DNA of 64,000 nucleotides from Phormidesmis sp. (GTDB taxonomy: Bacteria > Cyanobacteriota > Cyanobacteriia > Leptolyngbyales > Leptolyngbyaceae). The notes below the pieces were generated by a model. It searched no databases. It was not told the origin of the DNA and saw nothing but the letters and a program-made list of their open reading frames with translations. The stretch is taken from positions 2,368,001-2,432,000 of the forward strand of contig CBDFJR010000002.1 in assembly GCA_965248535.1 (NCBI GenBank). The letters are read 5' to 3'. The first letter of the stretch is position 1, and each line of letters begins with the position of its first letter. This document shows positions 1 through 64,000 of this stretch, piece after piece. The position numbers and the translations under genes were made by a program.

Positions 1-7
1 ACCTGAA

Positions 8-544
8 GTGATTCGGCAACTGATTCACGAATGGGTTTCTTTTACGTATACGTGGTCTGGAAAACTTCCTTCAGCAAACGCCAAAGAAAAAGGTCAATCC
101 CTGGCAGATGAGGGAATACAGCTCAAAAATGGGCGCGTCCCAACGGTTGCATGGCAAGCTTCTTTTCTGCTAGCAAGTGATGCAAAATCTAACTTTCGAG
201 AAGCATTTCTGGAGGAGCTGACCAAGATTCCAGGGGCAGATGGTGTTTTCTCTGGCTCAACCAAAACGGTGATGGTCATTCAACACGTTTCTGATCCACA
301 GTTGCTGGCAGGGGAAACGGGACGTTGGCAAGTTGATGTTGTCGCGAACTTGATTCTCTTCGATCGTGCCCATCCTGCCGGAAATACGATTCCTTGGAAC
401 AATTCGTACATTGTCAGATCTGTTGATCCGCCTCAAACACCACTCCCTGATAAAGCCTCTGACTATCAGAAAATCATTTATCAACTCCGCCAACGTGGAT
501 TAGAGATTGAAAACATTGTCCCCTTTCAGGAGCGAAAGTCATGA
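8..544 (+). CDS. Conjugation protein, VirB8-like (5' part probably lies before the window)
   Basis: ORF at the window edge whose stop overlaps the VirB10-like start (ATGA). Call rests mainly on context. Confidence 0.45.
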   Translation: MIRQLIHEWVSFTYTWSGKLPSANAKEKGQSLADEGIQLKNGRVPTVAWQASFLLASDAKSNFREAFLEELTKIPGADGVFSGSTKTVMVIQHVSDPQLLAGETGRWQVDVVANLILFDRAHPAGNTIPWNNSYIVRSVDPPQTPLPDKASDYQKIIYQLRQRGLEIENIVPFQERKS

Positions 545-2898
545 GTTCAAATGGAAGTGATCCGCAATCTCAAAAGCCACCCACTGAGGATTTGAAACGA
601 TGGGCGAGAGTTCCGCAACCGTCTCAATCATTGGTTACAGAGAGCGAGTTTACGCCAGAAAAAGCAAGACAACCTCGCCCGCTGTCAGGACATCCTGTGA
701 TTAAAATCGCTCTAGTGAGCGGACTGACGCTGCCGATTTTTGCACTGGCAGGGACGATGATGAATGCGAATCGTCCGACTCCACAGGCTGCTACTTCACC
801 CAACGTTCCACCTTCTCCAAACGCCACAGATGAAACCTCAGATGCAAAAACGATCGCGGCACAGCGAGAAGCACTAGGACAAACGCAAGCAAATTATGCG
901 CTAAAAGAACAACAAGATCGGCTTAAACAGCAGCCACCCTTAAGTCAGGAGACACCAAAGGGTCTTCCAACTGTAAAAACACCCGCAAAGCCAGAAACTC
1001 GTAAGGTCGCTCCTGTAGAACCTGTTGCCTCTCCTCAGCCCATCAGTTACACGCCCTCGGCTCCCGTTGTACAGCGCATTCAGTCTCCACCTCGGATATC
1101 TGCACCTGTTCCCATTACGCCGTCGGCTTCTGCATCTCGTGAGTCAGAACAAGACACCTACGATCGCTACATTGCTCTGACACAAATGGGCAGTTATGGA
1201 CAAATAGCGGCTGAGAAGGAAGCAGTTTCCGCCTCGGATTCGGCTGCGGAGCCTGAAATTTCTGTTGAGCCAACCACGATCGAGACATCATCAAATCTTG
1301 CACCATCAGGAGTAGACACTCAAGAAGAAGCTGCAATCTTACAAGAACAGCCTCAGAAAAGTATCCTGGCATCCACAAAAACTGAGGGAATTCTTGCTAC
1401 GCCAATCATTTTGGATGAGAAAACAAAATCTGGTGAAAAAGCGCAGCAGGGACAGTTCACCATTCAAATTACTGCGCCACTCAAGGCTCAAGATAACTCG
1501 ATCGCGCTACCAGAAGGCACTCAACTCATTGCTGAAGTGGATTCGATGTCTGACAGTGGATTGGTGAAATTGAACGTCGAGTCGGCGATCGTCATTCAAG
1601 ACGGACAATCCCTTGAAATTAAAATCCCGCCTGAAGCCATTCAAATCACAGGGCATAGGGGGCAACCGCTGATTGCAAAGTCGTATGGAGATAAAGTGAT
1701 CGCGGCGATGAATAGAAAGATGGCTCTGTTAGGTGCATTGAGTAAAGCCTCAGAACAATTCACTCGCCCAAGTTCTTCAAGCATCATCAGCAATAATTCA
1801 AGTGTTATTTCTAGCGTTCAAAACTCAAACCCTAACTTACTGGCTGGTATTCTTCAAGGGGGATCAGAAGCATTGCTCAATTCAATGACCCAACGGAATC
1901 AACGCGCACTTCAAGAAGCTTCTCAACAGTCCAACATTCGGTTTTTACCCGCTGGAAGCTCTGTTGATATCTACATTAATCAATCTGTGTCTATTCCTGT
2001 AGTTTTAACTACTGCATTAACTCAGCCATCTAATCTGATCCGAGATATTGATCATCCTGATAAAAACGATTTGTCTGAGATTAAACAAGACACTGAGATC
2101 CAATCTTTAAAAAGCAGAATTACTCCTGAAACTACTTCTCCAGCGATACCACCACTTGATCGAACAATAGAGCCAAAATCAGTATCCACCCCTGAATGGT
2201 CAAAGTCCTATGAGACTGAAACATCTTCTGAGCGTCAGTTTAATCGCACTCAGCTTAATCGTCCCAACTGCAACACAAGCAGCCTCACCTGTGAAAATGA
2301 TCACCATCGAGCAAGCACGAGGACGATCAAGCCAGTTACCCACCCTTCTCGCACCCTTCTCGTTTGGATCGGCTCCGGGACAAATCTGAGCTTTATTCCA
2401 ACTGGAGAGACGATCCAACGAGTTTGGCTCGATGATCCCAGTCGGATTACTCTGGATTTTGATGCGCCTCTGTGTCAAGGCGGAGATGGTCGATCGTGCG
2501 GCAAAGCTTCGACATCCGTAATCCATTTGCGGCGAATTCGCCCTTTGAATTGGGCTGGATTGCCGCAAGCCTCTTCTACCCTACTCACGGTGATCACTGA
2601 AGGTTCGGCAGGGCGACAGATTTATCAGTTTCGGGTCGCTTATGGCTCTGGTACTCCGCAATACAGCACGTTGGAAGTTCGAGGAAATAGTGGCGGTTCT
2701 GTTCGCTTAAGTCATGTAGAGCGCGGATTGCAAGTTGCGATCGCGAAAGGATTAGTCAACTCTAACGCTCGAATGATTGCAAAAGTGAATCAATTCTTAA
2801 CGCTCTCACGAACCGGAATGGAAGTCTCAGCAGCCGCCCAAAAAAGTGGAGTGTCGCTAAAGCTGGTGAACAAACTCGCAGAACTTGGAACTCGCTAA
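541..2898 (+). CDS. TrbI/VirB10-like T4SS protein with an extra C-terminal domain
   Basis: N-terminal TM segment, Pro-rich linker, VirB10-like beta domain (IALPEGTQLIAEV...LPAGSSVDIYIN), then a separate domain (LVWIGSGTNLSF...VWLDDPSRI). Confidence 0.7.
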   Translation: MSSNGSDPQSQKPPTEDLKRWARVPQPSQSLVTESEFTPEKARQPRPLSGHPVIKIALVSGLTLPIFALAGTMMNANRPTPQAATSPNVPPSPNATDETSDAKTIAAQREALGQTQANYALKEQQDRLKQQPPLSQETPKGLPTVKTPAKPETRKVAPVEPVASPQPISYTPSAPVVQRIQSPPRISAPVPITPSASASRESEQDTYDRYIALTQMGSYGQIAAEKEAVSASDSAAEPEISVEPTTIETSSNLAPSGVDTQEEAAILQEQPQKSILASTKTEGILATPIILDEKTKSGEKAQQGQFTIQITAPLKAQDNSIALPEGTQLIAEVDSMSDSGLVKLNVESAIVIQDGQSLEIKIPPEAIQITGHRGQPLIAKSYGDKVIAAMNRKMALLGALSKASEQFTRPSSSSIISNNSSVISSVQNSNPNLLAGILQGGSEALLNSMTQRNQRALQEASQQSNIRFLPAGSSVDIYINQSVSIPVVLTTALTQPSNLIRDIDHPDKNDLSEIKQDTEIQSLKSRITPETTSPAIPPLDRTIEPKSVSTPEWSKSYETETSSERQFNRTQLNRPNCNTSSLTCENDHHRASTRTIKPVTHPSRTLLVWIGSGTNLSFIPTGETIQRVWLDDPSRITLDFDAPLCQGGDGRSCGKASTSVIHLRRIRPLNWAGLPQASSTLLTVITEGSAGRQIYQFRVAYGSGTPQYSTLEVRGNSGGSVRLSHVERGLQVAIAKGLVNSNARMIAKVNQFLTLSRTGMEVSAAAQKSGVSLKLVNKLAELGTR

Positions 2899-2932
2899 TT
2901 CTTTCTTCGCTGAGTTAACTTTTGATCGACTC

Positions 2933-5197
2933 ATGCGCCATAAAACTAAACGTAGAATTCTGGGTTTATTTCTCACTGGACTTTGTTTGATTTTTGGACT
3001 GGGGGTGATAACGATCGCAAGCTTAAACCGAGTGAATGCCCAACAAATACAGCCCAGTAGTTTTGTTCCAACGCAAGCTTATACTCAGGGCAATTTAACG
3101 ACCTCTGTCCCCGACTGGAATCAGGTCACGTTTGCATCGCTCCCACCCATCAATCAAGGTACAGAATTCGTGCTTCCGAATGGGGTATCGGGCGATGACC
3201 TTTCGCGCAGCATTCAAGCGGGCATGACCCCGGACCAGTATCTCAAACTCGGAGATTTTCAAGACAGTTTATATCTGCAAAATCTAACGCTACAAAGAGT
3301 TTCATCCGTTTCTCAAGCTCACTACGATTTATCGCAAGTTGCACTGGAAAGCTTTGATCTGGTTCGAGAGCAGACCCTCGGCAGCATTGTGCAGTCAATT
3401 CCCGGACTCGGTGATTTCTCAATTGAGCAAGTCCCGCCGATCAAAGCTCTACTCAAGCAATCTCAGTTAGAGCTACCCGGAAAAACCGTGAATGGAGTCT
3501 TGCAGTTAAACCCAAACTTGAAGAATTTGAAGCTCGGCTCTATCAACCTAAGCCAATTTAGTATTACTGATATTCCTAGATTGAAGGATGTTCCGCTAGA
3601 GAATTTACAGCACTGGCAGAATAGTTTAATTGCCGATGTTCCGGGTCTGAAAGATACTCCGTTCAGCAAGTTTCCGGCTTCTTTGGTTGCAGCAGGTGCG
3701 ATCGGGGTTGTCGATATTGCTTATGGAGAAAAAGAGAGCGATCGTACCAACACAACTAGCGGCAGCGATGTCCAAGGCTTTCAAGTCCCATGCCAGCAAA
3801 ACTGTGCCTACGCCGAACTCACAGGGGCACAAGCACTTCACGGAAAACAATGGATTTCTGGCAAATACCAAAAAGTGAAAGGGGGACACGGACCCTTGGC
3901 AGCCGTGAATGGTGGACAAGAGCCAGCGGGGAGACATCCTTATGGAGAGGCATTCAAAGTCGTGATTTGGGATGTAGTGGAATCAGAAGGGCGAGTCGAT
4001 ACGGCACTTTTCTTTCGGATCTGTCATCGCGTTCTCGGAGTCGGAAAAACTTGCACACCCTATTTCATCGGACCTATCCCATTCATGAGCTATCACGAAA
4101 GCAATTCTATTCTGGTCGGATTACTCGATAGCAAAGGAGGTGCCACAACCGGGGCTTCGATTCCCCAAGAAGTCTTGGAAAAAGCGAAAGCCGCAGGGGT
4201 GTCGTTGTCAGATGGAGAGCCTAATTTTTCGGATAGTTCGCTGTGCGGAACTGGGCTTGGAGGCGTGGATTTAGGGGCGTTGGCAGGCGGCATCAGCGGT
4301 ATTGAAGGCGGTTACAGTTCCGCAGGCTATTACGACCCAGAAGCAGGCGGAAGAGGATTAGGACGCTATCAGTACATGACATTTCGCAGTGACACTCGAT
4401 CGCTGATTTCTAAACATCCAGGTGGTGCTGATTTTCTCCGTCGAGCCGACATTAATGATAATTCGTCCGCATATCGAGCCGCGTTAGAACGAGAATTACC
4501 TACCTATTTCACTCAAGCGGATCAAGATGCGCTGTTCAAACAAGACCAAACGAATAACATCCGGGTTGCAATGCGACAAATTGATCCGACGACAGGACAA
4601 CCATTTGCAGGAACGCGCTTAATTGAGCGGTTGGGTCAAATTCACTTTGGTGGGGCAAACTCCACGATCGACGGCAGCAGTTCAGATATTCACGGTCGCC
4701 TCAGCCTCTACAACTACGGAAAAGAACTCGCTCAAAATTATCAAACTGCCTTCAAGAGAAGCGGTAAAGCCCCTTGTGCGGAAGATGGGAAAGCCACGGG
4801 CAAGATGATCTACCCCGAAGGAGCCAACGCGCCCATTCCAGAAGGCGGGTATTTTGGAGCCGATCGAGGCGATCATTCTCACGCAGGTCTTGACTTCTCT
4901 GTGCCAATGGGAACACCGATCAAAGCCGCAGATGGGGGAACTGTCGAGTTCGCCGATCGGACTGATCCCGATGGCTATGGAACACTGATTATCATCAATC
5001 ATGGCAATGGACTGAAAACCTACTACGGACATCCCAGTCGCATCCACGTCAAGGCAGGTCAGAAGGTCTCTCAAGGACAAGTCATTGCAGGAGTCGGCGC
5101 AGAAGGTGATTCAACAGGTGCTCACCTTCATTTTGAAGTTCGGCGCAATGGAACCCCGGTTGATCCGATGCCATATTTACAGCGAGGGAACCGTTGA
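2933..5197 (+). CDS. Secreted peptidoglycan hydrolase, lysozyme-like plus M23 peptidase (VirB1 analogue)
   Basis: Signal/TM after ATG 2933. Lysozyme-like ISGIEGG...LGRYQYM. M23 motifs HAGLDF, YYGH, HLHFEVR. Confidence 0.85.
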   Translation: MRHKTKRRILGLFLTGLCLIFGLGVITIASLNRVNAQQIQPSSFVPTQAYTQGNLTTSVPDWNQVTFASLPPINQGTEFVLPNGVSGDDLSRSIQAGMTPDQYLKLGDFQDSLYLQNLTLQRVSSVSQAHYDLSQVALESFDLVREQTLGSIVQSIPGLGDFSIEQVPPIKALLKQSQLELPGKTVNGVLQLNPNLKNLKLGSINLSQFSITDIPRLKDVPLENLQHWQNSLIADVPGLKDTPFSKFPASLVAAGAIGVVDIAYGEKESDRTNTTSGSDVQGFQVPCQQNCAYAELTGAQALHGKQWISGKYQKVKGGHGPLAAVNGGQEPAGRHPYGEAFKVVIWDVVESEGRVDTALFFRICHRVLGVGKTCTPYFIGPIPFMSYHESNSILVGLLDSKGGATTGASIPQEVLEKAKAAGVSLSDGEPNFSDSSLCGTGLGGVDLGALAGGISGIEGGYSSAGYYDPEAGGRGLGRYQYMTFRSDTRSLISKHPGGADFLRRADINDNSSAYRAALERELPTYFTQADQDALFKQDQTNNIRVAMRQIDPTTGQPFAGTRLIERLGQIHFGGANSTIDGSSSDIHGRLSLYNYGKELAQNYQTAFKRSGKAPCAEDGKATGKMIYPEGANAPIPEGGYFGADRGDHSHAGLDFSVPMGTPIKAADGGTVEFADRTDPDGYGTLIIINHGNGLKTYYGHPSRIHVKAGQKVSQGQVIAGVGAEGDSTGAHLHFEVRRNGTPVDPMPYLQRGNR

Positions 5198-5790
5198 TGA
5201 ACAATCGTCACTGGCTACTGCTCGGACTGTTTTTAGCGATCGCACTTCTGGTTGTTCTCACAAAGCCTTTGGCGACCTCGTTCTACAACACGATTAATTT
5301 TTTGGATGCACACGCGATCGAGATGGGAACCAAACCACAACCCGTTCGTGGCGCGAAAATTTCATCTCAAGTGTTGACCTGTGTTCCAAACGAGGGAGCA
5401 AAGTACGAATTGCTGGGAACCCTTCGAGATCGTGACACCACGTATCATCTTCTCTCGATTTACGAGTATGCCGATGAAGATCCAAAAGAACGATGGGATG
5501 TGCTGATTCAGCACGATCAGGCAGGGTGCTTACTGCTCCATCATCTCGGTTCCGGGCTAAAGCCGTTGAGTGCTTATATGCCCTTAGAAATTGCTCAACA
5601 GCTTGAGCTTCAGCGTTATCAGCATTGGATTGAAAAAGCAGGCGGAACAGAGAAATTTCAGAGCGTGTTTAGCAGCCAGTTCTCTGATTCGGGTGTGCCT
5701 CGTTATCTCTCAGCAGAGCAAGTCTGGGCTTTGACGCAGTTGAACATTCAGCTTCCGCAAACTTACAAAATTCTCAACTCTAACCCTTAA
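5194..5790 (+). CDS. Membrane-anchored hypothetical protein
   Basis: N-terminal hydrophobic helix; coupled to the upstream gene. Confidence 0.7.
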   Translation: MMNNRHWLLLGLFLAIALLVVLTKPLATSFYNTINFLDAHAIEMGTKPQPVRGAKISSQVLTCVPNEGAKYELLGTLRDRDTTYHLLSIYEYADEDPKERWDVLIQHDQAGCLLLHHLGSGLKPLSAYMPLEIAQQLELQRYQHWIEKAGGTEKFQSVFSSQFSDSGVPRYLSAEQVWALTQLNIQLPQTYKILNSNP

Positions 5791-5804
5791 TTTAGTTAAA
5801 CCTT

Positions 5805-6350
5805 ATGTATCAGAAGTTTCGATATCTTCGTATTCATACTTTGGCATTCACAGCATTGTTTTTAATTTGTGCTTGTAATCCCGCGATCGCTGAAAGCAAA
5901 AGCCAGTGGACTTATTTATCACAAGCTAACCTGCCTAGCTTGCAGAAACAGTTACAGCAAAAATACACTAACAATGCTATTCCCATAGACGTGGGAAGAA
6001 TGCGAGTTTTGGCGATCGAACAGAACAATAAATCTCTCTACTTGATTGATACTCGTGTTTCTCTGGAGCCAAATCGAAGGCAATTGAACCCAACGTGTGG
6101 AGCAGCGGGATGCTCGATCATGGGCTATCTCCAAACCGGAAAGAGCTACCAAGAGGTTCTATCCATTTACCTCGATCCTGTTCCACCTCCAGGAAAATCA
6201 CTCATTGAGCCAACAGCAACCCTTCAAAACGGGCTTCCCTGCTTGAACTTCAATCAGCGCAAAATTAAAACCAGGCAAACCGAAGTTGTGCAGTGGTGTT
6301 ACGACGGACAACGCTACCAATTCGTAAATTCAACTCTCCAGCAGCAATGA
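5805..6350 (+). CDS. Exported, possibly lipoprotein, hypothetical protein
   Basis: Signal peptide ending LICAC; CGAAGC motif; stop overlaps the virD4 start. Confidence 0.7.
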   Translation: MYQKFRYLRIHTLAFTALFLICACNPAIAESKSQWTYLSQANLPSLQKQLQQKYTNNAIPIDVGRMRVLAIEQNNKSLYLIDTRVSLEPNRRQLNPTCGAAGCSIMGYLQTGKSYQEVLSIYLDPVPPPGKSLIEPTATLQNGLPCLNFNQRKIKTRQTEVVQWCYDGQRYQFVNSTLQQQ

Positions 6351-8218
6351 GCAAACCTCCCCAAACTGTTCAATCTGGTTCCCATCCACTTCAAGATTTG
6401 AGCAACAGCACGACCGGGCTACTCAAATCTGAAGTGGGGTTGATGCTGCTGGTGTGTGCGGCGTTTCTGGTTTTCATGTCGATATTTGATGGTCAAAATA
6501 AAGGCAAGCTGGCACAAGGGCGATTTGGTGGACGTTGGGAGAAATGGTCAGCCGTGCGCCTAGCGAATCGACAAATTCGAGAGCAGGCGCATAATCAAGT
6601 AACGCTCTGGGCTGGAACGCCGAGAGAACTACGCATCGAAGCACCCAGGTTAAGACGATTTTGGGCAGAAACTAGGACGCTACTTTTAGACTCGCCACCC
6701 ACCCTGCATCTTGCTCATGCTCAACAAGGCATCATCGTTTGTGGTGCGCCAAACGCTGGTAAAACTTACAGCGTTATTGATCCGTGTATTCGCGCTGCCG
6801 TTCATCAAGGTATTCCCTGTGTCATTTACGATTACAAGGACGATCAGCTTAAAGCTCATGCAGCTTACGCCGCTGCTCAAGGCTATGAGGTAGCTGTATT
6901 TGCTCCAGGCTATGCCTACAGCAGCGTGATCAACCCACTGGATTTTCTCAGGGACGATGGCGATTCATTGATGGCGCGGCAGTTAGCGATTACGATTAAC
7001 CGCAACGCGCAACGCTTCTCTGGTGGAAAAGAAGACCCATTTTTTGCAGAAGCAGGCGAAAAACTTGTGGAAGGGTGCTTTCTGTTAGCAAAAAGTACAC
7101 CGTATCCCGATATGGTGATGGCATATTCGATTCTTGGGTTGTCAAAGTTAGAAGCACGACTGCAATTTGCCAAAGAGCAAGGGCGATTAGATGAGTTTAT
7201 CGAGGCGAGTTTCCAGCAGTTGTTGCAGTCGGCGGAATCTGAAAAAACGGTGGCTGGAATTCTAGCCACGGCTGAACGCGCGATCGGGTCTTTTGTCCGT
7301 CGTGATTTGCTTCCTAGCTTTCTGGGCAAATCCAGCATCTCGCTCGATATGCAGGGCAAGCAAATGCTGTTTCTACAAGTGGATTTACAGAAGCAGGATG
7401 TCGTCGCACCTCTGATCGCCGCAGTGTTGCATCTTGTGATCATGCACAATTTCTCAGGCATTCGGAAAAAACCGTTATTAGTTTCCCTTGATGAAGTTCG
7501 GACCGTTTATCTTCCCGATCTGCCCAAGTGGGTGAATGCGTTTCGCTCCTTTGGGTTTGTTCCACTGATTGGCTATCAAAACTTTGCCCAAATTCAGGAG
7601 ATTTATGGGCGTGATGCCTCAAAAGCGTTGTTTGCGGGGTGTGGAACAAAGGTGTTTTTCAATCCCAGAGATGAAGAAACGGCGCGAATGGTTTCTCACT
7701 ATCTGGGTGAGGAAGAAGTCTTGTTAAAAACACGATCGCGCAGCTACGGACGCAACGGTAGTTCGAGTCAATCTGAACAGTACCACAAACGCCCACTGCT
7801 GACGGTTGAACAACTTCTCAAGTTTGATCAGGGTGAATGTGTCGTGGTCAATCCTGGCTACAAAGGCTCTGGAGAAGCTTCCGTTCCACTGCGGACTAAA
7901 ATCAAGCTTCCAAAACAGGACGATGTGACTCAGCGAAGAAGTGAGGAACTCTGGAAGCTCGTACAACAAAGATTAGAGAAACGAACATCTAGTCATAGTC
8001 AAGATCATCAAGCACTGCGTGAAGCGCTACAGATTCGTCGAGCAATGGCAGAACGGCTATTTCCATTGCCGTTTAAGGAAACAGAGGATGAGTTTGATAC
8101 GGATACTTCGCCAGAACCTAGTTTCGACTCAAGAACAGATCCGCCAAACGTTAACGTTCCCGCACCTATCAACATTTCTACTCCTGTGATCACAGATGAT
8201 CTCAAGGAGTTTGTCTAA
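6347..8218 (+). CDS. virD4: Type IV coupling protein (VirD4/TraG)
   Basis: N-terminal TM, Walker A GAPNAGKT, YDYK, INPLDF, DPFF, LDE Walker B, QNFAQIQEIYG. Confidence 0.9.
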   Translation: MSKPPQTVQSGSHPLQDLSNSTTGLLKSEVGLMLLVCAAFLVFMSIFDGQNKGKLAQGRFGGRWEKWSAVRLANRQIREQAHNQVTLWAGTPRELRIEAPRLRRFWAETRTLLLDSPPTLHLAHAQQGIIVCGAPNAGKTYSVIDPCIRAAVHQGIPCVIYDYKDDQLKAHAAYAAAQGYEVAVFAPGYAYSSVINPLDFLRDDGDSLMARQLAITINRNAQRFSGGKEDPFFAEAGEKLVEGCFLLAKSTPYPDMVMAYSILGLSKLEARLQFAKEQGRLDEFIEASFQQLLQSAESEKTVAGILATAERAIGSFVRRDLLPSFLGKSSISLDMQGKQMLFLQVDLQKQDVVAPLIAAVLHLVIMHNFSGIRKKPLLVSLDEVRTVYLPDLPKWVNAFRSFGFVPLIGYQNFAQIQEIYGRDASKALFAGCGTKVFFNPRDEETARMVSHYLGEEEVLLKTRSRSYGRNGSSSQSEQYHKRPLLTVEQLLKFDQGECVVVNPGYKGSGEASVPLRTKIKLPKQDDVTQRRSEELWKLVQQRLEKRTSSHSQDHQALREALQIRRAMAERLFPLPFKETEDEFDTDTSPEPSFDSRTDPPNVNVPAPINISTPVITDDLKEFV

Positions 8219-8243
8219 CTGTTGTATTTAGAGTCATAAATCT

Positions 8244-8657
8244 ATGTCACAAATTTTGCTTACGCCTCAACAAACCGAGTTGTTATTGAGAACTTGGGAA
8301 TTGTCCGAGTCTGCGATCGCCGTCCTCATTCACGAACCCGAACTCGTAGTGCATTTAGAAGAGATGCGATCGCGCCCTCCATTTCCACCAGGCTACGTGC
8401 CCGATGTCATTGAGGAATTATTCGATGACCTTCCGTATCGCCGTTGGGAATTGGGTCGTTCGCGACCAATCTATGAGCGTCAATGTTCCCCAGATTATGA
8501 GCCACCGTTCGTAGAGTACAGCTTTGACAATGAGACGGCATTGTTTCATGTGCAGGGAGAAATCATCGTGAATCGTGTCGCGGCGATCACTGCGTGGAGC
8601 GAAGCTAGCGTGGATTATGCAAACCGTTTAGATTGGCTAACGCCACAGGAGATCTAA
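8244..8657 (+). CDS. Hypothetical protein
   Basis: 137-aa ORF in operon arrangement. Confidence 0.65.
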   Translation: MSQILLTPQQTELLLRTWELSESAIAVLIHEPELVVHLEEMRSRPPFPPGYVPDVIEELFDDLPYRRWELGRSRPIYERQCSPDYEPPFVEYSFDNETALFHVQGEIIVNRVAAITAWSEASVDYANRLDWLTPQEI

Positions 8658-8658
8658 A

Positions 8659-10335
8659 ATGATTCATTCAACTGTGAGTCCGAGTGATGCAGATGCTGCT
8701 CAACGTCAAGTCGATCAACTGTTCAGCATTCTGCAACAAATGCTCCAGGACACGATGCAATGGCTTGCCGCTCGAAGTCAGCAACCACTTAAGCAAGAGG
8801 GCGTATTGCGGATTTGGATGGGAAATGGAAAAGACAATCGCATCCTACGCCAAGTTTACGGTCCGATGGCGAATGGCAAAAATCGTAATGACCTCACGCC
8901 TGAACGATTACGATCGCTGCTCAATGCCCTTCAAGAACCCGTGACTGAAGGGGCTGACCTGGCTCGATATGCTAAACGGAACCCTGCGATCGAGATCAAA
9001 ATCGACGATGTAACCCTATTTCGTCAGGAACGGGATGGCGTTGTTACGGTCAATCAGATCCAGCAACAGATTCAGAATGCGCCGACTCAATTACAACCCT
9101 CACCCCCACAAGTAGAGCCGTCTGAAGTCTCAGATCAACCGTTGCCGTCCTCCGAACAAGTGCAGCAAATCGCTCATGTTGCTCGACAGCTCATGAATCC
9201 CTTGGGCGAATCAGAGTCTCCATTGCTGACGAAGGCTGGATTCGGCGACTTCACCTTGGAGTATGACGTAGAAACCGATGTGTCGACGATTTCTAAAGGA
9301 CAGCAAGCGATCGTGCGGGATCACGCCGGACAACTTGAGAACTTAGGGGTGATGGTGGCAGATTCAGAAGTCTTCCGATCGCTGGGTGAACGAATGCTGA
9401 GAACGTCCGCTATTCAGCCATCAGAGCGTAAACAACAAGAAGATATTCAAGATCGATCAGGTCGGCAAATACTAGAAGTAGTTCCAAGATCACAAAACAC
9501 ATCATCTTCTGAGATCGCTAGAGTAGCAGACCGACAAATTGCACAACTTCCAAATCAACAACTTCGGCAATTCCTCCAGCGAATGGTTCAAGGAACGGCA
9601 ACCTGGCTCAATCAGGCGTTGTATGATTGGCAGCTTAAGACGATCGCGCATACGGCACTGCAAGCCTTTCAGCGAGGCTACGATCGCACCGCCGAGGAAT
9701 CCTATCGAGTTGGAGAATTTACCGTCAGTCGGCAACCAGAGAATCAGTTTGAAATCAGCGATCGGGCGGGTGCCGTGATGCAATTTCAAACGGCATCCGG
9801 CAGAGTTAAGCCGATATCCATTGGCAATTCGCTTCGAGAAGTTTCAGGCGATCGCACCACCCAACCTTTCATCCACAACGCGATCGTTCAGCTTTCTTCC
9901 AATGTGCCGCAAGGACTACCTGAAGCGGATTTCGCCTTCCGGGTGAGTGAAGCAGAACAAACGATTCGAGATTTTTTAGCATACACGAAGACTTCGGTGT
10001 GGGACTACGATCGAGGCAAATTTCGACTCGAAATGGTGAATAACCAAGTGCTAATCACCTCAAAACAGGATGGACGCGGACAAATTCATGGAGCCGCAAA
10101 AGTCATGCAGAAAAACAACCGAGAGAAATTGGTTCCGCAACCGACTCGACTCACCTGGAAAGACCTGGAACATATCAATCACATTCGAGACAGATTGAGA
10201 GTCAGGATTGAAGCTGACCAAGCCCAAAGCCCGACAAAGCACCCTGTCCCCATTCAACCCACGTCCCAGAAACCCAAACCGCGTCAAGTTTCACAACCAT
10301 CCCGATGGCAGCCCAAACGAGTTGAGCTAGAGTAA
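8659..10335 (+). CDS. Plasmid hypothetical protein
   Basis: 558-aa ORF with a Q/P-rich tail ending VELE, a tail style common in transfer-region proteins. Confidence 0.7.
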   Translation: MIHSTVSPSDADAAQRQVDQLFSILQQMLQDTMQWLAARSQQPLKQEGVLRIWMGNGKDNRILRQVYGPMANGKNRNDLTPERLRSLLNALQEPVTEGADLARYAKRNPAIEIKIDDVTLFRQERDGVVTVNQIQQQIQNAPTQLQPSPPQVEPSEVSDQPLPSSEQVQQIAHVARQLMNPLGESESPLLTKAGFGDFTLEYDVETDVSTISKGQQAIVRDHAGQLENLGVMVADSEVFRSLGERMLRTSAIQPSERKQQEDIQDRSGRQILEVVPRSQNTSSSEIARVADRQIAQLPNQQLRQFLQRMVQGTATWLNQALYDWQLKTIAHTALQAFQRGYDRTAEESYRVGEFTVSRQPENQFEISDRAGAVMQFQTASGRVKPISIGNSLREVSGDRTTQPFIHNAIVQLSSNVPQGLPEADFAFRVSEAEQTIRDFLAYTKTSVWDYDRGKFRLEMVNNQVLITSKQDGRGQIHGAAKVMQKNNREKLVPQPTRLTWKDLEHINHIRDRLRVRIEADQAQSPTKHPVPIQPTSQKPKPRQVSQPSRWQPKRVELE

Positions 10336-10364
10336 CACTGAAGCAGTGAACGGAGGGATTTCCG

Positions 10365-10829
10365 ATGGCACGCTGGGAGTTTGAGCAATGGCACGCGGCA
10401 CAGGCTGCAAGAGAGATGGCGAGAAATCCCTTTCCGCTATTGATTGTCGGGATTTTGGCTACAATCTTTTCGGCTGCACCAATGGGGAACCGGGAACAAA
10501 CGCCGACTCCAGAGGAATATGTGAATCGTGCTGAATCCTGTCAGGTGGGTCTAACGTGCGATGGGGCACTGAATGATGTCCAGCAAGCGATCGAGCTTGA
10601 TCCAAAATTGGCACGAGCTTACGTGATTCGAGCCAGTTGGACATTAAAGCGACACGGTTTAGTTCAGTCTGCTCTGCAAGATTATCGAAAAGCCCGATCG
10701 CTCTATCAGGAACAACAGCAGGATTTTGAAGCGGGTGAAATCAGCCGTCGGGCAATCTCGCAACTTGAGCGAGGAGAAGCCCTCGCCTGCTTACCCACGA
10801 ATCCGATAAAACCCTTTGATTGTCTGTAG
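10365..10829 (+). CDS. TPR-containing membrane/exported protein
   Basis: GGAGG RBS; TM segment; TPR-like ALNDVQQAIELDPKLARAYVIRA. Confidence 0.75.
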   Translation: MARWEFEQWHAAQAAREMARNPFPLLIVGILATIFSAAPMGNREQTPTPEEYVNRAESCQVGLTCDGALNDVQQAIELDPKLARAYVIRASWTLKRHGLVQSALQDYRKARSLYQEQQQDFEAGEISRRAISQLERGEALACLPTNPIKPFDCL

Positions 10830-10879
10830 AAATCGCTGGTTTGGATCATTTCTATTGGCAGAGCGAGATCGCACCGACT

Positions 10880-11095
10880 TCATCTCGATCGCTTGTTGTT
10901 AGTGAGTGTGTTAATGAGAGTAGCGATCGCACGAATTAAACCTGCCGTAGCGTTGATGGGCTTTTCGGTAGTGCCGAGAAATAGAGTCAGGACGAGCACC
11001 CAGGAGAGCGGATTGGTTGGGTCAATCGGAATCTGGGGCAAAGTCGTGGGGAGTTGAGGCTCGATCGATTGAATGGGTTGGTGGGAGTTTGACAT
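10880..11095 (-). CDS. Small membrane protein (71 aa), divergent from the CHAT-TPR gene
   Basis: MSNSHQ... from ATG 11095 with hydrophobic PLSWVLVLTLFLG. Confidence 0.55.
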   Translation of the reverse strand: MSNSHQPIQSIEPQLPTTLPQIPIDPTNPLSWVLVLTLFLGTTEKPINATAGLIRAIATLINTLTNNKRSR

Positions 11096-11230
11096 GATTG
11101 AGAACCTTTTGAATTTCGACACTTCAAGGCTATGAGGACTGAGCGCGACAAAAAATACCCAACTGATCGAAGGTTTGTGGATTATGGTAGAAACTACGTA
11201 GAAGATTGATACTTGTGAGACAGTGTGCTT

Positions 11231-12850
11231 ATGGAATGGGTGGAATTTCTGGAGGAGGTGGCAACAGAACACGAACTCTCCACTGATCAGAAGCAAGCTT
11301 TCATTGCACGGTTTGACCTTAAGAATTCTGCCAAGACCGAGAAACAGATTGCGAACCAAACGAAAGACAGCGAGGGTAACGATCTCTTCGCGGGAGAGGC
11401 TGCGTTCAAGAAGCTGATGACCCAGGTGTATCGCAAGCTACAACCGCTTTGTCCAGAACTGGAAACCTCATCGCGAGGAAAACAGCCGAAGCTAAAAGCT
11501 TTCTTGCAGGCAAAGTTTAAGCAGCGTCAGTCGATTCCAGATCCGCCCATTCCTAGAAGTAGCTCAGAAGCGATTCCTGAATCCTCCACACTTGAGTTGC
11601 CCCCGCTCAGAAATCAACAGAATATACCAGGCAATGGGCAGGGAATCCAGATCAACGACGCACAAGCGCCAGTCATAGCTGGTGCTAATCCAGTGGTGAA
11701 CATACATCTACGTGAGGGTAGGGCTGACACTTATAAAAAGACAATTTTGATGTTAGCAGCTAGTCCTGAAAGCGCTACAAAGCCACGATGGAGAGAAGAA
11801 CTCAAAAAAATTAGGGGCGCGGTAGATAGAGCTAAAAGCGATGGAAGATTTGAAGTACAAGACAGGTCTTATATAGGCTCATCCGATCTGTCTGAGGAGC
11901 TAACAAAGCTCACACCTTTTGTTATTCACATTTCTGGATGTGTAGATGGAGTCGAGAGGCTATTTCTCAAAGATACTGGTCAAAATATTGACAATAGTAG
12001 CCGAAAGGAATTGATAGGTGATCTGTTCAAGGAGCACGTAGAGGCAAAGAAAATAGATTGTGTCATTCTGAGCGGCTGCTACCTAGAAGAACAGACTAGA
12101 GAAATTGTTCAGCATATTAACTTCGTAATTGGAATTACTGCTGATCTCGAAGAAGTACACGCTGTCCAATTTCTAAATGAATTCTATTATCAGCTAGCTT
12201 CAGGTCGAGAAATAGAGGCTTCATATCGTCTCGGTTATAACCTTATTAAAAGAGAAGGTTGTTCTGAAGAACTTTCCTTACCCCGACTTTTTACTAAAAA
12301 TGATGAGGTAAGACGTAGAGATTTAGAAAAAGAGTTAGATATTTGCCTTAAGCAGATAGAGAAGGATCCGAGCAATGTACAACTCCGGAAGAAGAAAGCC
12401 AGTCTATTAACAGATTTAGGTCGTATAGATGAAGTAGACGATGCCTATGAAAAAGTATCTTCACTTGATCCTGAAAACCCTAGCATTCGAGTTCAACAAG
12501 GAGATGCGCTAGAGCAATTAGGAGATCATAAGAAAGCAAATGCTGCTTATGAAAAAGCCCTTGAGCTAGACGAGAAAGATTACAAAGTTTGGTGGAAAAA
12601 GGCTAGAGTACTTGTCAAAGCTGGAAAGAATATGGAGGCTGGAGAATGTTACAAAAACGCTCTCTCGCTTCTGCCGCCTTCGCCAGACAATTATGTAATC
12701 TGTAGAGAATATGGTAATGCGTTAGGCAGACTGGAGCAATTTTACGAAAGTATACTGCTATACCAAACATCGCTGTGCTTACAGCCTAACTACCGCATTG
12801 CTAATCATGACAAGAAGCAGGTATACAAAAAAATCTACGCCAAAAAATGA
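11231..12850 (+). CDS. HTH-like N-terminus + CHAT (caspase-like) domain + TPR repeats; candidate retron effector
   Basis: CHAT-like KKTILMLAASP, VIHISGC, CVILSGCY, FVIGIT, AVQFLNEFY. C-terminal TPRs (AYEKALELDEKDYKVWWKKA). Confidence 0.8.
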   Translation: MEWVEFLEEVATEHELSTDQKQAFIARFDLKNSAKTEKQIANQTKDSEGNDLFAGEAAFKKLMTQVYRKLQPLCPELETSSRGKQPKLKAFLQAKFKQRQSIPDPPIPRSSSEAIPESSTLELPPLRNQQNIPGNGQGIQINDAQAPVIAGANPVVNIHLREGRADTYKKTILMLAASPESATKPRWREELKKIRGAVDRAKSDGRFEVQDRSYIGSSDLSEELTKLTPFVIHISGCVDGVERLFLKDTGQNIDNSSRKELIGDLFKEHVEAKKIDCVILSGCYLEEQTREIVQHINFVIGITADLEEVHAVQFLNEFYYQLASGREIEASYRLGYNLIKREGCSEELSLPRLFTKNDEVRRRDLEKELDICLKQIEKDPSNVQLRKKKASLLTDLGRIDEVDDAYEKVSSLDPENPSIRVQQGDALEQLGDHKKANAAYEKALELDEKDYKVWWKKARVLVKAGKNMEAGECYKNALSLLPPSPDNYVICREYGNALGRLEQFYESILLYQTSLCLQPNYRIANHDKKQVYKKIYAKK

Positions 12851-12882
12851 TAATGTTTACGTAGTGAGGTACTATCTACGGT

Positions 12883-13083
12883 AGAGCATCTGTAGAAACT
12901 ATTAATTTCCATTGACTAAGTGCGATGGTGTATTCCGAAGAAAACTATAGCCCCCACAGTTTAAAGTTCAAAGGGGTGCTACCCTTGTGTAGTGAGCTAC
13001 CACGGGTTAGGCAGAGAACGTAAATACGTTCTACAGATGTTCTGTTTCTTGTAAGAAAGAATCATTCAGTGGCTCTTCGCGAA
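12883..13083 (+). ncRNA. Putative retron msr-msd ncRNA
   Basis: ORF-free gap before the RT. 15-bp inverted repeat AGAGCATCTGTAGAA (12883-12897) / TTCTACAGATGTTCT (13029-13043) with one G-U pair, plus several internal hairpins. Ends uncertain. Confidence 0.6.
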
Positions 13084-13105
13084 AAGTTCCTGACTAGTTT
13101 TGAAA

Positions 13106-14221
13106 ATGTACATTCGCGGGTCTGAAGTCAGCTCAACGCTATTTCTATGTCAGAGCTGTGATGAGCTGAGAAAACTTTTTTTCGATCTCAAAGAACCAAG
13201 AGACGTAGCTGACCTCCTAGAAGTTTCTTATGGTAAGTTGATTTATCATATCTCAAGACTCCCTGAAAACAGGAGGTATGTAGATTTTTCAATCCTCAAA
13301 AAGTCGGGAAAATCTCGAATAATATCAGCTCCTTGTACACCATTGAAAATTTTACAGAGAAAGCTGAGTCAAGTTCTTTATAGTGTCTATGAACCGAAAG
13401 TGACCGTACATGGTTTTGTGCCTGCTAGAAGCATTTTGACAAATGCAGAACAGCACGTACACAAAAGGTTTATACTAAACATTGATTTAAAAGATTTTTT
13501 TCATAGTATCCATTTTGGACGAGTCCGAGGGATATTTACGAAGCCACCTTACAATCTTTCCAGCGAAGTTTCCACGACCTTGGCTAAAATTTGTTGCTAT
13601 TTGGGAAGGCTACCGCAAGGCGCTCCAACATCGCCAATCGTTTCTAATATGATCTGTGCGCGCATGGATAGCGAACTGCGAAAGTTGGCGCAAGAATTCA
13701 AATGCACATGCTACACAAGATATGCTGACGATATAACCTTCTCTACAACTCTATCAAAATTTCCAGGCGAACTAGCATATACAGAAATAGAGGTTGATAC
13801 GGATGTATCAAAAATTGCTTTAGGAGCAAGACTGAGATTGATAATTCAAAATAATGGTTTTGAAGTTAATGAGAGTAAGGTTCGACTACAGTACAAGAAT
13901 CAACATCAGGAAGTCACAGGCTTAACTGTTAATAAATTTCCTAATGTGAAACGGAGTTTTGTACGCGAAATTAGCTCCATGCTTTATGCCTGGGACAAAT
14001 TTGGATTAGAATCGACAGAGCAAAGATACCACGCTAAGTATGCTCAGGATATCGATAAATCTGGTCATAAACCCCCTCCGTTTAAAGAGATTCCTTCATT
14101 TGAGGAGGTATTGCGAGGAAAGATTAATTTTCTCGGTATGGTTAGAGGCAAAGATAACGAAATTTATCGCACGTACTCAGAATGGTTTCGTGCGCTTTCA
14201 AAAAGAGAGTCGGCTAATTAG
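13106..14221 (+). CDS. Retron-type reverse transcriptase
   Basis: KKSGKSRIISAP, HGF, retron region X NAEQH, DLKDFF, LPQGAPTSP, YTRYADDITFS, region Y VTGLTVN. Confidence 0.93.
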   Translation: MYIRGSEVSSTLFLCQSCDELRKLFFDLKEPRDVADLLEVSYGKLIYHISRLPENRRYVDFSILKKSGKSRIISAPCTPLKILQRKLSQVLYSVYEPKVTVHGFVPARSILTNAEQHVHKRFILNIDLKDFFHSIHFGRVRGIFTKPPYNLSSEVSTTLAKICCYLGRLPQGAPTSPIVSNMICARMDSELRKLAQEFKCTCYTRYADDITFSTTLSKFPGELAYTEIEVDTDVSKIALGARLRLIIQNNGFEVNESKVRLQYKNQHQEVTGLTVNKFPNVKRSFVREISSMLYAWDKFGLESTEQRYHAKYAQDIDKSGHKPPPFKEIPSFEEVLRGKINFLGMVRGKDNEIYRTYSEWFRALSKRESAN

Positions 14222-14305
14222 TAGTTGCAGCTTAACCTAGCATGACAGCGAGCTAGGCAATTTTCTGCACATTAGACAAAAACTGCTAGCTACTACCTCT
14301 CCTAG

Positions 14306-14437
14306 ATCGCTATCCTCAATACCATCTCTCACCGCAATCGCGCCACGCTGTATCCCACAATCGTACATCTCGGCGGAACCGCAGCCGTCCGAGGCATGGT
14401 CGATGCCATGCGCGAAGTCTGCAACCAGTGGAAGTAA
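14306..14437 (+). pseudogene. Orphan 3' end of a lost gene (...IVHLGGTAAVRGMVDAMREVCNQWK*); repeat copy 1
   Basis: No start codon. 14360-14437 matches 15476-15553 at 64/78 nt with no indels. Confidence 0.6.
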
Positions 14438-14487
14438 TGATAGAACGTTCAAGCAGGCTAAAATACAAACACTTTTCGAGGTGAATC

Positions 14488-14766
14488 ATGATTGAAATCA
14501 CGATCGAGGAAATCTCAGAAGATCTGTCCGCCTATCTACAGCGAGTTCAGGCAGGAGAAAGCTTTGTCGTGTTGCAAGCAGGAACCCCCGTTGCCCAAGT
14601 TGTGCCACCGCAGCCGAAAGTGAAATCGGATCGGGGAAAAGATTTTCTAGAATCCCTAGCCAAATTTCAAGAGGAGATGCTTGCTGAAGGGATTGATCTC
14701 GACCCCGACGAGATCTTTAAAGATGTCAGAGATCGCACTCCTGCCCCCGAACGTCCGAGGTGGTAG
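14488..14766 (+). CDS. Phd/YefM-family antitoxin
   Basis: LSAYLQRVQAGESFVVLQAGTPVAQVVP; GAGG RBS; overlaps the PIN gene. Confidence 0.85.
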   Translation: MIEITIEEISEDLSAYLQRVQAGESFVVLQAGTPVAQVVPPQPKVKSDRGKDFLESLAKFQEEMLAEGIDLDPDEIFKDVRDRTPAPERPRW

Positions 14767-15182
14767 ACTTGCGCTTTCTTCTTGACACGAACACGATCTC
14801 AGAACTATTCAGGCTTCAGCCCAACTCATCTATTGCAACAAAATACGCGCAAAATATCGATGATATTGCGATCGCATCTGTGACCTGGCATGAGCTACTT
14901 TACGGCTTTCATCGTTTACCAACTTCTCGAAGAAAAGAAGAATTGGGCTTCTTCCTGCGTCAGATTATCCGCCCCAACGTTTCGATCCTAGATTATGGTG
15001 AGGACGAAGCAGAGTGGTTCGCAAGTGAGCGGGCAAGGCTCACCGGAACGGGACGAATGCCTTCGTATGCAGACGGGCAAATTGCAGCAATCGCTGCTGT
15101 CCACAATCTTATTCTCGTCACTAGAAATGTTTCTGATTATTCTGATTTTTCAGGGTTAGCGATCGAGAACTGGTTTGAATGA
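14760..15182 (+). CDS. vapC: VapC/PIN toxin
   Basis: FLLDTNTISE, DGQIAAIA, LVTRNVSDY. Confidence 0.9.
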   Translation: MVDLRFLLDTNTISELFRLQPNSSIATKYAQNIDDIAIASVTWHELLYGFHRLPTSRRKEELGFFLRQIIRPNVSILDYGEDEAEWFASERARLTGTGRMPSYADGQIAAIAAVHNLILVTRNVSDYSDFSGLAIENWFE

Positions 15183-15348
15183 TTTTGCAGCGATCGCTGG
15201 ATGACATGAAAGATCTTTTGCGATCGCAGTAGTACCGATCAGGTTGACTTGGCTTGTCTAGTCACTCTACTTCGCAATTACTGAAAGCGACAGCAACTCC
15301 TTGGTCTCAAACCCGAATAAAAACAGCGGCTCATTCAACTCCTCAACA

Positions 15349-15471
15349 TTGCCTATTTTTGACTCACTCATCGCAGCCACCGCAATTCACTGGGGACTAC
15401 GCCTAGTCACTCGCAACGAAGAAGACTTCGACAGAACGGGACTCACGATTATGAGTCCGTTTAACCTTTAA
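15349..15471 (+). pseudogene. C-terminal remnant of a second PIN toxin
   Basis: Translates LPIFDSLIAATAIHWGLRLVTRNEEDFDRTGLTIMSPFNL*; no 5' part. Confidence 0.75.
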
Positions 15472-15475
15472 CTTG

Positions 15476-15553
15476 ATCGTACATCTCGGTGGAGAAGCCG
15501 CCATCAGAAGCATGGTCGATGCCATGCGCGACATCTGCCAACAATGGAAGTAG
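15476..15553 (+). repeat. Repeat copy 2 of the orphan gene end (IVHLGGEAAIRSMVDAMRDICQQWK*)
   Basis: 78-bp direct repeat of 14360-14437. Confidence 0.85.
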
Positions 15554-15677
15554 AAGATTTTGAATTTGAGGATGATTGAAAGAGATCCACCCTAACCGTT
15601 CCAATTAGTTCTGCCGAATTCTGAAGGATCGTGCCCTTCGCTATAATTCAAGCATGGCAATTGTGGGATGAAGATCA

Positions 15678-16058
15678 ATGCAAGCCTCCACCGAGCAACT
15701 CTTAAAAGCAATTGAGCAACTGCCTCAGCAGGAGTTGGATGCGTTCGTTGAGCAAGTTCTAAAACTTCGCGCTCAACGACAAGTTCCCCACCTACCGCAA
15801 CTAGAGTCCGAGCTATTGCTCAAAATTAACTATAGTCTTCCGACTTCATTGCGAACCAGATTTGGCGAACTCGTCGCCAAGCGGCAAGAACTCACCATCA
15901 CCGACGCAGAACTCGCAGAACTCATTGAGATCACCGACGCAAGTGAGCAACTCAATGCTGAAAGAATTGCAGCGATCTCTGAGTTAGCAAAATTAAGACA
16001 TCAAACTCTAGACCAGGTAATGCAAGATTTAGGAATTCACCCTCCTGCCTGTGTCTAA
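15678..16058 (+). CDS. Putative antitoxin/partner of the downstream HNH gene
   Basis: Helical 126-aa ORF overlapping the HNH start; common two-gene layout. Confidence 0.7.
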   Translation: MQASTEQLLKAIEQLPQQELDAFVEQVLKLRAQRQVPHLPQLESELLLKINYSLPTSLRTRFGELVAKRQELTITDAELAELIEITDASEQLNAERIAAISELAKLRHQTLDQVMQDLGIHPPACV

Positions 16059-16500
16059 CGATCGTGTCACAGCAGAACAGCGTCGGATCGTCATTGCCAG
16101 AGCCAAGCAATGCTGCGAATATTGCTACAGTTAGGTAAAATTTGCAACAGACTCATTTTCCGTAGAACACATCCTTCCGCGTAACAAAGGTGGAGCGACT
16201 GTCCTGGATAATCTGGCGTTATCTTGTCAAGGCTGCAATAACTTCAAGCACGTCAAAACGGAAGCACTTGGTCCTCCCAGGGAACAGGTTGTGCCTCTCT
16301 TTCACCCTCAACAACAAATCTGGCGAGAGCATTTTGTCTGGAATGACGACTATACCTTGGTGATTGGAATCACACCCATAGGACGGATCACGGTAAACGA
16401 ACTGAGGCTAAATCGGGCTGGACTAATGAATCTTCGCCGCGTTCTTTTTGCAACGAGTGAGCATCCGCCTCTTGATTCGCTTCCTCTGTCTGACTTATAA
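16051..16500 (+). pseudogene. HNH endonuclease interrupted by an in-frame TAG (16132-16134)
   Basis: From GTG 16051: CCEYCYS*VKF...VEHILPRNKGG...NLALSCQGCNNFK...PLFHP, all in one frame. Confidence 0.85.
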
Positions 16501-16539
16501 CGTCGATCGTGATGGCAACTTTTGAGACGCGGATCGAAC

Positions 16540-18285
16540 CTACCGCAGTTTCTGCCGGGTTTTCTGGCGCTGTCGTTGTTGAGCTTGATGTCTTCGAGAA
16601 GTGCGCTCCGGTTGATACGCTGCCTGAACTGTCAGTTTGATATAGGCATTCGTCTTATCATCTCCTTGAACCTCTCGCATCCACTGAACATACGGACTTT
16701 GCTGGAGCAGTTGATTGACGGCTTGCCGAAGTTCTCGTGAGGGTAACTTTTCTCGTTTTCCGTCTGAAATTGCCAGTCGCACCACTTTCTCATCCTGCTT
16801 AACGGGATTAGATTCGTTGATGCGACCGCAGTAATCCTGCCAATTTAGAATTATTTGTGGGGGTTGCTTTGCGTTGGCGGGAGAGGCTGACTGCTTTGGG
16901 GTGGCAGATATCGCAGCATCAGGACGACCGTGCAAGCCGTCGAGATTGCGTACATTGTCAGGAATCCGCAAATTCTGACCCATCCGGGCTTGATCGGAAT
17001 CGGCTGGCGGAGTTGATTCACTGATTCGGTTAGCTGCTTGACTTGTTTCTGCTGCTGTTGGCTCTGAATTGCTGACTGCTTGATGGCTTGCCGACTTTGA
17101 GTTTTGATTTCGGCAAGGTCTTGGTTGAGTTTGGTGTTTGTGGTTTGGAGAGACGCGATCGCTGCTTTGAGATCCTTAAGGATTTGCTGAGATATCGGCA
17201 GACTCTCCTGAAGTTCCTCCAAAATCAGATTCATCTGCGGTGTGATCGTCTCGTTCTGTTGCTGAAAGCTGAATAGATGCTGATATAGATTCTCTAGTTG
17301 AGTTTGAATCTGAGATTGATGGGTCTCCAATTGAGGTTGTAGCTGCCCCTCTGGAGTCAGATTCCTCACTGATTCCACTAAGGTTTGAATGGGTTTCAGC
17401 TTCGGTTCGAGTTGCTGAAGGAGTTCCAGATTGTCGATCAAGGTCTGAAGCGATTGAGTCGTTGGGACTGAGTTCTGTTTTTCTAATTTCGATTTGGCAG
17501 CTTGTCTCATTGCGTCGCTCATAATTTTCTCCTAGTTGGAATTGGACACGGTTCCAGGTATAGCGTTTGCCGAGTTTGTAGCCTGGGAAGGCGATGCCAT
17601 TAAGCTTGTAAGAAATGCCTGCGTTGCCTGTATTGACTTGGCGTAATCGGCTCTCGACTCCATAGTTCGCAAGGCGTTGTCTGAAGTCGTCTAAATCGGT
17701 TGAGGTTGAGAGTACATCGTCGATCGCGACTTGTAGCCGCACCCGAACACTCGGTTCTCCCGTCTGATGAAATTGGCGAACTTCATTCACCGTTGGCGCT
17801 GTTACGTCAGTTTCCCAACTCGACGGCACGGACTGAAGTTGGTAGTCCTGCTCTAGTTTGCGAAGCACGAGTTGCGCTTGGCGATAGTCGAGCCAGCCGT
17901 TGACCATCGTGCCGTCGAGCCGCGATCGGGCAATCACCAAATGCACATGATCGTGTTGTGTATCGGTGTGTCTGACCATCACGAATTGGTTGTTGTCAAA
18001 GCCCATTTCGATCAGGTAGTCTTTGGCGATCGCGTTCCACGTTTCCGCTTCTAGATTTCGCCCAACCTCAACGCTCAGACTGGTGTGGCAGACCACAACT
18101 TGGGCGAGATTGCGGGGCGATCGCCTTTGTTGACGTTGTACCGAGAGATTGAATTCAGCGACTAATTCTGAAAGAGCGATGCCTTCCATGTTGCCGCCGA
18201 TACGCTCGGCTCCGGTCTTGCTCAAGACATAGCGGAGACACCCGTAGAAATCCTGCCCTTTGGTGATTTTGGCAAGCATAGTCAA
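16540..18285 (-). pseudogene. MOBP/VirD2-like relaxase, 581 codons, with one internal TAA (17176-17178); relaxase domain intact
   Basis: HTSLS and HTDTQHDHVHLVI (HUH). ORFs 17176..18285 and 16540..16983 share a frame and are separated only by this stop. Confidence 0.8.
16851..17522 (-). CDS. MobB-like coiled-coil protein with C-terminal TM, nested in the relaxase gene
   Basis: AGGAG RBS before ATG 17522; Q/L-rich coiled coil; hydrophobic C-terminal segment. Confidence 0.7.
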   Translation of the reverse strand: MSDAMRQAAKSKLEKQNSVPTTQSLQTLIDNLELLQQLEPKLKPIQTLVESVRNLTPEGQLQPQLETHQSQIQTQLENLYQHLFSFQQQNETITPQMNLILEELQESLPISQQILKDLKAAIASLQTTNTKLNQDLAEIKTQSRQAIKQSAIQSQQQQKQVKQLTESVNQLRQPIPIKPGWVRICGFLTMYAISTACTVVLMLRYLPPQSSQPLPPTQSNPHK

Positions 18286-18668
18286 GGATGGTTGGATGTT
18301 TTCAGCACGCTTTGATGATGCAGTCCTGATTCTGTGGAGCAGACTCCCGCGATTTCAGCACGAACTTGATGAAGCAGAGTCATCAAGTCATTGAGAAATT
18401 GAAGGGTTTCAGCATCCGTTTGCAGTTGGGTCAGGGTGTCCCCAACTTTTCCGAGTTGTTGGTACGTCTCGATCGCAACGTCCGTCACCACAGGCATTGA
18501 TGGATCGTGAAAGCAGGCGTAGCGGACGTATCGGCTGAGAGGTCATTCCAGCACTTCGTGAGCTAGGGCTTCAAGCTGAGAGCGCTCTTGGAGTGAGAGA
18601 CGAACTTCCACTCGACAGCGGGGCAGAGTGCCGGGGCGAGGCGAAATTTGATCAAAATTTCCGGACAC
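18282..18668 (-). pseudogene. mobC: MobC-like relaxosome accessory protein with internal TGA (18543-18545)
   Basis: RVEVRLSLQERSQLEALAHE..*PLSRYVRYAC...YQQLGKVGDTLTQL (RHH plus LxxxGxNLNQ-like); overlaps the relaxase start. Confidence 0.7.
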
Positions 18669-18689
18669 GGCATTTGCTTGTTTGTGAAA

Positions 18690-18780
18690 AGCACGGTACT
18701 ATATCAGCATATCACCCGCCAACACGTTGTGGTGATGCCAAATCTAGAAATGATCTACGCTAAATATCAGCATCTACCCT
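18690..18780. promoter_or_regulatory. Candidate oriT/parC/divergent promoter region
   Basis: Lies between divergent mobC and parM. ATATCAGCAT occurs twice (18701, 18764); imperfect hairpin ATCACC..CAAC/GTTG..GGTGAT at 18711-18736. Confidence 0.35.
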
Positions 18781-18831
18781 TCAACCCTTGACCGCATCAT
18801 TGCTACGGCTCTATAAGAAGAGGCAAAACGA

Positions 18832-19921
18832 ATGATCGTGACTTCAATTGACTTGGGTAGCTCTTTAACGAAGAGCTTTTACTTAGACCACGGAATGCCT
18901 TGTCCATTAGTGATGGAACCCGAAATTGCTTCAGTGCAGCCTGAATTGCTCGATCGCTACCAGTCTGTGAACCAAGATGCCTATCCCGAAAAAGTGGCTT
19001 GGGTGCAGCTAGACGATGAAATTGCAGCCGTGGGACAACTTGCTCAAAATTTCGCAGGCGATATGGGATTGGTCGAGCGCAAAGAGCGACGCGCCATTCA
19101 CAAGATTCTGGCGGTTTTAGGATCAGTTCAAGAGCGACTTCAACTGAGTGAGCGCACTCCTGCAATCTTGTCCGTGATGTTGCCTGTGACGGAGTTTAGC
19201 GATCGCAGAAAACTCCAGTCCTCAATTCAGGAAGCTGCTGCGAATTTCACGTTTCGCGGAAAAGCCTTGTCGATCGAGTTCCAAAAGCTGCAAATCCTGC
19301 CTGAAGGGTTTGGCTTGTTCCTAACCTTACGGGCGGAACTGATCAAACAGCAGATTAATCCCAGGAATCGAAATATCTTGGTTCTGATGTTGGGACACCG
19401 AAACCTGAGCCTCTTGATTTTTCAGAATGGCGTTTTGCAGGACACCTCTCGCAGTGACGGTCCCGGATTCTTCAACGCGGTGAAAATTGCGGCATCGCTT
19501 CAAGGACTATCCGAAGGAACGCCACATCTTAACCGAAGCGATCGCAATGAATCACGCCAGCCTGCGAGTTGCAGGACAGCTAATGCCGATTAACCTTAAA
19601 GCGACCAATCTTGCCGCACGAGAAGGATACTGGAAACAGGTCAAAACCTATTTAGAAAACCATCTTCCCGGTGGTGAGTATGATGTGATCGTGGCAGGTG
19701 GAGCCGGGACAGTGATTGAGACTGAACTCAACACGCTGTTTCAGCAGATGGATTTACCAGGACGGCTGAGTTTTGGAGAAGGACTGAAGTATCAGCTTCA
19801 AGCGCTTTTGCAAGACAATCCTGACCTCCGCTCCCAACCCTCTTTGATCGCTCGTATGGCGGATTCTTACGCGGTGTTTGGGTCAACTTGGGCAGCTTAC
19901 CAAACCACAAACGCGGCTTGA
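18832..19921 (+). pseudogene. ParM/StbA actin-like partition ATPase, frameshifted near 19531
   Basis: SIDLGSSLTK, ILPEGFG, MLGHRN in frame 1; IVAGGAG in the next frame. Confidence 0.8.
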
Positions 19922-19937
19922 TTTGAGGAGATAAACC

Positions 19938-20378
19938 ATGCCAAGACGACCTGCGGACAAAAGCCAACTCAGTCCCAATTCAAAAGAGCGCGTCAGGTTT
20001 ACCTTTGAACCCGATCGCAACTCTCCCAATGGGATTTTGCTGTCTTGGATCTTGCACAAAGCTTACGATGGCAAAGAGAAAATGATGGCAGCAGGTCGCT
20101 CATTCTGGTTGCCCTTCGCGTATCAAGCAAGTGGCAAATACTCCAAAGCTGAACTTCGAGCCGTGGCAAACGAGTCCATCTGGCGACTGGAAGAACAGAT
20201 TCGATTCTTGCGTGAGAACTTTGAAATCGAAGCGCCGAGTCGAACTCCAACAGCACCCACGTCTCAGTCTCAGTCTGCTGACCCTGAACCTGAGAACGAC
20301 CCGAATCAATTTTTTGGGGATTTGGATCTTACGATCGAGGACGATATGTTGGGTAGCCTGGATGATGCAATGGGGTAG
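19938..20378 (+). CDS. Putative ParR-like adaptor
   Basis: GAGGAG RBS; directly after parM; acidic tail. Function inferred from position. Confidence 0.55.
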   Translation: MPRRPADKSQLSPNSKERVRFTFEPDRNSPNGILLSWILHKAYDGKEKMMAAGRSFWLPFAYQASGKYSKAELRAVANESIWRLEEQIRFLRENFEIEAPSRTPTAPTSQSQSADPEPENDPNQFFGDLDLTIEDDMLGSLDDAMG

Positions 20379-20390
20379 AAGGAGGGAGTC

Positions 20391-21200
20391 ATGGCAAGAC
20401 CCAAAAAACAACAGATGGACAGCGATGGCGATGGGCTGACCGACCAAGAAGAACTTCTGGCAGGCACCAATCCTAATAGTAGTGATACCGATGGGGATGG
20501 TGTGGACGATGCAACGGAAATGAACACGGGAAACCCCACGGTTCCTCGTGAACCGGAAACGGACAAGGCTCGACAGATGCGAGAACAGTATCTGTCATTT
20601 GCCAAGTCTGTTCTCGGCAATGCCATGCTGAACTACACAGATTTGTATCAGCGCTATTTGGGCAATGCTGCGGGGGCACGATCGCTCGATCAATCCGTCG
20701 CGATCGCCGCCCTTAAATCTGGACTCGACCCAAAAACCACGATTCAACTCCTTGCCCAAGGACCGATCACGCAAGTCCAAACTCGCAGCCTCACGCCTGA
20801 TGCGAGAAAGGCGGCACTTCCCGGCATTCTCAAATACACTCAATCGACAGTCGATCAAGCCCAACGTCAGCGCTATGTTGAATACGCCAACACCGTCACC
20901 GGACGGCAATGGTCATACCCGGATCTGTATCGGGAATATGTCGGCAGTGATTTGACCGCAATTCAGCTCGATCAGAAAATTGCGGCGGCAGCGCTCAATT
21001 CAGGGGAGTCTGCTCAATCGGTGACTGAACTTCTCCATCAGGGTCCCTACTCACAGTTTCAAGTGGGTGTGAAGCAAGTCAATCTTGCAACCATCCAGCA
21101 ATATGGCAAGGGCACGGTGGCTCAAGTACAAGATATTCAGGGAATGCGATCTCAATCACCAGAACGTACTCGACAACGCCCGAAAGATTTAGAGCGGTAA
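20391..21200 (+). CDS. Protein with DxDxDG Ca-binding-type repeats and a duplicated helical domain
   Basis: DSDGDGLTD, DTDGDGVDD; two copies of Y.DLY..Y.G...LDQ..A.AAL.SG...LL.QGP. Confidence 0.75.
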   Translation: MARPKKQQMDSDGDGLTDQEELLAGTNPNSSDTDGDGVDDATEMNTGNPTVPREPETDKARQMREQYLSFAKSVLGNAMLNYTDLYQRYLGNAAGARSLDQSVAIAALKSGLDPKTTIQLLAQGPITQVQTRSLTPDARKAALPGILKYTQSTVDQAQRQRYVEYANTVTGRQWSYPDLYREYVGSDLTAIQLDQKIAAAALNSGESAQSVTELLHQGPYSQFQVGVKQVNLATIQQYGKGTVAQVQDIQGMRSQSPERTRQRPKDLER

Positions 21201-21326
21201 CTGCTCTCTAAAAAGGTTTTGATGAATGACGCAATCTAAAAGCGGCTGAGAGATTTAGCGCTCGTTTCAGCCTGCGCGAAGTCTGTGCCCATCATCCGAA
21301 CGCTTTAAACTATTGAGAGGTCACTC

Positions 21327-24300
21327 ATGACCGATCCATCTCTGTTGATTTCAGCCTTTGAAGACTGGTTCAGGGCGGGAAAGGGGTTTGACACGATCGT
21401 GCAAGCGAGACGGTTTGCGTCAGCATTTTTGGGGCAGCCTGTTTTACCTGGAACCGCTCAAGCCAAGATTGTGGACGAGAGTATTGAACAGGCACTGATA
21501 CGAGTGGCGCAATTGCTGATTCAGCCTGACTCGGAACAAACCTACGATCGCTTAGTCGAACTCTATCAACGTCAGCCGACGCTGGGCACTCGTTCATCGA
21601 CCAGCGTTTTACAACAGGCATACAGTACGCCACTCCCGATCGCATCTCTAGCGGCGACTTTGGTGGGCATCAATTCTCAAACAACCGTTTATGAACCATC
21701 TGCGGGAAATGGTGCGTTATTACTGCACACAAACCCCGCAAATGTCACCGCCAACGAACTTAATCCAGCACGAGCGAATGATTTGCGGCGGCAAGGCTAC
21801 ACGGTGACGCAAGAGAATGCGGCGAACTATTTGCCATCGCAATTGCATGATGTTGTGATCATGAATCCGCCATTCGGATCATTATCTGATGAACGTGGGG
21901 TGCAACGATTTCACACAGGGCAGTATCTCACAACTCAGATTGATCATGCGATCGCCCTGAATGCTCTCAAGGCAATGAAACCCGATGGCAAAGCTGTATT
22001 GATTCTGGGTGGAAAATTGGGGATGGATGAAGACCGAAGATCCGATCGCTACAACAGCAGAGAAAGTCGTGCGTTCTACTACACCCTCTACAACGCTTAC
22101 AACGTTACTGAACATATTTCGATTTGGGGCGATCTCTACCGTAAGCAAGGGGCAGGGTTTCCGATTGATTTAATTCTGATTTCAGGACGGGGAAAGGCAG
22201 AACGCTTGCTCCCTGCTGCTGATGTCCCGCGCATCTACAAATCGTTCACCGAGTTAAAGGAGCTTCTTTATGCCGCTGTACTTCGACAGCCCGAACGTCT
22301 GGAGTCCATTGCCCGACCAATCCCTAACAGCAGTCTTGGCAGCGATTCAAGTCCCGACAAACCAGACTCAAATCGAGAACTGGGAGGGATACTTGGGACG
22401 GTTGGCGAACCGAGTGGAATGGATGATTCAGCAGGAAGCGGATCTGAATCAAGCTTGCCGAATGATTCACCGCTATCTGAACGAGGCACACCTGGATCAT
22501 CAGATTTGGAATCCGCCCGACCCGGAGGAAGACCCCCAACAGTGGGCAGAGGCGATCACGATTTACAATCCCGAACTCCGACTGCGGATGTCGATGAGGG
22601 CGACTTGGGACTTTCCACTATTGGCGATCGACAACCCCGACATCATCCAACTCATTCAAGACACCCCACTAGAAGTTTGGCTGCAACACATGACGTATTA
22701 GCAATTCCTGAAGACATCAGCGAGGAAACCGTTATGTCCGACCAAGACCAAGATATTCAACGACAGGTTGCCTACACACCGCATAGTCAAGGCACTCCGG
22801 CAGGAACACTCGTTCCGGTCAACATGAAAACCGCGACCCACAATGCTCTAAATTCACTGGCAAGGCAAGTTGGCTCCCTTGATGAGTATGTTGCCGAGAA
22901 GTTGGCGTATGGCACACCCGCAGACTTGCACAAATATCTGACGGCAGAACAAATCGATGCCGTTGCGTTGGCAATCAGCAATATCGAAAAGGGTTCAGGC
23001 TTCATCATTGGCGATCAAACTGGAGTAGGGAAAGGTCGCGTCGTTGCTAGCCTGATTCGATATGCCAAGCTCTCTGGACAAACGCCGATTTTCATTACTA
23101 AAAAGCCGGATCTCTATGCCGATATGATGCGGGATCTGGCAGACGTGGACTTGGGCAACTTCAAGCCCTTTATGACTAATGAAAGTCTTCGCATTCCACT
23201 GCCTGAAGGCGGACAACTTCGCACAGGCGCGAGTACGCATCAGCAGGAAATGCGATCGCTGCTTCAGTCTGGTAACCTCGGCAGCTACGACGGCATCTTT
23301 ACGACTTACTACCAATTGCAGGCAGTCGGCGGAGAAGAACCAGAGCGCCGGGATTTTCTCCGTCGGTTTGCGAATAATGCGATTTTGTTGCTGGATGAGA
23401 GTCACATGGCGGGTGGGTCGATCAGCGATCGGGGAGATAGCAAAGTTTCCAATCGGGCTGACTTTACAAGAGAGTTGATTGAGCGATCGCAAGGCGTTCT
23501 CTACTCCAGTGCGACGTATGCCAAAAATCCGCAGGTGATGACGCTCTACAGCAAAACCAATATGCGGCTGGCAGTCGGGCACATGGAAACGCTGGTATCG
23601 CTAATTCAGAAGATGGGCGTTCCTGGACAGCAGGCACTCGCTACGATGCTGACCGAGGAAGGTCAATACATTCGGCGAGAGCGCTCCTACGAAGGAATTC
23701 GCTTTACAGCAGAGGCAACAGGGGTCGATCGTGAAGTCGCTGAAAACGCCGCTGCAATTATGAGTTCGATTATGGATTTTGATCGAGTCAAACAGGCGGC
23801 GGTCAAGGCGATGAACAAAGAATTGAAACGCGAAGCCAAAGCGTTTAAGCGAGATACTGCGATCGGAGAAGCAGGCGCAAAAAGCATTGAATTTGCCTCA
23901 CTGATGCACAATCTGATTGATCAGATGTTACTCTCCCTCAAAGCTGAAGCTACCGTTCAAAAATCGCTCGAACTGCTTCGCAACGGTGAAAAACCCGTGA
24001 TTACGGTTGCCAACACAATGGGCAGCTTTATCGGCAACTATGCGGCTGCACATGGCATCAAACCTGGCGATGCCCTTGACCTCGATTTTGGTGCAATGTT
24101 GAGTCGATATTTAGAGCGATCGCGAGAAGTCATCATCAAAGATGCTTACGGGATTCGCCAATACAATCACACTCGGATGGATGGCTCGTCCTGCTATCGA
24201 TTAAGTGATGAAGAATTAGGTTTAGACGGGGTTGCAGCCTTTGAGGATGCGATCGGACGGATTCAAGAAACGGACTTTTCTGCCCTGCCGATTTCCCCGA

Positions 24301-27300
24301 TCGACTACATCGAAAATCGACTTCAGCAATCGGGCTATCAAGTCAGTGAAGTGACGGGACGAGAGCATCAAATCGAGTATTTGCCGGATGGAGGGCAATT
24401 CTACCAGGCGAGATCGCAAGCGGATCGGAGTACCAGAGCCGCGATCGAGAACGTTAAAGCCTTCAATCAGGGTCGCTTCGATGTGATGGTACTCAATCAA
24501 GCCGGATCAACCGGAATTTCGCTTCACGCCTCCGAGAAGTTTCTCGATCAACGTCCGCGCCATATGGTCGTCGCTCAAGCCGAGCGCAACATTGATGACT
24601 TCATGCAAATGTTGGGGCGGATTCACCGACATGGGCAAGTGGCGTTGCCCAGCTACACGCTTCTCTGTGCGGATATCCCAGCCGAGAAACGTCCTGGTGC
24701 AGTGTTAGCAAAGAAAATGGCATTGCTGAATGCCAATACAACTGCCGCGAGATCGAGCAGCATTTCGCTCAATAACGTCCCAGACTTCATGAATGAGTAT
24801 GGAGATGCGGTCGTGAGTGAGATCATGATCAACAATCCTGAGCTACACGCTCGATTAGGCAGTCCGCTCAAGTTTTTAGATGATGGCGATGAGCCAGAAG
24901 CCGCCATTCGCAAAGTGACGGGCAGAATTCCACTGTTACCGATCGCCGATCAAGAATCCCTTTACGATTTGATTGAGCGTGAGTACGTCGAGTATGTCGA
25001 GCGTCAAGAAGCAATGGGAGAATCCATTCTTGAAGCTCAATCGCTAGATTTTGATGCCCGCACGATCGCTCGAATGGAAGTGGTTGCCGCAGATGCTGGC
25101 ATCACCAGCCAATTTACGAGTCCGGTGTATCTTGATGTGGTAGATGTTAAAACCCTACGAAAGCCTCTGACGACCCAAGAAGCCGTCAATTTTGTCCGGC
25201 GATATCTCGACCAACCAGAAGTGGGTGAGTCGTTCAACTTATATGAAATTCGTCCACAGATTAAGCAAGCAGCAACCGATTTAGCAACCGAGCAGATTCA
25301 GGCTTTACGCCGTTCTACCGAAGACTATCGCGCTAAATTTCAAATTCGAGTGCCACCTAAGCAAGGCGAAGCAGAAAGCGAAACTCAACTGAGAACGAGT
25401 AAAGCGATCGACAAGTTCAATACTCGACTGGATCAACAATTGAACCATGTTCGGCAAACGCTCGACTCCTTCCCAGCCGGAACGCCCGTCCGAATCGCGA
25501 CGGCAAACGAGAGCGTGTTTTATGGGGTTACGGCACGAGTGTGGAACACTGATGTCAAAGGCAATCCGACAGCTCCAGGAAATTGGAAAATTCAATTTCT
25601 TTTAGCTGATCCGGCGAAGGAATTGACGATTCCATTGTCCAAAGTGAATTTGAGTGCCTCGAATGCTATTTCAGTCGTTCCTAAAGAATACGATTTCTTC
25701 GACGAGCCAATCTACGAAGTCTTTGACCAACGCCAACGAAAGAACCGAGAAGAACGCCAGATTTTTACCGGAAACACCCTTCGAGCGATCGAGAAGTTTC
25801 ACGGCAAGATGATCAACTACACCAACACTCAAGGAATAACCTGCCAAGGCGTTCTCACCCCACCCGGATTTGACATTGAAAAAGCACTCGAACGAGAACC
25901 CGTTCAGATGACGGCTCCTCAAGATGTCATCCGCTTTTTGTTTGAAGTCACGCAGCGTAGTGGGCAACTCAAAACCCCGGATGAACTGCTGATAGTCCGG
26001 GCGCAACGCAGACGGGACGGGAATGGCATCCTACTCCAAACGCCCAAAGCCAAAGAAGAAGGCGGACAATACTTTCTCGACAAGCAGTTAATGGAAGCAG
26101 CCGGAGGCGGTGAATTCTTCTCAGTCGGCAAGAAGATGATCCTCATTGTTCCACCCGAACGGATTGAGTCCGTGATTCAGTTTCTCAACGCTAGAGATCT
26201 TTCACTATCCGCTTTCGAGCAACGCCAAAAAGCTCGCGACATGCTGGGCATCGAGCTTCCTTCGCTCCAGTTGATTGAGCAAAATCAGTTCGAGGCGAAA
26301 GCGGACTATGTTCCCTTTGTGCAACCCGTTAACACTCAAGTGATTTCGTCGCTTGAACAAGCATTTCAGGCAGATATTCCTTCGAGTTTTGTGGAGGAAG
26401 CAGAGAGCAACTCTGAAGTAACCATAGGACAGGCATCCTACGAAGTCGAGCCAACGCTTGAAGCGATCTCTGAAGCTGAAATACCAATTTCGGAAGAAAG
26501 TGCCCCGATCGAGCTAATCTCACCAGACAACTCCCTTCCCGCAAGTACTACCAGTCCTGCTTCTCAAGCATTTTGGGCATCGCGATTTGAAACCTTATCC
26601 GATGAACTTAAACGCCTATTGCAACCTGCTCAAATCATAGAGATTCTGACTCAACCCGATCCACGTTCCACGATCGCTCAGTTGCAGGACTCCCAACCAA
26701 TTTTCGCTACCGTCTACCAAGAATTAGCAGACCTCTACACCACTGCCACCATGAATCTTCCACAAGCAATTCCAGCCCCGTCACAGCAGTTACTACAATC
26801 TCCACTCACAGAACTTCAAACACAACTAATCACAGAACTCGAACAAATCCCCAATGCTTGGGCACTCACGCCAGTAGATGCTCATAAAGCATCTTATCGA
26901 ACAAGCTGGCAAACGGAAAGCCCACTATCAAGAGATGAGTTGACGAATGAAATTAGGAACGGTGCAAGCGGCTATGGACTCCGAACTGGAAGCGTCTCTG
27001 GCGGCATTGTGGCGATCGACCTCGACGGAGTCTCAGCCCACGCCAAAATGCTCGAACTCTCCGGCGGAACCGACCTTCCTGAAACTGTTTCCTTTACATC
27101 AGGACGAGTCGGTAGAGCGCAACATCTATTTCTCGTTCCACAAGAGCTATGGTCGCTGATCAAGTCTCGCAAAATCCCGACAGGCATGAAGGGCAAAGAC
27201 GGAAAGAAAGAACACGTCGAACTCCGCTGGCAAGGATTGCAGTCAGTCTTGCCACCGTCTGCACATCCCACCACCGGGCAATATCGCTGGTTGAGGTCAC

Positions 27301-28346
27301 CCCAAGAGACTGAGATTACCACAGTCCCCAATTGGGTGATCGACCGAATGCTTGTGGAAACAAAACCTGTATCTGTTGAGCAGATTCCCTCATTTGCTCA
27401 CCCTCCCATTCAGGTCAATTGGACAGATCGGGATTGGGCACTGAGCTATCTGACCGCACTACAGCCTCATCGGGCAGAGGATCGCGAGAGTTGGCTAAAA
27501 GTCGGGATGGCATTACACAGTGTCAGTCCCAATCTATTCTTGGAGTGGGATCGCTGGAGTACCCAAAGCCAAAAATATCGACCTGGCGAGTGTGAATACG
27601 TTTGGAATCGCTTTCAAGAGAATGGCGGGATTACGATCGCGACTCTCGGCGCATGGGCAAAAGCAGACGGATGGCGCTTTCCCATCGAATCGCAGCCGCA
27701 GGTAGAACTAATCTCCGAAATAACCAGCTCGGTGCAGCCCTACCAGCAATCAACTCATCAGCATAATCCGCAGCCAACGGAGTGGGTAGCCCAGTCAGAC
27801 GCTCATCATCCCTGTCTTCAGGAATTTAAGCGATGGTATTTCGAGGCGCGAGAGATCGGTCGCTCTCAGAAATACCTTGATCGGATTCAAGCATTAGCTG
27901 AAGACTTCAAAGCAAAAACGTCAGCCGCAACCACAGACCCAACCATTCGGAATTCCGATGTTTCGCTCTCAGCGGCAGCACTGACCCACCTGACCCAAGA
28001 CGCAGAGAGCTATCATACCAAGCTTGAACAGTTTGCCAAAGACGCAAAGACCATTCTCAAATACAAAGGAACAGCAGTTCTGGTAGACGGCAAGACGACT
28101 TATCAATATTCCTCTCGCAAACCCGATTATCAACTGTTCTATCACGGCACTCAAAAACGCATCATGGTCAAGAAAGCAGGGCAAACGCTGTTAGATCACC
28201 AAGGCGGAAAAATTCAACCTGCTCAGAAAGCGATCGGGGCTGAGGATTTTGAATGCTTTTACAAAGAAGCCAATCGCCTCCGCGAACAAGCAAAGCAACC
28301 GCCAACCTCACTTAAGCTGGCTCGATCGAGCGAACAGGAGCGATAA
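21327..28346 (+). CDS. N6-MTase + strawberry-notch SF2 helicase + Prim-Pol/PriCT-2 multidomain protein
   Basis: EPSAGNG and NPPF; GDQTGVGKGR, LDESH, SATYAK, GSTGISLHA, QMLGRIHRHGQ; GIVAIDLDG, SVLPPSAHP; WLKVGMALH..WDRWSTQSQKY. Confidence 0.9.
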   Translation: MTDPSLLISAFEDWFRAGKGFDTIVQARRFASAFLGQPVLPGTAQAKIVDESIEQALIRVAQLLIQPDSEQTYDRLVELYQRQPTLGTRSSTSVLQQAYSTPLPIASLAATLVGINSQTTVYEPSAGNGALLLHTNPANVTANELNPARANDLRRQGYTVTQENAANYLPSQLHDVVIMNPPFGSLSDERGVQRFHTGQYLTTQIDHAIALNALKAMKPDGKAVLILGGKLGMDEDRRSDRYNSRESRAFYYTLYNAYNVTEHISIWGDLYRKQGAGFPIDLILISGRGKAERLLPAADVPRIYKSFTELKELLYAAVLRQPERLESIARPIPNSSLGSDSSPDKPDSNRELGGILGTVGEPSGMDDSAGSGSESSLPNDSPLSERGTPGSSDLESARPGGRPPTVGRGDHDLQSRTPTADVDEGDLGLSTIGDRQPRHHPTHSRHPTRSLAATHDVLAIPEDISEETVMSDQDQDIQRQVAYTPHSQGTPAGTLVPVNMKTATHNALNSLARQVGSLDEYVAEKLAYGTPADLHKYLTAEQIDAVALAISNIEKGSGFIIGDQTGVGKGRVVASLIRYAKLSGQTPIFITKKPDLYADMMRDLADVDLGNFKPFMTNESLRIPLPEGGQLRTGASTHQQEMRSLLQSGNLGSYDGIFTTYYQLQAVGGEEPERRDFLRRFANNAILLLDESHMAGGSISDRGDSKVSNRADFTRELIERSQGVLYSSATYAKNPQVMTLYSKTNMRLAVGHMETLVSLIQKMGVPGQQALATMLTEEGQYIRRERSYEGIRFTAEATGVDREVAENAAAIMSSIMDFDRVKQAAVKAMNKELKREAKAFKRDTAIGEAGAKSIEFASLMHNLIDQMLLSLKAEATVQKSLELLRNGEKPVITVANTMGSFIGNYAAAHGIKPGDALDLDFGAMLSRYLERSREVIIKDAYGIRQYNHTRMDGSSCYRLSDEELGLDGVAAFEDAIGRIQETDFSALPISPIDYIENRLQQSGYQVSEVTGREHQIEYLPDGGQFYQARSQADRSTRAAIENVKAFNQGRFDVMVLNQAGSTGISLHASEKFLDQRPRHMVVAQAERNIDDFMQMLGRIHRHGQVALPSYTLLCADIPAEKRPGAVLAKKMALLNANTTAARSSSISLNNVPDFMNEYGDAVVSEIMINNPELHARLGSPLKFLDDGDEPEAAIRKVTGRIPLLPIADQESLYDLIEREYVEYVERQEAMGESILEAQSLDFDARTIARMEVVAADAGITSQFTSPVYLDVVDVKTLRKPLTTQEAVNFVRRYLDQPEVGESFNLYEIRPQIKQAATDLATEQIQALRRSTEDYRAKFQIRVPPKQGEAESETQLRTSKAIDKFNTRLDQQLNHVRQTLDSFPAGTPVRIATANESVFYGVTARVWNTDVKGNPTAPGNWKIQFLLADPAKELTIPLSKVNLSASNAISVVPKEYDFFDEPIYEVFDQRQRKNREERQIFTGNTLRAIEKFHGKMINYTNTQGITCQGVLTPPGFDIEKALEREPVQMTAPQDVIRFLFEVTQRSGQLKTPDELLIVRAQRRRDGNGILLQTPKAKEEGGQYFLDKQLMEAAGGGEFFSVGKKMILIVPPERIESVIQFLNARDLSLSAFEQRQKARDMLGIELPSLQLIEQNQFEAKADYVPFVQPVNTQVISSLEQAFQADIPSSFVEEAESNSEVTIGQASYEVEPTLEAISEAEIPISEESAPIELISPDNSLPASTTSPASQAFWASRFETLSDELKRLLQPAQIIEILTQPDPRSTIAQLQDSQPIFATVYQELADLYTTATMNLPQAIPAPSQQLLQSPLTELQTQLITELEQIPNAWALTPVDAHKASYRTSWQTESPLSRDELTNEIRNGASGYGLRTGSVSGGIVAIDLDGVSAHAKMLELSGGTDLPETVSFTSGRVGRAQHLFLVPQELWSLIKSRKIPTGMKGKDGKKEHVELRWQGLQSVLPPSAHPTTGQYRWLRSPQETEITTVPNWVIDRMLVETKPVSVEQIPSFAHPPIQVNWTDRDWALSYLTALQPHRAEDRESWLKVGMALHSVSPNLFLEWDRWSTQSQKYRPGECEYVWNRFQENGGITIATLGAWAKADGWRFPIESQPQVELISEITSSVQPYQQSTHQHNPQPTEWVAQSDAHHPCLQEFKRWYFEAREIGRSQKYLDRIQALAEDFKAKTSAATTDPTIRNSDVSLSAAALTHLTQDAESYHTKLEQFAKDAKTILKYKGTAVLVDGKTTYQYSSRKPDYQLFYHGTQKRIMVKKAGQTLLDHQGGKIQPAQKAIGAEDFECFYKEANRLREQAKQPPTSLKLARSSEQER
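22270..22701 (+). CDS. Probable nested +1-frame gene (143 aa)
   Basis: AAAGGAG RBS then ATG. Globular-looking product, while the host frame here is a low-complexity S/G/P/D/R linker. Confidence 0.55.
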   Translation: MPLYFDSPNVWSPLPDQSLTAVLAAIQVPTNQTQIENWEGYLGRLANRVEWMIQQEADLNQACRMIHRYLNEAHLDHQIWNPPDPEEDPQQWAEAITIYNPELRLRMSMRATWDFPLLAIDNPDIIQLIQDTPLEVWLQHMTY

Positions 28347-28441
28347 CGGGATGACAGGGCTGTGAGCTATATGAAGAGAGGTGGTGTCGCTTTGAGCGCC
28401 TTCTAGGATTCTTGGCGTTATTGAGATAATAGACCCAAAGC

Positions 28442-29176
28442 CTATTGAACAATTGCAGCAACATCAGAATGATTCACCAAGCATCCATCTTCCATGTAGA
28501 TGATGCGATCGGCAATATCAAGAATCCGGTTGTCGTGGGTGACAAGCAAAATGGTGCTACCTTGCTCTTTTGCTAATTGTTGCATGATGTCCACCACATC
28601 GCGACCCGATTGCTTATCGAGTGCTGCTGTTGGCTCGTCTGCCAGAATAATTTTAGGTTGACTCACCAAGGCACGAGCGATCGCCACTCGCTGTTTTTGT
28701 CCGCCCGACAAATTACTTGGATAGTAGCTCATTCGATCCTCCAAGCCCACGGCGGTCAGAACAGCCCGAATCCGAGTATCTGCCTCGGCTACTGTTACAT
28801 CATGAATTTCTAACGCCATTTCAACATTCTGATACGCCGTGAGGAAGCTCAATAGATTATGCGCTTGAAAAATATAGCCAATATCACGACGGGCGAGGGT
28901 CATCTGCTCTTTGCTGGCATTGAGTAATTCGTGTCCTAAGATGCTTAACTGCCCGTCCTGAATCGATCGTAAGCTTCCCATGAGCGTTAACAATGTGGTT
29001 TTACCAGAACCCGATGGTCCGGTCATGATCAGGATTTCGCCCCGATCGATGTGCAGATTAATATCAAACAAGACCTGTTTTTGGAGTGACCCTTGACCGT
29101 AGTAATGATTGAGATGGGTGATGGAGATAGCAGGCTCAGAAGGGACAACAGCATTTATTTCTCGCGATCTGGACAT
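28442..29176 (-). CDS. devA: ABC exporter ATPase, DevA family
   Basis: GPSGSGKT, LSGGQKQR, ILADEPTAALD. Confidence 0.9.
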   Translation of the reverse strand: MSRSREINAVVPSEPAISITHLNHYYGQGSLQKQVLFDINLHIDRGEILIMTGPSGSGKTTLLTLMGSLRSIQDGQLSILGHELLNASKEQMTLARRDIGYIFQAHNLLSFLTAYQNVEMALEIHDVTVAEADTRIRAVLTAVGLEDRMSYYPSNLSGGQKQRVAIARALVSQPKIILADEPTAALDKQSGRDVVDIMQQLAKEQGSTILLVTHDNRILDIADRIIYMEDGCLVNHSDVAAIVQ

Positions 29177-29185
29177 ACTCGACTC

Positions 29186-30358
29186 CTAAAAGATATCGGC
29201 AGGGTCAGCGGTTTGTAGCTTACGGACTGCCATTGCCGCAGAGAACGAACTCATAATTGCAGTGAGAATGAAAACAAACACAATTCGCCCTAAATCCATC
29301 GCCATTGGTAGCATGGTGGCAATATTGGTGATCCGATAAATGCCCAAGGCGATTAAGGTGCCAGGGATGAATCCAAGTGCTGCTAAAATCAGAGACTCTT
29401 GAAACACGACAACGAGCAGATAGCGATCGCGAAATCCCATCGCCTTGAGCGTGGCATATTCGGGCAAATGATCCGTCACATCGCTGTAGAGAATCTGATA
29501 GACGATCACTGCACCGACAATAAAAGCAATCACCACACCCAAATCAAAGGTATAGCCTACAGGCGTGCTGGCGTTCCAAAAGGCGACTTCTGCTTTCGCG
29601 TAGTCTTCTCGCGTCATGACTTTGACATCATTGGGCAAGCGAGATCGCAACTCTGCCAAAACCGTTTGAACCTCTGCACCCGGTTTTAGTTTGATGACTC
29701 CAACATCAATCAGTCCACCTTGACGAAAATTAGCCATGCGTAAAAAGTTGACATCGCTCGTCACCAAGTAAGCATTAATGCCAAATGTTGGACTCAGTTT
29801 GAACAATCCCCGGACTTGCACTTGACGCTCATTGATTTCGGTTGTGATTGACTCTCCTGCTTCAAACCGTTGAGCGATCGCTCCAAATTCTTGACGAGAG
29901 CCTGAATTAAACAGGACTGTATCGGGTTCGCGCAGTTTCGCACGGTTGGCTTCTACACCAGGAACATTCATCACTTGATGTTCTGGGTTAATGCCGATCG
30001 CGTAAATATCCCAAATCTCTTTGTTCTCAGGATTGCGCCACTGAATCGCATTGAGATAGACCGGACTGACCGATGCAACGCCCGTTACGCCTGCTGCCTG
30101 ATAGAGTCGGCGCTCGGTAAATCGATCAAGGGAAATCAGCGATCGCGATCGCCCACTCAGCATGACCAGTTCACCGTTCAGACTGTTGTGAAACTCGACT
30201 GCACTACTAAACAACGCGCCTCGAAAGCCCATTTGCAAAAACATCAGCACATCGGCAAAGCTAATGCCCGCGATCGCGACGATCAAACGCGCTCGTTCTT
30301 TCCGTAACTGAAGCCAGGATAGAAACAGTGGTTTCTTTTTCTGCGCCATTTTAGTCAT
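29186..30358 (-). CDS. devC: ABC exporter permease, DevC family
   Basis: GISFADVLMFLQMGF, YQILYSDVTDHLPEYATLKAMG, DPADIF. Confidence 0.92.
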   Translation of the reverse strand: MTKMAQKKKPLFLSWLQLRKERARLIVAIAGISFADVLMFLQMGFRGALFSSAVEFHNSLNGELVMLSGRSRSLISLDRFTERRLYQAAGVTGVASVSPVYLNAIQWRNPENKEIWDIYAIGINPEHQVMNVPGVEANRAKLREPDTVLFNSGSRQEFGAIAQRFEAGESITTEINERQVQVRGLFKLSPTFGINAYLVTSDVNFLRMANFRQGGLIDVGVIKLKPGAEVQTVLAELRSRLPNDVKVMTREDYAKAEVAFWNASTPVGYTFDLGVVIAFIVGAVIVYQILYSDVTDHLPEYATLKAMGFRDRYLLVVVFQESLILAALGFIPGTLIALGIYRITNIATMLPMAMDLGRIVFVFILTAIMSSFSAAMAVRKLQTADPADIF

Positions 30359-30367
30359 GCAATTTCC

Positions 30368-31561
30368 TCAAGATTTGACATTCAGCAAAACTTGAACACT
30401 CAAATTTGTTAAACCTGAAACTCTCCGACTCGATGGCTCATCCAATAGCACTTTCACTTCCACGACCCGCGCATCAAACTGAGCGGCTGGATCGGTATTG
30501 AGAACATCTTGTTTGTTAATCTCCAGTCCGACTTCGACCACTTTGCCGCGCAGCACATCCGAAAACGCATTATTTTTGCTGGTGACGGTTGCCGTCTGCC
30601 CTGCTCGAATGCGGCTAACATCCAATTCGTAAACTTCGGCGACTGCGACCATTTTCTGAGTTTGCCCCAGGCTGATGATGCCTTGAGTTCCGACTAACTC
30701 TCCAGGACGAGTCTGGATTTTGAGAACTTGTCCATCTTGAGGCGATCGCACCGTTGCCAAATTCAACTCTGCCTGTGCCCTTGCTATACTCGCCTGTGCT
30801 TGTGCGACTTGCGATCGTGCCACCTTCACATCGACCGGACGCACTTCTGAAACTTGGTCGAGTGTCGCTTGCGCCTCAGCCACCTGCTTCTGTCGCGATA
30901 ACTGAATTCGGCTCAGATTCGCTCGTGCCTCGTTGAGTTGTTGCCGCACAGTATCAGCGGTCAATTGCTTCCCGTCGCGCAACGAAGCAGAAACGGCTCC
31001 ATCGGTGTAAAGCGTTTGATAGCGCCGCTCTTCAAGTTCTGCGTTGCGAAGTTCGGCTTGCAGACGGGCGATCGTGGCTTCTTGAGCAATGGTTTCAGTT
31101 TGGAGTTCAACCTGTTGGCGATCGACGACTCGCGCCTGTGCCCGAACTTCTCCTGATTTTGCACCTGCTTCTACTTGCTCCAGCCGAGCTTGAGCGACTT
31201 TTAACTGCTCTTGTGCTTCCTGAAAAGCTGCCTGCCGACGCTCATAGGTATCTAAAACTGCAACAACATCGCCTTCGCGAATTTGCTGACCGTGGCTCAC
31301 TCTGAGCGTTTCCACTCGCGCACCCTCGGAGGATATAGGCGCAAACACTTGAATGACTTCGCCCTCTGGCTCCAATCGCCCCAGAGCCGAGACTGTCTCG
31401 ATCGTGGGCGCAGTAGTGACAGCTATCGAGGGCTGAATCGGGCGGTTGAGCCAGACTCGATAAGCAGCACTCCGCCGCCGACTAGCAAGAGACAGCCAAC
31501 CCCAAGCATTGCGCTTCAAGTAGGGCGATCGCCATTTAGCGCCCCAACTAACATTGTTCAT
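30368..31561 (-). CDS. devB: Membrane fusion protein, DevB family
   Basis: VSALGRLEPEGEV, coiled coil, AEVYE, DARVVEVKV. The TM anchor appears out of frame. Confidence 0.88.
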   Translation of the reverse strand: MNNVSWGAKWRSPYLKRNAWGWLSLASRRRSAAYRVWLNRPIQPSIAVTTAPTIETVSALGRLEPEGEVIQVFAPISSEGARVETLRVSHGQQIREGDVVAVLDTYERRQAAFQEAQEQLKVAQARLEQVEAGAKSGEVRAQARVVDRQQVELQTETIAQEATIARLQAELRNAELEERRYQTLYTDGAVSASLRDGKQLTADTVRQQLNEARANLSRIQLSRQKQVAEAQATLDQVSEVRPVDVKVARSQVAQAQASIARAQAELNLATVRSPQDGQVLKIQTRPGELVGTQGIISLGQTQKMVAVAEVYELDVSRIRAGQTATVTSKNNAFSDVLRGKVVEVGLEINKQDVLNTDPAAQFDARVVEVKVLLDEPSSRRVSGLTNLSVQVLLNVKS

Positions 31562-31593
31562 ATCCGGCTCCCTTTGTGGTTAACTCCAAATGG

Positions 31594-32064
31594 TTAAATC
31601 CAACGCCGCACACTTGTCTTGTAGCGCAAGTATTCATCACCAAATTTTTGCTCTAAATAATGCTCTTCGCGATTGATCACGCCGTTTTGCACCACAATCA
31701 TCAGCGGAAGCAGAAGCAACAGCCCCCAGAGTGCATTAAAAAGCAGCGAGATACCAATGTAAAGCAGCGTCAAGGATAAGTAAATCGGGTTGCGGCTGAA
31801 ACTAAACGCTCCGTTGGAGACAATCGCTGTTGTTGGTTGAGAAGGATTAACGGCTGTCTGTGCGCGGCGCATTGCACGAAAAGCTGAGATTGCGACCAAA
31901 GCTGCGCCGACCAGTATGACTACGCTGGATGCGATCGCAATCAATCGCGGCAGCAACGGAACCGGAAAAATAGACTGAAGCAAGAGTCCGATCGTGAGTG
32001 TTCCAGCAAAAAGCGCAGGCGGAAATGCAATGACTCTGGGATTGTCCACGGTTTCTTCTGGCAT
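31594..32064 (-). CDS. Isoprenylcysteine carboxyl methyltransferase/PEMT family membrane protein
   Basis: GAFSFSRNPIYL, REEHYLEQKFGDEYLRYK..VRRWI. Confidence 0.88.
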   Translation of the reverse strand: MPEETVDNPRVIAFPPALFAGTLTIGLLLQSIFPVPLLPRLIAIASSVVILVGAALVAISAFRAMRRAQTAVNPSQPTTAIVSNGAFSFSRNPIYLSLTLLYIGISLLFNALWGLLLLLPLMIVVQNGVINREEHYLEQKFGDEYLRYKTSVRRWI

Positions 32065-32104
32065 TGTAGGTTTCCTCAAAGGTTGATCCTATTTATTCCA
32101 TTTT

Positions 32105-32128
32105 TTGTATTCAAAAACTTGAATACAA
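32105..32128. promoter_or_regulatory. Perfect inverted repeat, probable PadR operator
   Basis: TTGTATTCAA-AAAC-TTGAATACAA between divergent genes. Confidence 0.75.
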
Positions 32129-32177
32129 TAATCAAGGTATGCTCAACCTATTGAATCCGTCAAGTAGAGTTTTGGTT

Positions 32178-32759
32178 ATGGCACTCAAGCACACCATCCT
32201 GGCATTCCTATCACGTCAGCCTTTGAGCGGCTATGACGTTGCCAAAGAGTTTGCGGAAGGGTTTGGTAGTTGCTTTTGGAAAGCAAGTCAGCAGCAAGTC
32301 TATGTCGAACTAACCAAGCTAGAACAGCAGGGCAGCGTCACTTATGAGGCAATTCCTCAACCGGGACGACTCGATAAAAAAATCTATTCCATCACCGATC
32401 AAGGGCACCAAGAGTTGCTCGATTGGTTAGCAAAACCCTGCGAACCTGCCGCCATTCGTGAAGACCTAGGTGTGATGGGATTGGCGGGTCATCTTGTTCC
32501 CTCTCAGGGTGTGATCCGCGAAATTGAACGGCGGCGACAACTACACCTTGAAATGGTGCAACACGTCAAGAAATTAGATGAGCATTTTTCCCAGCATCTC
32601 GATTCGCTGGAACTGAAGGATCTCTATATGCACTTAGTCATTCGTCGTGGCATTCGGTATCAAGAAGAGTGGGTGGCTTGGTGTGACGAAGCGATTCACG
32701 CGATCGGGCAAGCTGTCAAACGTCAGGCAGTTGAGAAGGAGAGAAAAGAGCCGCCTTAA
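32178..32759 (+). CDS. PadR-family regulator
   Basis: LSGYDVAKEF, FWKASQQQVYVEL, KKIYSITDQG. Confidence 0.92.
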   Translation: MALKHTILAFLSRQPLSGYDVAKEFAEGFGSCFWKASQQQVYVELTKLEQQGSVTYEAIPQPGRLDKKIYSITDQGHQELLDWLAKPCEPAAIREDLGVMGLAGHLVPSQGVIREIERRRQLHLEMVQHVKKLDEHFSQHLDSLELKDLYMHLVIRRGIRYQEEWVAWCDEAIHAIGQAVKRQAVEKERKEPP

Positions 32760-32791
32760 ATTTCAACGTTTCGTAGTTGTGAAGCGGAGAC

Positions 32792-33220
32792 ATGAGCCAG
32801 GAAATCATACCCCTTAACAAAATAATGCTAACCACCCCAATCTATGCAGCGATTCTCGGTCTTGTGTTCGTCGCACTGAGTATCCGCACACTCTTGCTGA
32901 GAAGGCGACTAGGGGTCGCGATCGGGAATGGAGATCAGCCCACGTTAATGAGAGCCTCCCGCGTTCATGCAAACTTTGCGGAATATGTCCCGCTTTCACT
33001 CCTCTTAATCTATTTCTTAGAAATTCAGACGCAAACCAGCCTCTGGATTCACCTTCTGGGCAGCACCCTCGTGATCGGACGCATCACCCATGCAGTTGGG
33101 GTCAGCCAAGTCAAAGAGAACTTTCGCTATCGAATCATCGGCATGATGCTCACATTCACAGTGATCATCGTTTCATCCATCGGAGTGATCATTCGCTATG
33201 CCTTTCATCGTGAGGTTTAG
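32792..33220 (+). CDS. MAPEG-family membrane protein
   Basis: RVHANFAEYVP, GRITHAVG. Confidence 0.88.
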   Translation: MSQEIIPLNKIMLTTPIYAAILGLVFVALSIRTLLLRRRLGVAIGNGDQPTLMRASRVHANFAEYVPLSLLLIYFLEIQTQTSLWIHLLGSTLVIGRITHAVGVSQVKENFRYRIIGMMLTFTVIIVSSIGVIIRYAFHREV

Positions 33221-33409
33221 TGGGTCACAATAAAATTGCGAGTCTATTGAGTTCATCGCTTCAATGATGCTAAATGTCCACAGCACTTAGAAATCCTAGA
33301 AGCGGCTCGAAGCGACAATGCTCAAGAGTAGCCAATCTTCGGTTACATAGTTCACCCGATAGACCAGGCAGGTATCTCGCCCTGCATGAGCCTGCGTTAA
33401 GCTCAAGGA

Positions 33410-34290
33410 CATGATGCACCGCTTTTCTTCCCAGGTTAGCAGCTTCGAGATCCAGAGGCAATTTCCTTAATCCAGCAGATCGAGCATCCCGCGATCGCAC
33501 TCGCACCGACTTCTCAGATTATCTCGACTGCCTGCGTGCATCAAGGGCACGGCAATCCTCCCATTCTGCTGCTGCACGGATTTGACAGTTCGCTGCTTGA
33601 ATTTCGCTGTCTCCTGCCTCGGTTAGCTCGTCAAACGCAAACGTGGGCAGTCGATTTGTTCGGCTTTGGGTTCACTCAGCGAGTGAGCGGAGTGTCCATC
33701 AATCCCGCTTCGATTCGGCAACACCTGTATCAAGTGTGGCAAACCCTCATTCACCAACCTGTGGTTCTTGTCGGTGCGTCTTTGGGAGGGGCGGTGGCAA
33801 TTGACTTCGCCCTGACCTATCCAGAGTGCGTCAGTCGATTAGTGCTAATCGATAGCGTGGGCTTTTCGGGCAGTTTTGCGATCGGGCAATGGCTTTTTTC
33901 ACCCCTCGACACGATCGCCGCTGAGTGGTTGCGCTGGCGAAAATGGGCAGCGTTAGCAGCAGCAGAGGCAATGCCCACTCCTGACATTCAGATGGTGGAT
34001 GCCATTCGCTGTTCGTTGATGCATCACGAGATGCCCGGTTGGAGTGATGCCATCATTTCTTTCACCAAAAGCGGGGTTACTCCGGGTTAGAGGCGAGGAT
34101 TCACCAAATTCAGCATCCTACCCTGATTTTGTGGGGAGACTCAGATGATGTGTTGGGTACGCAGGATGCCGAGAAATTCCACAGCGCGATCGACCGTAGC
34201 CAGCTTGTTTGGCTCAAGCACTGTGGGCATAATCCTCATTTGGAGCAACCGGACGTGATGGCTGAACAGATTCTAAAATTCATTCAGTAA
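33410..34290 (+). pseudogene. Alpha/beta hydrolase with degraded 5' end and a frameshift near 34075
   Basis: LLHGFDSS and GASLGG. PTLILWGDSDD...CGHNPHLEQP continues in another frame to TAA at 34290. Confidence 0.85.
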
Positions 34291-34303
34291 CTCAGGATTT
34301 GGA

Positions 34304-34576
34304 TCAGACGCTAAACCGCAAGTCATCTAAACTTTCTTGCAGGACTTGATCCAAATGAGTATGTTGCCAAATTAACCGTTGAATCAAGCAATTGACGACG
34401 GCGGGAACTTCATCAGGTTGGATCAGCGACTGCTCAGAATCGATCGTGTTCTGTGCGATGTAAGTCACAAGCCGATCCATCTCAAGCGCTGGGCAGGAAG
34501 ATGCGTAGATGTTCAAGTGTTGAGTCACGGTTGTTCTCCTGTTTAATCGTATTGGTGTTTCTGAAGCGTTATACAT
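34304..34576 (-). CDS. Hypothetical protein
   Basis: 90-aa ORF co-oriented with its neighbours. Confidence 0.5.
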   Translation of the reverse strand: MYNASETPIRLNRRTTVTQHLNIYASSCPALEMDRLVTYIAQNTIDSEQSLIQPDEVPAVVNCLIQRLIWQHTHLDQVLQESLDDLRFSV

Positions 34577-34666
34577 TCACATCTTCATTGAGTTACGGTT
34601 GCCATAACTGTTTACGAACTGGTTGCAGTTCTATGTCTCTCTGCAATTCGTTATATCCCTTCGCGT

Positions 34667-35149
34667 CTACAGTCTGGCAGAGTTAAATTTCAAAACCGTC
34701 TGAGCTTCAACAATCCGTTGAATGCGGGGATCACTCTTCTCAACCCACCGCTCAGAAATACCAAAGTAACTGCCAAACATCACGATCGGGACATTAGCAG
34801 TTTCAACCAGCAACGGGTAAATCGAATCTTCATCCCCCGATCGCTCGTCGGGTAAAAGTTCACCCGTTAACTCTGCATATAACTCCCAATTTACCCACAG
34901 ACAGTCGATACATTGTCCATACAGCGCATCGAGCATCATCCACTGATCGAGACGCACCTGCTTACGATCTACGAGCCAAAAAATATCACCGCTCTTATCT
35001 CGCTTGAATCGGGCAGGATACAGCTTTCCAGTCACCTGATCTGCCAGCATCAGCGCGGGAAACCCCTCTGGGAATCTTTCCAGCACTGGATCAAATGGTG
35101 AGTGGTGTCCCTCAACGACCTGAATGAAAAAGCCTTCTTCCATTGCCAT
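34667..35149 (-). CDS. Hypothetical protein
   Basis: 160-aa ORF with GAGG RBS. Confidence 0.65.
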   Translation of the reverse strand: MAMEEGFFIQVVEGHHSPFDPVLERFPEGFPALMLADQVTGKLYPARFKRDKSGDIFWLVDRKQVRLDQWMMLDALYGQCIDCLWVNWELYAELTGELLPDERSGDEDSIYPLLVETANVPIVMFGSYFGISERWVEKSDPRIQRIVEAQTVLKFNSARL

Positions 35150-35162
35150 TGCAGCCTCTTGC

Positions 35163-35630
35163 TTAACTGCGCTTTAAGATTTGCTCGATCGTCGCTTTAC
35201 TAGGTTCTACAAACGCTCAAGTGCCATTCGATTGCTTCCGAAAAGTTGCGAATACCAAAAGATCTGCCGTTCCCATCACCTGCCCTTTCCGCAGCGTTCC
35301 GACCTTTGCAGTAGTCAGCCCACAAAATCGAAACAGATAACCCGGAAGCTCTGTCCCAGAAAACAGCACACACCCAGTTTGATCCCGCTTGGCTTCCCCG
35401 TTCATCGGTGCATAGGTCGGTTTCCCATTTGTCTCGATCGCCAGATCACCGAGAGCGCTCACAACGGGTTGGTTGTGAACTCGATCGCCGCGTTGAAGCT
35501 CCCATTTCTGATAAGTCTGAATCTTCATTGGCTTGGCAGCAGCGGATAACCGAGGCTTACTCAAACCACAAGCCGATAGATTGCCACCCATCAATCCTGC
35601 AAACAAACATGCCCAAAACTTGCTGTCCAT
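35163..35630 (-). pseudogene. Lipoprotein-like hypothetical with a probable premature TGA (35217-35219)
   Basis: Lipobox LSAC. Reads RKQSNGT*AFVEPSKATIEQILKRS*, consistent with TGG>TGA. Confidence 0.55.
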
Positions 35631-35650
35631 CCGGCAAAGCTCCTTGATGG

Positions 35651-36085
35651 CTAAAGTGCAGAACTGGAACACTGCTGAGTTCGCGGCACCAATCGAACTC
35701 CCACATAGTTGTTGTCTTCGTAGAGAATGACCGCCCAAATGGTCGGGTCAAACTCAAGCGGGTAGACTTCCCGTTCAGCGATCGCTCCTGCACGCACCGT
35801 CATCGGCTTCAACTTGCAGTAAGGAGCTTTCAAGACCCCTCGAACTCCCGCTTTGCTGGCTCCCTCCACGATCGTCATCAGCTTCAAAACACGTTCTCGG
35901 CTGAGCAGTGCATTCGGTGTGACCATTTCTGCACACTGAAGTTCATCAACAGGAGTGAATGCTCCAATTGAAACCAGAGCTGGATTAAATTGCCAGAGGA
36001 GCTTGATAGAGGCAGCGGCGATCGCGCCCACAACCAGTAGAGCAACTGAAATTTTCAGATATCGCTGTTTGGGTGAATGGCTCAT
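35651..36085 (-). CDS. Membrane-anchored hypothetical protein
   Basis: N-terminal TM; EREVYPLEFDP motif; coupled to the upstream ORF. Confidence 0.7.
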   Translation of the reverse strand: MSHSPKQRYLKISVALLVVGAIAAASIKLLWQFNPALVSIGAFTPVDELQCAEMVTPNALLSRERVLKLMTIVEGASKAGVRGVLKAPYCKLKPMTVRAGAIAEREVYPLEFDPTIWAVILYEDNNYVGVRLVPRTQQCSSSAL

Positions 36086-36699
36086 AGGAACAACACTGCG
36101 ACCAGCAGCCCTCCAAAAAGACAGCTTAAATTCCAGAGCAATTTCTTCTTCCGAGGGACAAAGACCACGACCATCAGAACACTGATGCCGCTAATCGCAA
36201 CCAGGATGCCTAAAAGAAGAATTGCCCACCGTTGAAAATAGAGAATCAGGGCGTAGCGAATGAGAATGCCCAGCACAAATGCCAAACACCGTGCAGCGAT
36301 CGTCAGCGTGGCATTTGACTGACTAATGTTTTTGGGTGCAACAAGATTGCGAGTCTCTTGACCTGAATCTGCAATCTCAGTCGGATCGGGGTGAGAAGCG
36401 GTCGTAGGGTGTCGATCGCTGAAATCAGAATTCGAGTTCCACGGAGTAGCTTGAGATCTATTGCGAACGCTTGGATTAGGTGCGTCTTGAGAGCGATCCG
36501 CTTGATAGAGCGCGACCAGATCGAGTGAGAGAACGTGTAACCAGGAAGATTTAATAGATCGACTTCGACGGGCAAGCGCAAGCTGACGTTCGGTTGACCG
36601 TTTTCTGGGCGTTAAGGATTGCCGTTTTGGATGAGGCATGAGATGAATCTCCAGGTGCTTGGAGACAAAGGACTGCTTTACATAGAACAAAAGTACCAT
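36082..36699 (-). CDS. Membrane protein with three C-terminal TM helices
   Basis: Hydrophobic C-terminus; start uncertain. Confidence 0.55.
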   Translation of the reverse strand: MVLLFYVKQSFVSKHLEIHLMPHPKRQSLTPRKRSTERQLALARRSRSIKSSWLHVLSLDLVALYQADRSQDAPNPSVRNRSQATPWNSNSDFSDRHPTTASHPDPTEIADSGQETRNLVAPKNISQSNATLTIAARCLAFVLGILIRYALILYFQRWAILLLGILVAISGISVLMVVVFVPRKKKLLWNLSCLFGGLLVAVLFL

Positions 36700-36812
36700 A
36701 GTTAAGATTAGAAAGTTCTATTTATTTAGAATTTCTTAATTCTAATAATTGAGACTTGATAGATGTGTTTCGGTGCTAGTGTTGGATTGTTCAACAAAAG
36801 TAATGAATTCAG

Positions 36813-37499
36813 GTGTTACAGGAGAACGATCGCAGTCAGCGACTTGCTCGATTAGTTCGACGCTTACGCGGCGATGCCAGCACGTATGTCTTTGGTTCTC
36901 AGCTTGGTGTAACGCACAGCACGATTCGGCGTTGGGAAAGCGGTCAAGGCGGTATCAACGAGGAAGGTGTGGAGAAGCTGAGTCACGGGTCTGGAATTTC
37001 AGCCGACGCGATTCGGGCTTATCTGAGAGGAAGCATCGGTCTGAGAACGTGTTTGGGACTTGAAGCGCCTACCCAATCAGAAGCCCAACTCGTTCTAGAA
37101 CAGCTGCCAACACTACCAACTCAGGAATTACTTAGGGTTTTGGAAGCGGCGATCTCACAGCTACTTCAACGCCTGCCGGACACTCGACCAGAAATTCTAC
37201 AAATTCTACAATCGGCGATCGGGCTACTCAACGTCCCTCCGTCCTCAAAGCGGTCTCGAAAATCTGAACTACCCGTATCAACGGAGGAGCGCTTTTTGCC
37301 GAGGACGGTTCAGGATGCGATCGTGGATGAAATTGAATCTCGATATGGCAGCGTGAACTCGGCGACGATCGCACGATTTTCTCAAGAGGTTGGGATTCAG
37401 CCGAGCGATCGTTTGATTGAGATTGTGCAAGGAAATAGCCCAAAGCAGGCTGAGTTAAATAAGTTGCGACTGCATCTCCACAAGTTCTATTCCGAATGA
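36813..37499 (+). CDS. XRE-family HTH regulator
   Basis: FGSQLGVTHSTIRRWESGQ. Confidence 0.75.
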   Translation: MLQENDRSQRLARLVRRLRGDASTYVFGSQLGVTHSTIRRWESGQGGINEEGVEKLSHGSGISADAIRAYLRGSIGLRTCLGLEAPTQSEAQLVLEQLPTLPTQELLRVLEAAISQLLQRLPDTRPEILQILQSAIGLLNVPPSSKRSRKSELPVSTEERFLPRTVQDAIVDEIESRYGSVNSATIARFSQEVGIQPSDRLIEIVQGNSPKQAELNKLRLHLHKFYSE

Positions 37500-37516
37500 T
37501 TCGGACAATCATCATT

Positions 37517-38977
37517 CTAGAAGTCAGTGAGTTTGAGTAGTGCTTGATGAATTTCAACCATCGCTAGGGTATCAAGTTGGCAATAGGCTTGTAGGTCTGC
37601 GATAGCTTGAGTTTTCTGGGCTTGATCTGTACAAAAAATCATCTCATCCCAGACGGTTTGGGCTTGATCACCTCGCTGAACTGAGAGGGTTTTGTAGCTT
37701 AAATCGGGAACCAAAGTCGGAAGAACCTTTTTGATCGAAGTTGAGCCTCGAAAATCAGGGTGCTTATAGTGTTTTTTGAAAACTTCTTCGAGATCCCACA
37801 GGCGATCGGCGATCGATTCCAAATGCTTTGCGTATATAGGAAAGTTCTGAGCCAGTTTTCGCAGTAGGCTGGCTTCAAAGGATTGGTGGTAAACGATAAC
37901 AGAACCTACCGGAGCAATGTCGATCGCTAAAGCGGCAAGGAGCGCAAGTCTCGGATCGGAACTGTCGATGTGAAGATATTCACGATGCTCAATGCTCCCA
38001 TCGCTGTGCAAGACGTGACAACTATATTGGAAGGGAAATTGTTCGTAGGGTTTCAAACCGTCGAATCTAGGAATTGCAGGGTTTTGTGCCTCGAAGTCGA
38101 AGAAATGAATTGGGTAGGTGAGGTCTGCGAGGCTAGCAGCGATAGCGTCTCCGTCAGCGTAAGGTTCATCGTTCAGGATGCTATCGACGTAGGTGCGTTG
38201 GTTTGTCGTGAGGGAGAAATCAGAGGGGAGATCTGCGATCGCCAAAATTCCCTGGGTGATGAGTGCCTCTTTTTTCTTCCAATCCAGTCGAGGAATCGTG
38301 AAAATAGAAACGTCTGGAACGTGCTTCCAGCAATCGGTTGTGAAGGAACAAGGATTAGGATTAGCGCAGTGTTTTCCGATCTCTAATGTTGGCTCTAGAT
38401 TCTCAGTTAAGATTGCCCTGAATTGCCGCAGGTTGTCAGGGATCTGAGGCAGGAGAAGCTCGACTTCGGCGGTGACATCTGCGATCTCAAATAGGTTCGT
38501 CAAGTTTGGAAAGAAGCAGGTTTGAGTATTGATGTGCATCAGTTTTGTTGCACCAACAGACAAACCTGCTTTAATCAGAACGTATTTTTGAATGGCAATA
38601 TCCCACTGATGCTCGTCTTTGACTTTGCTAGAAGATTTAACCTTGACCAATTCCCAGATGTCTACCGAAGTTTTTTGGAGAATGTCACATCGGACGAATA
38701 AACCGTCGAAACTGAAGGCAGCTTCAAATAGGCAAGAGGCTCCAGCAGCGATCTCATCCTGAGTGGCTTGAATTGCTTCGACTCTGTTCCCTTCTATTAA
38801 TTGTCCATCTGGAAACTGCTGACGCGCGTATCGTCCAACGTCCTCACCTTGATCAATGATGCGCTGCTGGGCCGGAGTGACGGCAGTTGCTCGATGTGGC
38901 TCATTCACTGTCAGCCAAAGTTGCTTGTGGCATTGTAGACCACTCATGAAGTTGGATTTTGTTAGGGGGGCAGCCAT
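37517..38977 (-). CDS. DUF2779-type protein (PD-(D/E)XK-like N-terminus, exonuclease-like C-terminus)
   Basis: LTKSNFMSGLQCHKQLWL, RCDIL..VKSS, FFDFE, PFQYSCH, SIKKVLP, YCQLDT. Confidence 0.8.
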   Translation of the reverse strand: MAAPLTKSNFMSGLQCHKQLWLTVNEPHRATAVTPAQQRIIDQGEDVGRYARQQFPDGQLIEGNRVEAIQATQDEIAAGASCLFEAAFSFDGLFVRCDILQKTSVDIWELVKVKSSSKVKDEHQWDIAIQKYVLIKAGLSVGATKLMHINTQTCFFPNLTNLFEIADVTAEVELLLPQIPDNLRQFRAILTENLEPTLEIGKHCANPNPCSFTTDCWKHVPDVSIFTIPRLDWKKKEALITQGILAIADLPSDFSLTTNQRTYVDSILNDEPYADGDAIAASLADLTYPIHFFDFEAQNPAIPRFDGLKPYEQFPFQYSCHVLHSDGSIEHREYLHIDSSDPRLALLAALAIDIAPVGSVIVYHQSFEASLLRKLAQNFPIYAKHLESIADRLWDLEEVFKKHYKHPDFRGSTSIKKVLPTLVPDLSYKTLSVQRGDQAQTVWDEMIFCTDQAQKTQAIADLQAYCQLDTLAMVEIHQALLKLTDF

Positions 38978-39046
38978 GCTCTATGTTGAGAAAATTCTAA
39001 ACTGTCTACAGAATGAGGATGCCCGATTCAGGAGGCTTGCGATTGA

Positions 39047-39622
39047 ATGCACGAAAAATTATTGGGAAAGTCCCTCACTTTGCAGGAATTTTGCACTTGC
39101 ACCCAGACTTACCGCAAGTATGCAGATCTCATTGACCCTTATCCGCAAAATCTGGAAGAGACGATTCCAGCGTTGGAGGCTCTGTGTCTGCATCTCCTTG
39201 ATCCAATCATTGCTCACTTCGGGAGAGAGCGATTTCAGCTTACGTATGGCTTTTGCTCAAAGGATTTGAAGCGGTTTCTGAGCCAGAAAGACCCGGAGAC
39301 CAGAATGAAGAATGGTCGGGTTGATCCCAGTCGAGATCAGCACATGGTGCATGAGGTAAATCGGAGTGGCAAGTATTACTGCGATCGCTTAGGGGCTGCC
39401 TGTGATTTTCGGATTCTAGGGGTGGAGAGCGATCTCTTAGTGGACTGGATTTTGGAGCAGCGATCGCCGTTTGATTCACTGTATTTTTATGGCAGCGATC
39501 GACCGATTCACATCAGCTATGGGGCACAGCACAAGCGAGAAGTTTGGACGTTTACAGAAAAGGGAGTTCCAACGCGGCAAGGGATTGAGCGTTGGGTTGA
39601 GTTGACGAAAGAGCAGGTTTAG
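39047..39622 (+). CDS. Peptidase M15-like protein
   Basis: LTYGF, DQH, GAACDF, PIHISY (H-D-H metal ligands). Confidence 0.6.
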   Translation: MHEKLLGKSLTLQEFCTCTQTYRKYADLIDPYPQNLEETIPALEALCLHLLDPIIAHFGRERFQLTYGFCSKDLKRFLSQKDPETRMKNGRVDPSRDQHMVHEVNRSGKYYCDRLGAACDFRILGVESDLLVDWILEQRSPFDSLYFYGSDRPIHISYGAQHKREVWTFTEKGVPTRQGIERWVELTKEQV

Positions 39623-39691
39623 ATGGAGCGATCGCTCAAGTAGCCGGGTCTGCATTAAAGGGCATAACCGATGGATAAAGCTCGCAAACTA

Positions 39692-39850
39692 TTAGAAGTT
39701 CCGATTCCGCAATTCTTGAAACACTTGATCAGCAGGAATTGAGTTGATTTTATTTTGTTGCACGTCTTGAATGCGCTGCTCAGCAGCATCTGCCCAAGCA
39801 GTAGCGAAGCGATCTCAGCTTGATCTAAAGAGAGCGATTGAAGTGAATCC
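39692..39850 (-). pseudogene. Addiction-module antitoxin remnant
   Basis: AWADAAEQRIQDVQQNKINSIPADQVFQELRNRNF*; no start codon. Confidence 0.55.
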
Positions 39851-39869
39851 TTGCTACCTCCGAGGATCG

Positions 39870-41045
39870 CTAACTGTTGAAAAGCGCACTTATAAACTCT
39901 TGCCCATTTCTCTGCAAATCGCCCTGTAGTGCAAACGCGATTGCCTGAACTCGAATGTCTCCCATTTTATAAACTGCATTTCTGCCAAAATCTTGTGGAT
40001 ATACTAAAACTGCTTTGCTCACCTCTTTGGTCACAGCATAAGTAGTGATTTGATATAAGTCAGAATCACTAATTTTCCGTTTATACTTAGTATCCAGGAC
40101 ACAATATACTGAACCACTTCTTGTGTCGTATATTACTAAATCAATTTTGAGAAAGCGATTTTCCCTAGGCTCAATCAAAATTCTTTCTTGCTTCCTTAAA
40201 GCATAGCCTGCGGGCAAGTTCTGAGCCAACCACTCGGCGACAAATACTTCAAAAAGCTGAGCCATGTTTACTAGAAAAGCAAGCATGGTGTAATCTCCTA
40301 AATAATGACTAGCTCCGGTGCTTTCTACGAAAAATCTGCATAGTGCGTGTAATGGATGATAATCTTCATTCAGGCGGTTGTAACTTCTGTTCGTGCAGTC
40401 ATATGAGCTATATGGATATATTGTGGCTATACCTCGTAGCGCCTGATATGATTGGCGAATTAGCGGCAAGCTGTGAGAACACAAACCGCTATTGACAATT
40501 AGGAACAGCGCCCAAGCTAAAATTTGGTTCTCTGGAACATCACCAGTAAGCTCTTGATAGCAGCATTTTAAGTTTACTTCCCACGGATTGTAGATTGCGT
40601 GTTTGATATCTATGCGCCCTCGAACACGAGGAAGGCGTTCGGCTGCTGAAACATACGTTTGATAAAATCCTTTTTGTGCTTTTCTTAGTACTTTCGATGC
40701 TAAAAGTTCAGCTAGGCGCTCATAAAAGCCTTCAATAGTAGCGCAATTAACTAAATTGTCTTGAAAGCTAATATTCAAGCCATAGGCGTACTCTAACATC
40801 TGAAATAAATTGCTAATCTCGACCTTCGGAATTAACCTCAATGTGATTTGTGAATTTAGAGGAATGAAGCCGACCCAACCCCTAGAAATTAACCTCCACT
40901 GATGGTCTGTTCCAGCAGAAGGAAACTCCACAGAAATCTTATTTCCATACCGACTTCTAAGAAATTTTCCAATGTGAAGAGGTAGCAATTCCTGGGACAG
41001 TTGAAGCGGAGCATATTCGTCTAGCTCAATTATTCGTTTGTTCAT
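39870..41045 (-). CDS. mcrC: McrC-family endonuclease subunit
   Basis: WVGFI..LIPK, ENQIL, RLNEDY, FLVNMAQLFEVFV, IDLVI..VLDTKYK, DLYQITTY. Confidence 0.9.
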   Translation of the reverse strand: MNKRIIELDEYAPLQLSQELLPLHIGKFLRSRYGNKISVEFPSAGTDHQWRLISRGWVGFIPLNSQITLRLIPKVEISNLFQMLEYAYGLNISFQDNLVNCATIEGFYERLAELLASKVLRKAQKGFYQTYVSAAERLPRVRGRIDIKHAIYNPWEVNLKCCYQELTGDVPENQILAWALFLIVNSGLCSHSLPLIRQSYQALRGIATIYPYSSYDCTNRSYNRLNEDYHPLHALCRFFVESTGASHYLGDYTMLAFLVNMAQLFEVFVAEWLAQNLPAGYALRKQERILIEPRENRFLKIDLVIYDTRSGSVYCVLDTKYKRKISDSDLYQITTYAVTKEVSKAVLVYPQDFGRNAVYKMGDIRVQAIAFALQGDLQRNGQEFISALFNS

Positions 41046-41048
41046 GTC

Positions 41049-42530
41049 TCACAATCCTATCTGAGACATAATAGCGCCCCATCTAAATTGATCTAACCTT
41101 TGGCGTTGTGTGAAAAAATACTCTTCTAAATATGGCTCAATCTCTGTTTTCCATATGACTTCGATGTTTTCAGCTAGGTCATCGCACAGGAAAAAGGATG
41201 ATCCTATTTCATAACTCGGATCATCAATTTCTCGATTGAGAGATTCTAGAGTTTCGATAAGCTTCTCTATCGAGAAAGGCAATTCTTTTCCTGCGTGGGA
41301 TCGTCTCAACACATCATAATCAGGTTGTAAAGCAATAAACGCAAATCTGCGACGCAGTGCGTAGTCTATCAAAGCGATAGATCGGTCAGCCGTGTTCATT
41401 GTGCCAATAACAATCACATTTCGAGGAATTTCAAAAAGCTTGCCGCTTGCCAAAGGAATTTTTTTATCACGATATTCTAGCAAGTACATCAATTCGCCGA
41501 AAACTTGAGCAAGATTTGCACGGTTCATCTCATCCAAAATGAGGACGCAGATCCCCTGATAATTTTTTGCCTTTTCGCAGAAGTCTAGAAATCTACCATT
41601 CTTGTATGGATAGGTCAAAGTGCCAGATCTAGTGGAGACTGGACGAATCCCTTGAATAAAATCTTCATAGCTGTAGGCTGGATGAAACTGCACTACGTCG
41701 TGAAAGCCACTTTCACCAGTGATGTGACGAACCAAATGCTCTGCAATGAAAGTCTTACCTGTACCAGGCGGACCATACAATATGGCTTGCTTCTTGCGTT
41801 TGATTACTTTAATCCACTGACCTAGTTTTTCCTCTGGCAGATACGTCGCGTTCGCACAGTCTTCTAGTGAATATGCTGATTGATGCAACATCTGACCAGA
41901 ATTAACTTCTTGTTCAGCAAATGAGACTGAAACTGTATCTTCTGGAGAACTTATAGCACCTTGCTCAGAAGCATTCGGAGTCAGGTAAGCAGCTTCTGGC
42001 GAACCAGAAACTTCTATTTCAGCAGGAGTGTCATTGCCTTGAATATCTTCGATTTGGTCAAACAGCAGACCTTGATTGTCTGACGGAGATAATCTCTCAC
42101 TTATTTCTTCGCGAATTGTGTCCCGAACTGATTGAGATTGAAAGGAAGACCAGACCTCATCGTTGATTTTGATATAAGGTACACCTCGCCTAACCGATGC
42201 TGGGTAAGCAGGGTTAATCGTCTCAATATCAACACCTTCTGAGGGTTGAGGTATCCAAACCTGTAAAGGTTCTTGATCACTTCGGAGCCTGATATATGGG
42301 TTGGAGAACTGCCGCTCAAGAACTTGGTTACTAGCTCGCTCTGGAATTAAGGTTTTGAAGAAATTAAAAAGCTCAGTGTACTCGAATTTATTGGGATGAT
42401 CAGGTTGGTTGTTCAAAAGTTCAAGTACAGACAAAATCAGTAAAGACTTGTATTCTTCTTTCCACTCTGGATTGAGCCTTGTCCGAATTCTCTTAATCCA
42501 TTGAATAACTTGAAAGTCTGGACTTGGCAT
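41049..42530 (-). CDS. mcrB: McrB-family AAA+ GTPase with atypical N-terminal domain
   Basis: GPPGTGKT, QFHPAYSYEDFIQG, DEMNRAN, MNTADRS, ALRRRF. Confidence 0.92.
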   Translation of the reverse strand: MPSPDFQVIQWIKRIRTRLNPEWKEEYKSLLILSVLELLNNQPDHPNKFEYTELFNFFKTLIPERASNQVLERQFSNPYIRLRSDQEPLQVWIPQPSEGVDIETINPAYPASVRRGVPYIKINDEVWSSFQSQSVRDTIREEISERLSPSDNQGLLFDQIEDIQGNDTPAEIEVSGSPEAAYLTPNASEQGAISSPEDTVSVSFAEQEVNSGQMLHQSAYSLEDCANATYLPEEKLGQWIKVIKRKKQAILYGPPGTGKTFIAEHLVRHITGESGFHDVVQFHPAYSYEDFIQGIRPVSTRSGTLTYPYKNGRFLDFCEKAKNYQGICVLILDEMNRANLAQVFGELMYLLEYRDKKIPLASGKLFEIPRNVIVIGTMNTADRSIALIDYALRRRFAFIALQPDYDVLRRSHAGKELPFSIEKLIETLESLNREIDDPSYEIGSSFFLCDDLAENIEVIWKTEIEPYLEEYFFTQRQRLDQFRWGAIMSQIGL

Positions 42531-42575
42531 AGTACTCTTCCTGTTTTAGATCGAAATAAATTAATTGTTGCATTC

Positions 42576-44633
42576 CTAACTTTTGCGTTCCGCTTGTTTT
42601 GCTCGGATTGTCGATCGCACCAATTTCACTCGATATGGATCAGCGTCTTTGCGCCACACCACTCGATGCCCCTTCAACTCAGCACAATGATCCTCTAGGC
42701 AAGATCGCCACCCTCTATGATCGCTGATCCGTTTCCAATCCTCCAACAATCCCCAATCCTCTTCCTGCCGACTGAGCTTGGCAAACTTCTCATAACCGGG
42801 ATACTCCGACGTGACCAGCAAATCCTTTTGATGCAACACAGGTGGATTTTCGGCTGAATCATAGTCGCGGTAATGGACATGCAAATCTCGTAAATCAATT
42901 TGCATACTCGTGTGCAGCGCAGGATGGGGATCAGCATCAAAGTCTGGATAAACCAGGTACGTAATTTTAGGCTTCCGACAGTGAAATTTAATCACGTTCG
43001 CTTCTTCAGGGCGACCAATCGTGCGCGACGCACAGCCTTCGTAGAGGCGAAGGAGCGGATCAAGAGTGTCGATCGCGGATAGATGAACCCAAAGGGAATT
43101 CGCTAGCTTCTTCCCGATCGGGCTGTTTTGACATCGTTCTGCCACTACGTCCAAATTGCCCAAACTCATGAGCATGAGATCTGCGGCTGTGCAGGCTTGC
43201 TGAAAGCCTCCAAACAGACTCTTGAGGTCGGTCTGAATCACGCTTGCCAAATCTCGCATCTTGGGACGATGACCAAAATGACTCAGCGCCAGGTAAACTA
43301 GCAAGTCTTGGCGACGGCGATTGCTAATCTCATCCCATTCTTGCGGATTCGTGGCTTGCAAGACAATCTGAAACGCACGGCGGAGATTGCCAAACTCCGC
43401 GCTGAGGGTTTCCGTTTCGGGCAATTCCTCCAGCGTGGGCAATCGTCCCCGCTCGGTGAAGAAAGTCATCAGTGGCGCGAGCTGATCCTTGTAATCTTCA
43501 AATCGCTTGTTCTGAAGCTGCACTTTGGGGACGCTGACGCGCGATCGAAACCGAGCGGCGCGGAAATTCTGTGCTTGTGCCTCATCTCGAAAGACAAAAT
43601 AAATCCCTAGCGCAACCGGAACCGCGTCTACTCCTAGCACCTGGTCGATGTAAAGCTTGAGTTCTTCCTGGTCGTAATATTTCTGAAAGGTATTGCGGCT
43701 GGTGATAATGCCATCTCCATAGGCAATTTGGCTATTGCCCTGCGCGATCAATACCTGCGCTGCCACAATCAAAACTTGCTGGGTAAGTTCCCAAGCTTTA
43801 ATTAGAGCCTCTCGCCGCTCTGTTTGGGATTCAACTACATTAATGATGTAGCCCAAATTCACGACATCGGCTGTCACCAATTGGGTATCCGGTTGATAAT
43901 AAGGGTCCCAACCTGAACTGGGATAACCCAATTTGGCGATCCGCTCCAAATCGCCGCCCTGACCGCATCCATAGTCAAAGAATCTCGTCTCTTTCTGAAA
44001 AAGACTTGCTTCCAAGGCGAGACGGACAGGTTTAGAAAAGTCATTGCGGCTGATCGCAGCTTTGTGTCGATCGATCTTGACTTGAGAACTTTGAGAATTG
44101 AGGAGCGATCGCTGAATCAGGGTATGTCCCTGAAACGCAACGCGAAACGCTGCTAATCGTTTTTCCCACGCCAAACGAGTGCCAATCCCACGCGAATTAT
44201 CCAACAACCCTAAAGCCTCTTCTTGACGAGTCAGAGCCGCAAACTGTTGGTAACGCGGATAATCTGGAGCAACGAACGTTTCCTTGCGATGCAAGATGAA
44301 AGGGTTCTCACTGCTGCTGTAGTCCCGGTGATTCACTTCCTGCTTGGCTAAATCAACCTGAAGGCTAGCGACCAGCGCTGGATGGGGATCGCTGTCAAAT
44401 TCTGGATAGGTTAAATACGAGAGGCTAGGTTTATCAAAACTAAATTTGACTAGCGTAACGGCTTCAGCAGAATCGAGGAGTTGACGCGCTTCAGCTTCGT
44501 ATGTTTGTAAAAGCGGATCGAGAACTGGGACGGCTGAAATGTGAACGTAAAGCGCATCCGGCAAAAGTTTACCCACCCGACTTCGCTGGCAGGCACTGGT
44601 GATGGTGCTGAACTCATCAAGGCTACAAAACAT
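42576..44633 (-). CDS. DNA phosphorothioation-associated putative methyltransferase
   Basis: FDYGCGQGGD, GWDPYY, VNLGYIINV; duplicated SYL.YP.FD.DPHPAL..NP..LH.K domain. Confidence 0.85.
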   Translation of the reverse strand: MFCSLDEFSTITSACQRSRVGKLLPDALYVHISAVPVLDPLLQTYEAEARQLLDSAEAVTLVKFSFDKPSLSYLTYPEFDSDPHPALVASLQVDLAKQEVNHRDYSSSENPFILHRKETFVAPDYPRYQQFAALTRQEEALGLLDNSRGIGTRLAWEKRLAAFRVAFQGHTLIQRSLLNSQSSQVKIDRHKAAISRNDFSKPVRLALEASLFQKETRFFDYGCGQGGDLERIAKLGYPSSGWDPYYQPDTQLVTADVVNLGYIINVVESQTERREALIKAWELTQQVLIVAAQVLIAQGNSQIAYGDGIITSRNTFQKYYDQEELKLYIDQVLGVDAVPVALGIYFVFRDEAQAQNFRAARFRSRVSVPKVQLQNKRFEDYKDQLAPLMTFFTERGRLPTLEELPETETLSAEFGNLRRAFQIVLQATNPQEWDEISNRRRQDLLVYLALSHFGHRPKMRDLASVIQTDLKSLFGGFQQACTAADLMLMSLGNLDVVAERCQNSPIGKKLANSLWVHLSAIDTLDPLLRLYEGCASRTIGRPEEANVIKFHCRKPKITYLVYPDFDADPHPALHTSMQIDLRDLHVHYRDYDSAENPPVLHQKDLLVTSEYPGYEKFAKLSRQEEDWGLLEDWKRISDHRGWRSCLEDHCAELKGHRVVWRKDADPYRVKLVRSTIRAKQAERKS

Positions 44634-44911
44634 TCAACACAGACTTTGGGTGACACGTCCGCCCTAACTGGAACTCATTATGCTACCGCTTGGCAAAAGT
44701 TGGTTAACTTGTACCGCTTCAGGGATCATCGTTCAGTCTATCGCTGTCGGGCTTCCTCAATCTTACCGCTATGGATGGAGTGATGAGAATTTCTTATGCG
44801 CTCCTTGAACGCTACCTGTAGTAAAATAAACCCGCTTCGATTATCTTGATCAGGATAATGTTCAATTAGCCTCGAATCATAGACAATAAATACATTAGTT
44901 CTATATTAATT

Positions 44912-45820
44912 ATGGCAGTAGAGCAGATCACCCACAGCAATAGCGCCTCAAACCCAGTTGTGTTTGCGCGTCATGAGACCTTTCATCCCCGGTTCGGTTG
45001 GCTCAAGAAAGGGTTTGATCGCGCCTCTGCCGATTCGGAAATTTTCCTACGAGAGGATGCTCCTGTTCGCTTGGGCGTAGGAAAGAATATGGTGCGATCG
45101 ATTCGCTATTGGTGTCAAGCCTTTAAGCTGCTGGAAGCTGATCAGCCCACAGAATTTGGCATTCAATTATTGGCAGAAGCAGGCTGGGACTCATTCTTAG
45201 AAGATCCTGCCTCCTTGTGGTTACTGCATTGGAAACTACTGGAACCACCCTGTTACGCCACGACATGGGAGTTTGTCTTTAACCAGTTTCGCCCCGTCGA
45301 GTTTTCCGTTGAGGAATTGTTTAATCAGCTTTGTGAGTACCGCGATCGTATCGCTCCTCGGATGGCAGAGTCATCCTTGCGAAAGGATATTAGCTGCCTC
45401 CTGCGAACCTATACCCAACAGGTGAGCGGTAAGAATTCGGTCAGTGAAGACTCGCTAGATTGCCCCTTTTCCGAATTGGGGTTGCTCTATCCAGCAGGCA
45501 ATTCTCGCACTTATGGATTTCGGATGGGGCAAAAGCCAACGTTACCCGCCGCTGTTGTCGTCTATGCCTGTTTACATTACGCCGCTCGATCGATGGAAGG
45601 ACAAAAGCGAATTCCGATTGGCAAGCTGCTTTACGACCCCGGTAGCCCTGGGCAGGTGTTTCGTCTGACAGAAAGCGCCTTGGATGCTGCAATTACAGTA
45701 TTCGCAGATGAGACTTCCTTGGGAATCAGCGATGCCGCCGGAAAACGAGAATTTTTCTTTAGCGATGAGCCGATCGATAAAGCAACGAATATCCTGAACA
45801 CGTATTACAGAGCGAGGTGA
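44912..45820 (+). CDS. sspB: DUF4007 protein, SspB-like
   Basis: FARHETFHPRFGWLKKG, LGVGKNMVRSIRYW, LWLLHW, DCPFSELGL. Confidence 0.85.
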   Translation: MAVEQITHSNSASNPVVFARHETFHPRFGWLKKGFDRASADSEIFLREDAPVRLGVGKNMVRSIRYWCQAFKLLEADQPTEFGIQLLAEAGWDSFLEDPASLWLLHWKLLEPPCYATTWEFVFNQFRPVEFSVEELFNQLCEYRDRIAPRMAESSLRKDISCLLRTYTQQVSGKNSVSEDSLDCPFSELGLLYPAGNSRTYGFRMGQKPTLPAAVVVYACLHYAARSMEGQKRIPIGKLLYDPGSPGQVFRLTESALDAAITVFADETSLGISDAAGKREFFFSDEPIDKATNILNTYYRAR

Positions 45821-45824
45821 GGCG

Positions 45825-48482
45825 ATGAAAAATCAATCTTTAGCAAGCTATTTCAGCCTGCATCGCCGCTACCATCGCTCTATTAATCTAGAGCGAGATT
45901 TTGACAAGGTTGATGCGGTTGAGGGATATGTTCTGACAGAGCGATCGAGTGAAGCGCTCCAACGAATCGTGACGGCAATCGGTAATCCTAAAGCGCATCG
46001 TACCTGGACTCTCACTGGGACATATGGCTCAGGTAAATCAGCATTTGCGCTTTATCTAACTGCGCTCTGCGCTCCAGAAGACAGCTCATTCGATGAGGCG
46101 GCTTGGACGATCGCAGAACGGACACTGCCAAAAAATAGCCCTATTTTTCAGGCAATTAGAGAGTACTTGCCGACAGAAGGGTTGCTGCGGGCAGTCGTTG
46201 CGGGAGCCAGAGAGCCGCTTGGATGGACGATTATTCGAGCGCTTGCCAATGGAATAAGGCAAATCGGGTCGCGCAAGCGAAGATCAGCAGTGATACAGGC
46301 AATCCTGAATTGGGATAGTGAGGTGGCAGTGGGTCGCTGCCAGATTACAAATCAGCAAGTGTTGACGACACTCCAGCAGCTAGCCCAGATTGCAGGTATG
46401 GATATTTTGCTGGTGATTGATGAGTTGGGCAAGAACTTAGAATATGCTTCTCATCATCGCAGCACTGAGGATTTGTACTTACTTCAGCAGATCGAAGAGT
46501 TGCGCCATCAGGATCATCAGGTCTATTTCCTGGGCTTGTTGCATCAGTCGTTTGTAGGCTACAGCGAACAGTTAACCGCGATCGAGCAAAATGAATGGAC
46601 AAAAATTCAGGGGCGGTTTGAAAATCTGCAACTAACTGAGTCTCCGAGTCAGATGACGCGGCTGATTGGCTTAGCGATCGAGCAATCTGATTCGATTTCA
46701 TTAGTCTGTAATCAGCAGGCGAACCTTTGGTATCAAGCACTTCAAGCAACGTTAGTTGATCAAGAAGTATCTGCGAAAGTTTTAGCCTCAACGTATCCAC
46801 TGCATCCCATTACGGCGTTAGTCCTACCGCTGTTATGCACTCGCTATGCCCAAAATGATCGCTCGCTCTTCACCTTTTTAACGAGTGATGAACCTCACGC
46901 CTTGACTCGATTCCTTCAAACTCACGAGCTAGAAGAAGATGAGTTTTCGACGCTTAAACTGCATCAGCTATATGATTATTTCGTGGAATCTGTTGCAGGG
47001 TTGGCTTCTCAAGTAAATCTTCAGCGCTGGGTTGAAATTCAGACTCTAATTCAGGATGCGCGATCGCAAGATGAAGACATTCTCAAGGTACTGAAAACCA
47101 TCGGAATTCTTAACCTAATTGCTTCAACAGGAACACTCAAGGCAACACCTGACTTGGTTTCATTGGCACTGTGCGATCGTCCAAATGATAAAACAGCGTT
47201 AAAGCATTGGCGTAAACAAATTGACTTGCTGAAAAAACGCGGCACGATTATCTACCGCTCTCAGGCAGACGAACTGCGGATTTGGGAAGGATCAGATTTC
47301 GACGTAGAGGCAGAGATCGTTGAACACATTGAAAAGTCGCAGCGAGTCTCCCTTGCTGAGCTTTTGACGGCGACTCATCCGCTCAAGCCAATGGTGGCAC
47401 AGCGCCACTACACAACAACCGGGAACCTTCGCTACTTTGAACAACGCTATGTGGATAGCCTGACTTCATTGGGGGATCTGCGAACGTCGCTACCTGGTAC
47501 AGATGGGCTAATTCTTTATTGGCTTGATATTGATGCTCCACGAGAGATCCCTAATCAGACTGCTGATGGTAAACCTCTGATCTTAATCACAACGAACCAG
47601 CTTGATCTACTTCGGATTCGATCGCAGCATTTGCAAGCGCTTAAAACAATTAAAGATGCACCAGAGTTAACGTCCGATGGTGTAGCAAAGCGAGAAGTGA
47701 GGCATCGCCTAGTGTTGGCTGGTAGCTTGCTCAATGAGACCATGCAGCAAGCATTTAGTTGGGCAGAAAAACAGAATCGGTGTTGGGTCGATGGAGAACG
47801 ACACAAGATTTGCAGTACTCGTGAGTTTCAAGCTGCTCTTTCTGAATTGTGCGATCGCACCTATCCGCTAGCTCTACGTCTCGACAATGAATTGATCAAT
47901 CGTCGGGATTTAACGTCTCAAGGTGCAAAAGCGCGGCGAGAACTGATCGAAGAAATGCTGAAATCTGCTCATCTTGAAAGATTAGGGCTAGAAGGGTACG
48001 GTCCTGAAGTGGCGATGTACTACTCAGTTTTAGAGGCAACCGGAATTCATCGACAGGAAGCGGGTGAGTGGGATTTCTATCCGCCTCGTCTAGAGTCTGG
48101 AGTAGAAACAGTTTGGGAAAGAATAGAATCTTTTTGCATCGCATCAGTTGATCAACAGCGATCGCTAGATTTGCTCTATCGAGAATTAGAATATCCGCCC
48201 TATGGCGTGAAGGCAGGCGCAGTGCCGCTGCTGCTGGCGGCGTTCTTACTTCACCGAGCCGAGGATATTGGGGTTTACAAGGATGGAACGTTTATTCCTG
48301 TTCTTGGTCCTGAACATTTTGAATTGTTGGTGAAAGCGCCTGAGCGGTTCTCAGTTAAACATTTTGAGATTGCTGGACTGCGATCGCAGGTCTTCCAAAA
48401 GCTAGAGGTGGTGCTGAAGTCTCCCAATAGCAAAACTCCATCGGGAGTGCGGAATGCGTCTTTGTTAGCGATTGCGAGTTAG
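45825..48482 (+). pseudogene. sspC: SspC-like ATPase, apparently 3'-truncated by the convergent HNH gene
   Basis: RSINLERD, GTYGSGKS, IDELGKNLE, YPLHP, AQNDRSLFTFL, PPYGVK. Ends abruptly, its stop overlapping the HNH stop. Confidence 0.7.
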
Positions 48483-49924
48483 CTTCGAGAGTAAGCCCAG
48501 CCAGCTTCAAAGCCTAAGCTCGTAGCGAGAGACATCAAGGGTTGTATGGTAGAACTGTAAGCCTTGCTGAGTTTCTCAAAGTCAGTTAAATCATCTTTCG
48601 TATTCAGTCTCAAATCAGAAATATAGGAATCAATAAACTTGTTCCAGGTTCTATCTTTGCTCATCTTTTCTTTCCAGACGATTAAGCCAAGATGATGCAC
48701 TCTCACAAAGGAATCAAAATAGACTGACGAAGGAATTATTTTAGATTTTGAAGAATTAACATCGCCAAATGTTGGAATTAGATTCCAGATTTGATCATGT
48801 GCCACGAATGACCAGGGAAGATAATGATCAAGAGAAAGTTTAGAATCTGCTCTCAAAGGGCGATTTGAGTAAATGCAGCTAATTTCGTCTGTATGCTCTA
48901 GAACTGCTTGCCAGTACTTTGTTTGGGAAGTTAAAGCGCCTCTTCTAATTTGAGGAAAAAGTTTATTTGAGATTGCAGGTGTACTTGGATTTCGGCTTTG
49001 CATATATTGCAGCCATTCCCAAGCAACCCATCCTCTTACAATGGAATAATTCATTCTAATGTAAGAAGTCCATTCGGGAGATAGGTAAATGGATTTGCAT
49101 GAATTTGGGGAATCACCATCAAGTTTGTAAAGCGGTTTAGCTGTATCGAAATGCTGTTCAGCTAGAAGCATGATTATTTCATTTTCGATATGATCGTTTC
49201 TTACAGCGTCTCGGTTCTGGCTCTTGTAAGCTTTCAACTGCTGAGATAGAAAAGGTGTAATCAGTCGAAACGGTACATATCTCATTAACGAATCTTTCCC
49301 TATCAAAAGGCTGTCTAGGTTTCGTTTTGAGAGTTCTTCTCTAAGCAGTTCTTTCTCTGATTCGTCGAAAGCTGGCTTATCAAGATTTAGAGCAAGAGAG
49401 TCTAGCTTGATAGCAATTTTGTCTTGTGTGCCAAATGATAATTTGAAATAAGTATGCGGATACCAAGCATTGACTAATATTTCAATCAGCAACTCTCTAA
49501 AGCTGATTGGCGACTCAGCATCAAAGTTTCGTCTTCTCAGAATGTCGAGCAAGGAGAGAAAGAAAACGTACTTATAAGAAGTGGTTGTTTTATCGAAAAG
49601 TCTGGAGAAAGCAGCAACGTTTAAGCCTTCGTTTTCAGGAAGCCACCCGAAGCCCTCACCGACAGGATTTGTCCATGTTTCTGATGAACTGGCTCCTATA
49701 GACAAATCGGCGGCATATAGGCTGATAAACTCGTCGGCTGCATCAGGATTAATCGACCTGAGTGCTGCAATGATGCCTTGAACAGTTTCCGAGTTAGGAT
49801 CTCTGACTTCAGCGACCCATCGATGAACGTTAGACCGAGCAATACTAAGCTTTTCAGCCAATTTACCCTGGCTGATGCTGTGACTTGTCAAAACTTGCCC
49901 TAGAACCTTGCCTGCTTTTCCCAT
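48479..49924 (-). CDS. XRE-HTH fused HNH endonuclease
   Basis: ISQGKLAEKLSIARSNVHRW; SYKYVFFLSLL; CIYS..LDHYLPWSFVAHDQIWNLIP..VNSSKS. Confidence 0.88.
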   Translation of the reverse strand: MGKAGKVLGQVLTSHSISQGKLAEKLSIARSNVHRWVAEVRDPNSETVQGIIAALRSINPDAADEFISLYAADLSIGASSSETWTNPVGEGFGWLPENEGLNVAAFSRLFDKTTTSYKYVFFLSLLDILRRRNFDAESPISFRELLIEILVNAWYPHTYFKLSFGTQDKIAIKLDSLALNLDKPAFDESEKELLREELSKRNLDSLLIGKDSLMRYVPFRLITPFLSQQLKAYKSQNRDAVRNDHIENEIIMLLAEQHFDTAKPLYKLDGDSPNSCKSIYLSPEWTSYIRMNYSIVRGWVAWEWLQYMQSRNPSTPAISNKLFPQIRRGALTSQTKYWQAVLEHTDEISCIYSNRPLRADSKLSLDHYLPWSFVAHDQIWNLIPTFGDVNSSKSKIIPSSVYFDSFVRVHHLGLIVWKEKMSKDRTWNKFIDSYISDLRLNTKDDLTDFEKLSKAYSSTIQPLMSLATSLGFEAGWAYSRS

Positions 49925-49962
49925 GCTTCTGATCGTGTCAGAGAAGTTTGTTTCCGTAAATA

Positions 49963-50013
49963 GAAGCCAATTGGCTTCCAACTCGTGTTATTGTGGAAAC
50001 TAATTGGTTTCCA
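49963..50013. promoter_or_regulatory. Twin palindromic operators
   Basis: GAAGCCAATTGGCTTC (49963-49978, perfect) and TGGAAACTAATTGGTTTCCA (49994-50013, one mismatch). Confidence 0.7.
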
Positions 50014-50040
50014 TTTATTTAACCTTCAGGATGAACTTCG

Positions 50041-50232
50041 ATGCGATACGAAGACCTTCTGCACCCTTGGATAATCGTTCGTCACCTTCCAAATCTGCAA
50101 AATCTCACAGTGAAGCGGTTTCGCCGTCGGAATGATGCTGATGAGTGCCTGAAAGCCCTCCGCCGTCTTTCCCCTAACGGGGAATTCATCATCATGTTTG
50201 ATGGTGCGGTTCAAACACAGGAGAAGCTCTAA
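50041..50232 (+). CDS. Small hypothetical protein divergent from the HTH-HNH gene
   Basis: LHPWIIVRHLP..RFRRRNDA; recalled as a small cyanobacterial family found opposite XRE genes. Confidence 0.65.
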   Translation: MRYEDLLHPWIIVRHLPNLQNLTVKRFRRRNDADECLKALRRLSPNGEFIIMFDGAVQTQEKL

Positions 50233-50489
50233 TGACCAGAGTTAGACATTTTCAGGAGTTAGATTATGCTTTGACTCTGAGAATCCTTCATGATACGAGG
50301 GGCTGTGATAGAAGCACGATTCAAGTTAAAGACTTAACTGGTAAAGTGTTTGAGACGTGGCATCGTAGGTATAGGCTGTGGCGCAATCCAATTCATGGAA
50401 CAGCTAAAAACCTTGCTGCAATCAAGACTATCTATAACGCGATCGACATTGACGATTACGTTAGAAAAAACGGTTACTACGATTATTAG
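50232..50489 (+). CDS. Hypothetical protein
   Basis: TAATG coupling; GGAG RBS. Confidence 0.5.
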   Translation: MTRVRHFQELDYALTLRILHDTRGCDRSTIQVKDLTGKVFETWHRRYRLWRNPIHGTAKNLAAIKTIYNAIDIDDYVRKNGYYDY

Positions 50490-50568
50490 CCTTTCTTCTC
50501 AGTCGATCGCTGCACTCCTTGCTATTGATAGAGCGCTTCTTTCTACTGAAGAATTGCTCCTTTGCCAT

Positions 50569-50690
50569 AGTGGACAGTTTCTTCGTGCTGATGGACAGTC
50601 TCTTCGTGCTGATGGACAGTTTCTTTGCAACGATGGACAGTTTCTTCGTACTGATAGATAGTTTCTTCATGACTGATAGATTGTTTCATG
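50569..50690. repeat. 21-bp tandem repeat, about 5.5 degenerate copies
   Basis: Unit GATGGACAGTTTCTTCGTGCT starting at 50569, 50590, 50611, 50632, 50653. Confidence 0.9.
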
Positions 50691-50844
50691 TCGCCGATCG
50701 AATAGCTCTTGCTGCTGATGCACTATTTCATTAGCCAGAAGAACGGCTCCTTTGGTAAAAAGAAACGTTCCTACCGTGAGATAGAAACGTTGTCTAATTA
50801 ACCCGATTGAAGCAAGTTGAACAAAGGTTGTCCGATTCAGGTAA

Positions 50845-51339
50845 TCAGGAAACCCCAGCAGGAATCGGTTGTGAGCTAGACTCAACCGTGTCTTTCTTGT
50901 TGCGACGAGCAAACTGCTGCTTGAGTTGTTCCACAACAATCTTCATTCCTGGCATATCATCGTGAGCTTTGGCAGCATCGTATACTTTCAAAGAAGCGGT
51001 ATACGCCTCACATTGAGCGGTGAAATAGGTGTCATCAACTAGGCTGTGCAGTTCAGTTAGAGCCATCAGCACCGGATAGAGATCTTCCATCAACTTCACG
51101 TCTTTCTGCATCTCTTCTACGTCAAACGATCGCGGTAAGCAATCGGTATGTTGTTGCGCGGCATCCAAACAATTGAGCATGAAACCACGACTGCGATCGC
51201 CAACTTTAGGCGCGGCTTTGCGATCGTCTACGGTCAAATGCACCAAAAAGGGCATGGCTTGCTTAATCGTGTCGATCGCTGCCATGACAGCTTTGCGATC
51301 TTCTGCGCTTAACGTGGCACTAATTCGGTTTGATGTCAT
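50845..51339 (-). CDS. Helical hypothetical protein
   Basis: 164-aa ORF with globular amphipathic composition. Confidence 0.75.
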   Translation of the reverse strand: MTSNRISATLSAEDRKAVMAAIDTIKQAMPFLVHLTVDDRKAAPKVGDRSRGFMLNCLDAAQQHTDCLPRSFDVEEMQKDVKLMEDLYPVLMALTELHSLVDDTYFTAQCEAYTASLKVYDAAKAHDDMPGMKIVVEQLKQQFARRNKKDTVESSSQPIPAGVS

Positions 51340-51429
51340 ATAAATTACACAAAAAACAGCTTGTACTTAGACGGTACTGCTCCTGTTATATCGTTGGGAA
51401 AGTTAAAACCCCTGTGATCAAGCTCACTG

Positions 51430-51751
51430 CACTTGTGAAATCGGTTTATCTTTTAGCCGCCGCACTCGCTATGCACCTAATGACGCGCTTCTCAGAACGC
51501 TTGTGCTTGCATCTGTGTCAACTCGGATGGAGTTTCAAGAATTTTTAGCAAAATTGCATCAGAAATACGGCTTTATCATTGGCGATCGCCAAGCCGAAGC
51601 TCTGATCAACTCCGGTGATGCCGATCGTGAAGACTTCGTGGCAAATGCCGAACGGCTCGAACGTCGCCTTGCCAGTATCGGGCTGCTCAAACGCCTCTCC
51701 GATGCCTGTGCCTACGTCCAAAACCCCTTTGCCTCAGAGGTGAAATCATGA
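51430..51751 (+). pseudogene. 3' remnant of an SspG/DptG-like gene
   Basis: IGLSFSRRTRYAPNDALLRTLV...LASIGLLKRLSDACAYVQNPF. In-frame TAA at 51404 upstream; ATGA overlap with the next gene. Confidence 0.65.
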
Positions 51752-54700
51752 AAACTATCGAATTGATTGGTCAAGTCGCGGCTGACTTTCTCAAGCGATC
51801 GATTCAAACCGATGAAGCCAGCGAAGGGGTTGCACGATTCCTGCTCAATCGTCTAACTGCCCAACAGATCGCGGCAGTCTGCAAAACGATTCTGCAAGAC
51901 TCCGAGCTTTCTCCGCTCATCAAAATTCAAATTCCGCGCGATTTAGTCGAAAGCTACAATTTACCTGAAGAAATTCTCACTGTTGAATCAACCGTTCACT
52001 TACGACATTCAGCGTGCGATCGCCCTGCGCTCCTGCTAGTCAATATTAGTGACGACCAAGCCCAATCCCTAAAGGATATTACTTCAGTCGGCGCTCAAGA
52101 ATTGAGAGGGCAAATTGACTGTTGGATTGACCTAGCCGCGAGGGATTTAGCAATTCCGTCTGAGCAAATCGAGTATTGGCGTAAAGCTCTCAACGGACTG
52201 CAAAAAGTTGGCACCCCTAGCTTAGAAAATTTTGCGGAATTCATTGTTCAGACGCGATCGCGCATTCTTGACCAAAGCCTTCCCGTCGTCGATGCGCTGG
52301 GCTGGGCACTTCCCGCGCTGCGCCTTCCTCGTGATTCTGGTTACTTTCGAGCGATTCCTGAAACCCAGTGGGGACAAACTCAGCGTTGGGAAAACCTATT
52401 TCAGCAAGCCTTCACAAAACGCGCTTGTCTATTGCTAAAGCAAACGCCTAACCGTAAACCGATCGATGAGCAAGAGCTACAAACTGCCTTCGATAAAGTA
52501 AAAGATGATATCCCTGCGATCGCTCATCCCATTATTCAATCATTCATCGCGAGTTCCGCAGGCTGGAATCCTCATGCTGAAAATCTCGCTCAGTTCGAGT
52601 GGGAATCTGAAAATATCAACACACTTTTCTCTGGCTTACAGGCACAGAAAACAGACATTGCTTCTCTCACGCTAGAGTTTTTCAATGATGAGTATCCCGA
52701 TGTTCTGACTGAAGAGGAGTCGCAGTACATCAATGCACTCAAGAAGAAACGTAGTAAGCGTGAGGCACTAGACGAGGATCGGGAGTTCTATGATGCCCAT
52801 CGTCCAGAGCTTGAAGATAATCCTAAACTTAAAGCCAAGTGGGATAAATTCGTCTACGGGCAACCCCTTGAATGCACAGATTTCATGATTGGGTTACTCC
52901 AAGCCTTTGAGCGCCTCTTTAACCAAGCAGAGACGGTTGATGGTGTTAAATCGCTCAAAATCGAGACGCAGAAGAAAGCTGGCAAAAGTAAATGGCTAGA
53001 ACTGAATGCTGATGTGGGTCGATATTTCTGCACCCGCTATCGAGGAATTGAACAACTAACTGCCGCACACATTGAATGGGACACTCACTGGCTATTTAAG
53101 TACGAAACCCTGCTCGAAGAAACTCAGAAAAAGCAGAAGTCGAAATATCGTGAGAATACCTCCGCTGCAAAAACCGCAACAGAAATTAAGTTCTACATAG
53201 AGATGCGGGATAGCGCTAAGACATTAATTGCAAAAACTCAACTCGTTTGGCGCTGTAACCCGAATGCGATCGGGATGGAGTTGAGCAGTGATTTAGCAAG
53301 GCTTCTGAATAAATCTCCCTTTCAGCTTTCAACAGTGGCGCGAGAGCTAGTTAGCAGAAAGGGGCGTTTGCAGGGAATTTCCCTATCTGATGTCGGAACT
53401 TTGATGGCTACATACAGCAAAGATCGCGGTTCCTTAATCGGTAAATATGAAAATAAGGACGATCTCGCCAAGATTCTACCTAAACAACTTAAACAAGCCG
53501 TTGCAGAAGGTCGCCTCTCGAAGGAAGGGGCAGATGCGATCGCAGATGCTTGGAAAGCTTTTACAGATCGATATCGGGCTGCGATCGCAGGGTTTACATC
53601 CGCAGACGGACGAGGCATCGCCAATCCAGAATTGCTACACCAGTGCGAAGCTTACAAGGCGCTGCTCAACACGATCCTCACTCATGTCAAAGGCGATCTC
53701 AATCGCATCAACTTGTACCAACCTGTGTTGCGTTTAGGCTGTATTCAAGTTGAACGCGGTAAACCTGCGGCGATCGTTGCGCCTTGGCATCCTCTGAGAT
53801 TAGCCTCTCTAGCAATCAAGGTTCGTCAACTCGCAGGCTTGCTCCAATACATTATCTCCACCCCAGAAGTGAATTTTGGAGATTCTCGCCTATTCTTTGC
53901 CGACTTACGAAACGAACTCGATCACCCTTACTATCCCGAAGTCTGCGTCGGCTACCAAGGGCAGCAACCCGAACTTCTATCTGTCTCCGATACGCTCAAT
54001 GACTATAGTTTGATGGAGCGCCCGACACGAGACGAAAGCGATCGCACCACTAATGAGAACCCTGCCGAAGCAGCCGATCGATTACTTGGCATCATTCGTC
54101 GCTATGTCGAACTAATGCCCCACGAGAAGGCTAATCTGAGCGTGGTGCTGTACCAAACCGACTCGATTAAACTGCCTCAAGCGATCGTCCATAAACTGAG
54201 CGAAGAACTTCAAGACGATCGTGAGGAAGTTCGCTGTCAGGTTATTCTGCGTCATCGAAATGGACAGAAACTCACTCAACTCTACGAGCAAATGCTAGAG
54301 AGTTCTGATGCTGACCCAGATGCGTTTATTGCTAGCGAAGTTTCTCAAGACTTTATGGCAAGACTTCGCATTTCAGTCATGTCTCATGATGTCCCGACCA
54401 CTAACCCTAGAGAAGGCAAGTTTGCTGACATCGTGTTTCTACAAGATGCAATTTCCCGGCAAGCGAAAGTTGTCTGGCAACCGTCTCCTTTCGATAGCGC
54501 CGCAGCCGATCTTCTAATTCACTCCCCTGCGCGTTGGTCGCGTAAGCGCCCTTCTGCGACAGATGAACTCAAGTCCACAGTTTACCTTACCTGCCCTAAG
54601 CAACCCGTAGTCGGACAGATCTACCTCGACCTCGTGTACAGCATTATTGAGGGCGAAGACTGCTCTCCTGAGCAACACTTTCTACCTGCTCGTCAGATTT

Positions 54701-57078
54701 CTTTTCAAGACGAAACCACAAAGACAACCTTTGATGAAAGTCATCGTTTAGGAGAATGGGTCGTCAACTACGATGATCTCTTAGAAAGGAGACAACTGGT
54801 TAATCAAGGCGTAAAGGTCATTCGCTACCAGCAGCATCGTACCGACGAACGCAATTTCTTAGTCTCTTCAGATGCGTCATTGAATGTTCTCAAAGTGCTA
54901 GTAAGGAAGCGACTCGGTGATCTCAATCTGGCACTGGAAAGTGATCGCATTGATAAACTTGTAGAGCGCTTGATTAACGATGCCAATGCAGTTTCTGGTG
55001 ACATTGTGTTGCGAGCTGCGAAATGCGGCAGATTTGCGAGTGAACTGATGGGCGTTGTTCTTAGCAAGGCACTCATTACAGCAGAAATGGGAGCGCAAAA
55101 TCCCATCGGCTGGTACTTCCTGGATGACTATGCCTCCTGGCTCGGACAGAAAGAGGGGCAAATTGCTGACATGATGGCAATTTCACCGCAGTACATTGAT
55201 GATGAGCCTGTTCTCAAAGTCATTGTTTCAGAAGCAAAATATGTTGATGTCGCTGGCTTAGCCGATGCCCGCAAGACTTCTCAGAATCAATTAAGGCAGA
55301 CGGTCGATCGTATTGCCGATGCTCTGTTCATTAGTCCTGGTCGCCTCGATCGCGATCTTTGGCTTTCTCGTCTCAGCGATCTTCTCATTGATGGCATTGA
55401 GTTTAGCTCCAACAATAAAGTGAATATTGAGCAGTGGCGTGAACAGATTCGCTCAGGGACTCTTCGCATCGATTTATCTGGCTATTCACACGTTTTCGTC
55501 ACGGGCACGAATGATAGCAATGCTGAAGGAGAACGATCGCCCATTCCCAAAGTGCAGCGATGTTTTCAAGAAGTCTTCGATCGTGAATCTGTTCGCAAGC
55601 TGGTTCTGGCTTACGAGTCGGGACAGTCGTTGTTTCCCACACGAGAGCAAATCGGCGATGACAAGCCGTGGACAGTGACTCAAGCCTTGCCACCTGCAGA
55701 TCGAGTCACCTGGGTATTAGAGATTGAGAAAGTAGAAGCCGTAAATGCTACTCCCTTAGTAGCGGATGTTACTCCATTAGTAGGAAAGGAAGATAACCAG
55801 ACAGAGAACCCTGACCAGCTAGTTCAGCTAACCCTTCCTGATGAGCCACTCCAACCTACACCCGCCGATTCTTCTATCGTTTCAAATGTTCAGGCTCTCC
55901 ATAGTTGGGCAAGTCCGGCACTTGTTGCGTGGTGGCAGCAAGGACAAGCACAAAGCAATCAGAGTGATGCAGCAGCAGAAAAATGGCTAGAAGAAACTGC
56001 CGGAAAATTGCGGACGGCATTACTGGGATACAGCCTACAAGCCAAAATTGAAGGCAAGCGATTGACTCCCAATGCGGCGATCGTGCGATTCAAAGGTTCT
56101 GATCATCTGAAGCTAGAGGACATTGAGAAGAAGCGATCGCAACTCTTAACCACTCATTCCCTAAACGTAATCAGCCTCTATGGTCAGCCAGGTGAAATTG
56201 TGGTTTCGGTTGCCCGTCCTCAGCGCCAAACCATCTCTCTACGTGAGGTGTGGGAGAAACGAAAAGTCAATCGCTCTTCTTCAGGAATTAACCTCAGTTT
56301 TGTCCTTGGAGTCAAAGAAATCGATGGCGAACTGCTCTACCTCAACCTAGATAGTAGCTTCGAGAATCTGGAGCAACACGCTCCTCACACCTTAATTGCT
56401 GGAGCAACGGGAAGCGGAAAATCAGTTCTGCTACAAAATCTCCTGCTCGATATTTGTGCAACCAACTCGCCTAAACTCGCCCAGATCTACCTCATTGATC
56501 CCAAGATGGGTGTCGATTATGCCAATATTAGCGACCTTCCTCATCTCAAAGAAGGCATCATTATCGAGCAAGAACGCGCGATCGAGATTCTGGAATTTCT
56601 AGTCGAAGAAATGGACAATCGGTACCGTAAATTCCTTCCTCAGAAAGCAAAATCTTTGCAGGATTACAATTCCAAAATGCCTGAGCAGGATCGACTCCCG
56701 GTACTTTGGCTTGTTCACGATGAGTTTGCCGAGTGGATGCTGATCGATGAGTACAAAACGGCTGTATCTGCTGCTGTACAGAGATTAGGTGTGAAAGCGA
56801 GAGCCGCAGGAATTCATCTCATTTTTGCCGCACAGCGTCCTGATGCCAATGTGCTTCCAGTGCAGCTTAGAGATAATTTAGGCAATCGACTAATCCTAAG
56901 AGTCGAAAGTGTCGGCACTTCAGAAATCTCACTCGGACAAAAGGGTGCAGAGAACCTCTTGGGTAAAGGACATTTAGCGGCTCGTTTAACAAACCAATCC
57001 GATCTGATTTACGCTCAAGTTCCCTTCCTTGGGGATGAAGACATGGCTACAGTCGCAGAAATTATCAAACAGCAGTGA
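51748..57078 (+). CDS. Large FtsK/SpoIIIE-domain protein, SspH/DptH-like
   Basis: PHTLIAGATGSGKS, LIDPK, VHDEFA, ARAAGIHLIFAAQRP; nuclease-like ADMMAI..SEAKY; PT-cluster context. Confidence 0.8.
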   Translation: MKTIELIGQVAADFLKRSIQTDEASEGVARFLLNRLTAQQIAAVCKTILQDSELSPLIKIQIPRDLVESYNLPEEILTVESTVHLRHSACDRPALLLVNISDDQAQSLKDITSVGAQELRGQIDCWIDLAARDLAIPSEQIEYWRKALNGLQKVGTPSLENFAEFIVQTRSRILDQSLPVVDALGWALPALRLPRDSGYFRAIPETQWGQTQRWENLFQQAFTKRACLLLKQTPNRKPIDEQELQTAFDKVKDDIPAIAHPIIQSFIASSAGWNPHAENLAQFEWESENINTLFSGLQAQKTDIASLTLEFFNDEYPDVLTEEESQYINALKKKRSKREALDEDREFYDAHRPELEDNPKLKAKWDKFVYGQPLECTDFMIGLLQAFERLFNQAETVDGVKSLKIETQKKAGKSKWLELNADVGRYFCTRYRGIEQLTAAHIEWDTHWLFKYETLLEETQKKQKSKYRENTSAAKTATEIKFYIEMRDSAKTLIAKTQLVWRCNPNAIGMELSSDLARLLNKSPFQLSTVARELVSRKGRLQGISLSDVGTLMATYSKDRGSLIGKYENKDDLAKILPKQLKQAVAEGRLSKEGADAIADAWKAFTDRYRAAIAGFTSADGRGIANPELLHQCEAYKALLNTILTHVKGDLNRINLYQPVLRLGCIQVERGKPAAIVAPWHPLRLASLAIKVRQLAGLLQYIISTPEVNFGDSRLFFADLRNELDHPYYPEVCVGYQGQQPELLSVSDTLNDYSLMERPTRDESDRTTNENPAEAADRLLGIIRRYVELMPHEKANLSVVLYQTDSIKLPQAIVHKLSEELQDDREEVRCQVILRHRNGQKLTQLYEQMLESSDADPDAFIASEVSQDFMARLRISVMSHDVPTTNPREGKFADIVFLQDAISRQAKVVWQPSPFDSAAADLLIHSPARWSRKRPSATDELKSTVYLTCPKQPVVGQIYLDLVYSIIEGEDCSPEQHFLPARQISFQDETTKTTFDESHRLGEWVVNYDDLLERRQLVNQGVKVIRYQQHRTDERNFLVSSDASLNVLKVLVRKRLGDLNLALESDRIDKLVERLINDANAVSGDIVLRAAKCGRFASELMGVVLSKALITAEMGAQNPIGWYFLDDYASWLGQKEGQIADMMAISPQYIDDEPVLKVIVSEAKYVDVAGLADARKTSQNQLRQTVDRIADALFISPGRLDRDLWLSRLSDLLIDGIEFSSNNKVNIEQWREQIRSGTLRIDLSGYSHVFVTGTNDSNAEGERSPIPKVQRCFQEVFDRESVRKLVLAYESGQSLFPTREQIGDDKPWTVTQALPPADRVTWVLEIEKVEAVNATPLVADVTPLVGKEDNQTENPDQLVQLTLPDEPLQPTPADSSIVSNVQALHSWASPALVAWWQQGQAQSNQSDAAAEKWLEETAGKLRTALLGYSLQAKIEGKRLTPNAAIVRFKGSDHLKLEDIEKKRSQLLTTHSLNVISLYGQPGEIVVSVARPQRQTISLREVWEKRKVNRSSSGINLSFVLGVKEIDGELLYLNLDSSFENLEQHAPHTLIAGATGSGKSVLLQNLLLDICATNSPKLAQIYLIDPKMGVDYANISDLPHLKEGIIIEQERAIEILEFLVEEMDNRYRKFLPQKAKSLQDYNSKMPEQDRLPVLWLVHDEFAEWMLIDEYKTAVSAAVQRLGVKARAAGIHLIFAAQRPDANVLPVQLRDNLGNRLILRVESVGTSEISLGQKGAENLLGKGHLAARLTNQSDLIYAQVPFLGDEDMATVAEIIKQQ

Positions 57079-57085
57079 GTCAACC

Positions 57086-58279
57086 ATGCCCCACAGCAAG
57101 TTAGAGAATAATTCACCTCAAAAGCCCATCTATCTGGACTATCACGCGACTACGCCGACCGATCCGCGAGTTGCAAGTTTGATGCTGCACTACATGACTG
57201 AGGAATTTGGCAATGCTAGCAGCACCGATCATGAATATGGCGATCGCGCTGAAGCTGCCATTAAACAAGCCGCCAAAAACGTTGCCGATTTAGTCGGAGC
57301 TTCACCACGAGAAATCATCTGGACATCAGGCGCAACTGAAAGCATAAATCTTGCCATCCAAGGCAGTCTTTCTCCCAATCCGCAAAAGCCGCATCGAATC
57401 GCTCTGCCTCCGATCGAACATAAAGCCGTTCTCGACACCTGCCATGCTCTTGAAAAGCGCGGTTGGGCAGAGCTAATTTATTTGCGAGTCGATTCTAAAG
57501 GTAAGCTCGACCTCGACCATTTAGAGCAAGTTTGTGCTGAGGGAGTGTCTTTACTCTGCGTCATGGCTGCAAATAACGAGATTGGTAACATCTACCCAAT
57601 TCAGGCGATCGGGCGAATTGCTCAACGTCACAATATTCCGTTTCTTTGCGATGCCTCCCAAGCCGTTGGTAAGATTCCAATTCAGTTTGAGGAGTGGGGC
57701 ATTACTTATCTCGCAATCTCTGGGCATAAGCTTTACGCTCCTAAAGGAGTTGGGGCGATCGTTGTGCGTAAAGGACATCATTTAGAGCCAATGATGTTTG
57801 GGGGCGGGCATCAGAAGGGAATGCGATCGGGGACGCTCAACGTTCCAGGAATTGTGGGATTGGGAGAGGCTTGTCGGCTGCGATCGCTAGAAATGGAAGC
57901 CGATGAACGTGCGATCGCGACCCAGCGTGACAGGCTCCAAGCTTTACTTCTAGAGAAGTTCTCCAATCTAGTCATCAATGGGGATGTAGAACACCGTTTA
58001 GCGGGCAATCTTCATCTTTCAATTCCTGGAATTCCTAACAGTGCCGTCATCGCTAGAATTCGTCACCAGTTGGCAATTTCAACGGGTTCGGCTTGTTCAT
58101 CAGGCATCGAGTCGCCTTCTCATGTGCTTCAAGCCTTACGCTTGCCAGAGGATATCGTCGAAGGCGCGTTCCGAATTGGACTCGGAAAATTTACGACGGA
58201 TGATCAGGTTAACAAAGCATTTGAAGTTCTCTCTGATGCAATTACTCAGGTTCAGCAGGTTCTCTGTGCGATTTCTTAA
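57086..58279 (+). CDS. Cysteine desulfurase (IscS/DndA/SspA-like)
   Basis: IYLDYHATTP, SGATES, SGHK (PLP lysine), STGSACSSG. Confidence 0.93.
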   Translation: MPHSKLENNSPQKPIYLDYHATTPTDPRVASLMLHYMTEEFGNASSTDHEYGDRAEAAIKQAAKNVADLVGASPREIIWTSGATESINLAIQGSLSPNPQKPHRIALPPIEHKAVLDTCHALEKRGWAELIYLRVDSKGKLDLDHLEQVCAEGVSLLCVMAANNEIGNIYPIQAIGRIAQRHNIPFLCDASQAVGKIPIQFEEWGITYLAISGHKLYAPKGVGAIVVRKGHHLEPMMFGGGHQKGMRSGTLNVPGIVGLGEACRLRSLEMEADERAIATQRDRLQALLLEKFSNLVINGDVEHRLAGNLHLSIPGIPNSAVIARIRHQLAISTGSACSSGIESPSHVLQALRLPEDIVEGAFRIGLGKFTTDDQVNKAFEVLSDAITQVQQVLCAIS

Positions 58280-58362
58280 AGTCGGGGCGTTTACCCTTCG
58301 GGAACTTGCAAAGCAAACCGCACCCGTCAGACATCCTGTAATCAGGGAATAAGTTACTCTTG

Positions 58363-58809
58363 TCAAGGCGAAGATAAGATCTCGTCCAAAAGCATGAGAG
58401 GTAAATTAGGAACGTTGCGGAAGGCACGATCGTTGCTCAGGAAAACTGTACAGTTCGCACTTAAAGCAGTAGCTGCATGAATGGCATCAGGCGTTTTCAG
58501 ATTGGTGGTCGCTCGCAGATTAGCGGCATCCCGTAAAATAGAACGCTGAATCGGAATCAGTTGAATGTCTGAGTTTTCCAGTAGCTGTTCGTAGTCGTTC
58601 GCAAGGACTGTATTTGTCTGTCTCAGAGGGAAGACGAGCGTTTCCATGAGAGTTAATTCACTGGTTACGATCTCAAGTTCGCTTGCCTGAAATTTTGCCC
58701 AGAGAGGTTGAAGCAGGTCAAAATAGGTTGGATTCGCTTCGACGGTGTAAATAATGATCTGAGTGTCGATATAAATACTGGCAGCAGTAGGTAGTGCTAG
58801 CGGTCCCAT
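58363..58809 (-). CDS. vapC: VapC/PIN toxin
   Basis: IYIDTQIIIY, LKTPDAIHAATA, FLSND. Confidence 0.9.
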   Translation of the reverse strand: MGPLALPTAASIYIDTQIIIYTVEANPTYFDLLQPLWAKFQASELEIVTSELTLMETLVFPLRQTNTVLANDYEQLLENSDIQLIPIQRSILRDAANLRATTNLKTPDAIHAATALSANCTVFLSNDRAFRNVPNLPLMLLDEILSSP

Positions 58810-59036
58810 GAATTTCTTTCAGCAGCAAGGTCACGATCGAGGTCTTCTGTGGAGCGGTAAGGATGGCGACTGCGGATGTCTTCAAGGAGTTTCAGAACAT
58901 TGCGCCGTCCAGTGGGAATGGTTTGAGGTAGCACGACGATGACTTCAACGTCTTCGCCAACAGAACCTTCAGGAACTTCAATTTCAATTTTGTTTCCTGG
59001 CAAAACTTTAGTCATAATCCGAACGGTTTCTTGCAT
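58797..59036 (-). CDS. Putative antitoxin
   Basis: 79 aa, overlaps the PIN gene, ends ERNSWDR; AAGGA RBS. Confidence 0.8.
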   Translation of the reverse strand: MQETVRIMTKVLPGNKIEIEVPEGSVGEDVEVIVVLPQTIPTGRRNVLKLLEDIRSRHPYRSTEDLDRDLAAERNSWDR

Positions 59037-59072
59037 CGTGATTTTCCTTTAAGGGTTCTTCATTTTACGGTT

Positions 59073-62000
59073 TTAATCCTCGATCGCGCCTAATGCTTTG
59101 AGAGTTGCTATTTCTGATTCTGTTAAGCCTTTTACTTCAGTAATATTCATACCTTCGTAAGGACGGTTAGCGAATGTTTTCAAGCATTTTCCAGTCTTCA
59201 CATCCCAGAAGCGGACATCTGAACCACCGCTTATGATTTGCTGACCATCAGGACTGAAAGATACTGAAAAAGCGTGATGAGTGCTACCACAAATATCTTG
59301 AAGAAATTCCCCCGTCCTAGCGTTCCATAATTTGATAATTCCGTCACTACTACCACTAGCTAATAATTGCCCGTCAGGGCTAAAGCAAACAGATTCTATC
59401 CACCCAGAATGACCATAGAGTGCCTTGACCAACTCACCTGTAACAGGATTCCATAGCCTGACGCTTAGGTCATCACCTCCACTAGCTATTATTTCTCCAT
59501 CAGGGCTAAAAGAAACAGATTGAACCCAATCTGTATGCCCCTCCAGAGTCTGTAGACATTGCCCAGCAAGATTCCAGATTTTGATTGTCCGATCGGCGCT
59601 ACTACTCAATATCAACTGACCATTAGGACTAAAACACACTGATAAAACCTTGTCAGTGTGCCCTTCTAGGATACTTAAACATTGCTGGCTTTGGAAGTCC
59701 CATACTCTGAGTGTGTCATCACTACTAGAACTCACGATGAGTGCATCGTCAGGACTAAATGCAAGGCTGTGAATTCGACTAGAATGTCCTCCTAAAGTAC
59801 CAAGATAATGACCACTATGCACATCCCATAATTTAATTACTCTGTCTCCTCCTGCACTAGCAATCACATTAGAATTGTTATTGAATTCGGCACAGCCAAT
59901 CCAACTTGTATGCCCTTTCAACGTATACAAGACTTTTTGAGTAGCGCGTTCCAGAATTTGTACTTCTCCATCATTAGAGCCAATGGCAAGAAAGTGCCCA
60001 TCAGGACTACTCGTGACTCTTATCAAAGACATGAATCCTCGAATGGTCTGAGAGCTAATGCCATGTTCAACATCCCAGACTTTGATAGACTGATCTCGAC
60101 CTCCACTAACGAGTGTGGAGCCATCTGAATTAAACACGACTGAGTAAACATAATCTGTATGCTCATTCAAAGTTTTCAGGCATTGTCCATCTAGAGACCA
60201 GAGTTTGATGGTCTTGTCTTGACTGCAACTAGCTAATGTTGTGCCATCTTGACTGAATGTTACTTTATTGACACGCCCCAAATGCCCGCTAATTGTCATC
60301 AAATGAGAGCCAGTTTCGGAGTTCCATAGCTTGACTGTTTTATCACGCCCACAACTTGCAAGAATCTGTTCTTTGGGACTAAACTCTACACCCAAAACCT
60401 TATCAGTATGCCCTTCAAGAGAAAATAGCAATCTACCAGTCTCAACGTCCCAGAGTTTGATAGTTTGATCGTCACTACAACTAGCTAACTTTTTACCATC
60501 TTGGCTAAAAGAGACTTCACGAACTCTACTACGCCCACTCAACACAAAAACACAGGTTTTGTGTTGGATATCCCATAATCGAACAGTGCCGTCACTTCCG
60601 CCGCTTGCAAGAAATCTACCATTAGGATGAAATTTAACACTATGGACTCTGCCACTGTGTTCTTCAAAAGAGCAGGCACACTCACCCGTTTGAACATCCC
60701 AAAGTTTAACTGTTGCGTCATGGCTGGCAGTTGCTAGAAATTGATTTGAAGGAGAAAAAGCAACTGAAGCAACAAGATTAAAATGAGAGAAATTGATGAT
60801 TTCTTTTGATGTTCGGAGATGAAAAATACGAACCATGCCGCTGTATCCACCTGCCGCTAAGAGGTTATCATCTGAACTCAACGCAACAGAAGTTGTCCTT
60901 CCTACTAAATTAGCTAGCTTTGACTCTGCTAAATTAGCTCCTGAAAAATTTGTCTGATGTAAGATGGCAAGTGAAAGGTCAGCGCCTTGAATATTAATTT
61001 GCTGCAAATCTCGGCATTTCAGCGCATTCTTATCCAACTGCATTATCACAGTAACTGCATTTCCTCCAGTGAATCTAGTTTTTTCGGGACTTTCGTTTCT
61101 TGTGCAGTAAATGAGTTCTATCAAACTGTCAGTAGTTGCGGAAGAAAGCATTGGTACTAACAAATCTACAATTGCTTTGGATAAAGGTACTTTCCCAAAA
61201 CTTAAACCCAAAATCTCCAAATTTTCTTGCCCCAGCTTTTTCAGTTGTCCAATGCAATTGCTTTGTTGTGCAAAGCATTCTGACCAAGTAGATTGTTGTG
61301 ATAGAGTGCTGTAATCCAAGTTGAAATCTGTTTGTATCAATTCAAGAAAATCAGGCGCTAGTAAACCAAGCTCCGCTGCAAATTTATAGGCAACAAAAAA
61401 CTCTAACAGCGATCGATGTGCCGGACTATAATCACCGTCAGCATTCCGAATCAGCATCGTTTGCCCCATCATGTCGTAGTGCCAATGGTCAAGGTCTTTC
61501 TCTTCTTGCACCGCAGATCCAAACAAGCGACGAATGCGATCGGGGAACTCGCGATAGTTCAAACTCATGCGATCGCTCGACAACATCTCCCACGACAACT
61601 CGCACAGAAAATACAGCTTATCGGCTAACGAGGTAAACGTGCGCTCTGCCTTGATATCCCGCTCCATCTTGCGTCGAACCGCATAGAGATACACCCGCGA
61701 CATATCTATAGGCTTTCCCGCCTCAATCTCTGGCAACGCTTCCAAAATCAACTCTGTCATCACCGGACGACGAGCGAGATCGAGTAATTGTGGATTGCTA
61801 ATCACTTGGTCCACTGTTGGCATCGATGCTTGAAATGACATCACCTGCCGAATTTGCTCATCGTTAAACTTTTCTAGCTCCAAGACTTCAAACTGTGGAG
61901 TTTCTCCGGTTAAGTTCGAGGTGGAGGCTTGCAGTTGAGCATTTAATAACGCTCGTCCTTCTCGCGCATCGGGAAAATGCTCCGTCCGACAGGTCAAGAT

Positions 62001-63503
62001 CACCTTGGCTCCGGGAACGACGACTTTCGCCAATTCCCAGAAGTTGTTAATCATCTGCTGCTTATCGACTTTCGCCGCCATTTCATCAAAGCCATCGAAA
62101 ATCAGCAACAGCTTGCCCATGCGGTTCAGTTGGTCAAAGACCTCGCTGTTAAGCCGAATATTATGCTGCGTAAAAAAGAAGCCTGCCAAAACATTCTCGA
62201 CGTTCAGAGCTTTGGCATAATCGCGTAAGGTAATGACAAGCGGCAATCGTGGGCGCTGTACTCCGCGCTCTTTCGCTTCCTGGTAGCGTTGTAGAGCCGT
62301 CCAAGCGTAGTGGAACGCGACCCAAGTTTTTCCTGTGCCGAATTCGCCCAGGACTGAAATATGTTCTTTCGCGGGATCATCAAGCCAGCGATCGAGATAG
62401 CCATCAATTCAACCGTCGCGCTCATCGTATCGACTTACGCCTAACCGTTGTTGGGTATCCGGATCAATTTCTTCCTTCGTGCAGCCCAACGGAACATAGC
62501 GCGTGTCAATCTTGCGATGTTTAATTTCAGTCTCTAACCATTTGATATAGCCTGTGAAATCTGCGTCTAAATCAACTAACTCATCAAAGGTGTAGCAGTC
62601 GAGATGTCGATTTTCGGGCTTTTCCACTTCATCACGGGCAGCACGACTAATCCGACGGGAAGTGACAAGCCAACCTTCATCGGTTTGCTGCGCCTCGACT
62701 GATTGCCGCAATGCCATCACATCCCGTAATTCTGCTTCGCCTTCAATGCCTCGGACTAAGATGCGATCGTATCTCCCCCGTCTGACCGGAATATTGAGAA
62801 TCCACTCAAACCCGTCCGCTTGCCACTGCTCATACGGCTCAAAGCGGTAGCCCAACGTTTCAAACCAACCGCGCATCTGTTGAGCGAGAGCAAACGCACG
62901 GCACTGCTCAGAAACTGAAGCCTCTGGCAAAGCGGGCAGCGATTGAGCCGCGAGTCTTGCCATCTCAGTGCGAATGCCTTCGATCGTGGGTAACCGTTCC
63001 AACCGATCTTGCACCTGGGCAACTTGGCGATGAAGCGAGTTCAGTTGTTGAGTCGTCAAGATATCCCCCGGAGTGCGCGTGCGTTTCGCGATCGCGATAA
63101 ACACCGCTGCAAACTGATAAAACTCTTGTCGCGCCTCGATTCCCAGCGCTCGAAGTTCATCGCCTAATGTGGCATTTTCAAGAAAGCTTTCTCCCGCTTT
63201 TGAGAGTACCGAGAAATTATCCTGCCCCCAGGCATCCTGAAACGCTTGACGAATTTCGGGCTGACGAAAGAGTTCCAACACGGCTTTGGGCTTTCCCACG
63301 CCATACTCCACCAAGGTGTAGGCATAAACACCACCAAAATCCGCAGGGGGGCTATCAGGACTGAGGTTGAACTGTTTTAACAGCCGAATGATCGCTTCAT
63401 TGCGCTCTAATTTGTCTCTCAGCAACGCAGTGGGATTGGCGATGCCAGTAATTGCTTGAATCAGGACGGTGAAATCGATCGGAATCACGGGGGCAGCCTC
63501 CAA
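59073..63503 (-). pseudogene. REase-like + NACHT + pentapeptide + WD40 protein split by one TGA (62409-62411)
   Basis: Both ORFs share a frame. The gap reads RDG*IDGYLDRWLDD..VLGEFGTGKT (Walker A). Also LIFDGFDEM, LTCR, many GH..WD repeats. Confidence 0.88.
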
Positions 63504-63648
63504 ACGGACGATTTCAAGCTAACTGTTTTGATGACGAGTTGCCAAGATCAAAACTATGAAATTTGATACCCGTACCACCTCTTTATGTCCACAACCCGTT
63601 CACCTATTGAGAATTTATTGCCAGCGCTGATGAACTCAAGAAACCGGG

Positions 63649-63852
63649 TCAGACTTTGAACATCAGAATTGGGCACAGTCGATCGAAAACTTCCACCAAT
63701 CCCGCTTGCACTTGGGTATCAATCACAGGTGTAGTTGGTTTGTAGGCAGGGGCTTTCTCAATCCGTCGTTCCTCTCGCAAGGTGATGCAAGCGATTCCTT
63801 CTAATCCCAACGATTCTTCAGTTTCATTCGCACTCGCACGAGTCAGATCAAG
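63649..63852 (-). pseudogene. RtcB-like C-terminal remnant
   Basis: CITLREERRIEKAPAYKP..VIDTQVQAGLVEV..RLCPILMFKV* resembles the RtcB EEAPxAYK region. Confidence 0.55.
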
Positions 63853-64000
63853 GCAAACAGTTCATCCAGTGGCGACTATAGATTTGATTTCCTATTCCAT
63901 TCACGCTCTCCTCAGATTATTCAGCATGAATTCAGCAATAAAATAGGGTCAACACAAATATTTAAGCTATTTTTCAGCACAGGTTCAGAAAAATCTTTTA

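Follow-up and report, generated by a model that had tools for sequence, protein, structure and literature searches.

What does the McrB protein encoded at 41049..42530 (-) of this window (the whole stretch of DNA analysed here, 64,000 nucleotides) recognise? The initial annotation likened its N-terminus, by eye, to the DNA sulfur-binding domains (SBDs) of phosphorothioate (PT)-dependent nucleases, and read the gene with its neighbour as an McrBC enzyme that restricts PT-modified DNA. Sequence comparison and predicted structure support that reading. It is reasonably probable, in our assessment, that the operon encodes a GTP-driven, PT-dependent type IV restriction enzyme that would bind Rp-PT through six tethered SBDs and cut through McrC. 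Papers are cited throughout by PMC number, for those parts of them that were accessible.

The mcrB gene, called as an open reading frame with domain matches, encodes 493 aa arranged as an SBD, an acidic linker and an McrB AAA+ GTPase. The GTPase (41052..41876 (-)) starts near residue 218, and residues ~218-478 match E. coli McrB at E 1.1e-53. Its Walker A (residues 253-260), Walker B (D333/E334), MNTAD signature (NxxD; N379/D382) and ALRRRF arginine-finger motif (391-396) are all intact. The linker (residues 151-218; 41877..42080 (-)) is acidic as first described, with 13 D/E and no K/R in 68 aa. It is nearly unconstrained: dN/dS between the source genome, G000, and genome G468 is 0.79 in the linker, 0.10 in the SBD and 0.11 in the part of the GTPase available for comparison. 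Three bases separate mcrB from mcrC (39870..41045 (-); 391 aa; PF10117 E 3e-43). In alignments McrC R224 falls on the GTPase-stimulating Arg263 of Thermococcus gammatolerans McrC, and a nuclease motif of the PD-(D/E)xK type, D302...D318-T-K320, is present; the roles of such motif residues, Arg263 included, are taken from PMC7680126. Judged from sequence, the features of the McrBC class are in place: the McrB motif set, and an adjacent McrC with a stimulating basic residue and a PD-(D/E)xK motif. Guanine is recognised largely through the main chain (PMC7680126), so GTP use by this McrB is a prediction that its sequence does not settle.

The N-terminal domain (aa 1-150; 42081..42530 (-)) was assigned by profile and predicted structure. 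Its residues are covered by no Pfam, NCBIfam or PADLOC model, and an NCBIfam scan at E<=1 gave no match, including to NF045808 (PT-DNA-binding SBD-HNH endonuclease). A PDB search with the single sequence did not detect an SBD and returned one chance match (E 0.57). Relatives of the domain were collected by a full phmmer scan (17 representatives at E<=0.001) and by word-indexed searches (ten more). The host is cyanobacterial, and the closest named relative among the matches was a Leptolyngbya protein. A 15-row profile of the domain, searched against 177,635 PDB sequences (E<=10), had a sole match, SBD-Hga (8H0L), at E 1.3e-4 over 130 positions; the same profile matched cyanobacterial NF045808-like SBD-HNH proteins at E 1e-4 to 1e-8. 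An AlphaFold model of the domain (pLDDT 91.4, pTM 0.86) has the SBD winged-helix fold. The top eight Foldseek rows for this model were all SBDs (best E 3.6e-5, TM 0.72), as were the top five rows of the VIA structure search: Hga at Z 16.6 (rmsd 2.9, 142 aligned), ScoMcrA at 11.6-12.0 and SprMcrA at 11.0. Hga is therefore the nearest solved relative by both sequence profile and structure. In the Atlas, 26 of 30 matches carry PF26340 (DNA-SBD_ScoMcrA), on 19-37% of members, with a score of 0.93. Against an SBD-specific reading counts that the fold is shared with winged helices generally, the first non-SBD rows in VIA being those of ORC1/Cdc6 at Z 9.5-9.8. The profile, Foldseek and VIA values nevertheless place the likeness, noted at first by eye, beyond chance, and by profile and fold matching the domain is an SBD homologue.

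The motifs quoted in the initial annotation are all found in the domain: YKSLLILSVLELL (27-39), NKF (47-49), ELFNFF (53-58), NPYIRLRSD (77-85) and VW (91-92). Solved SBDs have cavities formed by H116/R117/Y164/P165/A168 in ScoMcrA (PMC6224610), Y31/Q32/Y78/P79/A82 in SprMcrA (PMC7470945) and H25/K26/L75/P76/H79 in SBD-Hga (PMC10602919); by HMM alignment only, these five sites map to McrB Y27/K28/N77/P78/R81. The first half of the predicted sulfur pocket is encoded by codons Y27-K28 (42447..42452 (-)), equivalent to Sco H116/R117, Spr Y31/Q32 and Hga H25/K26. The second half is encoded by codons N77-P78-Y79-I80-R81 (42288..42302 (-)), with P78 aligned to the floor proline (Sco P165, Spr P79, Hga P76). 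Conservation was counted in 35 stored proteins with the domain, many of them near-duplicates, over the rows having a residue at the site. K28 is kept in 33/33 rows, Y or F at 27 in 33/33, P78 in 31/32 and R81 in 29/31. K28 and P78 match ScoMcrA residues, R117 and P165, whose mutation disrupts binding, while A168R is tolerated (PMC6224610); a Tyr equivalent to site 27 is natural in SprMcrA (PMC7470945). By alignment, then, Y27, K28 and P78 are kept, and the floor proline and basic residue (K/R/Q) of the predicted sulfur pocket are conserved in the McrB domain. Of the outcomes that the initial annotation listed as refuting its proposal, two were checked, another fold and loss of the sulfur pocket, and neither was observed: the predicted fold is that of an SBD and the key pocket residues are present.

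The rim of the predicted pocket is unusual. Site 77 is polar in the McrB family (Q13, N10, E7, H1 and Y1 over 32 rows), against Tyr or Leu in solved SBDs, and site 81 is Arg, against Ala or His. At the non-polar lid and wall sites, again by alignment mapping only, Y27 equals Spr Y31, whereas N77 and R81 are unlike all three solved SBDs. An SBD fold retuned to read a different mark, or to read unmodified sequence as the McrBC relative LlaJI does (the upstream methyltransferase, MTase, then possibly serving as protector), would account for the atypical N/Q77 and R81, for the 8-15% identity of the domain to solved SBDs and for invariant residues, W11 and Y51 among them, that are peculiar to the family. 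Some McrB relatives do recognise unmodified DNA (PMC12707154); 6mA is read by winged-helix domains of other kinds, and pairs of a wH-NTPase with McrC are on record (PMC11037411). We consider such retuning unlikely: the floor Pro and the Lys hardly vary, uncharacterised cyanobacterial SBD-HNH proteins too have Gln or Arg at site 77, the fold searches were headed by SBDs rather than by 6mA readers, and the MTase is usually found without an SBD-McrB partner, as described below.

The domain occurs on more than one kind of McrB. Walker A is found in 26 of the 35 proteins carrying it, and their GTPases are 25-62% identical to that of the window. The remaining nine comprise eight proteins of <=207 aa, two of which are broken mcrB genes, and one of 539 aa. 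The attached GTPases form four types, at 56-62%, 41%, 36-38% and 25% identity to the window McrB, the last having an NVD (NxD-type) signature. A tree of the SBDs was mostly unresolved (three GTPase groups were starred pairs, and the other seven rows were unresolved) and was not used for the order of events. Several domain-bearing proteins also stack DUF3578 or EVE (EVE in P0026, from precomputed domains), as would be expected of a swappable reader. HNH was absent at E<=1e-4 from 17/17 representatives, and from P0001. The McrB of G003, 57% identical in the GTPase, was dropped as a relative after its N-terminal domain was found to differ.

We then have to ask what the neighbourhood says about function. 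The initial annotation noted that mcrB lies directly downstream of a PT-associated MTase. The position is correct: the TIGR04096 PT-associated putative methyltransferase (42576..44633 (-)) ends 45 bases upstream of mcrB on the same strand. As an argument from context it carries little weight. TIGR04096 MTases occur in 32/90 family genomes, and among 30 MTase loci examined 13 adjoin sspB, 7 adjoin dndC and five are without a downstream ORF. SBD-mcrB was found at only 3/30 (two directly behind the MTase and one, in G446, behind a small gene); MTase adjacency therefore says little, and a fixed MTase-McrBC unit was rejected. Behind the MTase lies a slot of variable cargo, in which many different genes are found. 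Its far edge in the window, for the stretch that mcrBC occupies, is a 191-aa ORF convergent with mcrC (39047..39622 (+)). In G012 (L110) the 191-aa ORF, which is without a family match, directly abuts the MTase, marking the mcrBC position as an insertion/deletion slot. In both ssp and dnd loci the gene directly behind the TIGR04096 MTase is repeatedly a 172-aa ORF of unknown family (L085:19255-19773, L045:1451-1996, L099, L100, L111), which G000 lacks.

The gene was also said to stand beside an Ssp cluster. It does adjoin ssp genes, but the cluster is without its writer core. On the other side of the MTase lie sspB (44912..45820 (+)) and an sspC (45825..48482 (+)) cut at 885 aa, the G446 protein having 1169 aa; further on come a 3' remnant of sspG (51437..51751 (+)) that matches residues 418-523 of G446 SspG, sspH (51748..57078 (+)) and an sspA/dndA-type cysteine desulfurase (57029..58279 (+)). 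Between them a ~3 kb cassette (48479..51436 (.)), made up of an HTH-wingedhelix-HNH gene (48479-49981 (-)) and small ORFs, occupies the place that the sspC 3' end, sspD, sspF and most of sspG take in intact loci. A full-length SspC/SspD/SspF/SspG set is thus not present, with SspC at 885 of about 1100 aa and SspG reduced to residues 418-523. SspD, SspF and DndC have no match in the source genome (99.76% complete), and its single PAPS-reductase-family gene is of the CysH type; G000 therefore very likely writes no PT. The leftover genes show dN/dS of 0.03-0.09 at dS 0.9-2 (sspB, truncated sspC, sspG remnant and sspH; G000 vs G468, both with the same deletion). Either these ssp remnants still function, or recombination carries the cassette into clusters that are intact. 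Both cassette junctions recur in contigs of a sequencing run that is possibly the source sample, and this recurrence is not independent support.

The cassette nuclease (HTH-X-HNH_4) has a winged-helix middle domain with invariant SYK and VPFRL motifs reminiscent of the SBD pocket. Comparison of this middle domain with SBDs gave an hhalign probability of 1.9% and a VIA Z of 7.5, with Cdc6 tied with SBD-Hga, and it had no Foldseek match at E<=0.001. The nuclease has a match in 21/90 family genomes, in some to the HTH only, and several of these matches share contigs with TIGR04096 MTases. The defence island is flanked by a DUF2779/Cas4-like nuclease gene (37517-38977 (-)) and a PIN-domain gene (58363-58809 (-)). 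Beyond lies a NACHT-type WD40 region (59073-63503 (-)), in which an NNH5/NA-iREase1 ORF (62409-63503) is followed by a separate WD40 ORF (59073-62246); the two are possibly one split gene.

The more informative context is not MTase adjacency but the deletion of the Ssp writer in the source genome, set beside the destruction of McrBC in two genomes where the writer is whole. Profile searches covered overlapping, all-cyanobacterial genome samples and found the domain type in four genomes. The 401-genome profile search returned G000 and 12 weak SBD-HNH-type matches only; further profile searches of cyanobacterial genomes added none (0/401, 0/5, 0/151, 0/5, 0/173), a genome pattern scan gave one locus, and plasmids, phages and metagenome pattern scans gave no SBD-McrB relatives. 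G000 has an intact McrBC, the only one of the four, and a deleted writer. G468 (taken as one count with L015) has the same deletion junction and one TAG at mcrB codon 127; its mcrC was not found in the 1060-contig assembly. In G446 sspA-D, F, G and H are whole; there an insertion sequence cuts off the SBD, and the McrBC remainder jumps from McrB residue ~256 to McrC residue 311. In the one-contig genome G832 the ssp cluster is whole and mcrB ends after ~codon 46, the stub abutting a remnant of the same 191-aa ORF that lies beyond mcrC in the window.

Two different McrBC lesions where the writer is whole, and an intact copy where it is gone, are what an enzyme attacking PT-DNA predicts. This reciprocal loss fits a reader toxic to PT-marked DNA, as weak evidence: n is four, the two writer deletions are one event, G468 is broken in both, and defence genes decay often. 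Could the whole slot then be decaying cargo, its pattern with Ssp coincidental? Three of the four genomic copies are broken, many different genes pass through the slot behind the MTase, and the cyanobacterial profile searches found the domain in only four genomes. A 207-aa protein, P0013, joins SBD residues 31-79 (96% identical to the window's) to a DUF2779 piece and is probably another mcrBC deletion, in a very close relative. Decay of this kind is nonetheless highly improbable as the explanation, given the low dN/dS in SBD and GTPase, the intactness of all catalytic motifs and the existence of five further full-length or near-full-length alleles, 86-98% identical over the domain.

All four genomic copies adjoin ssp genes, and the two alleles found there share only 45% identity in the SBD, suggestive of long association or coexistence with Ssp; possibly the specificity of SBD-McrB spares the host's own Ssp mark. 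SBD-HNH genes lie among dnd-type genes in 11/12 loci (by reading of ORF lists, with three neighbours confirmed by HMM), and an SBD beside a writer therefore need not be toxic. That SBD nucleases lie within such clusters is also noted in PMC10853773, which proposes other roles for them. Among the cyanobacterial SBD-HNH loci (L017-L028, L031-L044), which are often inside dnd clusters, four were scanned and all fell below the NF045808 cut-off; several SBD-HNH genes have a stand-alone SBD ORF of ~160-200 aa just upstream.

Such associations are what one would expect if the SBD, like SspE, took PT in the host DNA as its licence and McrBC were an extra restriction arm of SspABCD against unmodified invaders, left an orphan in the source genome. 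The SBD nucleases so often found inside dnd clusters have indeed been proposed to act against unmodified or differently modified invader DNA (PMC10853773). A licensing role is still decidedly unlikely here, since the sole intact copy sits in a genome without a writer and both genomes with an intact writer have destroyed theirs. A host without PT would itself be open to attack by an enzyme that cuts unmodified DNA, as is the case with SspFGH (PMC8092258), and the described SBD enzymes restrict PT-DNA.

We return to the PT-dependent restriction enzyme that we favour. By analogy with solved SBDs, P78 would form the seat of the Rp sulfur, flanked by Y27 and K28, and R81 and R83 would lie on neighbouring phosphates. 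What is known of McrBC suggests the rest: six SBDs, each on a long acidic tether, would bring the McrB ring onto the DNA at PT sites, GTP hydrolysis would be stimulated by McrC, and the assembly would then translocate and cleave close to a PT site. Its targets may be phages or plasmids that have passed through a Dnd+ or Ssp+ host, or else the very gene clusters for PT. The four loci suggest that the enzyme would come into conflict with an active Ssp writer, and that either the enzyme or the writer is then lost. We put the chance that the Ssp mark itself is what it reads at somewhat under even. More doubtful still is the fullest version, in which motor-driven PT-dependent restriction and an McrBC that reads a backbone mark would both be firsts, the enzyme recognising the single-strand Ssp mark at loci that flip between sulfur-writing (Ssp whole, McrBC wrecked) and sulfur-killing (writer replaced by the nuclease cassette, McrBC whole).

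If the proposal is true, the swappable readers of McrBC would extend from modified bases to a backbone modification, and SBDs would gain an effector of a new kind, with a translocating GTPase-nuclease in the place of a fused HNH. The locus would also allow a direct test of one explanation for the frequent loss or breakage of PT systems, their clash with a restriction enzyme that reads PT in the same island. With its unusual pocket rims, a ring of six SBDs would be a candidate tool for mapping PT sites, single-strand Ssp marks among them. Hga is described as alone among SBDs in being reported to bind each of the five natural PT patterns (PMC10602919).

The nearest known systems are the SBD enzymes Hga (SBD + PD-(D/E)XK, PDB 8H0L), ScoMcrA, SprMcrA and EcoWI, which share the winged-helix SBD fold and the Y/H-K and floor-Pro pocket. 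Their effector is a fused nuclease, whereas here it would be a separate McrC driven by an AAA+ GTPase, and the rim residues of the window McrB (N/Q77, R81) differ from theirs. From NF045808 SBD-HNH proteins the window McrB differs in having neither a match to that model nor an HNH. The partners given in a survey that covered 1722 SBD homologues are HNH, SRA, kinase and PD-(D/E)XK, and its accessible part names no McrB (PMC10602919). The SBD-McrB fusion was likewise not found in the literature, including the accessible parts of PMC6224610, PMC7461809, PMC7470945, PMC10602919, PMC12707154, PMC8092258 and PMC7680126; supplements, figures and subscription papers could still list the architecture. 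PMC10853773, supplements aside, has no occurrence of 'Mcr' in its accessible text, and four supplements of PMC11090510 have none of sulfur, ScoMcrA or phosphorothio, 'SBD' there being the substrate-binding domain of Hsp70.

NTD-wH-NTPase + McrC pairs (PMC11037411) resemble the present operon in that both fuse a winged helix to an McrB-like NTPase with McrC. Those pairs stem from a search for DpnI-type 6mA readers and are uncharacterised; neither 'SBD' nor 'sulfur' occurs in the accessible text. The two sets may overlap. The neighbouring sspA, B, C, G and H derive from an SspABCD-SspFGH system; SspFGH treats PT as self, while the window has lost both the writer and sspF, and McrBC accompanies such loci only sometimes, being present at 3/13 sspB-adjacent MTase loci. 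With the McrBC of E. coli K-12 and T. gammatolerans the operon shares the two-gene order, the GTPase motifs, the stimulating Arg and nuclease motif of McrC and a variable N-terminal reader. The McrBC readers named in the accessible part of PMC12707154 are base readers (McrB-N, YTH, EVE) or a B3 domain; the reader predicted here would recognise a backbone modification without base flipping. Judged from sequence and predicted structure, SBD-McrB newly combines a reader and a motor-nuclease that were each known before.
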